Shown here piece after piece: positions 1-34,033 of a DNA stretch of 34,033 bases (positions are counted from its first letter, which is position 1; the number at the start of each line of letters is the position of its first letter). Origin of the DNA: Candidatus Aminicenantes bacterium (lineage in GTDB: Bacteria; Acidobacteriota; Aminicenantia; UBA2199); NCBI GenBank assembly GCA_030639705.1, contig DAOWKX010000008.1, positions 1 through 34,033 on the forward strand. The letters are read 5' to 3'. The notes beneath the pieces are model-generated. The model was not told the origin of the DNA. It ran no database searches and worked only from the letters and a program-made list of their open reading frames with translations. The translations under genes and the position numbers were made by a program.

Positions 1-751
1 CAATGACTACTGTATTGTCAACCCTATCTGACACCCAATCCGTATAGGCATCTATAATAATTTCAGGATTTGAATAAACCGGACCATGGCTGGGGGCAAT
101 CATTTGAAAATCAAGGGCTTTGATTTTTTCTATATTTTTCCTCACCACATTTCTAAACGGCATCATTATTTCGGCATAGTATCTTTTGGCATCTTCTACG
201 ACTTTGGCTTCATTTTTGACAAAGAGGTCACTGGTAGCCAGATGAGAACCAAAAAAATCACAGGAAAAAAGAATTTTATCCTCTTTAAAATAGGTACACA
301 TCGTCTCCGGCCAGTGAACCCAGGGAGTAAAAACAAACTCAAGAGTTATATCCCCCAGAGAGAGGGTTTCCCCGTCTCCGACAGTTTTAATCCTGTTCCG
401 GGGAATCTGAAGAAGATCCATCAAGAAAGCCTTTCCTTTTTCATTGGCAATCAGGGTTGCTTCCGGAAATAATTCAAGAAGATCAGGAATTGAACCAGAA
501 TGATCCTGTTCGGCGTGATTGGAAACCAGATAGTCTATTTTATCAATCTGTAATTTTTTCAGATTTGACATGAGCTCATGCTTTTTGGCTGGATCAACTG
601 AATCGATTAAAATGGTTTTGCCTTTTCCCTTTATCAAATAGGAATTATAACTGGTACCATCCGGGAGAGGGATGAGTTCATCAAAAATCCTCCGGTCCCA
701 ATCCCTGGAACCGACCGAAAAAACCCTCTGATTTAGTTGCTGTACTGGCAT
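1..751 (-). CDS. Flavodiiron protein (FprA / rubredoxin:oxygen oxidoreductase type), N-terminal diiron metallo-beta-lactamase-like domain; the 3' end runs off the window
   Basis: Absent from the ORF track because it reaches the window edge. My translation of the minus strand from ATG 751-749 gives [53 protein letters not shown]...LVSNHAEQDHSGSIP...FSCDFFGSH...APSHGP. It stays open for 250 codons to position 1. It has the typical FDP N-terminus and an HxExDH-type diiron motif. Its ATG overlaps the rubredoxin stop (TAATG). Confidence 0.85.
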   Translation of the reverse strand, partial: MPVQQLNQRVFSVGSRDWDRRIFDELIPLPDGTSYNSYLIKGKGKTILIDSVDPAKKHELMSNLKKLQIDKIDYLVSNHAEQDHSGSIPDLLELFPEATLIANEKGKAFLMDLLQIPRNRIKTVGDGETLSLGDITLEFVFTPWVHWPETMCTYFKEDKILFSCDFFGSHLATSDLFVKNEAKVVEDAKRYYAEIMMPFRNVVRKNIEKIKALDFQMIAPSHGPVYSNPEIIIDAYTDWVSDRVDNTVVI

Positions 752-909
752 TATTCTTCCTCAAACATATCTTTTCCAACACCGCAGACGGGGCACACCC
801 AATCTTCGGGTAAATCTTCAAAAGAGGTTCCGGGCTTGATCTCTGAATCAGGATCTCCAACTTCAGGATCATAAACATAACCACAGGCTTTACACACGTA
901 CTTTTTCAT
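751..909 (-). CDS. rub: Rubredoxin (52 aa)
   Basis: Below the ORF-track size cut-off. Hand translation from ATG 909-907 gives [52 protein letters not shown]. It has two CxxCG knuckles (CKACG, CPVCG) and the rubredoxin aromatic core. An SD site AAGGAGAG lies 6-7 nt upstream (917-924 region). Confidence 0.93.
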
Positions 910-960
910 TTTTTCTCTCCTTGTTATATTATTTATTAATTATATTTTCTCTATTTATAT

Positions 961-1386
961 TTATTGCAAGCATTTCTTACAAATTCCCAAAAATTGAATC
1001 TTAACTTCCTCGATTTTATGGCCCTGTATAAATGTTCGTGAAAAAAAAGGCATTTTTAAATCAATGTCAATAATCCGACCGCAAACCGAACAATAAAAAT
1101 GGGCATGGGGTTTATCCACAATATCATAATGGGATTCTGAATCACTGGTTTTCAGAGTGGTTAAAATTCCTTTTTTTACAAACAGATTCAAATTATTGTA
1201 AACGGTTGTTCTGGAAAGAGTAGGAATATTTTTTGAAATTTGTTGGTAAATCATTTCAGCAGAAGGATGATTTTTGTTTTTTATAATGTATTCCAGGATT
1301 AAAAGGCGTTGAAAAGACGGTTTAACTCCTTTAGAGCTCAGGAGATCCTGAAATTTGCGATAAATATCATGCTCTCTTTCTTCCAT
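961..1386 (-). CDS. Fur-family metalloregulator (PerR-like by context)
   Basis: 141 aa with an N-terminal winged-helix (RLLILEYI...HPSAEMIYQQI...ISRTTVYNNLNLF). Metal-site residues include HAHFYCSVCGRI and a C-terminal CKKC (2 x CxxC structural Zn site). It sits first in an operon with rubredoxin and a flavodiiron protein. Confidence 0.85.
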   Translation of the reverse strand: MEEREHDIYRKFQDLLSSKGVKPSFQRLLILEYIIKNKNHPSAEMIYQQISKNIPTLSRTTVYNNLNLFVKKGILTTLKTSDSESHYDIVDKPHAHFYCSVCGRIIDIDLKMPFFSRTFIQGHKIEEVKIQFLGICKKCLQ

Positions 1387-1431
1387 ATCAAAACCTATAT
1401 TTTTACCATCCGGCCATAATACTGTAATTAT

Positions 1432-1458
1432 TTAATATTGTAATGATTACAATATTAA
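1432..1458. promoter_or_regulatory. 27-bp perfect palindrome (13-1-13), candidate Fur/PerR-box operator
   Basis: TTAATATTGTAAT-G-ATTACAATATTAA read directly from the sequence. The AT-rich 7-1-7 core TTGTAATgATTACAA resembles Fur/PerR boxes. It abuts the -10 of the regulator's own promoter. Confidence 0.6.
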
Positions 1459-1486
1459 TATTAATACAAAAAATCTTATTTGTCAA
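1458..1486 (-). promoter_or_regulatory. Sigma70-type promoter of the Fur/PerR-rubredoxin-FDP operon
   Basis: Minus strand reads TTGACA (1486-1481), a 17-nt spacer, then TAATAT (1463-1458), about 70 nt upstream of ATG 1386. Confidence 0.55.
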
Positions 1487-1586
1487 CTAATATTTGTTTT
1501 ATATTATTGGAGTAAAATATGTTGTGTCATCGTAGAAGAGGCTAAACCAAATTTATACTGCTTCAAAAGTAGAACTGTGAAAAGAA

Positions 1587-1615
1587 TTGACAAATCAAGG
1601 GATTCTTGATATTTT
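1587..1615 (+). promoter_or_regulatory. Sigma70-type promoter for the RseC-family gene
   Basis: TTGACA (1587-1592), a 17-nt spacer ending in TGa (extended -10), then TATTTT (1610-1615), 24 nt before ATG 1639. Confidence 0.45.
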
Positions 1616-1638
1616 GATAACCATCACAGGTATTTGAA

Positions 1639-2076
1639 ATGAGTACTGAAGAAGGAACCATCACCAAAGCGGCCGGGAACAAAGCCTGGGTTCTTGTGGC
1701 GAGAAGTGAAATGTGTGATTGCTGTGGAAGCAAGGGAATCTGTCATACTCTCGGAGGGGGAAAAAATATGGAAGCCGAAGCTCTAAATACTGCAGGTGCC
1801 AAGGTGGGAGATAGAGTAAGGATAAAAATAAAGACCGGGACCTTATGGAAAATTTCCCTTCTGTTTTATATGATTCCTGTAATTGCTCTTGTACTTGGAG
1901 CCCTGGTGGGAATAAAGATTGGCACCCGAATCCACGCCGATCCGGAATTATTTTCCGCACTATCAGCCATAGTGTTTGCGGGTCTTTCTTTTGCAATTAT
2001 CAAATTAATTGCCAACCGGCTGCAGGATAAAAAAGATTACATCCCGGAAGTTGAGAGGATTCTCTCCCAGGGATAG
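1639..2076 (+). CDS. rseC: RseC/MucC-family (SoxR-reducing-system) membrane protein
   Basis: 145 aa. The N-terminal soluble part has a Cys cluster (CDCCGSKGIC), followed by two TM helices. This is the typical RseC architecture, a family often found next to rnf genes. Confidence 0.7.
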   Translation: MSTEEGTITKAAGNKAWVLVARSEMCDCCGSKGICHTLGGGKNMEAEALNTAGAKVGDRVRIKIKTGTLWKISLLFYMIPVIALVLGALVGIKIGTRIHADPELFSALSAIVFAGLSFAIIKLIANRLQDKKDYIPEVERILSQG

Positions 2077-2097
2077 GATACCCAAACCCGAGGGTGA

Positions 2098-2281
2098 TTA
2101 TTTATTTTCTTTATCTTCTTCTGATTCTTCTTCTTTATCGTCTTTCTTGATTGAGTCCTTGAAATTTTTAATCCCTTCTCCCAAACCTTTGGCCAGTTCA
2201 GGAATTTTTTTTTCCCCCGAAAAGCAAGGCTATAATGACAAAAATAATTAATATTTCCCATATTCCAAAAGATCCAAACAT
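2098..2281 (-). pseudogene. tatA: Twin-arginine translocase subunit TatA/E, interrupted by a 1-nt insertion in an A9 homopolymer
   Basis: From ATG 2281 the frame reads [25 protein letters not shown], then hits NS-stop. Dropping one A of the A9 run (plus-strand T9 at 2205-2213) gives ...[40 protein letters not shown]. That is the canonical TatA TM helix, FG-KK hinge and amphipathic helix. The span is 184 nt (3n+1). The A9 count is corroborated by ORF-track frame 2037..2261 (..RGKKKF..). Confidence 0.8.
2205..2213. repeat. T9/A9 homopolymer at the tatA frameshift site
   Basis: ggaaTTTTTTTTTccccc read directly from the sequence. Confidence 0.95.
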
Positions 2282-2301
2282 TACGCTCACCTCAATCTAA
2301 A

Positions 2302-2330
2302 ATTTTAAATGGTTTTCACAATGAAGTCAA
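2302..2330 (-). promoter_or_regulatory. Sigma70-type promoter immediately upstream of tatA
   Basis: Minus strand reads TTGACT (2330-2325), a 17-nt spacer, then TAAAAT (2307-2302), followed by SD GAGGTGA and ATG 2281. Confidence 0.55.
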
Positions 2331-2387
2331 TAGGTGGGTATATAACCTCCCCAACAATAAATAGATTGAATCCTAATACACTCGACT

Positions 2388-4184
2388 TTATTCAATGGCT
2401 CTGCTGGGGCAAACCCCAATACAGATTCGGCATTGAATACATTTTTCTTTATCAATAAAGGCAACTTTGCCTTTTTCCCAGACAATGGCATTACTTTCAC
2501 ATGACCTGGCACACAGTCCACATTTTATACAAAGTTCGGGGATCACGCGGAATTTCAGGAGTGCCGGGCAAACATGAGCCGGGCAACGTTTTTCAAGAAT
2601 GTGAGCTTCATATTCATGCCTGAAATATTTAATGGTGGTTAAAACCGGGTTCGGTGCGGTCTTTCCCAGACCACAGAGTGCGGCATCAATGATGGTTTCT
2701 GACAAACGCTCTAGTGTGTCAAGATCCTCAATCTTCCCGTTTCCGTCACAAATTCTTTCGAGTATCTCCAGCATCACTTTTGTCCCCACTCGGCAGGGGG
2801 TACATTTTCCACAACTTTCTTCAGCCGTGAAGTTGAGAAAAAATTTGGCAATATCAACCATGCAACTGGTCTCATCCATGACCACCATACCGCCAGAGCC
2901 CATGATGGCACCGGTTTTATTTATGGATTCATAATCAATGGGAATATCAAACATGCTCTCGGGAATACACCCACCCGAGGGGCCGCCCAGCTGAGCCGCC
3001 TTAATCCTTCTATTTTTAATTCCGCCTCCTCCGATCTCAAAGATCACCTTGCGCAATGACATTCCCATTGGAACTTCAACAAGTCCGGTATATTTCACTT
3101 TCCCGGCCAAGGCAAAGACTTTGGTCCCTTTACTCTGGGGAGTCCCGATTGAGGCATAGGCTTCGGGCGAATCAATAATAATCCTTGGGAGATTGGCCAG
3201 AGTTTCAACGTTATTCACCACCGTGGGTTTCTGAAACAATCCTTTAATCGGAGGAAAAGGGGGTTTTGGCCTGGGCATTCCCCGCTGATCTTCAAGGGAA
3301 GCGATCAGAGCTGTTTCTTCACCGCATACAAAAGCGCCGGCACCCTCTCTGATGCTGATGTCAAATGAAAATCCGCTGTCCAGGATGTTCTCTCCTAAAA
3401 AAAAATTTTCTCTGGCATCGGATAAGGCCTTATCCAGAGTTTTTAAAGCAAGGGGATATTCAGCCCGGCAATAGATAAAGCCCTCGGTGGCACCGATCGA
3501 ATAGCCGGCGATTATCATCCCCTCCAATACCGAATGAGGGTCTCCTTCAAGAATCGAGCGATCCATAAAAGCACCCGGATCACCCTCATCTGCATTACAA
3601 ATCACATATTTAATATCGGATTGTACATTTCGACAGAAGGTCCACTTCTTTGCCGTGGGGAATCCTGCCCCGCCACGTCCTCTGATACCTGATTTACCAA
3701 TCTCTTCGATCACCTCTTCCGGTTTCATTTTTAAAATTATTTTTATCGCTTTATAGCCATCATTATCAAGATAATCCGATATTCTAAAGGGATCGATATT
3801 TCCACAATTTCTCAGGACAATCTTCACCTGATCCTTGATCACCGAATACTCATTGGTAAAAGGTACACCCTGGTAAATTGTTATAGTGGCGTTTTCCGGG
3901 GGATATTGAAACAGAACATGCTTCTTTATTATCTCCCCATTATTGATGGTTTTCTCGATAATATTGGGAACCGATTCATCGGTAATATTCCCGTAAGTTA
4001 AACGGGTCCAGCCATCGATTTCTATCTCCGCAATCACTTCCTGGGAACACATTCCGATACAGGCGGTTGATCCCAGCTCAATAGTAAGGTTATGCTTTTT
4101 TATCTCATCTTCAAATGCCTGATAGACGTCCTCACCACCTGCGGCTCTTCCACAGGTTGCCATTCCTATCGTTATCTTTGACAT
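2388..4184 (-). CDS. NuoF-like NADH/FMN-binding flavoprotein, HydB/HndC type (N-terminal thioredoxin-like [2Fe-2S] domain, C-terminal 2x[4Fe-4S] ferredoxin domain)
   Basis: 598 aa. Motifs: RGRGGAGFPTAKKW, NADEGDPGAFMDR, ESCGKCTPCR (N3 cluster), the N-terminal Cys pattern CGRAAG...CIGMC, and C-terminal CIKCGLCARSC and CIQCRICIGVCP. Confidence 0.9.
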   Translation of the reverse strand: MSKITIGMATCGRAAGGEDVYQAFEDEIKKHNLTIELGSTACIGMCSQEVIAEIEIDGWTRLTYGNITDESVPNIIEKTINNGEIIKKHVLFQYPPENATITIYQGVPFTNEYSVIKDQVKIVLRNCGNIDPFRISDYLDNDGYKAIKIILKMKPEEVIEEIGKSGIRGRGGAGFPTAKKWTFCRNVQSDIKYVICNADEGDPGAFMDRSILEGDPHSVLEGMIIAGYSIGATEGFIYCRAEYPLALKTLDKALSDARENFFLGENILDSGFSFDISIREGAGAFVCGEETALIASLEDQRGMPRPKPPFPPIKGLFQKPTVVNNVETLANLPRIIIDSPEAYASIGTPQSKGTKVFALAGKVKYTGLVEVPMGMSLRKVIFEIGGGGIKNRRIKAAQLGGPSGGCIPESMFDIPIDYESINKTGAIMGSGGMVVMDETSCMVDIAKFFLNFTAEESCGKCTPCRVGTKVMLEILERICDGNGKIEDLDTLERLSETIIDAALCGLGKTAPNPVLTTIKYFRHEYEAHILEKRCPAHVCPALLKFRVIPELCIKCGLCARSCESNAIVWEKGKVAFIDKEKCIQCRICIGVCPSRAIE

Positions 4185-4201
4185 TTACATTCCCTTCTGT
4201 T

Positions 4202-4699
4202 TTATTCCGCAGCCTCGCGATACATATCAATGATCTTTCTAATTTTATTCACATCCAGTTTACCATAAACCCTGTCATTGACCATCATGGCCGGAGCCAA
4301 GGCGCAGCAACCAAGACAGGCGACATCCTGAACTGTAAAAAGACCATCTTTGGTGGTATCTTCAATTTCACTTATCCCAATATGAGAATTTAAGCTTTCA
4401 CCCAGAATAGTGGCGCCTCCCACATGACAGGCCGTACCGTGACAGACTTTAACAATATTTTTGCCCACGGGTTTGGTCCTGAACTGGGCATAAAAAGTAA
4501 TAACCCCATATATATGACTCTCGGAAACATTCATTTTTTCGGAGAGATATTTTATCGAAAATTCAGGCACATAGCCAAACCGGGTCTGAATCTGTTGTAG
4601 GTAAATCATCAGAGATTTTTTTTGTTTATAATTATAGTAAATGGATTCCACGACTTCAATATCAGTTTTCGAGGGGTTTGTTGGTTCAGGCATACTCAC
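4202..4699 (-). CDS. NuoE-like [2Fe-2S] thioredoxin-fold subunit (HydC/24-kDa type)
   Basis: 165 aa with the Cys pattern VCHGTACHV...CLGCCALAP typical of NuoE/HydC. A GTG start at 4699 overlaps the upstream stop (GTGA); an alternative ATG lies at 4693. Confidence 0.88.
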   Translation of the reverse strand: MSMPEPTNPSKTDIEVVESIYYNYKQKKSLMIYLQQIQTRFGYVPEFSIKYLSEKMNVSESHIYGVITFYAQFRTKPVGKNIVKVCHGTACHVGGATILGESLNSHIGISEIEDTTKDGLFTVQDVACLGCCALAPAMMVNDRVYGKLDVNKIRKIIDMYREAAE

Positions 4700-6732
4700 T
4701 CACGCTCCTTAAACATTTTGGCTGTAATATCCTTCATACCCTTACATTTCATACACAATATTACCTGATAATTTATTCTTCTAAAGACCTCAGGTAGTGA
4801 AAGATCAATTTGATGAGGAATATCCGGTTTCTCTATTTTAATACCTGCCCTTTCCAACCTTTCATAATCAATCTCTTTTAAATGATCATATGTCTGTGCG
4901 ATTTCTTTCTCCCATATGTCTTCTGCGGTATTCATTTCCCAATTGTGACCCAATTTTTTTGCCAATTCTCTGAAAATCCACCAGGTGGGTTTTGCTTCTC
5001 CCGGTGAATCAACTGCTTTCCTGATCCGATTGATCCGGTAATCCGAACTGATGGTAGACCCATCATATTCCACCCAGACCGAAGCAGGCAATACAATATC
5101 TGCCTTTTCCTGTATTTCCGTCGGGAAAATATCCTGAACTACCAAAAACTCTAATGAATCGGTGTTAATCATATGAGGGGTCATTGAATATAAAAATTTC
5201 ACTTTATTAAGTTCTGATTTCCTTTTGGGAAAAATCCCCATAATATAAGCACCCACGGTATTATTTTCCCTGGAAATTGAGCAAATTCTCAGGTTTTCTA
5301 TCTTTTTAATATCCGAAATATCCATCCGGGGATCATGAAACACCAGGGTTTCACCTTTGATTTCCTTTTCCAGGCCGGATAAATTCTTCAGCTGAAGATG
5401 GGCAAATTTTGCTATTTCCATGTTTTCGGAATCCACGACAATGAGCCTGGTCCCCTGCAATACCGCCTGTTTAATAAATGTAGCAGCCACTGGATTGTCC
5501 CGTACGATGTCTGTACCCGCCACAACAATTGTTTCTGCTTTTTTTATCTCTTGGTAATCAATCCCCATGAAAGACGGAGGTTCAAAATGAAAAATATTTT
5601 CACTGGTCATAATCTGATTAAAAAATTTTTTTGTCAGAAACAAATCTTCATTGGTATTCTTGGTAGACACAAAACACCCGATTGCCTCACTACCATACTT
5701 TTCTTTGATCCCAGTCATTTTTCTGGCAACTAAATCCAGTGCTTTTTCCCAGTTTGATTCAACCAGTTTTCCATTTTCCCTGATTTTTGGACGGAGCAAT
5801 CGATCATTGGAGTGGATGAAATCAAAGCCGAATCGACCCTTGAAACAAAGCCTTCCCAGATTTGGTTTTGCATCTTCAATCCCATCAACTTTAACAATTT
5901 CATTATCTTTAATGCATAAATCGAGCTGACATCCCACTCCGCAGTAATAACAGGTGGTTTTCACCCGAGTCACATCCCACATTCTGGAGTTGAATCGATT
6001 TCTCTTCTCAAAGAGCGCTCCCACCGGACAACTCTGAACACATTCCCCGCAATAAACACAATCTGAATCAGGAAGGGTTTTGTCTCCTCTCACTACTATC
6101 TTGGCAATATTCCCCCTGTATCCATGGGAAATTGCATTGTTTACCTGAATCTCACAACAGGCCTGGACGCATCTGCCACAGAGAATACACCGTCCAAAAT
6201 CTCTTCCGATTAACGGATCATTATACTCAAGCGGGTATTTGGTGGGGATGCGATCCAATGTTCTCCGGGTAACCTGGTACCGATAGGCCAATGCCTGCAG
6301 TTCACAGCGTCCATAGGCAACACAAATATCATCTGCCCTATCATATTCACTAACTTCCTGCTGGAAATCCGACCATTCTTCAGGAAAATTCCCCCGGACA
6401 GAACAGTTATGGTTCCCGGAAATGAGCAACAATTCAAGAACCATCTTCCGGGCCTTTACAATGCGTGGCGTTTCAGTCGACACCTCCATGTTATCCGCCG
6501 CAGGTGAAGAACAAGCGGCAATGGGCCCCGGTGCTCCTTTCACATCAACGATACATATACGACAGGCCCCGGTGGGAGGAGCTCCTTTCAGATGACAGAG
6601 TGTGGGAATGTATATTTCATTTCTTCTGGCAACCTCAAGGATTGTTTCCCCCGGTTCAAATTCATATTTATTTCCATTAACGGTAATTGTTTTTTTTAAT
6701 TTGCTCATGGTCTCAGATCCATTTTTTTTCAT
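4696..6732 (-). CDS. NuoG-like / formate-dehydrogenase-alpha-like Fe-S subunit with a degenerate, truncated molybdopterin domain
   Basis: 678 aa. It has an N-terminal [2Fe-2S] site (CHLKG...CRIC...C), a His-ligated cluster region (GNHNC...C), CILCGRCVQAC and CVYCGECVQSCP, then a Mo-bisPGD-type 4Fe-4S motif CYYCGVGCQL...C. The position of the catalytic Cys/Sec segment reads SENIFHFEPPSF, with no Cys. There is no C-terminal cap domain. Confidence 0.85.
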   Translation of the reverse strand: MKKNGSETMSKLKKTITVNGNKYEFEPGETILEVARRNEIYIPTLCHLKGAPPTGACRICIVDVKGAPGPIAACSSPAADNMEVSTETPRIVKARKMVLELLLISGNHNCSVRGNFPEEWSDFQQEVSEYDRADDICVAYGRCELQALAYRYQVTRRTLDRIPTKYPLEYNDPLIGRDFGRCILCGRCVQACCEIQVNNAISHGYRGNIAKIVVRGDKTLPDSDCVYCGECVQSCPVGALFEKRNRFNSRMWDVTRVKTTCYYCGVGCQLDLCIKDNEIVKVDGIEDAKPNLGRLCFKGRFGFDFIHSNDRLLRPKIRENGKLVESNWEKALDLVARKMTGIKEKYGSEAIGCFVSTKNTNEDLFLTKKFFNQIMTSENIFHFEPPSFMGIDYQEIKKAETIVVAGTDIVRDNPVAATFIKQAVLQGTRLIVVDSENMEIAKFAHLQLKNLSGLEKEIKGETLVFHDPRMDISDIKKIENLRICSISRENNTVGAYIMGIFPKRKSELNKVKFLYSMTPHMINTDSLEFLVVQDIFPTEIQEKADIVLPASVWVEYDGSTISSDYRINRIRKAVDSPGEAKPTWWIFRELAKKLGHNWEMNTAEDIWEKEIAQTYDHLKEIDYERLERAGIKIEKPDIPHQIDLSLPEVFRRINYQVILCMKCKGMKDITAKMFKERE

Positions 6733-8735
6733 GCGGGAATCTCACTTTTCTCATTCTCTGATATAGTCTTTTTGTAACATATCAGCCCACAATTCAAACA
6801 CCTTCTGGCTTGATACTTTGCCTGGTCTTCACTCAAGGTAACCTGGTTATTAATAATTCCCCTGGGTGTTTTCAATTGGTCAACATTGAGTATTTCAAAA
6901 ACATTCTGGACTTCTTTCTCATCCATCAGCACACCGGATTCCGGAGAAATCTCTTCACCTGATATATGCTGATGAATGGCTCTGGCCATTTTTCTTCCTA
7001 TTCTGACTGCTACAACCACCCCGGTGAGATCAGTGGGTCTTCCGGCTTCTCCAATGGTAAAAATTCCAATTTCTGATTCTACGGGAAGTACCTTTATGAT
7101 CTCCACAGTCTTCCATTTGCCTTTTTCCCCTTTTTCAAAAAGCATCTCAGGATATCGACCCGAACCCACAATCAGATTATCCAAATTCAATTTTTCACTT
7201 TTTCCATCAGAGTGAATCAAAGACAGGGTTTTCAAATGACCATCCTCGCCTTCCAATTCCATGGGGATTGCTGAAAATATATACCTTACCTGATCGGTAT
7301 CGAATAACTTTATATTTTTAAGTTCAGCTTCAGTTTTTGAAAAGGGAAAGACAATGGTTATGTTTTCCGCACCTTTTTGCAGACAAATATTGGCTGCCTT
7401 AGACGATGTGTTTCCTCCTCCCAGGATAACAATTTTTTTATTTATGGACACTTTTAACTTTTTTGAAGCGGCAATTAAAAAATCAATCAACAGATAAGTT
7501 CCCGGAATGGTTTCCTCAACCTTACTCCCGCCTCTCAGAATCTGTCTGCTGTCCCAGCCGCCAGTTGTCATCAATGCCATATCAAATTCCTCTGAGAATA
7601 GTACTCCCAGGGAAAAATCTATGCCCATCACCTTTCCGGTTTCAGCTTCAATACCTGTTTCCAGAATCCCCTGAATCTCCCAGTCCAGAACCTTCCGGGG
7701 AAGCCTGTCTTCGGTGATCACATATCTTAAAATCCCGCCTAATTTATCCGTAGCTTCAAAAACCGTGGGAATGTGTCCCAGACGTCGTAAATAATAAGCT
7801 GCTGTTAATCCCTCAACTCCGCCGCCAACAATTGCGATTTTCTTTCCGGTTGCAGGTGGTAAATAAGTGGGTAACGCCCTCTGATTGGTTTTCATCTCAT
7901 ATTCTGTTACAAACTTCTTCAAGGCATTGATTCCCACCGGTTCATCAATCAGATTTCGTCTGCACTCGAATTCACAGGGCGCCGGACAAATCCAGCCACA
8001 TATCAGTGGAAAGGGATTTTTTTCTTTTATCACCCGAACCGACTCCAGATAATTTCCCTCAGAGATCTGTCGAATGTACTCGGGAATATCTATTTCTGCC
8101 GGGCAATTTCGCTGGCAGGGTGCCGTACATTCCGTCACTTTATTATCGGATAGAACCCGTCTGGTAGCAGAAGAAATGGTGATAATTCCCTTGGGGCAAA
8201 TTTCAGCACATATACCACATCCGGTGCAGCGATCTATATTCACAACCGGTAAATTGTTTTCCCCCATCGAAAGGGCATTAAATGGACAGGCTTGCACACA
8301 GGTAGCCAATCCCAGACAACCAATATTGCATTCCTTACTGCCCCCATACAGGAGCATCGCTGCCCGGCAATCATAAACCCCATCATAGGTATATTTCAAA
8401 TCTGCGTCCTGGAAACCATAATAGCAACCGGGTTTGGAAATATCAGGCTCCTTTGCCTCAACCTTTTGACCCATTACCTCTGCAACCTGCAGAGCAATTT
8501 CAAAACCACCTGCCGAACATACATCCACTTCTGCTTTGCTCATAACTACTGCCTCAGCAGCTGCTGCACATCCGGCATAACCGCATCCACCGCAATTGGC
8601 TCCCAGTAATGCCTCCTCAACCTGCTCGATCCTGGGATCCTCCCATACATAAAATACCTTGGAAGCAATCGCCAGCATGACAGAGGCCAGTAATCCCAAT
8701 CCCAACAGCATTAGAAATGAGTTTAAAATAATCAT
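6729..8735 (-). CDS. rnfB: RnfB fused to a GltD/NfnB-like FAD/NAD(P)H oxidoreductase
   Basis: 668 aa. Residues 1-200 carry a TM anchor, the RnfB N-terminal Fe-S domain (GANCGGCGYAGC...C), and 2 x 4Fe-4S (CLGLATCVQACP, CTGCGICAEICP). Residues ~200-668 carry the GltD alpha-helical ferredoxin domain (CQRNCPAEIDIPEYI...CGWICPAPCEFEC), an FAD GxGxxG site (IAIVGGGVEGLTAA...EATDKLGG), and a second dinucleotide site (IVILGGGNTS). The stop overlaps the next start (ATGA). Confidence 0.85.
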   Translation of the reverse strand: MIILNSFLMLLGLGLLASVMLAIASKVFYVWEDPRIEQVEEALLGANCGGCGYAGCAAAAEAVVMSKAEVDVCSAGGFEIALQVAEVMGQKVEAKEPDISKPGCYYGFQDADLKYTYDGVYDCRAAMLLYGGSKECNIGCLGLATCVQACPFNALSMGENNLPVVNIDRCTGCGICAEICPKGIITISSATRRVLSDNKVTECTAPCQRNCPAEIDIPEYIRQISEGNYLESVRVIKEKNPFPLICGWICPAPCEFECRRNLIDEPVGINALKKFVTEYEMKTNQRALPTYLPPATGKKIAIVGGGVEGLTAAYYLRRLGHIPTVFEATDKLGGILRYVITEDRLPRKVLDWEIQGILETGIEAETGKVMGIDFSLGVLFSEEFDMALMTTGGWDSRQILRGGSKVEETIPGTYLLIDFLIAASKKLKVSINKKIVILGGGNTSSKAANICLQKGAENITIVFPFSKTEAELKNIKLFDTDQVRYIFSAIPMELEGEDGHLKTLSLIHSDGKSEKLNLDNLIVGSGRYPEMLFEKGEKGKWKTVEIIKVLPVESEIGIFTIGEAGRPTDLTGVVVAVRIGRKMARAIHQHISGEEISPESGVLMDEKEVQNVFEILNVDQLKTPRGIINNQVTLSEDQAKYQARRCLNCGLICYKKTISENEKSEIPA

Positions 8736-8748
8736 AACCGTCTCTCGA

Positions 8749-9348
8749 TCATTTTATCATTAGCGCTTGAAGAGAATTATCAATCCCCATAAATCCATAA
8801 AAAGCCAGCGCCATCAGTCCTGCCGTCACCAGTGCTATGGCAGTATCCTGAAGTACTTTTGGAATATATGCAATCTCAAATCTTCCCCGGATGCCCGCAA
8901 ACAAAATCAATGCCAGTGCAAATCCCACTCCCGAAAACAGGGCATAAAACAAACTCTGTAAAAAATTGAATTCATTATTAATACACAAGACCGCAACCCC
9001 CAGTATCGCACAATTGGTGGTAATCAGGGGGAGAAAAATTCCCAGTGCTTTATACAGGGCCGGCACTATTTTCTTTAAGAACATCTCGATTAGCTGAACC
9101 AAAGAAGCAATAACCAGGATAAACACAATGGTCTGAAGGTATTCAATCTTAAGGAGAACCAGCAGGTAATGATGTACAAACCAGGTGATACTGGTCGCAA
9201 AGGTTATAACAAATATGACCGCCATTCCCATACCGGTGGCGGTTTCCATCTTTTTGGAAACACCCATGAAAGGACAATTTCCCAGGTATTGGGCCAGTAA
9301 AATATTTTTTACCAAAATAGCATTGATGGCCAGTATAATATATTCCAT
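8749..9348 (-). CDS. rnfA: Rnf complex subunit A
   Basis: 199 aa polytopic membrane protein. Motifs LAQYLGNCPFMGVSKKMETA and TTNCAILG are typical of RnfA/NqrE. Confidence 0.9.
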   Translation of the reverse strand: MEYIILAINAILVKNILLAQYLGNCPFMGVSKKMETATGMGMAVIFVITFATSITWFVHHYLLVLLKIEYLQTIVFILVIASLVQLIEMFLKKIVPALYKALGIFLPLITTNCAILGVAVLCINNEFNFLQSLFYALFSGVGFALALILFAGIRGRFEIAYIPKVLQDTAIALVTAGLMALAFYGFMGIDNSLQALMIK

Positions 9349-9363
9349 TGTGATTACTCCATA

Positions 9364-9957
9364 TTATTTTTTGGGGAATAGATTAATTAAAGCCAAAATC
9401 AGTCCCAGACATACAAATGCTCCGGGCGCACTTACCATAAAGGCAAACGGTTCATAAGAATTCCACATCACCTGCATTCCCAGAAAGGTTCCTTTACCCA
9501 GTATTTCTCTGATTGTGCTGATCAATATCAGAGAAAGGGTAAATCCCAATCCGATCCCCAATCCGTCAGCGGCGGACAGGTAGATCGGATTTTTCGAAGC
9601 AAAGGCCTCGGCTCTACCCAGGATAATGCAATTCACCACAATAAGATTAATAAACAACCCCAGCTGTTTTGAAATTGAAAAAAAATAGGCTTTCATAACC
9701 AGCTCAACGATAACCACAAATGTCGCAATAATAATAATATAAGATGCAATTCTGACTTTTTTGGGAATGATTTTCTTTATGGAAGAAATAATCACATTTG
9801 AAAAAAACAGGACAAAAGTCGTACTGAGCCCCATACCGATTCCATTTTCGACAGCTGTGGTAACAGCCAACACCGGGCATAAACCCAGTACCAGCCTGAA
9901 GGGTGGTAAAATCTCCCAGAAGCCTTTTAAAAATTCATGCGCTATCGTCTTTTTCAT
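9364..9957 (-). CDS. rnfE: Rnf complex subunit E
   Basis: 197 aa. Motifs LVLGLCPVLAVTT and VVNCIILGRAEAFA are typical of RnfE/NqrD. Confidence 0.9.
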   Translation of the reverse strand: MKKTIAHEFLKGFWEILPPFRLVLGLCPVLAVTTAVENGIGMGLSTTFVLFFSNVIISSIKKIIPKKVRIASYIIIIATFVVIVELVMKAYFFSISKQLGLFINLIVVNCIILGRAEAFASKNPIYLSAADGLGIGLGFTLSLILISTIREILGKGTFLGMQVMWNSYEPFAFMVSAPGAFVCLGLILALINLFPKK

Positions 9958-9978
9958 TATTATAAAATACCGTGCAGG

Positions 9979-10554
9979 TTATTTTTTTTTCACAACCTGA
10001 TCCTTAATGGCAGAATATAAGACAATACTTTGCTCCACAGCTGAACATACGGCTCTCGATGATATTGTGGCTCCGGAAACCGCATCAATAGTCCCGTTAT
10101 CCTTTTTTACCTTAAAGATTTCAGAAATGACTCTATCTTTAAAATTGTTTGTAAAAATTGGCTCTGAAACCCGTGCCCCCAAACCGGGAGTTTCCTGGTG
10201 GGTTAAAATTCCGATTCCGGTAAGCCTGTCTTTCTCCAGATCAAATCCCACCATCACCCCTATTTTGCCTTTATAACCCATGGCCGTCATCTCAAAGGCA
10301 ATGGCCCAGATCTGGCCATTTTTTTTCCCCAAAAAAACAATTTTTATTTCCTGGTCGACAGTAATCTCCTCTCTGTCCTGTATGATATCATTGGTTGATG
10401 AGGCCAGCACATTATTTAAAGCAGGCCCCTGAACATTCACCAAAATTTGTTCTTCAATCCGTTTTTCAGTACCTTTCTTGACTGCAGCCAGCAGCAGACC
10501 GCAAACGGCTGCAATGGCCGTTAACACTGCTACCATCCTGATATACTCTCTCAT
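9979..10554 (-). CDS. rnfG: Rnf complex subunit G (FMN_bind domain)
   Basis: 191 aa with an N-terminal anchor, ETPGLG, and the flavinylation motif DAVSGATISS retained. Confidence 0.9.
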   Translation of the reverse strand: MREYIRMVAVLTAIAAVCGLLLAAVKKGTEKRIEEQILVNVQGPALNNVLASSTNDIIQDREEITVDQEIKIVFLGKKNGQIWAIAFEMTAMGYKGKIGVMVGFDLEKDRLTGIGILTHQETPGLGARVSEPIFTNNFKDRVISEIFKVKKDNGTIDAVSGATISSRAVCSAVEQSIVLYSAIKDQVVKKK

Positions 10555-11522
10555 TCTGCCCTGCTTTCAATATGAATAAATTCCACGGGTTTTGATCTTT
10601 TCTTGAGCTTATCCAGTAAGGGAGTGAATAAATTCATGATTAAGATAGCAAAAAACACCCCGTCAGGATAAACACTCCACACCCTGAATATAATTGTCAG
10701 GAAACCACATCCGAACCCAAACACAATCATTCCCCATCTGTTAAAAGGCGAGCTTGCATAATCGGTAGAAAGAAAAAATATCCCTAACATTAAATTCCCG
10801 GTAAACAGGTGAAACAGCGGATTGGCATATTGATTATTGTTTAACAGCCAGAAAACCGAGGATACAACCAATATCCCCACCATGAAGGATACCGGAATTT
10901 CCCAGGCAATGACTCCTCTTAATAATAGATAAATACCGCCAATCAGAAGAAGCAGAACGGCAACGGTTCCAATTCCACCCACCTGCTTACCCAGGAGAAA
11001 ATCCAGAAGTTTAAACTCTGAAATGAATTCAGTTCCCCCTTTCTTTAAAAGGGTCAGGGGATAGCGGAAACTATATCCCAGATCATAATTGACAGATGCC
11101 AGATCAAGATTATAATAAGCAGGCCATGAAATCCTGGTGATTGCCCATCCGACCAGAACAGGACTCAATGGATTGCTGCCCAGGCCTCCAAAAATCTCCT
11201 TACCGATAAAAATACATAAAAACGCCCCCATGATAACCAGCCAGTAAGGAACACTGGGAGGGAGTAGCATGGCAAAGAGCAGACCGATAACAACGGCGCT
11301 ACCGTTGGTAATGGTTGATTCTTTTCCAAACAGTTTCCGAATGAAGTATTCACTGGCAATGGTTGTCACCACTGAGAGTGAGATGATTCTGGCCGCATGA
11401 AGGCCGTAGGTATACACAGCATAAATCAGGACCGGGAGCAAGGCAATTATCAAGTGGCTATGAATTTTGGTGATACTATCTTTATTGTTCCAGTGGGGAG
11501 GACTTGACACAATTAATTTCAT
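10551..11522 (-). CDS. rnfD: Rnf complex subunit D (divergent: the flavinylation Thr is replaced)
   Basis: 323 aa polytopic protein of the NqrB/RnfD type (GGLGSNPLSPVL, FLSTDYASSP, VYPDGVFFAILIMN). The segment aligned to the S-x-A-T-P-L motif reads SFRYPL (11055-11072). Confidence 0.85.
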   Translation of the reverse strand: MKLIVSSPPHWNNKDSITKIHSHLIIALLPVLIYAVYTYGLHAARIISLSVVTTIASEYFIRKLFGKESTITNGSAVVIGLLFAMLLPPSVPYWLVIMGAFLCIFIGKEIFGGLGSNPLSPVLVGWAITRISWPAYYNLDLASVNYDLGYSFRYPLTLLKKGGTEFISEFKLLDFLLGKQVGGIGTVAVLLLLIGGIYLLLRGVIAWEIPVSFMVGILVVSSVFWLLNNNQYANPLFHLFTGNLMLGIFFLSTDYASSPFNRWGMIVFGFGCGFLTIIFRVWSVYPDGVFFAILIMNLFTPLLDKLKKRSKPVEFIHIESRAE

Positions 11523-12703
11523 TTTTCCTCTTCTTGCTCAATTTTTTCTAATTCACTTTTCGCCAGTCTGATAAACTGTACCAGCGACCGCCCGGACGGA
11601 CAGTGGTAAGCACATAAACCACATTCAATACAATCATACACATCAAGCTCCAGACATTCTTCAAAATGGGAAAACTCGGAAAATCTGCAGATGAGATTGA
11701 CATCCAGTTCCGCCGGACAAACCCGTACACATTTTCCACAATTGATACAGGCTTGATTCCGGTTTAAAATTACCTCGCTGGAATCCTGCAAATAGACTAA
11801 ATCGATTGTATCTCCAACCGGAATATCAGTACTGTAACAGGCATCACCCCTGAGTGGACCTCCTAAAATCAGTTTGTCATTATCATGAATATCACTATCC
11901 TTGAATAGATTTTTAATGGGCGTTCCAATTCGAATCCTAATATTTTTACTCTCTTTATTCCCGATGATGGTTACTACTTTATGAACAAATGGCCGACCTT
12001 GTTTCAGAGCAATAACAGCTCCAAATAACTTTTCAACTTTCAAATAAGCACACGCTTCCAAACCAAGCTTATAGTAAATGGTCCGCATGAGAATATCAGG
12101 TAAGCCGTTGGGATAAACCGGATCCACCAAAAAAACATCCGCCTGATCTTCAATAATATCAGCTACCAGATAATCAAGATTTTTGGGGATAGCCAGGACT
12201 ACTTTTTGCGCGGCAGTTAAAAATTTTATTAATTCCAATCCTTCAAGAATACGGTTTTTATTCTCCCTTAATATTTGCTGTTGGATGGTTGCCAGTGGCT
12301 CTGTATCCACGGCACTGATGACAACTGTTTTCGTCTGGGCCAGTTTTTCAGAAAATTTCAGATTACAGCGATTTAACTGTTTTAATATTTCCAGAGGGTC
12401 CTTTTCTAAAAAATCTGGTACCTCTTTTATTGCCGGATCAAATTTTTCATCCTCGGCAACCCTGATCCTCAGAGCCACCCTTTTGCCACCTGCCACCTGT
12501 AATGAATCAATGCTTTTCAGGGTACCGGTAACCGTTGAATGCTCACCCGGAAAAATCTCTTCACCGGTGAGTATTTTTGATCCTTCCTTAAATTTCAGTG
12601 TATCACTACCCGGATCAAATCCTTTTAAAGTGAGAATCACCTCTTCCGGATCCGGGAGATCAGTAATACCCATTTCCTTTATATTTAATGCCAGACTATC
12701 CAT
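11519..12703 (-). CDS. rnfC: Rnf complex subunit C (divergent: lacks the glycine-rich FMN/NADH loop)
   Basis: 394 aa. It has the N-terminal barrel-sandwich domain, an SLBB-like segment (IGTPIKNLF...LILGGPLRG), and C-terminal 2x[4Fe-4S] (CINCGKCVRVCP, CIECGLCAYHCP). Where canonical RnfC has G(L/M)GGAGFPT...NxAECEPY, this protein reads NRCNLKFSEK...SAVDTEPL. Confidence 0.85.
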   Translation of the reverse strand: MDSLALNIKEMGITDLPDPEEVILTLKGFDPGSDTLKFKEGSKILTGEEIFPGEHSTVTGTLKSIDSLQVAGGKRVALRIRVAEDEKFDPAIKEVPDFLEKDPLEILKQLNRCNLKFSEKLAQTKTVVISAVDTEPLATIQQQILRENKNRILEGLELIKFLTAAQKVVLAIPKNLDYLVADIIEDQADVFLVDPVYPNGLPDILMRTIYYKLGLEACAYLKVEKLFGAVIALKQGRPFVHKVVTIIGNKESKNIRIRIGTPIKNLFKDSDIHDNDKLILGGPLRGDACYSTDIPVGDTIDLVYLQDSSEVILNRNQACINCGKCVRVCPAELDVNLICRFSEFSHFEECLELDVYDCIECGLCAYHCPSGRSLVQFIRLAKSELEKIEQEEEK

Positions 12704-12717
12704 TATCTTAATATAAC

Positions 12718-13410
12718 CTACTCTTCTTTATGACAAATTGTACAATCATCGACTCCATCGCTGTGACATTCAATACAATTCTTTCCAATACATCGAACAT
12801 GAACATCGGCATTTTCACAAATCATTTTATATTTAGAGTTGTAGTGACACCGCCTGCAGTTCAGGGGAAAATTTTTCTTATTTTCAATTTTATACCCATG
12901 GTGACAGGTTTCACATTCAATCTCATAGCCATCCGGAGAGGCGTGATCCAGGTGATTAAAAACCACCGGTCCTCCATCGGTATTAAAAATAATTTCCTTT
13001 GGCGTCTTTACTTTTTCAAAATGTTCAGCATTGTGACAGAACTCACACTTTACCGAACCCTGAACATGACATTCCACACAGTTTTTTCCAATACATCTCT
13101 TATGGATGGTTTCATCCCCGCAAGTTTCAACAAATTCTTTATTATAATGACACTCCCTGCAATTCATTTTCACTCTCTCTTTTTGATCGGGTGAATAATT
13201 ATGATGGCATTCCTCACAGGTCGTGTCTTTCAGGGATGAATGATACCCGTGGTCAAAAATGACCCCGCCTCCCTTGGTGAGAAAAGCCACCCGGATGGGT
13301 TCCTTTTCTTTGTCAAAGGCAAATCCCCAGATTGCCAAAATGAAAAGAACAACAGAGAGTAAGATAATGAAAAATTCCTTTTTTTTAGTTAGAAATTTAA
13401 CTTTATCCAT
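12718..13410 (-). CDS. Membrane-anchored octahaem cytochrome c (tandem duplication of a tetrahaem c3-like domain)
   Basis: 230 aa with an N-terminal hydrophobic anchor and eight CxxCH motifs (CEECH, CRECH, CVECH, CEFCH, CETCH, CRRCH, CIECH, CTICH). The two halves align motif-for-motif (V-F-H..H...C..CHH...NCR.CHYN...H.RCIGKNC.ECH...C..CH). It lies 14 nt upstream of rnfC. Confidence 0.9.
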   Translation of the reverse strand: MDKVKFLTKKKEFFIILLSVVLFILAIWGFAFDKEKEPIRVAFLTKGGGVIFDHGYHSSLKDTTCEECHHNYSPDQKERVKMNCRECHYNKEFVETCGDETIHKRCIGKNCVECHVQGSVKCEFCHNAEHFEKVKTPKEIIFNTDGGPVVFNHLDHASPDGYEIECETCHHGYKIENKKNFPLNCRRCHYNSKYKMICENADVHVRCIGKNCIECHSDGVDDCTICHKEE

Positions 13411-13487
13411 CTGATATCAAGTACATACCGGTCATTCTTCCATTAAATTATTGAAAAAAACTTAATTGTGAGAGCAAAATAATTTAG

Positions 13488-13517
13488 ATACTAACATAAG
13501 GAATTTTAGAATGTCAA
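13488..13517 (-). promoter_or_regulatory. Sigma70-type promoter of the cytochrome-rnf-nuoGEF-like operon
   Basis: Minus strand reads TTGACA (13517-13512), an 18-nt spacer ending in TGt, then TAGTAT (13493-13488), about 75 nt upstream of ATG 13410. Confidence 0.45.
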
Positions 13518-13565
13518 GCAAAAATTAGATAAAGTAACTACCCCTCAAAAAAAGCAACAGATTTT

Positions 13566-13952
13566 TTATTCCTTTAAAAGACCACTTATGGTAGCGATTA
13601 AATCATCCGGATCAATCGGTTTTTCCATGAACTTCTCAACCGGTAAAAAACCACCATCTTCTTCAATATTAAATTTAAATTTGGTCATTTGATTGACAGC
13701 AGTTGCCAGTATAATTGGAATGTGTTTATATTTTTCATTCATTTTAACAAATTGAGCGAAATTAAAACCGTCACTATCCTTTTCCATCATAACATCAAGA
13801 ATAATCAAATCAATCTTTTCATTCTCCAGAATCTCCTCAGCTACTTTTATATTGGTGGCCTGGACAACATCATAATTGCTGTGCTCCAAAATAATTTTCC
13901 TAACTTCAAGAACATCAATATCATCATCAATGTCCAGTATTTTCTTTTTCAT
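13566..13952 (-). CDS. Stand-alone response-regulator receiver (CheY-like, no output domain)
   Basis: 128 aa with the acidic pocket DIDDD, a phospho-acceptor in LIILDVMM, and conserved T (ILATA) and K (MEKP). Confidence 0.88.
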   Translation of the reverse strand: MKKKILDIDDDIDVLEVRKIILEHSNYDVVQATNIKVAEEILENEKIDLIILDVMMEKDSDGFNFAQFVKMNEKYKHIPIILATAVNQMTKFKFNIEEDGGFLPVEKFMEKPIDPDDLIATISGLLKE

Positions 13953-13960
13953 TTCTCCTC

Positions 13961-14659
13961 CTAATTCATAAATGGTAATTTTATGGTTATGGTTGTGCCT
14001 TCACCAACGACACTATCGAGATCAATTGATCCCTCATGGTCCTTGATGATCTGCTTGACCAGAGAAAGGCCCAAACCGATACTACCGTCAATATTTTTTC
14101 TGGCCTCCCTTCCCCGGGCAAAAATATTAAATACCTTATCTATATCCTCAGCCGGAATACCTATTCCGGTATCACTTATCTCAATGATAATAAGCTTATT
14201 AAACCTCTCAAAACAACGGATATCAATACTCCCATTTTCTTTATTATATTTCACTGCATTCATAATAATATTATTAAATGCCCTTAAGAGAAATGTATAA
14301 TTTCCAAACACAAATTTCTCCTGACAGGATCTTTGGGAATAATTAATGGTAATCTTTTTTTCATCAGCATAAGGTTTGATAATCGAAAATGATTCGTCAA
14401 TTATATCAAATAAATTTAGTCGTTCACGCTTCATCTGGGATTTATTTTCCAGAACCGTATAATCAAGAATATCTTCCACAATTTTGATGAGGGCCTCAGA
14501 CTTTTTTCTGGCCCGGGAAATGAGCTCCTTCACTTTTTCCGGGTCATCCACATAGCCTTTTTCCACTACAATTAATAAATCGACCACTGCGGATAGAGGA
14601 GCCTTTAAATCATGGGCAATCACCGCAAGGTTTTTAAAATCTTTCTCTATTTTTGGCAT
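13961..14659 (-). CDS. Histidine kinase core (HisKA + HATPase_c) without TM or sensor domain
   Basis: 232 aa with H-box IAHDLKAPLS, N-box NAVKYN, G1 DTGIGI and G2 GLGLSL. The kinase core begins within ~10 residues of the N-terminus. Confidence 0.88.
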   Translation of the reverse strand: MPKIEKDFKNLAVIAHDLKAPLSAVVDLLIVVEKGYVDDPEKVKELISRARKKSEALIKIVEDILDYTVLENKSQMKRERLNLFDIIDESFSIIKPYADEKKITINYSQRSCQEKFVFGNYTFLLRAFNNIIMNAVKYNKENGSIDIRCFERFNKLIIIEISDTGIGIPAEDIDKVFNIFARGREARKNIDGSIGLGLSLVKQIIKDHEGSIDLDSVVGEGTTITIKLPFMN

Positions 14660-14699
14660 CCTTTACTTCTTATTTATAATAATACCCGAAACCATGAAT

Positions 14700-15179
14700 C
14701 TAATTATTTTTAAATCCCTTTATTATTTCATCAGCCACCTGTTCAACCAGACCAGGCAATCCCTTTTCAACTATTGGACTTAATTTTTCCTCCGGTTTAA
14801 TTTCCTTGGCCTGGATACAATAAATCACGATATCAATTGACTCAGACATATTTATCTTTTTGGCATAATCAAGAAAACCAATTAAATCAAATTCATGTAA
14901 TGAATGGCCTCTGTTTGTCTTCAAACTATTCACTTCATCACGCCGGAACCTTTTAAATTTTCCAGACGGTATCCCACAATTTCCGGAATCAATAAAGATT
15001 ATTTTCTCCCTATCTTGAAATTGATGTAGGAGATTCATCCCACAGGTTCTGGCCTCGATTAAATCAACCGCTATGCCTTTTAATTTCTTCTCCAATAATC
15101 GAATGGCATGCAGTGCTGCGCCATCATCTGCCATTAAATCGTTCCCCAGGCCAATGACTGCGGTCTTATGTCTTGTCAT
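14700..15179 (-). CDS. [NiFe]-hydrogenase maturation endopeptidase (for the group 3b enzyme)
   Basis: 159 aa with VIGLGNDLMADDGAA and FIDSG motifs of the HycI/HoxW/FrhD protease family. It lies directly downstream of the large subunit. Confidence 0.85.
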   Translation of the reverse strand: MTRHKTAVIGLGNDLMADDGAALHAIRLLEKKLKGIAVDLIEARTCGMNLLHQFQDREKIIFIDSGNCGIPSGKFKRFRRDEVNSLKTNRGHSLHEFDLIGFLDYAKKINMSESIDIVIYCIQAKEIKPEEKLSPIVEKGLPGLVEQVADEIIKGFKNN

Positions 15180-15182
15180 ATT

Positions 15183-16484
15183 TTATTTTTTAAATTCCAC
15201 ATTTAAATAGTGAGTGGAGCAGGAGATACAGGGGTCATAGGCTCTCACTAACATTTCCAGATTAAATCTCAATTCTTCCTGGGGGATATCCAGCATTGCC
15301 GGCACCATCTTTTCAAAATCCTTCTGGATGTTATTATGATTTAAATTGGTGGGGATCACGCAATTGGCTGCCACGCATATCCCATCATCATTGTAGGTAT
15401 AATCATGAAACAGGATTCCCCGGGGAACTTCTACCGCTCCGACTCCGCGTCCGTTTTTGACCTTGATCTCCGGTTTTTCCACCTTCAGTTCCTGGAGCAG
15501 CAACCAGTCAACATGATTGATTGACCGCTCCACCGCAAACACACACTCCACTATCTGGGCCGCATTGTTTTGGTAGGGACTGTAATTGATCCCGCTCAAC
15601 CCTAACAACTCCGCCACCTCTTTACTCAATGAGGTCAGCTGTGCGTGGTTGTTGTTATACCTGGCCAGCGCCCCTACCATAAACGACTCCCGGTTGAACT
15701 TACCGTACTTGGCTGTTGACTGCGGCACCACAAACTCATTCACCACTCCACGATACTCATCCGCTTTTATCACCTTGTCTATATCCGTGGTTGTTACCTC
15801 TCCATCATAAAACGCGTACTCCTTCTCATTGGTTAACGACACATATTCTGTCTCCCGACTGAACTCAGGAAATCCATCTGATACCGACTGAAATGTCTCT
15901 GCCAGCTGCTTTAAATCTCCCAAACACTCCTCCAGGCGAACCTTCAAACCCTCCAGCTCCTTACGAGTGGGCAACATGGTGAAATGTCCCACCTTGGGCC
16001 GTATCGGATGCGTGGTCCGACCACCGATAATATCGCACAACTCATTGGCCAACCGGTGTATCTTGGTCACTAACAATACCACCTCCTTGTGGCTCTCTAT
16101 CAACGGCAGCACACTGCCGACCTTGAATAAATCCGGAAGCACCAAATAACATACATGAAGTATATGACTCTGCATCGTCTCTCCATGAAGCAGCAACTCA
16201 CGCAATACCCGCGTCTGCTCGGATATCTCCACTCCTAAGGCCGCCTCGGTCGCCTTCAACGAAGCAAAGGTATGACCAATCGAACATATACCGCATATCC
16301 GTGAGGTAATCGTGGCCAACTCACTATATTCACGACCCACCACCATGGTCTCAAAAAATCGGGGCGCCTCAGACACCTGCCACTCCACCTTCTCAATCTT
16401 ACCACTATTTACATCCACCACTATATTACCGTGACCCTCCACCCGGGTTAAATGCTTCACATTTATCTTTACATCTTTACTCAT
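15183..16484 (-). CDS. [NiFe]-hydrogenase large (alpha) subunit, cytoplasmic group 3b-like
   Basis: 433 aa with RVEGHG, the N-terminal Ni-binding motif RICGICSIGH, the C-terminal DPCISCSTH, and a short cleavable tail (YLNVEFKK). Its size and its beta/gamma/delta partners match the sulfhydrogenase-type layout. Confidence 0.88.
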   Translation of the reverse strand: MSKDVKINVKHLTRVEGHGNIVVDVNSGKIEKVEWQVSEAPRFFETMVVGREYSELATITSRICGICSIGHTFASLKATEAALGVEISEQTRVLRELLLHGETMQSHILHVCYLVLPDLFKVGSVLPLIESHKEVVLLVTKIHRLANELCDIIGGRTTHPIRPKVGHFTMLPTRKELEGLKVRLEECLGDLKQLAETFQSVSDGFPEFSRETEYVSLTNEKEYAFYDGEVTTTDIDKVIKADEYRGVVNEFVVPQSTAKYGKFNRESFMVGALARYNNNHAQLTSLSKEVAELLGLSGINYSPYQNNAAQIVECVFAVERSINHVDWLLLQELKVEKPEIKVKNGRGVGAVEVPRGILFHDYTYNDDGICVAANCVIPTNLNHNNIQKDFEKMVPAMLDIPQEELRFNLEMLVRAYDPCISCSTHYLNVEFKK

Positions 16485-17233
16485 TTCTTTACCTCCGGAT
16501 TCACTCCAAATAAATTGATCGTCCTCCTGATCTCCTCTACCGTGTAATTATACTTGTCCAGTATCTCGTGCATAGCATTCTTGTTGGGATTTTCTACCGT
16601 ACCACGACACGCCTCGCACGGAGACCCATTCGACGGACATCGCGCACCACATCCAGCTCGAGCCAACGGACCCAAACAAATCACTCCCTGGTCAAATAAA
16701 CATATGTTCTCCTTTAACTTGCACTCTACACATACCGGATGATTCGGCAACCTCGGCGTCTTTCCCAAACATAACTCCTTGACCATACGCAAAAACTCAT
16801 CACGGTCTATCGGACATCCGGGTATATACAAATCAACCTCTACCACCTCATCTATGCCCCTGGTGGGATAGGTATCCAAATGAGCCAGGTTCGAATCATC
16901 CCCGTACACACATTTTTTCACATCATCCATACTCGACCAGTTGTTCTTCAACCGGTTAATCCCTCCACTCACCGCACACTGCCCGTACGCCACCACCAAC
17001 TTCGACCGCTCTCGTATGTCCTTCAACCGATTCTCATCCGACTTACGCGTAATCGAACCCTCTACAAACGCTATATCATATTCCTCTGCCTCTCCCGTCA
17101 TCACTTCTCGAAATTCCACCACCTCAACCAATTCCAGTAGCTTTATTATATCTTCCTCTAAATTGGCAACCTGTAACTGACAACCCTCACAACCGGCAAA
17201 ATCAAAAAACGCTGCCCTCGGCTTTTTGCTCAT
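16481..17233 (-). CDS. [NiFe]-hydrogenase small (delta) subunit, group 3 type (no Tat signal)
   Basis: 250 aa with FDFAGCEGCQ, GQCAVSGG and PGCP motifs, plus distal-cluster cysteines. Its stop overlaps the alpha subunit start by 4 nt. Confidence 0.88.
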   Translation of the reverse strand: MSKKPRAAFFDFAGCEGCQLQVANLEEDIIKLLELVEVVEFREVMTGEAEEYDIAFVEGSITRKSDENRLKDIRERSKLVVAYGQCAVSGGINRLKNNWSSMDDVKKCVYGDDSNLAHLDTYPTRGIDEVVEVDLYIPGCPIDRDEFLRMVKELCLGKTPRLPNHPVCVECKLKENICLFDQGVICLGPLARAGCGARCPSNGSPCEACRGTVENPNKNAMHEILDKYNYTVEEIRRTINLFGVNPEVKK

Positions 17234-17234
17234 C

Positions 17235-18158
17235 TTAAATCACTCCTCTTATATAACTGATATCACTGTAGTAAAATACCGGACCCTCCTGACAGACGTA
17301 TATGTTTTCGATCTGACAATGTCCGCATTTGCCAACACCGCATTTCATCCGACGCTCCAACGATACAATGATGTGATCATCGGAAAACTCCAGGTCATGG
17401 AGGTTCATGATGGCAAATTTATACATGACCGGCGGGCCCACCACAATGGCATAGGTCTCACGCGGATCCACATATCTCAACTTCGGAAATAAGGTGGTTA
17501 TCACTCCTACATTATCCTTCCACTGCTTCGATCGCCACTCATCCACCGGACCCCGGTAGGATATCTCCATGTGGCTCATCTCCAGGTAAGTGGACAAATC
17601 CGTGGTATCGACCGTTTCATAGAACACAATGTCATCCCGCTGCTTCCATTTTTCCAGCTCATTGACAAATAAACGCTGGGCCGGGTCCTTGCATCCGAAC
17701 AGAACGGAGATATGCTTGTAATCATCCCGGTGTTCCAGCGCATACTTGATCGCCGATCGCGCCGGCACCAACCCAATTCCCCCGCAGATAAATAACAGAC
17801 TCTTACCCTTTAACTCCTCCATGGGAAAACTCGTACCGTACGGACCCCTCACTCCTACACTATCTCCTACCTCCAAACTGTGGATGGCATTGGTCACCGC
17901 TCCCGCATTCCGTATCACCATCTCAAACTCCCTGCCATCGGAAGGAGGCGAGGATATCGATATCGGCGCCTCACCTATGCCCGGGATGGAAATCTCAGCA
18001 AACTGACCAGGACGATGACCCAAACTCCGCTCAGCTAACTCAAACCTGAAAAATGTATCAAATGGCGTCATCGGTCTTATCTTCCTCAGCGTGGCCACCT
18101 CGGGTAAATATATCGATGTCTTCTCTATTACTTCCTTATGGGGATAACTCTCGCACAT
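17235..18158 (-). CDS. Hydrogenase gamma subunit: FAD/NAD(P)-binding, [2Fe-2S] (AsrB/PyrK-like)
   Basis: I place the start at ATG 18158 (MCESYPHKEV...), preceded by SD AAGGAGGA and lying 10 nt after the beta stop. The track's 377-aa version would overlap beta by 200 nt. Motifs: RPGQFAEI, FICGGIGLVP, C-terminal CGVGKCGHC. Confidence 0.82.
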   Translation of the reverse strand: MCESYPHKEVIEKTSIYLPEVATLRKIRPMTPFDTFFRFELAERSLGHRPGQFAEISIPGIGEAPISISSPPSDGREFEMVIRNAGAVTNAIHSLEVGDSVGVRGPYGTSFPMEELKGKSLLFICGGIGLVPARSAIKYALEHRDDYKHISVLFGCKDPAQRLFVNELEKWKQRDDIVFYETVDTTDLSTYLEMSHMEISYRGPVDEWRSKQWKDNVGVITTLFPKLRYVDPRETYAIVVGPPVMYKFAIMNLHDLEFSDDHIIVSLERRMKCGVGKCGHCQIENIYVCQEGPVFYYSDISYIRGVI

Positions 18159-18168
18159 TCTTTCCTCC

Positions 18169-19191
18169 TTACTGATTCTCCAAAATATATTTAAAAACCT
18201 TATTGGGCCCGGCAATATCGGCGGTACAGGCGTCCGCGCATCTCCCGCAGCCCACACATCCAAAATAGCGGTATTTATCAGGAAGATATTTGACCTTCCT
18301 GAAGGTTCGATGCCTGAATCGCTCGGCCCGGTCTCGCCTGAAATTATTACCATCCGCCACCAGGGCAAAATCCTCTAACATGCATCCATCCCAGACTTTT
18401 ATCCGCTTCCCCTCACTCAGGGTGAGATCGATCTCTTCCATGACATCAAAACAATAACAGGTGGGACACACAAATACACAGGACCCACAGGAAAAACATT
18501 TATCACCAAAATATTTCCAGACCGAATGATAATAGTTACGGGTTAAAAATTCAGATGCAATATCCACTGAAACCGGTAGTTTTTGATCATCTTTGATCCG
18601 GGTCTTGGCCTGATCGATCTCTTTCAAGCTATAATCATTCTTTCTCAAATTACTGCCTTTCAGGTAATTTTTACCCTTCTCACTGACTACCTCTATGACA
18701 TATTCTTCTCCCATGTCCACCAACATTAAATCAGCCACCTTGTAGTACTGGTCTTTTACCACGGATTTGGAAAACCGGTATTTATAATGTTTTAAGGGAT
18801 AAATTCCGATCAACAGGGAGTTTTCCCGTTTTTTTAGATAGTGCTCATCCCGCTCACCATCTGAAAATGCCCGGTCCATCATGTATATGGCGGCCAGATC
18901 ATAATAATGAATCCCGATGATGGTAACAGGATCATAACAGTTAACCGAGATATAAGAATCAGCCTTTTTGGGGACAAATTTTAGTAATACCTCCTTGGGC
19001 GGTTGAAAATACTTCTTGGGGGGAAGTATGGTGACATCATAGTCAAGGCTCAAATCCCCGGATGATTTTAGATCATCAAATACATAGTGGAAACCCTTCT
19101 GGATAACCCCCACTATTCTGGACTTTTTTTCCGAAATCTTCCTGTCAACAAAGGATAAAAAATCCTTTTTACTGATCTTTAAAATATCCAT
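18169..19191 (-). CDS. Hydrogenase beta subunit: 4Fe-4S protein (AsrA-like)
   Basis: 340 aa with CFSCGSCVFVCPTC and CVGCGRCADAC. It comes first in the beta-gamma-delta-alpha order typical of group 3b operons. Confidence 0.8.
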   Translation of the reverse strand: MDILKISKKDFLSFVDRKISEKKSRIVGVIQKGFHYVFDDLKSSGDLSLDYDVTILPPKKYFQPPKEVLLKFVPKKADSYISVNCYDPVTIIGIHYYDLAAIYMMDRAFSDGERDEHYLKKRENSLLIGIYPLKHYKYRFSKSVVKDQYYKVADLMLVDMGEEYVIEVVSEKGKNYLKGSNLRKNDYSLKEIDQAKTRIKDDQKLPVSVDIASEFLTRNYYHSVWKYFGDKCFSCGSCVFVCPTCYCFDVMEEIDLTLSEGKRIKVWDGCMLEDFALVADGNNFRRDRAERFRHRTFRKVKYLPDKYRYFGCVGCGRCADACTADIAGPNKVFKYILENQ

Positions 19192-19332
19192 TATTTTTCT
19201 CCTGATTGTTGTTTTTTAGAGATCATATTTTTGAATGAAGTTGAAACCACTTTCATCAATGACTTTCTTTAATCAGTTATATAACGGCCAGGGTATTTTT
19301 ATTATAACCCTGTCTTTTGCCATTTAGTATAT

Positions 19333-19361
19333 ATTTTAATTGTTTTTTGAGGGAAAGTCAA
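19333..19361 (-). promoter_or_regulatory. Sigma70-type promoter of the group 3b hydrogenase operon
   Basis: Minus strand reads TTGACT (19361-19356), a 17-nt spacer, then TAAAAT (19338-19333), about 135 nt upstream of ATG 19191. Confidence 0.5.
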
Positions 19362-19432
19362 TCATGATAATTCAGGGATTCCTGATAAAGGATAAGGATT
19401 ATTATTTAATAAAATAGTATGAGTGGTGAAGT

Positions 19433-20536
19433 TCATTCCAAGTATCCCAGCTGACTGAGTTTTTCTTCTATGATTTTACGCCCTTCTGGTGCGTTGAAAA
19501 TATTATACTTAACAAAACCCAGGTAAACCGTCGCGTTATTGGCTATTTTCTTTTTCTGAAACCGGTTCTTTTCTTCCACAACATTAATAATGATATCTCC
19601 GGTTAAAATATTAATTTCATATGCACTTCCCCGGTAATAAATATCTTTTATGGTTCCTTTTATGGGACATTCTCTGGTTTTTTTCTTTGAAATGAGGATA
19701 TCTTCAGGTCTGACCAGTAGGACCATTGAACCATTTTTTGGTGCTTTTAATGATTTAGTGGGTATTTCCCCGGCCATATTTTCAATATACAGTTTATGAT
19801 CATGTAACTTTCCCACAATCACATTGGTATTCCCAATAAAACTGGCAACAAATTTAGTTTCTGGATGTTCATAGACTTCTTTCGCTGTGCCAATCTGATC
19901 TACTTTTCCTCTATTGATGGCCACGATCTTATCAGCTATTTTAATGGCTTCATTCTGATCATGGGTAACAAAAACACTGGTTACATTGATTTTTTGATGT
20001 AAATCCCGGATCCAGTTGGCTAAATTTTCACGGATTTTTGCATCCAGAGAGCCAAACGGTTCATCTAATAACATGATTTTTGGCTCTGGTGCCAGCGCCC
20101 TGGCCAGGGCAACTCTCTGACGTTGTCCTCCTGAAAGTTGAGCTGGAAAATGTGATTCATAACCGTTCAAATTCACCAGATTGATGAGTTTCTCTACTTT
20201 ATCTTTTATAAAATCTTTTTTCTTTTTCATGATTTCCAGCCCAAAACCAATGTTCTTTTCAACGGTCATGTGTTTGAACAGGGCATAATGCTGGAAAACA
20301 AAGCCCACCTTCCTTTTTCTACTTACTGTATGGGTGACATCTTTTCCGTACAGATAGGTCTTCCCTCGGTCTGGGATTTCCAACCCCGCAATCATTCTGA
20401 GTATTGTACTTTTCCCTGATCCACTGGGCCCCAATAATGCCACCAGTTCACCTTCTTCTGCTCTGAAGCTGACATCATCAACTGCCACAAAATTTCCAAA
20501 TCTTTTACTTAAATTTTCAACCATGATGCTGGCCAT
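19433..20536 (-). CDS. cysA: Sulfate/thiosulfate-type ABC importer ATPase
   Basis: 367 aa with Walker A GPSGSGKST, signature LSGGQRQR, Walker B LLDEPF, and a C-terminal regulatory/TOBE-like extension. It follows two CysT/W-type permease genes. Confidence 0.75.
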   Translation of the reverse strand: MASIMVENLSKRFGNFVAVDDVSFRAEEGELVALLGPSGSGKSTILRMIAGLEIPDRGKTYLYGKDVTHTVSRKRKVGFVFQHYALFKHMTVEKNIGFGLEIMKKKKDFIKDKVEKLINLVNLNGYESHFPAQLSGGQRQRVALARALAPEPKIMLLDEPFGSLDAKIRENLANWIRDLHQKINVTSVFVTHDQNEAIKIADKIVAINRGKVDQIGTAKEVYEHPETKFVASFIGNTNVIVGKLHDHKLYIENMAGEIPTKSLKAPKNGSMVLLVRPEDILISKKKTRECPIKGTIKDIYYRGSAYEINILTGDIIINVVEEKNRFQKKKIANNATVYLGFVKYNIFNAPEGRKIIEEKLSQLGYLE

Positions 20537-20537
20537 T

Positions 20538-21377
20538 CTAGCCTGCCTTTTGCTTAGAAATGAATTGAATAAAGTTAATTACCAGGATAGACAATATAAT
20601 AAGAATAATGGATGCAGAATAAGCACCGATATAATTTAGATCTGTGAATTGATCATGTATATATAAAGTGGCGCTCTGGGTTTTATTTAAAATGTTTCCG
20701 CTTACAACCAGTACAGCGCCGAATTCCCCGATGGATCGGGCAATGGTTAGGGTTAATCCATAACCGAGACCCCATTTTATCGTGGGTAGAGTGATTTTCC
20801 GGAAATTTTGCCATGCTGAAGCACCCAATACCTGAGCAGCCTCTTCCTGCTCCGATCCAAATTGCCTGAGTATTGGAATAATCTCTTTGGCCACAAAGGG
20901 CAAGGTGACAAATAAAGTCGCGATTATCATTCCAGGCAGCGCATAGATGATCTTTATATTGAAAAATGAGAATATCCTGCCCATCCATCCGTTGGGGCCA
21001 AACAAGATGATTAGCATAAATCCGATAACAACCGGAGAGACTGCAAAGGGGAGGTCCAGTAGACTTTCAATAATTAACTGCCCTCTAAATGTCTGTCTTG
21101 TCAGCATATATGCCAGCATAGTTCCAAAAATGGTATTGATGATGGCCACAGCAATGCAGATGATTATTGTTATCCCGAAAGAGTGAAGGGCGGTTGAACT
21201 GGTCAGGGAAGCAAAGGCCTGGTGCCAGTTCTTTGAAAATGTCTGCTTTAATATTCCACAAAAAGGAACAACTATAAGACCAAGAAACCAAAGAAAAACT
21301 CCAGTGATCAGTATCCTTTCCATGAATCGTAGGCTTTTCTTACCTGTTTGTGCGTCCGGATTATTTTGCTTCTTCAT
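20538..21377 (-). CDS. cysW: Sulfate ABC transporter permease CysW-like
   Basis: 279 aa polytopic protein with an EAA loop (EEAAQVLGASAWQNFRKITLP) and SGNILNKTQ. Confidence 0.7.
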   Translation of the reverse strand: MKKQNNPDAQTGKKSLRFMERILITGVFLWFLGLIVVPFCGILKQTFSKNWHQAFASLTSSTALHSFGITIIICIAVAIINTIFGTMLAYMLTRQTFRGQLIIESLLDLPFAVSPVVIGFMLIILFGPNGWMGRIFSFFNIKIIYALPGMIIATLFVTLPFVAKEIIPILRQFGSEQEEAAQVLGASAWQNFRKITLPTIKWGLGYGLTLTIARSIGEFGAVLVVSGNILNKTQSATLYIHDQFTDLNYIGAYSASIILIILSILVINFIQFISKQKAG

Positions 21378-22179
21378 ATTTTCTTTTCCACTTTTGAATT
21401 ATGTTCAGCAGCAATATAATAGAAAATGATAATAATAAAAGAACTAGAGAAATTCCCAATGCACCGGGAATATTTCCGCTTTCAACTTCTCCGTATATGT
21501 AAACGGATGCAACCTGGGTCTTCATCGGGATATTACCGGCCACAATAACGATGGATCCAAATTCACCAAGGGCCCTGCTAAAGGAGAGTGCGGTGCCGGT
21601 CAGGATTGCCGGGGATAATGTAGGCAAAATTATTTTCAGGAATATGGTCCAGGGAGATGCACCCAGCGCCTCGGCTGCCTCCTCCATTTCTTTTTCCATT
21701 TCGATAATAACCGGTTGAACCGCTCTGACAACAAAGGGAAAAGTAACGAACAAGAGAGCCAGCATGATTCCCGGTTGATTGTAAATGATGTGAAATCCGT
21801 TTCTGGCAAAAAAATGACCGATGATACTCTGAGGTCCATAGAGTGTAACCAGCATAATACCTGTGACAACCGTGGGGATGGCAAACGGAAGATCTATGAG
21901 GGTGTTCATGGTTTTCTTTAATGGAAAATCATAACGAACCAGAACCCAGGCTGTAGCGGTTCCGGTGATACAATTGATAATGGCAATACAAAGAGCATAA
22001 AAAAAAGTTATTTTCAGTGAGTATATTGCATGGGGATGAGTGATGTGAGCCCATATCGCAGCCTGATTGTTTTTGAAAACAATTGAAATCAAGGCAAATA
22101 TTGGCAGGATAACCAGAATTCCGATATAAGATAAAGATAAGCAACGGAGAATGAGTCTTCCATCTTTAGCTACAATCAT
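21361..22179 (-). CDS. cysT: Sulfate ABC transporter permease CysT-like
   Basis: 272 aa with an EAA loop (EEAAEALGASPWTIFLKIILP) and AGNIPMKTQ. It overlaps cysW by 17 nt. Confidence 0.7.
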   Translation of the reverse strand: MIVAKDGRLILRCLSLSYIGILVILPIFALISIVFKNNQAAIWAHITHPHAIYSLKITFFYALCIAIINCITGTATAWVLVRYDFPLKKTMNTLIDLPFAIPTVVTGIMLVTLYGPQSIIGHFFARNGFHIIYNQPGIMLALLFVTFPFVVRAVQPVIIEMEKEMEEAAEALGASPWTIFLKIILPTLSPAILTGTALSFSRALGEFGSIVIVAGNIPMKTQVASVYIYGEVESGNIPGALGISLVLLLLSFSIILLLNIIQKWKRKYEEAK

Positions 22180-22185
22180 ACTCTA

Positions 22186-22214
22186 AATATAATACAATAA
22201 TAATATTTTGTCAA
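22186..22214 (-). promoter_or_regulatory. Sigma70-type promoter whose predicted transcription start (TSS) coincides with the cysT ATG (leaderless candidate)
   Basis: Minus strand reads TTGACA (22214-22209), a 17-nt spacer, then TATATT (22191-22186). The A of ATG 22179 is the 7th nt after the -10, and there is no SD in between. Confidence 0.45.
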
Positions 22215-22412
22215 CTATTTTTTAGTCTGAAATAAAACAGCTGATCCGTAGGCAATGTTGATGCTGGATTGTAATAGGTGAAAAATTTAATAAAAGTTGT
22301 ATTTATAGTTGATTTTTTTTTTAATAAACACTATAAATATATGTGTCGATAGTTCGTCAATGAAAAAAGGTGTATGCCTGTGATTGCATTCAATCAAATG
22401 TGAGGAGGTAAT

Positions 22413-22907
22413 ATGAAAAAAGTTGTTCTGTTAATTTTCTGCCTGGCATTTCTTTTGTCTATGATTAACTCCGGAGATTTTAAGTATGTGGGTGTGAAGA
22501 AATGCAAGATGTGCCACAAAGGCGAACGAAAAGGAAATGTTTATGAAAAATGGCAAGAAAGAGCCCATGCAAAAGCCTTCGAAAGTCTTAAGAAAAAGGG
22601 TGAGGAAAAGAATCCAAAATGTTTGGAATGCCATACCACGGCTTTCAATAAAGGTGGATATAAAGTCGATGACCCCAAGGCTTCAAACTTTGAAGGAGTT
22701 CAGTGTGAGTCATGCCACGGGCCAGGTTCGGTTTATAAAAAAACCAGTATAATGAAAAACCGAGAACTGGCATTGAAAAACGGCTTGGTTAATATAACTG
22801 AAAAAAACTGCACAGTCTGCCATGATGGGGCGAAATGTGAACATGCCAAAGAGTTTAATTATAAAGAAGCCTTAAAAGCTATCGATCATACCGTCGAAAA
22901 AAAATAG
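22413..22907 (+). CDS. Exported tetrahaem cytochrome c (cytochrome c554-like family)
   Basis: 164 aa with a signal peptide and four CxxCH motifs (CKMCH, CLECH, CESCH, CTVCH). SD GAGGAGG lies upstream. Confidence 0.88.
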   Translation: MKKVVLLIFCLAFLLSMINSGDFKYVGVKKCKMCHKGERKGNVYEKWQERAHAKAFESLKKKGEEKNPKCLECHTTAFNKGGYKVDDPKASNFEGVQCESCHGPGSVYKKTSIMKNRELALKNGLVNITEKNCTVCHDGAKCEHAKEFNYKEALKAIDHTVEKK

Positions 22908-22954
22908 CCTAGAATCGTCAATCAAGTTTTAAGACTGTCTCAGGAAATCTACCC

Positions 22955-23554
22955 GTGTATAAAATCTTGTTTATTGCCTTAATAGGTATCTTAGTGTATT
23001 CCTGCGATTCCGATGAAGGGGTTCGCAGTTATGTGGAAGAAATTTCCTCCGCTGATCAAAAAGTTCCGGCTCCGGAGAAAGAAATGAGTTCAGAAGCTTC
23101 TGTCCTGGAATGGGTAGCACCAGAAGAATGGGTAGAAAAAAAAGGTTCGGGGATTCGATTAACCACTTTTATCATTGAACCCGGAGAAAACAAGGGAATC
23201 TGCACAGTGGTGGGGTTAAATGGGGATGGCGGTGGGATTCAGGCCAATATTCAAAGGTGGATGGGTCAACTCAATCTCTTATCCAGCTCCATTGATGATA
23301 TAATTGGTTTTATATCGAAACAGAAAAAATTTAAAACGTCTGGAGGATTCCCCGCACGTTTTATTGATTTCACTTCACTGAGTGATTTCCCGGATGAGAT
23401 GTCTATGCTGGTGTCAATTATCACCCTTCCGAAGGAAACGATTTTTATCAAGGTGATGGAAAAGAAGGTGTTCCTGTTACAAAACAGAAAGGATTTTTTC
23501 TCTTTCAGTAAATCTTTTAAATTTGGTTCCCAGCAGGATTTCAATCGGAAATGA
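22955..23554 (+). CDS. Lipoprotein of unknown function
   Basis: 199 aa with a GTG start and a lipobox LVYS-C after a hydrophobic segment. I recognise no catalytic motif. Its stop overlaps the ccsB start. Confidence 0.6.
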   Translation: MYKILFIALIGILVYSCDSDEGVRSYVEEISSADQKVPAPEKEMSSEASVLEWVAPEEWVEKKGSGIRLTTFIIEPGENKGICTVVGLNGDGGGIQANIQRWMGQLNLLSSSIDDIIGFISKQKKFKTSGGFPARFIDFTSLSDFPDEMSMLVSIITLPKETIFIKVMEKKVFLLQNRKDFFSFSKSFKFGSQQDFNRK

Positions 23555-24669
23555 AAAAACACTCCATTATTAAATTACTTACTTCAACAAGATTAACAGT
23601 CATTTGTCTGGTTTTATTGATCATAGTGGTGATATGGGGTACGGTCTATCAGGTGGAAAATGGGCTCTACCAGGCGCAGCAAAAATTTTTTTATTCCTGG
23701 TTTGTCTTTTTATTTGGATTTTTTCCCATCCCGGGCACTGTTCTTATTTTCTGGGTTTTATTTTTAAATGTTTTCAGTTCAATCTTATTCAGAATTCCGT
23801 TCAAATTTTCCAATCTGGGGAATATTCTTATCCATGTGGGTATTATGATTTTTTTTATTGGCAGTTTTTTTACCTATTATTATTCACAGGAATCCGTTAT
23901 CAGTCTGAAGGAGGAACAGGAAAAGAATTTTTCAGTTTCCAGTCTTGATTGGGAATTAGCGATTTGGCATGACCAAAAGGAGAAAAAAGTTGTTTATGCT
24001 GTCGATACGAATCGCCTGGCCTCTGATGATCGTATTAAATTTGACCAGTTGGATATGGAAATTCAAGTACACCAATATTATAAAAATTGTATTGCTTATG
24101 TCAAAACAAAAAATATGGATAAGGTTGATATTATCAATTCCTCAGGAATTCAGCAATTAGAACCCAAGACTGAAAAAAGAGAGCACTCTAAGAACATGGC
24201 TGGTATGGTTTTTTCAATTCTTCCCTTCGACAAGAATTCGAAGCAGGTCCTGCTTTACGGGGCTGATAAAAATTCAACTCCAATTCTGAGGGGGGGGAAA
24301 AACTATTATTTTTCACTTCGAAAAAAAAGATTTATATTACCCTTTTCACTTCGACTTATTGATTTTAAAAGAACTTTTCATCCGGGTTCAAATATTGTCC
24401 GAAGTTATGATAGCAAAGTAGAAGTTCGAATTAAAGAGCTTGTACGGGAAGTGATTATTTCAATGAATAAGCCACTGAGGTATAAGAATTTTACCTTGTA
24501 TCAATCTTCATATTTCATTGCCGATGATGGAACCGAATATACTTTTTTAGCAGTGGTGAAAAATTTCGGGAAATTGTTCCCCTATATTTCGAGTATCATT
24601 ATTTTCATGGGATTGTGTATCCATTTTCTGTTAAGGTTAATTAAAAAGAAAAAAAACCTAAGGGAATAA
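23551..24669 (+). CDS. ccsB: System II cytochrome c biogenesis protein CcsB/ResB
   Basis: 372 aa with the ResB-type N-terminus (TRLTVICLVLLIIVVIWGTV), the conserved TM His (ILIHVGI), a large periplasmic loop, and the C-terminal MNKPLRYKNFTLYQSSY motif. Confidence 0.85.
   Translation: MKKHSIIKLLTSTRLTVICLVLLIIVVIWGTVYQVENGLYQAQQKFFYSWFVFLFGFFPIPGTVLIFWVLFLNVFSSILFRIPFKFSNLGNILIHVGIMIFFIGSFFTYYYSQESVISLKEEQEKNFSVSSLDWELAIWHDQKEKKVVYAVDTNRLASDDRIKFDQLDMEIQVHQYYKNCIAYVKTKNMDKVDIINSSGIQQLEPKTEKREHSKNMAGMVFSILPFDKNSKQVLLYGADKNSTPILRGGKNYYFSLRKKRFILPFSLRLIDFKRTFHPGSNIVRSYDSKVEVRIKELVREVIISMNKPLRYKNFTLYQSSYFIADDGTEYTFLAVVKNFGKLFPYISSIIIFMGLCIHFLLRLIKKKKNLRE
24290..24297. repeat. G8 homopolymer inside ccsB
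   Basis: ctgaGGGGGGGGaaaaac read directly from the sequence; in frame as L-R-G-G-K-N. Confidence 0.95.
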
Positions 24670-24676
24670 TTGACTA

Positions 24677-26566
24677 TTGATGAATGGCATAAAAAAGATA
24701 TTATTCTTATCTTATTTAGTTGGGCTTTGCATTTCAATAGGTTATGCAAATTCCAGTGAAGTTAAAAAAGCGATATCCTCATTAGAAAATTTTAGAAGGA
24801 TAATCATTCTGGAAAATGGAAGGAAAAAACCCCTGGACACCTATGCTCAAAATATATTAAAACAATTTTCAGGAAAGAGTAAATTTAAAAGAGAGCCGGC
24901 TATTATTTGGTTTTCAAGGGTGTTGTTCACTCCCAACCAGTCCTTTAATGACCGAATCTTTTTAGTCAATCATCCGGAAGTACTCAATTCACTGGGAATC
25001 GAAATCGCCGATGATAGAGATCGATACAGTTTCACCCAGTTAGGAAAGATTTTTCCCCGGTTAAGCAAGCTTGCGTTTTCTGCCTCAAAATTGAAGGATG
25101 ATGAGAGAACTGTTGTAGAAAATGAGATTATTATTCTTTTTAATAAACTATACCTTTATCAGCAATTGAGTGGGAGTCTACAGTTTGCCATTCCCCATGA
25201 AGATTTTACCTTTACAAACAACGAGATCAAAAAAGCATTCAATCTTCCGGAGAGTAAAAACGTGTTTTGCTTTCTGGACTTGGTGAAGCGTATTTCCATA
25301 TTAGAGCAACTCAAAAATGAAATCCTTCTGAAGGATATTGATCAAAGATCTGAGGTTGAAAAGGAAATCATAAACACGATGAATAAAATTCAACAACGCA
25401 TGGATTCCATTCAGCCCCTTCCCTTAACCATTATACATGACCCGGAAAATCATTCGGAAAATTGGATTAGTCCCGGTGAGTCCCTTTATAGAAGTTACCG
25501 TCTTCATAAACCGATAAACAGAGAAATATATTTACTGGGTGATATGGTAAGTGCTTTTATTAATGGCCATCAGAACCGGTTTGATCATTCTCTGGAGTCT
25601 TTTAATGAATTTATATTGGATCAATTGAAGAGTAAAACAACAGATAAGAAGATTTCTGCGGAAATTCTTTATAATCAAATCGATCCTTTTCATAAATCGG
25701 AATTTTTCTATGGTTTTTCACTGTTTTTCATTCTGCTCTCTTTGTTGGTTTTAAGAAAATGGTTATATGGAATCAGCTTTTTTTTATTATTATTGGGCGT
25801 TTTATTTCATAGCTACGGGATGATTTCCCGAATGATGATTATGTCACGGCCTCCCGTGACCAATCTGTATGAAACCTTTATTTTTACCGGGTGGATGACG
25901 GTCATACTGGGGATCATTCTGGAATTTTTCAAGAAGAAAAATATTGGTATTTTAACCGGGAGTACTTCCGGTATTATCATGCTTCTAATTGCCGGCAAGT
26001 ATGCTCTGGAAGGCGATACCATGGGAATGTTAGTGGCGGTTTTGGATTCGAATTTCTGGCTATCCACCCATGTGATTACCATAACCATTGGTTTTGCCGG
26101 TATTGTGATATCCGGTATTATCGGACATGTTTTTGTGTTTCAGACATTATTTATTCCGGAAAATAGAATTGTTTTAAAAAACACATTCCAATCCATTTAT
26201 GCCACTCAGGCTTTTGGATTGATTTTTACCTTTCTGGGAACCGTAATGGGAGGAATGTGGGCGGATCAATCGTGGGGACGTTTCTGGGGCTGGGACCCCA
26301 AGGAAAACGGGGCACTGGTTGTGGTTTTATGGTCCGTTATCCTGTTTCATGCCCGGTTATCAAAATGGATTAAAGAGGTTGGTTTTGCCTTGGGAAGCAT
26401 TGTGGGAATCATTACCATTGCCCTGGCCTGGTTTGGAATCAATCTCCTGGGTGTTGGCCTTCATTCCTACGGATTTACCTCGGGTATTGCCCTGGTCCTG
26501 ATTGTTTTCATCATCATAGAATTTATATTTGTGTTGGCCAGCGGGGTATATTTGACGAGATTATGA
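24677..26566 (+). CDS. ccsA: System II cytochrome c biogenesis protein CcsA/ResC, long form with a ~340-aa N-terminal periplasmic extension
   Basis: 629 aa. The C-terminal half is polytopic and carries the WWD haem-handling motif WGRFWGWDPKENGAL and a conserved His. The N-terminus has a signal/anchor plus a soluble region containing GRKKPLDTYAQ. The track start is TTG 24677; ATG 24680 is equally possible. Confidence 0.85.
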   Translation: MMNGIKKILFLSYLVGLCISIGYANSSEVKKAISSLENFRRIIILENGRKKPLDTYAQNILKQFSGKSKFKREPAIIWFSRVLFTPNQSFNDRIFLVNHPEVLNSLGIEIADDRDRYSFTQLGKIFPRLSKLAFSASKLKDDERTVVENEIIILFNKLYLYQQLSGSLQFAIPHEDFTFTNNEIKKAFNLPESKNVFCFLDLVKRISILEQLKNEILLKDIDQRSEVEKEIINTMNKIQQRMDSIQPLPLTIIHDPENHSENWISPGESLYRSYRLHKPINREIYLLGDMVSAFINGHQNRFDHSLESFNEFILDQLKSKTTDKKISAEILYNQIDPFHKSEFFYGFSLFFILLSLLVLRKWLYGISFFLLLLGVLFHSYGMISRMMIMSRPPVTNLYETFIFTGWMTVILGIILEFFKKKNIGILTGSTSGIIMLLIAGKYALEGDTMGMLVAVLDSNFWLSTHVITITIGFAGIVISGIIGHVFVFQTLFIPENRIVLKNTFQSIYATQAFGLIFTFLGTVMGGMWADQSWGRFWGWDPKENGALVVVLWSVILFHARLSKWIKEVGFALGSIVGIITIALAWFGINLLGVGLHSYGFTSGIALVLIVFIIIEFIFVLASGVYLTRL

Positions 26567-26570
26567 AAAT

Positions 26571-29500
26571 TTACTTATTTTTCTCCTGGTATTCCTCCAG
26601 AGTGGGGACGGTAATCGGTTTGATTTTTTGAGCGTTTAATTTCTGGTTGATGGCATCCAGTTCTTTGCTAACCATGGATTGAAATTGAGTGCTGGCTTTT
26701 TGCACTTCTTTTTCGAGTACCTGCATTCTCTGCAACTGTGATTCGGTGGGTTGGCCTCCGTAATTGTTGACCACTCCGTAAAGGTGGACGACTTTCTCAC
26801 GCAGCTGTTCTTCACCGGTAATTCCCTGGTCCTTGCGGGTGGCAGCCAGCTTTTTATACATGCTGTCCAGTTTCCGGGCCAGTTGTTTCAGTTTCTTTTG
26901 AAGAGACCCTGTTTTTTTTAACTGGTTGGCCCGGTCTTTTGACTGATCCCTGACCTGGATCACACAATATCCGGTATAGGCCAGATCTTCCTGCATATGG
27001 TACAATTTCCATACGGTCTGCTGCTGGACTTTACGGTCTTCGGCTGAGTAGGGATAATCATCACCAAATAGGACTTTCAACTCGGTGGTGTAGGTCTCTT
27101 TTCCCTTGGTCAGTTTGATTTTGTAGGTTCCCTCCGGAATGTGCGGTCCTCTCAGGGCATATCCGGCCAGGCTTCGGGCTGGCGGTACCTTGGGTGGCTT
27201 GAGTCTCAGAAACCAGTATACAATATTTACACCCCGGCGTTTTCCGCCGGGCAGAGTTTTCAACAGTTTTCCTTCCGAATCGAAGATTTCAAGCTTCAAA
27301 TCACCGAACATGTGTCGGCGTTTCAGGTAATAGGGGATCTTTCCGACCAGAAGCGGATTGGATCCGACCCATTCTCCGGATTGAACCTCCCGGTAATCTC
27401 CCCGATAGGTCCGGATACAAACCGGAGAAGTCTCGAACAGGTGTACTTTTTTCTGCAATAATGGCTGGCGGATTTTCCTCAGCAGGGTAATATCATCAAT
27501 GATGTAGATACCCCGCCCGTGGGTTCCGATGATCAGATCGGCCTCCCGGGGATGAATGGCCAGGTCGTGGACAGCCACCGGGGGGAAGTTTCCGGTAAAC
27601 TGGGCCCATTGCTGTCCGCCGTCAATGGAGATGAACAGGCCGGATTCGCTGCCCAGGAACAGCAAATCGGGATTGACCAGGTCATCCCGGATGACCCGGG
27701 TATAACCTTTTATGGAATCGGAGCTGAGGGAAGTCCAGTTTTTTCCCAGGTCAGTGGTTTTATACACATAGGAATTCATGTCGCCGCTGCGGTGTCCGTC
27801 AAACACCACATAAGCAGTATGGGAATCATGGCGGCTGGCTTGAACGCAGCTGCACCAGGTATATCTGGGTAATTCGCTGATATTGGAAATTACATTGTTC
27901 CAGGTTTTTCCGCCGTTACGGGTGACCTGGAGATTGCCATCATCGGTTCCGGCCCAGATGATATCGGAATTCTTCGGAGACACGCTGATGGTATAAATGG
28001 TACAGTGGTTTTCAGCATTGGTATTATCGATGGTAAGTCCTCCGGTCTTTTCCTGCTGTTGTTTCCGGGGATCATTGGTGGTCAGGTCCGGCGATATCCT
28101 CTGCCAGGAATCACCGCGGTCAGTGGAACGGAATAAATACTGGGATCCAACATAGATAGCCTCTTCGGTTACCTGAATGGGGGTATTCCAGTTGAACCGG
28201 AATTTTGGATCTCCGGCTGCCGGGTAAGGCTTGATTTCTTTGCTCTCCCGGGTATCACGATGATTGCGGAAAATATTCCCTCCCTGGTATTCACTGTATA
28301 CAATATTTTTATCCTTGGGATCCACAAAAACGTAAAATCCGTCTCCCCAGCCCACACCGACCCAGTCGCTGTTTTTGATGCCCCCTGGGCTGCGGGAAGG
28401 GCCTGTCCAGGAGCCATTGTCCTGCAATCCCCCGTATACATAATAGGGATCATCCATATCGTAGCTAATCCGGTAAAACTGGCTGACCGGAAGGTTGTTT
28501 AAAAATCGCCAGCCATAACCGCGGCTATAGGAAACATAAACTCCGCCGTCGGTTCCTAAAATCATGTGTTTTGGATTTGAGGGATTGATCCACAGAGCGT
28601 GGAAATCAACATGGGGACCCCCGGTTGATTCAAAGGTTTCGCCGCCGTCCTTACTGATGCCTAGAACAAAACTCGGCTTGTACAGGATTTGGTGGTCCTG
28701 GGGATCGGCAATCAGCAGGTTAAAATAAAAAGGTCTTTCGTTTATGATCGGAGCAGCGGACATTTTTTTCCAGTTTTCACCCATGTCGGTGGAACGGTAC
28801 AGCGCGGTTTTTTTAGATTCAACGATACAAAAAATCGTACCGGGTCTGACCGGTGAAATGGCAATTGAAATTCGGCCCAGGTTTTCCCGGGGCAGTCCTT
28901 TGTGGATCTTTTTCCAGTTCCGGCCCCCGTCAAGAGAACGGTACAAACCGCTTCCGGGACCACCAGAATTGAAAAAATAGGGATATCGGCGGTATTGCCA
29001 CATGGCAGCATAGATGATATTCGGTGCTTTTGGGTTTATGGCCAGGTCTGCACAGCCGGTATTTTTGTCTACGTACAATATTTTTTCCCAGGTTTTCCCG
29101 CCATCTGTGGTTTTGTAGACCCCACGTTCCTCATTGGCATTCCATAAATGACCCATGGCAGCCACATAAACGATATCCGGGTTTTGGGGGTTGATGACGA
29201 TACGGCTGATTCGTTCGGTTTCTTTCAACCCTAAGTTTTTCCAGTTATCACCGCTGTCAGTGGTTTTGTAGATGCCATCCCCGACCGAAACACTATTCCT
29301 GGTCCAGCATTCGCCTGTGCCCACCCAGACGGTCTTGGGATTGCATTGATCGATACAAATGGAACCGATACACTGGTTGTATTTGTCAAAAACCGGTTTG
29401 AATGAAGCCCCGCCATTGATCGATTTCCAAATCCCTCCGCCGGCAGCACCCACATAAATGATATTGGGATTTTCATTAACGGCATCAAGACAGGAAATAC

Positions 29501-29654
29501 GCCCGCTCATGACTGCCGGGCCTATGGCCCTGGCCTTTATGGAACCGAAAATATATTCATCTATTTTAACCGGTTTTTCGTTTTTGGATTCTCCCAATGT
29601 TAAAACTGGAAGAATAAGAAATAGTACCAGAGAAAGAAAGAATAATTTTTTCAT
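26571..29654 (-). CDS. Exported BNR/Asp-box repeat protein (sortilin/VPS10-like beta-propeller) with a C-terminal coiled-coil region
   Basis: 1027 aa with a signal peptide and about 9 Asp-box motifs (TTDSGDNW, TTDGGKTW, SLDGGRNW, STDMGENW, SKDGGETF, STDRGDSW, TRNGGKTW, TTDLGKNW, SIDGGQQW). Confidence 0.8.
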   Translation of the reverse strand: MKKLFFLSLVLFLILPVLTLGESKNEKPVKIDEYIFGSIKARAIGPAVMSGRISCLDAVNENPNIIYVGAAGGGIWKSINGGASFKPVFDKYNQCIGSICIDQCNPKTVWVGTGECWTRNSVSVGDGIYKTTDSGDNWKNLGLKETERISRIVINPQNPDIVYVAAMGHLWNANEERGVYKTTDGGKTWEKILYVDKNTGCADLAINPKAPNIIYAAMWQYRRYPYFFNSGGPGSGLYRSLDGGRNWKKIHKGLPRENLGRISIAISPVRPGTIFCIVESKKTALYRSTDMGENWKKMSAAPIINERPFYFNLLIADPQDHQILYKPSFVLGISKDGGETFESTGGPHVDFHALWINPSNPKHMILGTDGGVYVSYSRGYGWRFLNNLPVSQFYRISYDMDDPYYVYGGLQDNGSWTGPSRSPGGIKNSDWVGVGWGDGFYVFVDPKDKNIVYSEYQGGNIFRNHRDTRESKEIKPYPAAGDPKFRFNWNTPIQVTEEAIYVGSQYLFRSTDRGDSWQRISPDLTTNDPRKQQQEKTGGLTIDNTNAENHCTIYTISVSPKNSDIIWAGTDDGNLQVTRNGGKTWNNVISNISELPRYTWCSCVQASRHDSHTAYVVFDGHRSGDMNSYVYKTTDLGKNWTSLSSDSIKGYTRVIRDDLVNPDLLFLGSESGLFISIDGGQQWAQFTGNFPPVAVHDLAIHPREADLIIGTHGRGIYIIDDITLLRKIRQPLLQKKVHLFETSPVCIRTYRGDYREVQSGEWVGSNPLLVGKIPYYLKRRHMFGDLKLEIFDSEGKLLKTLPGGKRRGVNIVYWFLRLKPPKVPPARSLAGYALRGPHIPEGTYKIKLTKGKETYTTELKVLFGDDYPYSAEDRKVQQQTVWKLYHMQEDLAYTGYCVIQVRDQSKDRANQLKKTGSLQKKLKQLARKLDSMYKKLAATRKDQGITGEEQLREKVVHLYGVVNNYGGQPTESQLQRMQVLEKEVQKASTQFQSMVSKELDAINQKLNAQKIKPITVPTLEEYQEKNK

Positions 29655-29672
29655 GATCAGCCTCCTAAGGTT

Positions 29673-30431
29673 TTATTTTTCTTCTTTTTGTTCAGTGGCT
29701 GTCTCTTTTTTTTCCGGCATGACAAACATATTGTCATCCAGGTCAACGTTTATCTCCACTTTCTCCAGTGTCAACTGTCTGACTGTATTTTCGCCCATTT
29801 TGATTTCTTGGGAATGGGCAATAATCATACCATCCACTTCCTTGAAATCTCCCTGAAAGGTATCTATTTCGAATTCCTGTTCTCCCCGTTTTACCTTGGC
29901 CGTGGTCTTGATGGGGAGAAAGTATTCTGTATCCATATATAAATAGCGAATGTTGCCACTTTTTAATGTCACTTTAATCTTGTAGGTTTCAGTTCCCTGA
30001 ACATCCTCTTTTCCCATTAATTCCACCTGATGACCTTTCTTTTGATAATCCACGAGCGGACCATCAATATCCGCGTCTTCAGCCATCTGTTTTGTCTGGT
30101 CCTCCGGTAGTTTTTGAGGATCCGGATTCCCGCCAAAGGGGTAAATGGCCCAGGCAATGTTACCATCATAAGCTTGGGACATGTCCATTCCCTGGATGGT
30201 GGCGTTTAAACGGAATTTGTTGGGTCGCTTGGTGAATACAACAGCTGGTCCTTCGATACCCTGGGTCATGAACTTAAAGGTCATTTTCATGGTTTTTACG
30301 GATTTTAATTTCTGGTATCCCCCAACTGCCTCAATGTGTTTTTTGATCACATCATCCACTGTTAAATCAGCACTTAAGAGATTCATTGAGATGAAAATCA
30401 ACAAGAATAGATGAAGACTTTTTTTAATCAT
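29673..30431 (-). CDS. Exported LolA-like / outer-membrane lipoprotein-sorting-like protein
   Basis: 252 aa with a signal peptide. The N-terminal TVDDVIKKHIEAVGGYQKLKSVKT pattern matches proteins usually annotated this way. The family call is from memory only. Confidence 0.5.
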   Translation of the reverse strand: MIKKSLHLFLLIFISMNLLSADLTVDDVIKKHIEAVGGYQKLKSVKTMKMTFKFMTQGIEGPAVVFTKRPNKFRLNATIQGMDMSQAYDGNIAWAIYPFGGNPDPQKLPEDQTKQMAEDADIDGPLVDYQKKGHQVELMGKEDVQGTETYKIKVTLKSGNIRYLYMDTEYFLPIKTTAKVKRGEQEFEIDTFQGDFKEVDGMIIAHSQEIKMGENTVRQLTLEKVEINVDLDDNMFVMPEKKETATEQKEEK

Positions 30432-30537
30432 AATTTTCCTCCTTTATGGATAAAAGAATATAAAAAATAATATACGATATGCGAAAAAAAAGGTTTATCC
30501 TGAAGTTTGAGCAGATAAGTTTAGGTAAAGTCAATAT

Positions 30538-31047
30538 TTATCGGCTGGCCTTGATTTTATTTGTTAGATTTTTGATTTCCTCTAGTATGAGTTCAATAAT
30601 ACGGGGAATTTTGCTTTGAACCTCCTCAGATAACTGCATGCTGGTATTGATTTTATTTGGTTCGATCCCGAAGACAATGGTTTCCGGGGTGTTTCCGATG
30701 AGTTCAGATAAATGTATGACTTCCAGAATTCCGATCTGATGGACCGAAGTTTTGAAGAGATCCGGACAACTGGGGGCATCTTTAATATTAAATCGGTATA
30801 TAGATCCTGGTTTGCCGCCCCCTTTCAAAGAATCAACCAGAATCAGGTAATCGGTCTCAATGATAATATTGAGAAGTCCAAAACCTTCGGTTCCCCCTTC
30901 GATGACTTCAATTTCTGGATTGATTTCCCTTTTCTGGATTTCTCTGATAACATGAATACCTACTCCTTCATCAGACAGGAGTTCATTTCCCACTCCCAGG
31001 ATGGTTATTTTAGGGGAGGACATTTTATCATCCCCCTTTTTTTTCAT
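30538..31047 (-). CDS. [NiFe]-hydrogenase maturation endopeptidase (HyaD/HybD/HynC type)
   Basis: 169 aa with ILGVGNELLSDEGVG, IEGGTEG and LVDS motifs. It is downstream of the group 1 large subunit. An alternative start is M9 (31023). Confidence 0.88.
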   Translation of the reverse strand: MKKKGDDKMSSPKITILGVGNELLSDEGVGIHVIREIQKREINPEIEVIEGGTEGFGLLNIIIETDYLILVDSLKGGGKPGSIYRFNIKDAPSCPDLFKTSVHQIGILEVIHLSELIGNTPETIVFGIEPNKINTSMQLSEEVQSKIPRIIELILEEIKNLTNKIKASR

Positions 31048-31091
31048 TTTACCTATAAATCAAAATTGAAATCTTATTCTTCCGATAACCC

Positions 31092-32654
31092 TTATTCAAC
31101 AATAAATTTTTTGATCTCATTGGTTTGTGGATCTATAAGGTGAACCGCACAGGCCAGGCAGGGATCAAATGACCGGATAATCCGTACCACATTTATGGGA
31201 TTATCCGGATCAGGTACCGGCGCTCCGATCAGTGATTCTTCATATTGTCCTCTGATTTTTTTATTACATCTCGGGGATGCATTCCAGGTTGAGGGAACCA
31301 CACACTGGTAATTGTCAATTTTTTTATTTTTTATTGTTATCCAGTGTCCCAGGGAACCGCGCGGAGGCTCATAAAATCCGGCACCGGAGCCATTTTCAGG
31401 TGGCTCCCAGTGTTCGGTATCATGGATCTTGAAGCCCGGTTTTGTCATTTCGGTAAGCAATTGATCGCACCATTTATAACAGGCATCCACAACCAGTTTG
31501 GTTTCCAGAGCTCGGGCGGCATGTCGGGCCACAACACCGGGTTTGACTCCCTGTCCAATCAATTTAAATAGAGTGGGATTCTTGGATATAATTTGCCGGG
31601 CCAGGGGTCCGACTTCCATAGACATACCATCATAGCGCGGGGATTTAATAAAAGAGTAGGCTCTTTTTTTATCCAGGTTGTATATGGTTCGACCATTGGA
31701 GGGATGCAGGGGCTTCCGACCTGAATACCAGGCATGATTGACTGCTTCGGTGATTTTCCTGGCATCAAAAGGTTCCACCACTACGTTGGCAGGGTTCAAT
31801 TTTTTTATCACACCGGCAGGGAATAGAAGATCTTTTTTTGGTGGTTGTTTCTGGAGGGATCCGTAGGATAGATAATTATGATGACCGCCTCCTAGTCCAT
31901 TTTTTGCCAGTGGCAAGAGAGGTCCGGTTCCAAAGGCCAGAACATCCGGTATATACACATGATTCACAAATTTTGCCTGTTCATCCAGCATGGTCCGGAA
32001 TTTTAACACCTGGTTAACGTCCGGAAGCTGCGTAAATCCACCCACCACAATACTCTGGTAATGGGGTTGCCGTCCTCCAAATATGGCTCCCATATTACGG
32101 GCTTTGGCCTGCATAGACAGGGCATCGATGTAATGTTTTACCGCAGTGATTACGGTGTCGGGATCATTCACACAGTATTCATCGGGTTTATAACGGGGAG
32201 TCAGGGGATAGGTGTCTTTGGATTTAACCAGTGCTACGATTTTTTCTTTAAGAGCAATCAGGTCTTTGTCCTTTCCGCTGTATTTGGCAATGGCCATAAT
32301 ATCCAGATAATCCAGAGCTGAAAGGTGGTAAAAATGGAGCGGGTGGTCATAGATATACTGGGCGCCCATCACCAGATTTCTGAGGAGTGTGCCACCGGTT
32401 GGAACTTTAGCACCGAAGGCATCATCCAATGAATATACAGAACACAGTTGATGAACGCTAAAACATACGCCGCAAATCCGGGAGGTAATGTAGGATGCAT
32501 CCCGGGGGTCTTTTCCCTGGAGTAATAATTCTATTCCCCTTGCCATGGTTCCGGAACTCCAGGCATTTTTCACCTTTCCATTTTCGATTTCAACTTCAAT
32601 TTTCAAGTGTCCTTCTATTCTTGTAACTGGATCAACAATAATTCTCTTTCCCAT
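31092..32654 (-). CDS. [NiFe]-hydrogenase large subunit, periplasmic group 1
   Basis: 520 aa with RIEGHLKIEV, RICGVCFSVH, the C-terminal DPCLACAVH, and a 15-aa cleavable tail. It uses Cys rather than Sec, so it is NiFe and not NiFeSe. Confidence 0.9.
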   Translation of the reverse strand: MGKRIIVDPVTRIEGHLKIEVEIENGKVKNAWSSGTMARGIELLLQGKDPRDASYITSRICGVCFSVHQLCSVYSLDDAFGAKVPTGGTLLRNLVMGAQYIYDHPLHFYHLSALDYLDIMAIAKYSGKDKDLIALKEKIVALVKSKDTYPLTPRYKPDEYCVNDPDTVITAVKHYIDALSMQAKARNMGAIFGGRQPHYQSIVVGGFTQLPDVNQVLKFRTMLDEQAKFVNHVYIPDVLAFGTGPLLPLAKNGLGGGHHNYLSYGSLQKQPPKKDLLFPAGVIKKLNPANVVVEPFDARKITEAVNHAWYSGRKPLHPSNGRTIYNLDKKRAYSFIKSPRYDGMSMEVGPLARQIISKNPTLFKLIGQGVKPGVVARHAARALETKLVVDACYKWCDQLLTEMTKPGFKIHDTEHWEPPENGSGAGFYEPPRGSLGHWITIKNKKIDNYQCVVPSTWNASPRCNKKIRGQYEESLIGAPVPDPDNPINVVRIIRSFDPCLACAVHLIDPQTNEIKKFIVE

Positions 32655-32655
32655 T

Positions 32656-33636
32656 TTATGTCTCCTTTCCTGATTTGGTTTTTATATTTTTATTGGCCGC
32701 ATACATGGTTCTTTTCTTCAATTGATCATCGGCATCGGCATAGAGCGGGGTCATTCCTTTATAGAAAGCAGGCTCAGCACAACCCATACAGCCCGCACCA
32801 CAATCAATGCAGAAGTTCTGGCCATCATTCCATCGTCTTACCGGACAATCCGAATAGGTTTCCGGACCTTTACATCCTTTTTCAATCAGGCACCAATTTT
32901 TTTGCTCGGGATCATTCCAATCACTGAGGAATTTCTCCTCCTCAAAGTATGAACGCCGTCTGCAGTTGTCATGAATGACTTCACCAAAATACATTAAGGG
33001 GCGCTTGTACTCATCCAGTGGCGGTACTTTATTGGTGACCAAATAATAAACAATGGTTCCCACCAGATGATCCACATGTACCGGACAGGTAGAGAGGTTA
33101 ATGATGGGTTTGTTTTTTACAATTTCGCTGACGCCAACCGCTCCGGTGGGTCCGGCAGCCGGGATTCCGCCGAACGATGCACAGGCACCGACTGCAATAA
33201 TCGCTGCTGCACTGGCAGCTGCTTCCAGTACAATTTCTTTAAATGGGCGGTTTCCAACCATACAGAAACGGTCGTCTGCGGTGGGGATCGATCCTTCCAC
33301 CACGAGTACATAACCACCTTGTTTGACGGTGGCATGATAAACGGCTTCTGCCTGATATCCGGATGCAGCCATGATCGTTTCGTGATATCTAATTGAAAGT
33401 TTATCTAAAATAAGCGATGCGACAGGTGGATGGGGAGAACCTGGGAGTGCTATGGTACATCCTGCACAGTCTTGTCCTTCCAGCCATATGACAGGGGGTT
33501 TTTGGGAAGTTGATGCTGCCATTGTTGCTGCAAGTGTACTGGCAAATTCCAGTTTTGAAACTCCCATAACCGCAGCCATGGTACCGCAAAACTTCATGAA
33601 GTCCCGGCGTGAAATTTCACCAAAAATTGGACTCAC
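32656..33636 (-). CDS. [NiFe]-hydrogenase small subunit with a twin-arginine signal peptide, group 1
   Basis: 326 aa with the Tat motif SRRDFMKFCG...A-x-A region, the proximal-cluster motif GQDCAGC, and the distal region CKGPETYSDCP...CIDCGAGCMGC. I see no C-terminal TM anchor. Confidence 0.9.
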   Translation of the reverse strand: MSPIFGEISRRDFMKFCGTMAAVMGVSKLEFASTLAATMAASTSQKPPVIWLEGQDCAGCTIALPGSPHPPVASLILDKLSIRYHETIMAASGYQAEAVYHATVKQGGYVLVVEGSIPTADDRFCMVGNRPFKEIVLEAAASAAAIIAVGACASFGGIPAAGPTGAVGVSEIVKNKPIINLSTCPVHVDHLVGTIVYYLVTNKVPPLDEYKRPLMYFGEVIHDNCRRRSYFEEEKFLSDWNDPEQKNWCLIEKGCKGPETYSDCPVRRWNDGQNFCIDCGAGCMGCAEPAFYKGMTPLYADADDQLKKRTMYAANKNIKTKSGKET

Positions 33637-33711
33637 TTTGACCTCCTCATTTTAGTTTATTTAAATCAGGGAAATGACATTTGAATTGTTGATATGGGAT
33701 ACACAAATGAA

Positions 33712-33740
33712 ATTATGAATAAAGGAAAATTAAAAGTCAA
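33712..33740 (-). promoter_or_regulatory. Sigma70-type promoter of the group 1 hydrogenase operon
   Basis: Minus strand reads TTGACT (33740-33735), a 17-nt spacer, then CATAAT (33717-33712), about 70 nt upstream of ATG 33636. Confidence 0.45.
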
Positions 33741-33831
33741 CCGTTTTAGTTATTTTTTTGTTAACTTTTTTTATTTTCCGCACCGGGATTCATGACTTAC
33801 CTGGTTTCATATTTCAGCTTTTTTTGATATA

Positions 33832-34033
33832 ATGGGAGTCTTAAAAGTACAAATGAGGATTAACCGCAGTATTGCAAAAAAAGATAAATCGGATCTGTCG
33901 GTTAGAAGGATCCGTATTTTGTTCAAGGGCATCGTTCAGGGAGTCGGATTCAGGCCCTTTATTTACCGGAGTGTCCAGAAGTTTCGCTTATCGGGATTTG
34001 TAAAAAACACTGCCCGGGGAGTGGTTGTGGAGG
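33832..34033 (+). CDS. hypF: Hydrogenase maturation carbamoyltransferase HypF, N-terminal acylphosphatase domain (partial; continues beyond the window)
   Basis: Hand translation gives (MGVLKVQ)MRINRSIAKKDKSDLSVRRIRILFKGIVQGVGFRPFIYRSVQKFRLSGFVKNTARGVVVE..., open to the window end. VQGVGFRPF...G.V.N is the acylphosphatase/HypF signature. The start is either ATG 33832 or the in-frame ATG 33853. An extended -10 TGaTATAAT at 33825-33833 favours 33853. Confidence 0.8.
   Translation, partial: MGVLKVQMRINRSIAKKDKSDLSVRRIRILFKGIVQGVGFRPFIYRSVQKFRLSGFVKNTARGVVVE

Follow-up and report, generated by a model that had tools for sequence, protein, structure and literature searches.

An Aminicenantes operon predicted to combine an Rnf2-type core with a rearranged NfnABC/Stn-type bifurcating module

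Within the window, the 34,033-nucleotide stretch of Candidatus Aminicenantes DNA that was analyzed, ten genes encode an octahaem cytochrome c, the Rnf subunits C, D, G, E, and A, an RnfB::GltD fusion, and NuoG-, NuoE-, and NuoF-like proteins (Table 1). Based on their domains and cofactor motifs, we consider it fairly probable that this operon specifies one membrane-bound redox machine, here called Rnf-Bfu, in which an Rnf2-type core is combined with a rearranged NfnABC/Stn-type bifurcating module, and which probably connects NAD(P)H and ferredoxin in the cytoplasm with cytochromes in the periplasm. The first part would be an Rnf2-type (Tol2-type) core, with a membrane-anchored periplasmic octahaem cytochrome c, an RnfG with covalent FMN, RnfA and RnfE with the cysteines of an intramembrane cluster, an RnfD without a covalent-FMN site, and an RnfC reduced to a 2x[4Fe-4S] protein without an FMN/NADH site. 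The second would be a complete, rearranged NfnABC/Stn-type module, whose NfnL domain (GltD-like, binding FAD and NAD(P)H) has been excised from the large subunit and placed at the C-terminus of RnfB, with the remainder of the large subunit (NTD plus FdhA-like scaffold), BfuC, and BfuB encoded directly downstream.

Table 1. Operon genes and flanking features, with positions in the window.
Feature	Position	Strand	Length (aa)	Support
Candidate sigma70-like promoter match	13488..13517	-		TTGACA, 18-nt spacer, TAGTAT, with TG; 10/12 positions
Octahaem class III (c3-type) cytochrome c	12718..13410	-	230	PF02085, E=3.5e-13
RnfC-like subunit	11519..12703	-	394	TIGR01945 184.7 bits, below 245.95 cutoff
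RnfD	10551..11522	-	323	TIGR01946 260.7 bits, above cutoff
RnfG	9979..10554	-	191	NF045876 (RnfG_DVU2794) 236.9 bits, cutoff 205
RnfE, integral membrane	9364..9957	-		TIGR01948 237.6 bits, above cutoff; Cys27, Cys110 retained
RnfA, integral membrane	8749..9348	-		TIGR01943 249.2 bits, above cutoff; Cys25, Cys113 retained
RnfB::NfnL(GltD) fusion	6729..8735	-	668	PF04060, 4Fe-4S dicluster, Fer4_20, Pyr_redox_2
BfuA-like Fe-S scaffold (NuoG-like)	4696..6732	-	678	Fer2_4, NADH-G, 2x Fer4, Molybdop_Fe4S4, Molybdopterin
BfuC (NuoE/HydC-like)	4202..4699	-	165	PF01257, E=3e-46
BfuB (HydB/NfnB-like NuoF homologue)	2388..4184	-	598	End-to-end alignment, Csac NfnB 9bov_B, E=9e-229
RseC/MucC-family membrane protein	1639..2076	+		PF04246, E=6.7e-30

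The ten genes form a single string on the minus strand (2388-13410), spaced by 14, -4, -4, 21, 15, 13, -4, -4, and 17 nt, with ATGA overlaps at 11519-11522, 10551-10554, and 6729-6732, and a GTGA overlap at 4696-4699. Rechecking the reading frames and junctions reproduced the string exactly as originally predicted, and Pfam and NCBIfam profiles agreed with the earlier domain calls for all ten proteins. The predicted sigma70-like promoter match is present in the 155 nt of AT-rich sequence that precede the cytochrome gene. However, scanning 15 kb for the consensus returned 62 matches, against 39 expected by chance, with matches of equal quality inside the operon at 8399-8370 and 4659-4631, and the description of this site as the single promoter was therefore not demonstrated. 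Terminator-like sites occurred at chance level (16 found, 14.3 expected), with nothing convincing inside the operon, in line with the prediction, and none after the last gene. The RseC-family gene lies where it had been reported, although on the opposite strand, convergent to the operon, and with a small TatA-like ORF in between; its homologues adjoin RnfB::GltD in many loci. The same window also contains genes for a group-1 periplasmic [NiFe]-type hydrogenase, another multihaem cytochrome, and cytochrome c biogenesis, a setting that, like the tight or overlapping junctions, speaks for Rnf-Bfu.

The cytochrome has eight CxxCH motifs in two tandem tetrahaem units behind a hydrophobic N-terminal anchor or signal (aa 13-32; maximum hydropathy window 2.86 from aa 14), and is likely the periplasmic exit or entry point for electrons. 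Its homologues precede rnfC in L001, L003, L004, L006, L087, and many Desulfobacterota loci. As predicted, the RnfC-like protein has lost the nucleotide loop: upon alignment to 7zc6_C, the canonical FMN/NADH glycine motif GxGGxxFP falls on NRCNL--KFSEKL, and the motif, present in 18 canonical RnfC sequences, was found in no RnfB::GltD locus. RnfC without the FMN loop was also seen with unfused RnfB, in Methanosarcina (L059, L062), Desulfovibrio sp. (L067), and Thermodesulfobacteriota MAGs (L057, L058), and loop loss is thus not specific to the fusion. The proposed transfer of nucleotide chemistry from RnfC to RnfB is therefore plausible, as one reading among others. Both CxxCxxCxxxCP [4Fe-4S] motifs of RnfC are kept and fully conserved, which counts against Rnf-Bfu, as the model leaves their role unexplained. 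In RnfD, SFRYPLTLLK (roughly nt 11034-11078) stands where [ST]xATPL, the conserved motif for flavinylation, would be expected; in an alignment that took in 58 loci, the flavinylation threonine was missing in the window and in 30 of the 30 fused loci aligned, and present in canonical loci. RnfG has a TM helix at its N-terminus and an FMN-binding domain in the periplasm, and keeps its SGAT flavinylation motif (aa 160-163). Since RnfD of the Rnf2 type has no covalent-FMN threonine, the branch from RnfG via RnfD to RnfC looks disabled in these complexes.

The fusion protein starts with a TM anchor (aa 1-25), followed by the RnfB [4Fe-4S] domain (C48/51/56/73) and a 2x[4Fe-4S] segment (C136-C180), and continues into a GltD part with 2x[4Fe-4S] (C203-C258), an FAD loop (GGGVEG, aa 304-309), and an NAD(P) loop (GGGNTS, aa 439-444), ending with a C-terminal Cys triad (C646/649/653). 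The RnfB half matched 9eri_B and 7zc6_B, and the best PDB match of the GltD half was NfnA (9n5u_A, E=2e-68), followed by 9bov_A and StnC (8oh5_C). The earlier claim of a covalent fusion between RnfB and a flavoprotein, here of the GltD/NfnL type, is thus supported. Among 115 homologues all cysteines of the fusion are 90-100% conserved, and those of the RnfB N-terminal domain 100%. The NAD(P) loop carries no RR (NADPH-type) signature and gives no support to the suggested use of NADPH.

Behind the fusion, the BfuA-like protein combines an NTD [2Fe-2S], a His-ligated cluster motif, 2x[4Fe-4S], a Molybdop_Fe4S4 cluster, and a truncated FdhA-like domain. The Sec/Cys-His motif of the latter is deleted, and searches with Pfam and NCBIfam profiles found no pterin-binding Molydop_binding domain, so that, as judged from its motifs, the protein appears to be a non-catalytic FdhA-like Fe-S scaffold. 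BfuC has a thioredoxin-like [2Fe-2S] site (C86/C91/C128/C132), with NfnC (9n5u_C, 9bov_C) and StnA (8oh5_A) as top PDB matches. In BfuB, a thioredoxin-like domain at the N-terminus is combined with an FMN/NAD(H) site (GRGGAGFPT), one [4Fe-4S] of the N3 type, and 2x[4Fe-4S] at the C-terminus, and all cysteine motifs of Csac NfnB (9bov_B) are conserved. For the GltD domain and the NuoE- and NuoF-like proteins alike, the top three PDB matches were chains of 9bov, 9n5u, and 8oh5. This agrees with the predicted assignment of the NuoE/F-like proteins to the bifurcating HydBC/Bfu type and makes the suggested Stn analogy the best fit. The term complex-I N-module, on the other hand, proved a misnomer, as nuo membrane genes are absent from the window and what resembles NuoG is a truncated scaffold of the FdhA type.

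Compared with Csac NfnA (9bov_A), residues 193-505 of the fusion correspond to NfnA 91-397, i.e., the NfnL domain, while residues 19-110 and 114-436 of the NuoG-like protein correspond to NfnA 9-100 and 542-872. This split alignment fits the published NfnA domain order (NTD, NfnL, Fdh-like) and the published electron pathway FAD-A7-A6-A3-A2-A1-[B1-FMN-C1]-B3/B4-Fd (PMC11829005). Between them, the GltD domain and the three Nuo-like proteins account for every domain of the solved NfnABC/Stn (Bfu-family) bifurcating transhydrogenase, with the large subunit split into an NfnL (FAD) domain on RnfB and a remainder forming the BfuA-like scaffold. Since the scaffold has no catalytic site, the BfuABC set would need an external third-substrate module, and the operon encodes just one candidate, the RnfB-borne NfnL domain.

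Adjacency of RnfB::GltD and Bfu genes was kept in nine other independent loci (L002 being a duplicate of L001), in MAGs with several phylum-level labels, and the placement of the nuoGEF-like genes is not accidental. The linkage is conserved within one clade of fusion proteins, whose MAGs bear the labels Aminicenantes, Acidobacteriota, and Spirochaetota, with a single Fibrobacteraceae MAG in addition. Gene order was identical in L003, L004, L006, and L087, varied in L001/L002, L005, L033, and L088, and reduced to a partial remnant in L086; L088 has no BfuA-like gene, so the exact wiring varies. NuoE-NuoF-RnfB::GltD arrangements were found in L008, L013, L018, L021, L023, L025, and L026. In a quick NJ tree of 55 fusion proteins, without support values, the Bfu genes were adjacent in every member of the window's clade whose flanks allowed the comparison, and the classical Bfu-less Rnf2 fusions formed a separate clade (clade A).

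The core has been described before. The Rnf2 or "Desulfobacula toluolica Tol2-type" complex was reported in Desulfobacteraceae in 2013, 2016, and 2025 (Wöhlbrand 2013, as cited in PMC5109826; PMC5109826; PMC11887813 supplement), and is known from proteomic detection, its subunits being formed constitutively and abundantly in cultured strains (PMC5109826, PMC11887813). Both systems have a cytochrome c3 gene first, an RnfC without the FMN/NADH domain, RnfD/G/E/A that are ordinary by family score, and a ~700-aa RnfB in which 200 N-terminal aa resembling small RnfB precede a pyridine-nucleotide oxidoreductase domain; the RnfD flavinylation motif, as found here, is missing in both. However, the published clusters stop at the large rnfB, whereas here it is followed by translationally coupled genes for BfuA-, BfuC-, and BfuB-like proteins. 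In addition, the window's fusion falls outside the Desulfobacterales Rnf2 fusion clade, and its octahaem cytochrome, with a duplicated unit, contrasts with the ~15-kDa tetrahaem protein of Rnf2. With NfnABC/Stn (9bov, 9n5u, 8oh5; PMC11829005, PMC12018979, PMC7483475), the best PDB matches for three of four window proteins, all domains and cofactor motifs are shared: the NfnL FAD domain with two [4Fe-4S], the NTD [2Fe-2S], the Fdh-like Fe-S domain, the BfuC [2Fe-2S], and the FMN, B1, and B3/B4 of BfuB. There, NfnL lies inside BfuA and the known Nfn-Bfu enzymes are soluble, whereas here NfnA is split, NfnL sits on membrane-anchored RnfB with a loop lacking RR, and the genes belong to an rnf operon with a periplasmic cytochrome. 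Mbh-Bfu and Nuo-Bfu likewise place a BfuABC core in the operon of an ion-translocating complex, all predicted from gene order only (PMC9304861), but with Mbh hydrogenase or complex I as partner instead of an Rnf-type core and cytochrome c; an Rnf-linked class is absent from the Bfu enzyme classes in that paper. The Rnf of Methanosarcina acetivorans (MmcA) also has a multihaem cytochrome gene before rnfC, no RnfC FMN loop, and an acceptor other than NAD+, but its RnfB is unfused, its acceptor is methanophenazine or extracellular, and it has no Bfu module. As a correction to the original reading, the combination of the cytochrome, the FMN-less RnfC, and the ~700-aa RnfB is thus already documented; only the Bfu extension appears undescribed, and we found no description of the conserved Rnf2-Bfu combination in the literature.

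It could be argued that the transcript encodes two enzymes, namely an Rnf2-type complex working alone, as in Desulfobacteraceae, and a separate soluble Bfu-type enzyme made of the NuoG/E/F-like proteins, which would trade NADH or ferredoxin with Rnf2 through cytoplasmic pools only. Bfu-less Rnf2 clusters are indeed the commonest arrangement in Desulfobacterota, many of which carry RnfB::GltD with no Bfu genes nearby, showing that the fusion does not need Bfu genes encoded alongside it in order to work, and co-transcription often joins functionally related, physically separate enzymes. Yet the BfuA-like protein has no third-substrate site (no H-cluster, NfnL, Sec/Cys-His, or pterin domain), so a stand-alone BfuABC would have NADH and ferredoxin sites only and could not bifurcate, and the NfnL domain it lacks is exactly the domain found on RnfB. 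Since the linkage is, in addition, kept within one fusion clade across several phylum labels and recurs in other gene orders (NuoE-NuoF-fusion), we regard two separate enzymes as rather unlikely.

A membrane-tethered Nfn/Stn transhydrogenase would instead keep RnfB::GltD and BfuA/B/C together as an NADPH:NAD+/ferredoxin enzyme. The RnfB-like part would then serve only as a membrane anchor or as an internal polyferredoxin acceptor, and electrons would not have to pass through RnfA/E/G to the cytochrome. The full NfnABC domain set is present, and stand-alone NuoE-NuoF-RnfB::GltD-RseC loci (L008, L013, L023), in which no Rnf membrane gene lies within 8-10 kb of the fusion paralogue, indicate that the RnfB-like part may sometimes be an anchor only. 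In the window's clade, however, the fusion always directly follows rnfA, at the rnfB position and as the sole rnfB, the cysteines of the N-terminal domain that docks RnfB to RnfA/E are 100% conserved, and the nucleotide loop lacks the NADPH-type RR signature; the operon of L001 carries two distinct fusions next to each other, suggesting that they attach different modules to a common core. We therefore hold the tethered transhydrogenase to be quite unlikely. Finally, JGI labels some homologues "formate dehydrogenase beta subunit," and one spirochaete variant has a true selenocysteine FdhA behind the Bfu genes, as might be expected if the complex were a canonical ferredoxin:NAD+ Rnf plus accessory proteins, or else a formate dehydrogenase or complex-I N-module linked to Rnf. 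Such identities are contradicted by the motif analysis, given the missing RnfC loop and RnfD threonine, the deletions in the FdhA-like protein, and a window without nuo membrane genes, and are highly improbable.

In Rnf-Bfu, by homology to solved structures, a continuous wire would run from the periplasmic haems via RnfG-FMN and the RnfA/E cluster to the [4Fe-4S] chain of RnfB, and on through the NfnL clusters and FAD and the BfuA clusters to the [B1-FMN-C1] flavobicluster of BfuBC, where NAD(H) and ferredoxin would react. The logic resembles the origin of Na+-NQR (NqrA-F) from Rnf, with a nucleotide-oxidizing flavoprotein as input and a cofactor-poor RnfC/NqrA. By functional analogy, the NQR input subunit also has a TM helix, along with a small Fe-S domain and a flavoprotein domain that oxidizes NAD(P)H, its RnfC homologue has lost nucleotide/cofactor function, and the core A/E/G/D-type subunits are common to both (PMC12174285). 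NqrF, however, is FNR-type and unrelated to GltD, quinone is reduced at NqrB, which keeps its covalent FMN, and NQR has neither a cytochrome nor a Bfu module. The reaction predicted for Rnf-Bfu is reversible and ion-coupled: through bifurcation or confurcation, the pool of cytochrome c in the periplasm would exchange electrons with NADH plus ferredoxin in the cytoplasm, and NAD(P)H at the FAD site may offer a further entry point.

The ten genes of the operon, which encode a cytochrome c, RnfC, RnfD, RnfG, RnfE, RnfA, an RnfB::GltD fusion (RnfB::NfnL) and NuoG-, NuoE- and NuoF-like proteins, form a single minus-strand string with spacings of -4 to +21 nt, and ORF calling returned both the coordinates and the start/stop overlaps (ATGA three times, GTGA once) of the original prediction. 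Every domain call made there was upheld by Pfam and NCBIfam profile assignment. The single promoter that had been placed upstream fared less well: the site is present, but 62 consensus matches were found against 39 by chance, with equally good ones inside the operon. Terminator-like sites occurred at chance level, with none detected after the last operon gene in the terminator scan, and an Rfam scan found no RNA families in the window. The gene string is real, and, since the promoter and terminator scans were at or near chance, the sequence cannot fix the boundaries of its transcript.

Six co-encoded subunits scored as RnfA, B, C, D, E, and G, the membership of an Rnf complex. RnfD, RnfG, RnfE, and RnfA exceeded their NCBIfam cutoffs (the RnfG model being the Desulfovibrio DVU2794-type), the RnfB N terminus reached 84.9 bits with TIGR01944 (cutoff, 68.7), and RnfC was recognizable yet below its family cutoff (184.7 versus 245.95 bits). 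In the class III cytochrome c, 8 CxxCH motifs are spread over two c3-like units in tandem, preceded by a hydrophobic N-terminal anchor. RnfG contains the SGAT motif (DAVSGATISS), cysteine pairs are present in RnfA (C25 and C113) and RnfE (C27 and C110), and both CxxCxxCxxxCP motifs are kept in RnfC. Two flavin sites of a canonical ferredoxin:NAD+ Rnf are missing. At the NuoF-like FMN/NADH site of RnfC, the GxGGxxFP loop found in 18 canonical RnfC sequences of the same alignment is replaced by NRCNL--KFSEKL. At the predicted covalent-FMN threonine of RnfD, SFRYPL stands in place of [ST]xATPL; all canonical loci aligned have the motif, and each of the 30 fused-RnfB loci aligned (within comparison loci L001-L061) lacks it, as do L067 (Desulfovibrio sp., unfused RnfB), L057, and L058. 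No mention of this loss was found in the open-access papers on Rnf and Rnf2 that were searched.

The original prediction had connected the loss of the RnfC loop with the RnfB fusion. This was not supported, since Rnf lineages with an unfused RnfB have lost the glycine loop too, namely, L059, L062 (Methanosarcina), L067 (Desulfovibrio sp. ZJ369), L057, and L058. Among these lineages, only the Rnf of Methanosarcina is known to include a cytochrome subunit.

In a PDB sequence search, the solved Nfn-Bfu transhydrogenases NfnABC and Stn (9bov, 9n5u, and 8oh5), members of the bifurcating (Bfu) enzyme family, were the top three matches of the GltD half of the fusion, the NuoE-like protein and the NuoF-like protein. 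The NuoF-like protein aligned end to end with Csac NfnB (E=9e-229), with all NfnB cysteine motifs kept, and has a canonical GRGGAGFPT loop, an N3-type cluster and a C-terminal 2x[4Fe-4S]. A BfuBC core is present: BfuB (NuoF-like) has the FMN/NAD(H) site, B1, C-terminal B3/B4, and an N-terminal thioredoxin-like domain, and BfuC (NuoE-like) has the C1 [2Fe-2S] cluster, with cysteines C86/C91/C128/C132. The NuoG-like protein has the A1 [2Fe-2S] cluster and Fe-S chain of BfuA, with the motifs C46/57/60/74, H108/C110/C137/C143, two CxxCxxCxxxC, and C261/264/268/296. Csac NfnA consists of an N-terminal domain (NTD), an inserted GltD-like NfnL domain and an Fdh/NuoG-like domain, and electrons in Csac NfnABC follow the path FAD-A7-A6-A3-A2-A1-[B1-FMN-C1]-B3/B4-Fd (PMC11829005). 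The window proteins map piecewise onto NfnA (Table), and the operon therefore encodes every part of NfnABC, with NfnA divided between two proteins and NfnL relocated to RnfB. In NfnABC and Stn, NfnL lies inside the BfuA/NfnA/StnC polypeptide, whereas the BfuA-like protein of the window runs from its NTD straight into the Fdh-like domain.

Two other assignments of the Nuo-like proteins were rejected. The complex-I N-module of the original prediction, an interpretation supported in other parts, does not fit a window with zero nuo membrane genes and a NuoF-like protein with HydB-type N- and C-terminal extensions. A formate dehydrogenase, as given by JGI names and by FdhA as the top PDB match of the NuoG-like protein, would require a Mo/W alpha subunit, and this protein has a 15-residue deletion of the Sec/Cys-His motif and no PF01568 (Molydop_binding) pterin domain. 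Set against L001, a spirochete variant, the NuoG-like protein of the window and those most closely related to it have also lost two larger internal segments and the pterin domain at the C terminus, and the formate dehydrogenase reading appears to hold for the L001 variant only.

The fusion itself comprises a TM anchor, the RnfB [4Fe-4S], 2x[4Fe-4S], two GltD-type [4Fe-4S] motifs, an FAD loop, a nucleotide loop and a C-terminal CxxCxxxC. Metagenomes contain many full-length fusions, with at least 115 proteins of 640-700 aa that are 46-81% identical to the window protein, and across 115 full-length homologues each of the 25 cysteines of the fusion is 90-100% conserved. The C-terminal triad C646/649/653, C104, and C123 are conserved in 100% of these homologues, are explained by none of the standard RnfB or GltD clusters, and might serve as ligands of an additional metal site or of a bridging cluster. 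The nucleotide loop GGG[KN]T is present, and the next strand, V-T-I-V-F-P-[YF]-S-K, is without the RR pair that is the NADPH-specific signature of GltD/NfnB, a signature that is not decisive here.

In PMC5109826 and PMC11887813, a type of Rnf named Rnf2 or "D. toluolica Tol2-type" is described with an RnfB of ~700 aa containing an NAD-binding oxidoreductase domain, a cytochrome c3 gene, and an RnfC missing its FMN and ligand-binding domains; it occurs in all Desulfobacteraceae genomes, its production is constitutive and abundant, and how it works "awaits experimental verification." The window operon has the RnfC without an FMN domain, the cytochrome c3 gene in the cluster and, judging from its Pfam, NCBIfam, and PDB matches against the descriptions in the PMC11887813 supplement and PMC5109826, the large RnfB. 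The operon core is the known Rnf2 type, itself uncharacterized. NuoEFG or Bfu genes are not mentioned in the Rnf2 passages of these two sources, the 2025 Rnf/Nqr review (PMC12174285) does not discuss the large-RnfB type, and the open-access papers searched contained no work that connects NuoEF or Bfu genes with Rnf2 or a large RnfB. In the paper on the Bfu family (PMC9304861), only Mbh-Bfu and Nuo-Bfu are predicted as membrane-bound members. Of the architecture for which the original prediction knew no characterized example, the core had already been described as Rnf2. What appears to be undescribed so far is the split NfnABC (Bfu) module within the operon, together with the missing flavinylation site of RnfD.

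A genome scan for the fusion gave at least 600 pattern matches, and among the best 80 loci it was widespread in Desulfobacterota and present in one Fibrobacteraceae MAG; named strains among these 80 were Desulfosarcina alkanivorans PL12, Desulfocarbo indianensis SCBM, and Salidesulfovibrio brasiliensis JCM 12178. Mapping of the ten window proteins by tblastn onto the fetched loci, extended to 88 loci, revealed four arrangements (Table). The RnfB-GltD fusions followed by nuoG/E/F-like genes that the original prediction proposed to seek in other genomes were found as type I loci and their variants. In a neighbor-joining tree of 55 fusion proteins, built without support values, the window protein grouped with those of L086, L006, L003, L004, L087, L005, L088, L001.1/L002, and L033. 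Bfu genes adjoin the fusion in every member of this clade where the flank allows, and Bfu-less Rnf2 fusions form a separate clade in the same tree; the Bfu linkage is therefore inherited and maintained rather than accidental.

Several comparison loci had peculiarities of their own. The NuoF-like proteins of L004, L087, and L006 (Acidobacteriota-type; 1022-1025 aa) have a second GltD/NfnL-like domain at the C terminus, and their complexes would thus hold two nucleotide flavoprotein domains. L001 has two different tandem RnfB::GltD genes, one per fusion clade. The in-frame TGA in its FdhA-like gene lies in HCARL-U-HSS (the L002 copy was split by the gene caller) and indicates that a formate dehydrogenase subunit with selenocysteine is joined to the same module. 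L086 (CP070627.1, a 9.1-Mb genome labeled Aminicenantes) lacks the cytochrome, rnfC, rnfD, and a full NuoF-like gene, has unrelated flanking genes and is an apparent decayed copy. L005 had seemed from gene calls to be without rnfC and the cytochrome gene, and tblastn located both.

Positions of the features discussed, in the window and in comparison loci from other genomes
Feature	Sequence or locus	Position	Content or counterpart
Ten-gene string	window	13410-2388 (-)
RnfB::GltD fusion	window	6729-8735 (-)	668 aa
Promoter site	window	13517-13488
RnfD SFRYPL	window	~11034-11078	aa ~149-163
Fusion C-terminal triad	window	6777-6800	aa 646-653
NTD	NuoG-like protein	19-110	NfnA (9bov_A) 9-100
NfnL	RnfB::GltD fusion	193-505	NfnA (9bov_A) 91-397
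Fdh-like	NuoG-like protein	114-436	NfnA (9bov_A) 542-872
TatA-like small ORF	window	2098-2281 (-)	promoter-like site 2330-2302; T-run 2205-2213
Response regulator and histidine kinase	window	13566-14659 (-)
Group-3b-like [NiFe] hydrogenase set	window	14700-19191 (-)	maturation protease, large and small subunits, FAD/NAD gamma, 4Fe-4S beta
Overlapping ORFs	window	17235-18368 and 18169-19191	200-nt overlap
Multiheme cytochrome c (c554/c7-like), then ResB and CcsA-type genes	window	22413-26566 (+)	system II biogenesis
Group-1 [NiFe]/[NiFeSe]-type hydrogenase	window	30538-33636 (-)	large and small subunits, maturation protease
Type I (window type)	L003, L004, L006, L087		cytc-rnfCDGEA-fusion-bfuA-bfuC-bfuB
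Type I variants	L033; L001/L002 and L005; L088		L001/L002 and L005 with a full-length FdhA-like gene; L088 without the BfuA-like gene
Type II (classical Rnf2)			cytc-rnfCDGEA-fusion, nothing further; commonest in Desulfobacterota among loci mapped
Type III	L008, L013, L018, L021, L023, L025		nuoE-nuoF-fusion-rseC, no Rnf membrane genes nearby
Type IV			fusion beside divergent FdhA-like gene
NuoF-like with second GltD/NfnL-like domain	L004	14512-17580
NuoF-like with second GltD/NfnL-like domain	L087	14506-17583
NuoF-like with second GltD/NfnL-like domain	L006	~14552-17089
rnfC and cytochrome gene	L005	5470-7091
Full-length FdhA-like gene	L001	15064-17823	in-frame TGA 16192-16194
Full-length FdhA-like gene	L002 (duplicate of L001)	5596-8355
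Decayed copy (apparent)	L086	8177-15034	rnfG-E-A-fusion-bfuA-bfuC, then 139-aa fragment
Fused NuoG-like and NuoE-like	L033 (Fibrobacteraceae MAG)	11973-14828	one 952-aa ORF

What the sequences show directly is which parts and cofactor motifs are present, which solved structures are closest to them, that the linkage is conserved and that RnfC and RnfD lack their flavin sites; the electron path proposed here is modeled on solved relatives. The RnfB part would dock on RnfA/E, as in solved Rnf complexes, and electrons would run from its Fe-S chain to the NfnL clusters and FAD, and through the Fe-S chain of the BfuA-like protein to the BfuBC flavobicluster, as in NfnA. Because the RnfG to RnfD to RnfC to NAD+ branch is apparently disabled, we propose that the FMN of RnfG hands electrons to, or takes them from, the octaheme cytochrome. 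The predicted enzyme would connect the periplasmic cytochrome pool with cytoplasmic NADH and ferredoxin by confurcation or bifurcation, with NAD(P)H at the FAD as an additional port and ion translocation in the Rnf core. Taken as a whole, this would be an "Rnf-Bfu" supercomplex and a third membrane-bound Bfu class, in which a split NfnABC-type flavobicluster is hard-wired via RnfB::NfnL and RnfA/E/G to a periplasmic octaheme cytochrome, electron transfer across the membrane and translocation of Na+/H+ would be coupled directly to the confurcation of NADH and reduced ferredoxin (or to the reverse bifurcation of periplasmic, e.g., H2-derived, electrons), and the RnfD/RnfC branch would be only structural or ion-handling. 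We put this forward tentatively, at slightly less than an even chance.

It could instead be argued that the operon encodes two separate enzymes that merely share one transcript. This is weakened by the BfuA-like protein, which has no site for a third substrate and whose absent NfnL is exactly what RnfB carries. The type III loci suggest another explanation, an Nfn/Stn enzyme tethered to the membrane and working without the Rnf core, but in the clade of the window the fusion is the sole rnfB and occupies the rnfB position. Readings as a canonical Rnf, a formate dehydrogenase or complex I are contradicted by the motif analysis.

The genes around the operon would supply plausible periplasmic partners for the predicted enzyme, namely, the window hydrogenases, a further multiheme cytochrome and cytochrome c biogenesis genes. 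The large subunit of the group-1 periplasmic hydrogenase scored 736 bits with NF033181 (cutoff, 600); in sulfate reducers, the redox partner of group-1 hydrogenases is cytochrome c3. The second hydrogenase is cytoplasmic and group-3b-like (sulfhydrogenase/NAD(P)-linked), and, because of the overlap between two ORFs of this set, the TTG start of the ORF at 17235-18368 is probably over-extended. Just ahead of the operon and in its orientation are a response regulator and a histidine kinase, possibly a dedicated regulator pair. Directly downstream is the TatA-like ORF, which has its own RBS and is frameshifted in an A9 homopolymer; removal of one A gives a 60-aa TatA-like protein, and the frameshift is probably an assembly or sequencing error.

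Assembly of all these parts into a single complex would mean that flavin-based electron bifurcation is physically linked both to an ion pump of the Rnf type and to the pool of periplasmic cytochromes. The series of predicted membrane-bound Bfu enzymes (Mbh-Bfu and Nuo-Bfu) would then be extended by a new partner. It would also give a concrete functional hypothesis for the abundant Rnf2 of marine sulfate reducers, in which nucleotides and Bfu proteins dock on the large RnfB, the periplasm is reached through the cytochrome and the flavin branch of RnfD and RnfC is disabled. Finally, it would suggest how fermentative Aminicenantes and Acidobacteriota of sediments could keep NADH, NADPH, and ferredoxin in balance with periplasmic hydrogenases or external acceptors and still conserve energy.

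Follow-up and report, generated by a model that had tools for sequence, protein, structure and literature searches.

Large RnfB proteins of ∼700 amino acids are known from Desulfobacula toluolica Tol2 and from the "Rnf2" systems of Desulfobacteraceae, in which published annotations call the extension NAD-binding and in which an RnfC without an NADH/FMN site and a cytochrome c3 gene accompany the large RnfB (PMC5109826, PMC11887813). The fusion of RnfB to a GltD-type module is therefore not new as such, this large-RnfB type being already known in sulfate reducers. The fusion described here was found in a 34,033-nucleotide stretch of DNA from a Candidatus Aminicenantes bacterium (hereafter the window). 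Compared with the Tol2/Rnf2 proteins, it belongs to a second large-RnfB subfamily, here called type B, in which the NADPH signature is lost, and its gene is translationally coupled to NuoG/FdhA-, NuoE-, and NuoF-like genes. The Desulfobacteraceae-type large RnfB, which is NADPH-competent, is referred to as type A.

The operon has the order cyt c-rnfC′DGEA-rnfB::gltD′-bfuA′-bfuC-bfuB, and its genes are linked by start/stop overlaps of 4 nt or separated by gaps of ≤21 nt. Its features are as follows.

13488..13517, minus strand: promoter-like site (TTGACA-18-TAGTAT, preceded by TG) 5′ of the cytochrome gene
12718..13410, minus strand: membrane-anchored octahaem cytochrome c with two c3-like tetrahaem halves; first gene of the operon
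11519..12703, minus strand: RnfC′, an RnfC with Fe-S clusters only, FMN/NADH site lost
10551..11522, minus strand: RnfD (PF03116, E=5e-97), covalent-FMN threonine absent
9979..10554, minus strand: RnfG, periplasmic FMN subunit (PF04205, E=3e-20)
9364..9957, minus strand: RnfE (PF02508, E=4e-61), assigned by its place in the rnfCDGEAB order
8749..9348, minus strand: RnfA (PF02508, E=9e-58), assigned in the same way
6729-8735, minus strand: RnfB::GltD′ fusion ORF, 668 amino acids
8136..8735, minus strand: RnfB half (residues 1-200), with a TM helix, a [4Fe-4S] Fe-S domain, and a 2x[4Fe-4S] ferredoxin domain
6729..8135, minus strand: GltD′ half (residues 201-668), with two [4Fe-4S] clusters, an FAD site, and a degenerate second dinucleotide domain
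4696..6732, minus strand: BfuA′, an Fe-S wire of the NuoG/FdhA kind with one [2Fe-2S] cluster and several [4Fe-4S] clusters
4202..4699, minus strand: BfuC, a NuoE/HydC-like [2Fe-2S] protein carrying the C1 cluster (PF01257, E=3e-46)
2388..4184, minus strand: BfuB, a NuoF/HydB-like subunit; last gene of the operon

The promoter-like site is only a suggestion, since the scan was weakly enriched overall (40 sites versus 29.8±6.0 in shuffles).

The ORF list and translation confirmed the single, unbroken reading frame noted in the preliminary description, and the proposal that its first ∼200 residues form a complete, membrane-anchored RnfB was upheld. An N-terminal TM helix (residues 2-28) precedes the RnfB half's other domains, and domain HMM searches matched the RnfB Fe-S domain (C48-G-G-C51-G-Y-A-G-C56 and C73; Pfam PF04060, E=6e-9), a dicluster ferredoxin domain (residues 139-184; PF12838), Fer4_20 (residues 201-284; PF14691, E=2e-21), and Pyr_redox_2 (residues 299-534; PF07992, E=8e-15). 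Two CxxCxxCxxxCP motifs had been described; the second is canonical (C170..C180-P), whereas the first is the RnfB-typical variant C136-x3-C140-x5-C146-x3-C150-P. The fusion scored 84.9 against the NCBIfam rnfB model TIGR01944 (cut-off, 68.7), and phmmer matched residues 7-196 to the PDB entries 9eri_B (E=1e-49) and 7zc6_B (E=7e-49). Classical RnfB has extra C-terminal ferredoxin-like domains that the RnfB half of the fusion lacks.

In the GltD′ half, Fer4_20 contains CTAPCQRNCP and CGWICPAPCEFEC, and Pyr_redox_2 contains GGGVEG (residues 304-309) and GGGNTS (residues 439-444), so the alpha-helical ferredoxin domain and both glycine-rich sites reported earlier were each recovered. Among solved structures, the GltD modules of NfnA (9n5u_A, E=2e-68) and StnC (8oh5_C, E=4e-60) are closest to this half, with 9bov_A also matched (E=3e-60), in agreement with the earlier GltD/NfnB-like assignment. 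An AF2 model predicted a confident two-Rossmann architecture (pLDDT ∼90 over residues 210-550), for which Foldseek returned NfnA/StnC as top matches. The clusters are of the A6/A7 type with Lys273 as a ligand; C203, C207, C211, C250, C254, C258, and K273 were invariant in 42 homologues, as were the FAD motif and R337. The equivalent of K273 in Stn is Lys170, an A7/C7 ligand required for activity, and that of R337 is StnC R239 (PMC11829005, PMC10482914).

At least 120 protein clusters (46 to 81% identity) from MAGs of Aminicenantes, Acidobacteriota, Spirochaetota, and Desulfobacterota share this architecture over the full length, and an identical protein has been deposited from a Candidatus Aminicenantes MAG. 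At the fusion junction, S189, R193, and C203 were invariant across 42 sequences. An artefact in which a missed stop or frameshift joined separate rnfB and gltD genes, the sequencing error that the preliminary description had raised, is refuted by these independent clusters from different assemblies and phyla, by the conserved junction, and by the occurrence of the identical protein in two sources; no point in support of such an artefact was found, and its probability is negligible. The RnfB–flavoprotein fusion is thus real and conserved.

The fused module had also been proposed to provide a direct NAD(P)H site. NfnA, StnC, and GltD share the NADPH-binding signature GGGNTAxD…R…YRR…EMPA. Conservation of 'NTAxD', of the 'YRR' Arg pair, and of 'EMPA' extends from NfnA and StnC to NfnL and type A, and the Desulfobacterota members of type A retain the signature in full. 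In contrast, the window protein has GGGNTSSK…FPFSKTEAEL, and this change (NTAxD…YRR…EMPA to NTSSK…FPF…EAEL) extends across type B, which nevertheless retains the FAD site and cluster ligands. No acidic residue typical of NADH specificity was present at the end of strand β2 in the window protein, and the glycine loop itself is missing from about a dozen type-B members (VHNLSEG, IASAGQK, VDGLARAL, AGEGRH). Type B is much less conserved in the nucleotide domain than in any other globular part, and this domain evolves fastest. Its mean pairwise identity is 0.27 versus 0.62 for Fer4_20; these values were 0.42 and 0.75 in the closest subclade and 0.61 and 0.72 in type A. Relatives have two GltD copies in one cluster, a degenerate one fused to RnfB and a canonical NADPH-type one ('GGGPAGL', 'YRRTRKEMPA') fused to BfuB. 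In the window, the canonical NADH/FMN site sits on the NuoF-like protein two genes downstream.

These observations weigh against the module being a working NAD(P)H:FAD site at which pyridine nucleotide feeds, or is reduced by, the RnfB side, with the downstream NuoGEF-like proteins adding a second, separate nucleotide site. We consider this unlikely but still a serious contender, given the GltD/NfnA-like fold, the GGGNTS motif, the conservation of 'VVIxGGGxTAxKAA…VTiVfPySK' in the closest subclade, the intact signature in type A, and the published "NAD-binding" annotations of the extension (PMC5109826, PMC11887813). Such a site has been suggested for Tol2-type/Rnf2 large RnfB. As the window protein and its closest subclade retain the GGG…A glycine loop and a Rossmann fold is confidently predicted (pLDDT ∼90), GltD′ may bind NADH or another dinucleotide.

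The FAD of GltD′ is conserved without an obvious hydride donor, which counts against the Rnf–Bfu association favored below. Polysulfide/sulfur is a reported substrate of SudA-type GltD homologues, and an FAD acting on a non-pyridine substrate (polysulfide/sulfur, thiol/disulfide, or quinone) would give RnfB a new activity rather than an adaptor. Conservation of the FAD site, R337, and a subclade-specific second-domain motif, but not of the NADPH residues, would fit such a role, as would the invariant C-terminal motif R-C646-x2-C649-G-L-x-C653. However, no positive sign of such a substrate was found, the FAD motifs have no redox-active Cys pair conserved nearby, and the consistent partners are NuoG-like Fe-S proteins rather than sulfur- or quinone-handling proteins, making this explanation improbable.

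The three genes after the fusion are translationally coupled to it, the bfuA′ start overlapping the fusion-gene stop (ATGA). BfuA′ matched the Pfam domains Fer2_4, NADH-G_4Fe-4S_3, Fer4, Molybdop_Fe4S4, and Molybdopterin, but not Molydop_binding; it has no Cys/Sec-His active-site pair, the sequence there being 'NIFHFEPPSF', and its truncated molybdopterin domain is, judging from sequence, catalytically dead. In the PDB it matched, among others, FdsA-type Fdh as well as NfnA and StnC over their C-terminal halves. BfuC matched NuoE families in NCBIfam and carries the motif C86-x4-C91…C127-x3-C131. BfuB comprises an N-terminal domain, an FMN/NADH site, the B1 cluster, and a C-terminal 2x[4Fe-4S] ferredoxin-binding domain, and had its best PDB matches, like the GltD′ half, among the Stn/NfnABC bifurcating transhydrogenases (9bov_B, E=9e-229; 9n5u_B NfnB, E=3e-225; and 8oh5_B StnB, E=3e-221); its FMN, B1, and B3/B4 motifs are all intact (GRGGAGFPT, NADEGDPGAFMDR, ESCGKCTPCR, and both C-terminal Cys motifs). 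The GltD′ half matches residues 88-397 of StnC and 91-520 of NfnA, and BfuA′, encoded by the next gene, matches StnC 566-806 and NfnA(Csac) 542-872. StnC and NfnA thus carry on a single polypeptide the GltD module and the NuoG/Fdh-like wire that are encoded by two genes here, which provides a Rosetta-stone argument for pairing the fusion with BfuA′. The membrane-tethered Nfn/Stn-like function suggested earlier was therefore close to the mark, with the rest of the Stn/Nfn-Bfu complex encoded by these three genes.

In the Rnf core, RnfC′ scored below the TIGR01945 cut-off (184.7 versus 245.95), and its alignment to RnfC 7zc6_C showed 'GMGGATFPTHVKL' replaced by 'LNRCNLKFSEKLA' and 'NAAECEPYLT' by 'SAVDTEPLAT'. 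RnfD has 'YSFRYPL' versus 'VTTATPL' in A. woodii and C. tetanomorphum. Both losses are common to all large-RnfB loci, whereas classical loci retain [ST]xATPL in RnfD; the RnfG flavinylation motif 'DAVSGATISS' is intact and conserved across loci. The octahaem cytochrome, which has an N-terminal KKK and hydrophobic helix and eight CxxCH motifs, matched Cytochrom_CIII in two stretches (E=3.5e-13), and a homologue occupies the equivalent position in L001, L003, L005, L006, L086, L087, L090, and L091. From the site losses in RnfC′ and RnfD, together with the RnfG FMN and the cytochrome, the chain most likely connects the Bfu head in the cytoplasm with cytochrome c in the periplasm. Both C-terminal [4Fe-4S] motifs of RnfC′ are retained, so the RnfD-RnfC arm may still serve a cytoplasmic partner, a point against an Rnf–Bfu association. 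The window also encodes a system II cytochrome c maturation set and a group-1 [NiFe] hydrogenase that is exported by Tat and lacks a cytochrome b gene.

The 10-gene layout was also found in L001, L005, L006, and L091 (57 to 63% identity), L090 (65%), and L032 from a Fibrobacteraceae MAG (45%), with variants in L003 (Spirochaetota) and L087/L088. Of 19 type-B loci, 11 had NuoE/F-like genes within 8 kb, compared with 1 of 12 type-A loci (Fisher p=0.008, from loci that are phylogenetically non-independent). Such genes are not an obligatory partner, as 8 of the 19 type-B loci had none nearby despite good flanks (e.g., L014, L018, and L022). Moreover, L008, L012, L025, and L027 carry nuoE-nuoF-rnfB::gltD′ but neither rnf genes nor a NuoG-like gene, L045 has the same trio without adjacent rnf genes, and in L016 a type-B protein is accompanied by a Sec-type FdhA transcribed divergently. 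These loci leave room for the fusion being, rather than an Rnf subunit, a mere membrane anchor and Fe-S/FAD subunit of a Bfu-type enzyme, with Rnf and Bfu as separate complexes that share an operon and are linked by soluble ferredoxin. We find this doubtful: the window contains no rnfB-like sequence other than the fusion gene, which lies 13 nt after rnfA in the canonical slot, its product exceeds the rnfB cut-off, the TM helix and membrane-proximal 'ASKxFYVxEDP' are conserved in every member, and Rnf without it would have no entry subunit. The rnf-less loci belong to MAGs affiliated with Desulfobacterota, a group in which other members have an rnf operon, so the fusion could be an alternative RnfB there. 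The data thus support a genuine RnfB, encoded where rnfB is expected in an rnfCDGEA-B operon.

The explanation we favor, to which we give an even chance, is an Rnf–Bfu supercomplex in which the NuoF-like subunit binds NAD(H) and ferredoxin, with the fused flavoprotein serving as the adaptor into RnfB. We infer that the two complexes associate physically, the RnfB half (TM helix and three [4Fe-4S] clusters) plugging into RnfA/E as usual and the GltD′ half (two [4Fe-4S] clusters and FAD) representing the module inserted in the BfuA subunit of StnABC/NfnABC, here encoded in trans to the dead BfuA′ and followed by BfuC and BfuB. Electrons would pass between the RnfB clusters, the GltD′ clusters/FAD, the BfuA′ clusters, and the [B1-FMN-C1] bifurcating site of BfuBC, with NAD(H) binding at the FMN and ferredoxin at the C-terminal clusters of BfuB. 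The fusion protein would supply the third reaction partner that the Bfu module otherwise lacks; the "third substrate" of the Bfu enzyme would then be the Rnf membrane chain, not NADPH. The Rnf core could then couple electron flow between the Bfu head and cytochrome c to Na+/H+ movement, for a net reaction of NADH + reduced ferredoxin ⇌ cytochrome c ± ion-motive force, in which the periplasmic [NiFe] hydrogenase is possibly also a partner. The system would thus be a variant Rnf whose cytoplasmic end has been rebuilt to trade electrons with a bifurcating module rather than with free ferredoxin.

The RnfB::GltD' fusion (668 aa; RnfB half, residues 1 to 200; GltD' half, residues 201 to 668) is encoded by the seventh gene of a tight ten-gene operon on the minus strand, in which neighbouring genes show 4-nt overlaps or gaps of ≤21 nt:

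12718-13410, minus strand, membrane-anchored octahaem c3-type cytochrome (gene 1)
11519-12703, minus strand, rnfC (gene 2)
10551-11522, minus strand, rnfD (gene 3)
9979-10554, minus strand, rnfG (gene 4)
9364-9957, minus strand, rnfE (gene 5)
8749-9348, minus strand, rnfA (gene 6)
6729-8735, minus strand, RnfB::GltD' fusion (gene 7)
4696-6732, minus strand, NuoG/FdhA-like protein, BfuA' (gene 8)
4202-4699, minus strand, NuoE-like protein, BfuC (gene 9)
2388-4184, minus strand, NuoF-like protein, BfuB (gene 10)

The fusion starts 13 nt downstream of rnfA, giving the order rnfCDGEA-B, and its stop codon overlaps the bfuA' start. No second rnfB-like sequence was found in the window. Promoter-like sites (40, compared with 29.8 ± 6.0 in shuffles) and terminator-like sites (15, compared with 12.0 ± 3.7) were in at most weak excess, and the promoter scan gives a weak hint of the operon start. 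Beyond the operon end, on the opposite strand, lies an RseC/MucC-family gene (1639-2076, plus strand) beside a Fur-family regulator gene (961-1386, minus strand). An RseC/MucC gene was also found near the rnf cluster of locus L086 (10547-10990), one of the loci from a genome collection (L001 to L091) compared with that of the window. RseC is linked to Rsx/Rnf in E. coli.

ORF listing and translation bore out the single, unbroken 668-aa ORF of the preliminary description, which had not given its strand (6729-8735, minus strand). The complete RnfB N-terminus it had described was likewise recovered, with a TM helix (residues 2 to 28), the four-Cys RnfB-type Fe-S domain (PF04060, residues 45 to 73; E value, 6e-9) and a 2x[4Fe-4S] ferredoxin domain matched by Fer4_7 and Fer4 in Pfam (residues 139 to 186). 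All of the motifs quoted previously are present, except that the first ferredoxin motif is the RnfB-typical Cx3Cx5Cx3CP and not CxxCxxCxxxCP. The fusion passed the NCBIfam cut-off for rnfB (TIGR01944, 84.9 versus 68.7) and scored below those of the equivalog rnfB models NF041836 and NF005503-5; for the non-RnfB part, the best NCBIfam models were GltD-like "NAD(P)-binding protein" families. A PDB search aligned residues 7 to 196 with RnfB of A. woodii (9eri_B) and C. tetanomorphum (7zc6_B) at an E value of about 1e-49. The alignment stops at approximately residue 196, where classical RnfB continues into more ferredoxin-like domains that are missing from the fusion. Across an alignment of 42 homologues, C48, C51, C56 and C73 of the Fe-S domain showed no variation, and Cys 136, 140, 146, 150, 170, 173, 176 and 180 of the ferredoxin domain were all invariant. 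The TM helix and an "ASKxFYVxEDP" segment are kept in all members of the large-RnfB family, i.e., RnfB with a GltD-type extension. A frameshift or assembly artefact was ruled out by at least 120 clusters of full-length homologues with the full architecture (46 to 81% identity) and by the conserved junction, which, together with all cofactor ligands, was without variation in the 42 aligned homologues. An identical protein has been deposited from a Candidatus Aminicenantes MAG.

The C-terminal module is of the GltD type, as described previously. Pfam identified Fer4_20 (PF14691, residues 201 to 284; E value, 2e-21) followed by Pyr_redox_2 (PF07992, residues 299 to 534; E value, 8e-15). The best PDB matches to residues 182 to 611 were the GltD modules of NfnA (T. 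sibiricus and C. saccharolyticus) and StnC (S. ovata), with E values of 1e-60 to 1e-68, and NfnL, DPD and GltD ranked after them; Foldseek returned the same ranking with an AF2 model of the protein (pLDDT of about 90 over residues 210 to 550). The cluster ligands C203, C207, C211, C250, C254, C258 and K273, invariant in the 42 homologues, align with C100, C104, C108, C147, C151, C155 and K170 of C. saccharolyticus (Csac) NfnA. The lysine equivalent to K273, Lys170, is a cluster ligand needed for Stn activity (PMC11829005). Flavin binding is predicted from the FAD motif G304-G-G-V-E-G309, E327, G333-G334 and the flavin-proximal R337, all of which are invariant.

The second nucleotide site is degenerate. 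A direct NAD(P)H site on the fused module had been proposed in the preliminary description, and the site residues do not bear this out. The NADPH-site signature (GGGNTAxD…R…, the Arg pair YRR, and EMPA after strand β2), which reads "GGGNTAMD…R…YRR…EMPA" in NfnA and StnC, is replaced by "GGGNTSSK…FPF…EAEL" in the window protein, and in the corresponding segment, GGGNTSSKAANICLQKGAENITIVFPFSKTEAEL, the glycine loop is its sole remnant in the alignment with NfnA. The whole signature is kept in type A of the two large-RnfB subfamilies (the window protein is of type B) and in a GltD fused to BfuB in relatives. In L001, L006, L088, L090 and L091 (e.g., L001, 14512-17580; L088, 9643-12696), BfuB is ∼1020 aa long and ends in this second GltD, which is canonical and of the NADPH type (GGGPAGL…YRRTRKEMPA) and replaces the 2x[4Fe-4S] ferredoxin domain kept at the C-terminus of the window BfuB. 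Clusters with both an intact NADPH module and a degenerate RnfB-fused module speak for a distinct role of the RnfB-fused copy. The main rival explanation, a functional NAD(P)H site in the fused domain, draws on the closest subclade of the window protein, which retains a "VVIxGGGxTAxKAA…VTiVfPySK" core, so that some dinucleotide binding by the window protein is possible; with the NADPH signature replaced, we regard this explanation as unlikely. Were NAD(P)H binding all that the fused domain does, the protein would only extend a family noted before, and interest in it would be modest.

Just before the stop codon, a C-terminal R-C-x2-C-G-L-x-C-Y motif (residues 645 to 656; window 6729-6800, minus strand) is invariant in type B, its equivalent in type A being C-x2-C-C-x2-C. 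This motif of three or four Cys aligns with "RCLECGC" at the GltD/NuoG boundary of StnC and NfnA, and AF2 confidence is low at this position in the fusion.

The preliminary description had also raised a Nfn/Stn-like function; it was right in the fold and in the Stn-like idea but overlooked the Bfu genes. BfuB (598 aa) aligned end to end with NfnB and StnB (E values, 1e-221 to 1e-229; Csac NfnB, 9e-229), and carries the Pfam domains Complex1_51K, NADH_4Fe-4S and Fer4. Its FMN/NADH loop, B1 cluster, linker site and both C-terminal [4Fe-4S] motifs (the B3/B4 ferredoxin domain) are intact. BfuC matched PF01257 (E value, 3e-46) and has all four Cys for the C1 [2Fe-2S] cluster. BfuA' (678 aa) contains the N-terminal [2Fe-2S] cysteines C46, C57, C60 and C74, an atypical His-cluster motif (H108-x-C110…C137-x5-C143), two CxxCxxCxxxC motifs and a Molybdop_Fe4S4 motif. 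Its PDB matches were α subunits of NAD-type formate dehydrogenases (FdsA-type at the top) and the C-terminal halves of NfnA and StnC. Several homologues of the fusion are named "formate dehydrogenase beta subunit" at JGI. In BfuA', no Molydop_binding domain was identified by Pfam and no Cys/Sec-His active site in the sequence; these absences rule out BfuA' as a real formate dehydrogenase and lead us to regard it as a cofactor-less Fe-S wire, which is the role of the NuoG/Fdh-like part of NfnA and StnC (PMC11829005; PMC10482914). Sec-type FdhA partners are real in other loci (L003/L004 and L016).

On the basis of these domain matches, the fusion, BfuA', BfuC and BfuB hold between them exactly the parts of a Stn/Nfn-Bfu transhydrogenase, the soluble bifurcating enzymes. 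BfuA' itself carries no third-substrate module (hydrogenase, Fdh or GltD), and the sole candidate is GltD', encoded in trans on RnfB. Since GltD and BfuA form one chain in StnC and NfnA (a Rosetta-stone argument), contact between GltD' and BfuA' is predicted, and the 4-nt overlap of their genes likewise points to their association.

A phylogenetic survey of the fusion, suggested in the preliminary description, gave two clades, types A and B, across Desulfobacterota, Aminicenantes, Acidobacteriota, Spirochaetota and Fibrobacteraceae. It sampled 50 fusion proteins among the matches listed in the genome collection together with 42 database homologues; the genome-collection loci, among the matches listed, are mostly Desulfobacterota, and frequencies are thus biased. 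Type A, with GGGPAGL and the full NADPH signature, is carried by Desulfobacteraceae, Pseudodesulfovibrio, Desulfocarbo, Desulfosarcina alkanivorans and, as the first of two tandem copies, a Spirochaetota MAG. Type B, with GGG(V/A)(E/Q)GL and neither the Arg pair nor EMPA, is carried by the window, by Aminicenantes, Acidobacteriota, Spirochaetota and Fibrobacteraceae relatives, and by many Desulfobacterota MAGs. The glycine loop is wholly absent in about a dozen type-B members (e.g., VHNLSEG, IASAGQK and VDGLARAL). Mean pairwise identities of the two domains are listed below.

Mean pairwise identity within groups of large RnfB proteins
Group; NAD(P)H domain; Fer4_20
Type A; 0.61; 0.72
Type B; 0.27; 0.62
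24 closest relatives of the window protein; 0.42; 0.75

An NJ tree placed the Desulfobacteraceae clade (18 sequences and L049) apart from that of the window protein, with a mean between-clade identity of 39%; together with the nucleotide-site comparison, this rules out plain membership of the Desulfobacteraceae Rnf2 clade. Of 19 type-B genes, 11 had NuoE/F-like genes at a distance of up to 8 kb, compared with 1 of 12 type-A genes, as counted at loci among the matches listed with at least 5 kb on both sides (Fisher p = 0.008, which is indicative only because the loci are related to each other).

The remainder of the Rnf complex is also altered. RnfC', the Fe-S-only RnfC of the window, lacks the "G(M/L)GGAxFPT" and "AECEPY" FMN/NADH motifs and keeps both [4Fe-4S] motifs. 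In RnfD, "YSFRYPL" replaces the "VTTATPL" of A. woodii and C. tetanomorphum, and the FMN-bearing threonine is therefore gone. RnfG retains the "SGAT" flavinylation motif, which is kept throughout the surveyed loci. Across more than 80 loci (L001 to L063 compared with L065 to L085), the RnfC and RnfD losses accompanied every large RnfB of either type and were also found in some short-RnfB clusters of Desulfobacterota (L053, L060, L062 and L072, Desulfovibrio sp.), whereas classical Rnf loci keep both motifs. The cytochrome encoded by the first gene of the operon has an N-in signal anchor and eight CxxCH motifs.

The window encodes further redox proteins. Directly on the upstream side of the rnf operon come the genes of a histidine kinase/response regulator pair (13566-14659) and then those of a four-subunit group-3b [NiFe] hydrogenase (sulfhydrogenase-like, NAD(P)-linked) with a HycI-type protease (14700-19191, minus strand). 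The γ-subunit ORF of this hydrogenase (17235-18368, TTG) shares ∼200 nt with the β-subunit ORF, and its true start is therefore probably farther downstream. Within 22413-26566 (plus strand), a small c554/c7-like multihaem cytochrome gene (22413-22907) is followed by a 199-aa ORF and then by ResB/CcsA-type system II cytochrome c biogenesis genes. A group-1 [NiFe] hydrogenase is encoded at 30538-33636 (minus strand), comprising a small subunit with the Tat signal "SRRDFMK" (32656-33636), a large subunit (31092-32654; NF033181 score of 736 versus a cut-off of 600) and a maturation protease (30538-31047). No cytochrome b gene follows it, making this hydrogenase a possible periplasmic partner of the Rnf-linked cytochrome.

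The ten-gene layout recurs in L001, L005, L006 and L091, with fusion identities of 57 to 63%, as well as in L090 (65%) and the Fibrobacteraceae MAG L032 (45%). BfuA' and BfuC are fused in L087 and L088, and genes for DRTGG, PHP and HATPase_c proteins were observed inside these two rnf-bfu clusters (L087, 14236-15933; L088, 7546-9219). In the complete Aminicenantes genome CP070627 (L089, 7177-14034), the cluster has apparently decayed: rnfG-E-A-rnfB::gltD'-bfuA'-bfuC remain, unrelated upstream genes replace the cytochrome, rnfC and rnfD, and a 139-aa ORF occupies the place of bfuB. Type-B fusions also occur as nuoE-nuoF-rnfB::gltD' without rnf genes (L008, L012, L025 and L027) or with no recognisable context (L018 and L022). 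In L016 (7025-9793, minus strand, next to 10007-12058, plus strand), a type-B large RnfB without adjacent rnf genes is divergent from a formate dehydrogenase α subunit, which has a NuoG-like N-terminus, is split into ORFs of 377 and 528 aa and probably contains Sec; this locus suggests real Fdh modules as possible further partners of type-B proteins. At the Spirochaetota locus L003 (GCA_034190085; regions 7848-12055 and 15064-17823) and at L004, rnfA precedes two tandem large-RnfB genes, the first of type A with the signature intact and the second of type B; after these come nuoE, a nuoE-like gene, nuoF and an FdhA-like gene of 919 aa. The last was called as 376 and 526 aa in another assembly, probably owing to an in-frame UGA/selenocysteine codon.

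Published descriptions cover D. toluolica Tol2, D. multivorans and, under the name "Rnf2," all Desulfobacteraceae, and give them a large RnfB (∼700 aa, "NAD-binding"), an RnfC lacking FMN/NADH domains and an associated cytochrome c3; the proteins were detected by proteomics (PMC5109826; PMC11887813). These descriptions, which fit type A, make no mention of Bfu/NuoEFG-like genes, of the RnfD threonine loss or of a subfamily with a degenerate nucleotide site (PMC5109826; PMC11887813). The window shares with the Tol2-type/Rnf2 systems an RnfB of ∼660 to 700 aa (668 aa in the window) with a normal N-terminus and a pyridine-nucleotide-disulfide-oxidoreductase-type extension, an RnfC without the FMN/NADH domain, a cytochrome c3-type gene at the start of the cluster and, according to this survey, an RnfD without the FMN-threonine. 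However, the window protein is only about 39% identical and falls in a separate clade in the NJ tree. The Tol2-type/Rnf2 clade has a canonical NADPH site (GGGPAGL; GGGNTAIDxxRT…YRRTRKEMPA) and a CxxCCxxC C-terminus, and NuoE/F/G-like genes were absent within 8 to 10 kb in 11 of 12 loci, whereas the window has GGGVEGL, a degenerate second site and a CxxCGLxC C-terminus, followed by bfuA'-bfuC-bfuB.

The same four building blocks as in the window make up StnABC of Sporomusa ovata and NfnABC (Nfn-Bfu) of Caldicellulosiruptor saccharolyticus and Thermococcus sibiricus (PMC10482914; PMC11829005; PMC12018979), namely, a GltD with two [4Fe-4S] clusters (one Lys-ligated) and FAD, a dead NuoG/Fdh-like wire, a NuoE-like [2Fe-2S] subunit and a NuoF-like FMN subunit with a C-terminal ferredoxin domain. 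In sequence and structure, the GltD' half and BfuB match these enzymes best, and BfuA' matches them over its Fe-S region. The Stn and Nfn enzymes are soluble and bind NADPH, with GltD inserted in BfuA, whereas in the window GltD is cut from BfuA', fused to the membrane-anchored RnfB and without the NADPH signature, and the set is embedded in an rnf operon. The main text of a Bfu family survey predicts two membrane-bound forms, Mbh-Bfu and Nuo-Bfu, in which, as in the window, a BfuABC head is genetically embedded in an ion-translocating membrane complex; an Rnf-linked form is absent from that main text, Rnf appearing in the reference list only (PMC9304861). The window differs in that the partner is Rnf, not Mbh or Complex I, and is joined by the covalent RnfB-GltD' fusion.

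Classical Rnf (A. woodii, 9ERI; C. tetanomorphum, 7ZC6) shares with the window the order rnfCDGEAB, the RnfA/E/G/D core (Pfam E values, 1e-57 to 1e-97), the RnfB N-terminal architecture and the RnfG SGAT motif. It differs from the window, where GltD' takes the place of the distal ferredoxin-like domains of RnfB, RnfC is without GGAxFPT/ECEPY, RnfD is without the TTATPL threonine, and cytochrome c and Bfu genes are added. In Methanosarcina acetivorans, the Rnf cluster reportedly starts with the gene for the multihaem cytochrome c MmcA, and ferredoxin electrons are thought to go to the cytochrome rather than NAD+; this Rnf is said to differ from that of the window in being archaeal, with a short RnfB (NF041836-type), no Bfu genes and another type of cytochrome. 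A literature search, incomplete in coverage, returned nothing on an Rnf-Bfu or RnfB-Bfu/Stn linkage, only the large-RnfB descriptions of the Rabus group. We therefore rate the fusion itself as already known and the Aminicenantes-type arrangement as an apparently novel version of a familiar type.

The best explanation for this arrangement, to which we give an even chance of being correct, is a Rnf–Bfu supercomplex with the fused flavoprotein as adaptor. The parts are present in the window, and from them we infer a mechanism in which the fusion would act as a socket joining the BfuA'BC bifurcating head to the Rnf membrane core. NAD(H) would react at the FMN of BfuB and ferredoxin at its C-terminal clusters, and the mid-potential "third partner" would be the RnfB cluster chain, reached via BfuA' and the clusters and FAD of GltD'. 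Electrons could then move from RnfB through RnfA/E and the periplasmic FMN of RnfG to the octahaem cytochrome, with the ion path running through RnfD. In one direction, NADH and reduced ferredoxin would reduce cytochrome c or supply a periplasmic hydrogenase, with ion export; in the other, electrons from periplasmic H2 would pass via cytochrome c to Rnf, assisted by the ion gradient, and bifurcate to NADH and reduced ferredoxin. More tentatively, and at somewhat less than an even chance, the Rnf–Bfu supercomplex may extend the predicted membrane-bound Bfu enzymes, Mbh-Bfu and Nuo-Bfu, by a third kind, in which a bifurcating NAD(H) and ferredoxin head is hard-wired via a degenerate RnfB-fused GltD to an ion-translocating Rnf core that has no NAD site of its own and exchanges electrons with a periplasmic multihaem cytochrome.

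Of the two main ion pumps that anaerobes drive with ferredoxin, one is Rnf; among flavin-based bifurcators, Bfu enzymes are the most widespread. To our knowledge, Rnf and Bfu have so far been viewed as separate machines linked via soluble ferredoxin and NADH. If such a third kind of membrane-bound Bfu exists, a single machine would couple flavin-based bifurcation to the ion gradient and to periplasmic H2/cytochrome c chemistry, and the large-RnfB family would be a general socket through which Rnf accepts different cytoplasmic redox modules (Bfu, Fdh or NADPH). The operon would give a defined gene set for testing direct coupling of bifurcation to the ion gradient and to periplasmic cytochrome c/hydrogen metabolism. 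A covalent tether would show a possible purpose of the long-unexplained "large RnfB/FMN-less RnfC" Rnf of sulfate reducers, and how energy-limited Aminicenantes, Acidobacteriota, Spirochaetota, Fibrobacterota and Desulfobacterota channel low-potential electrons without release.
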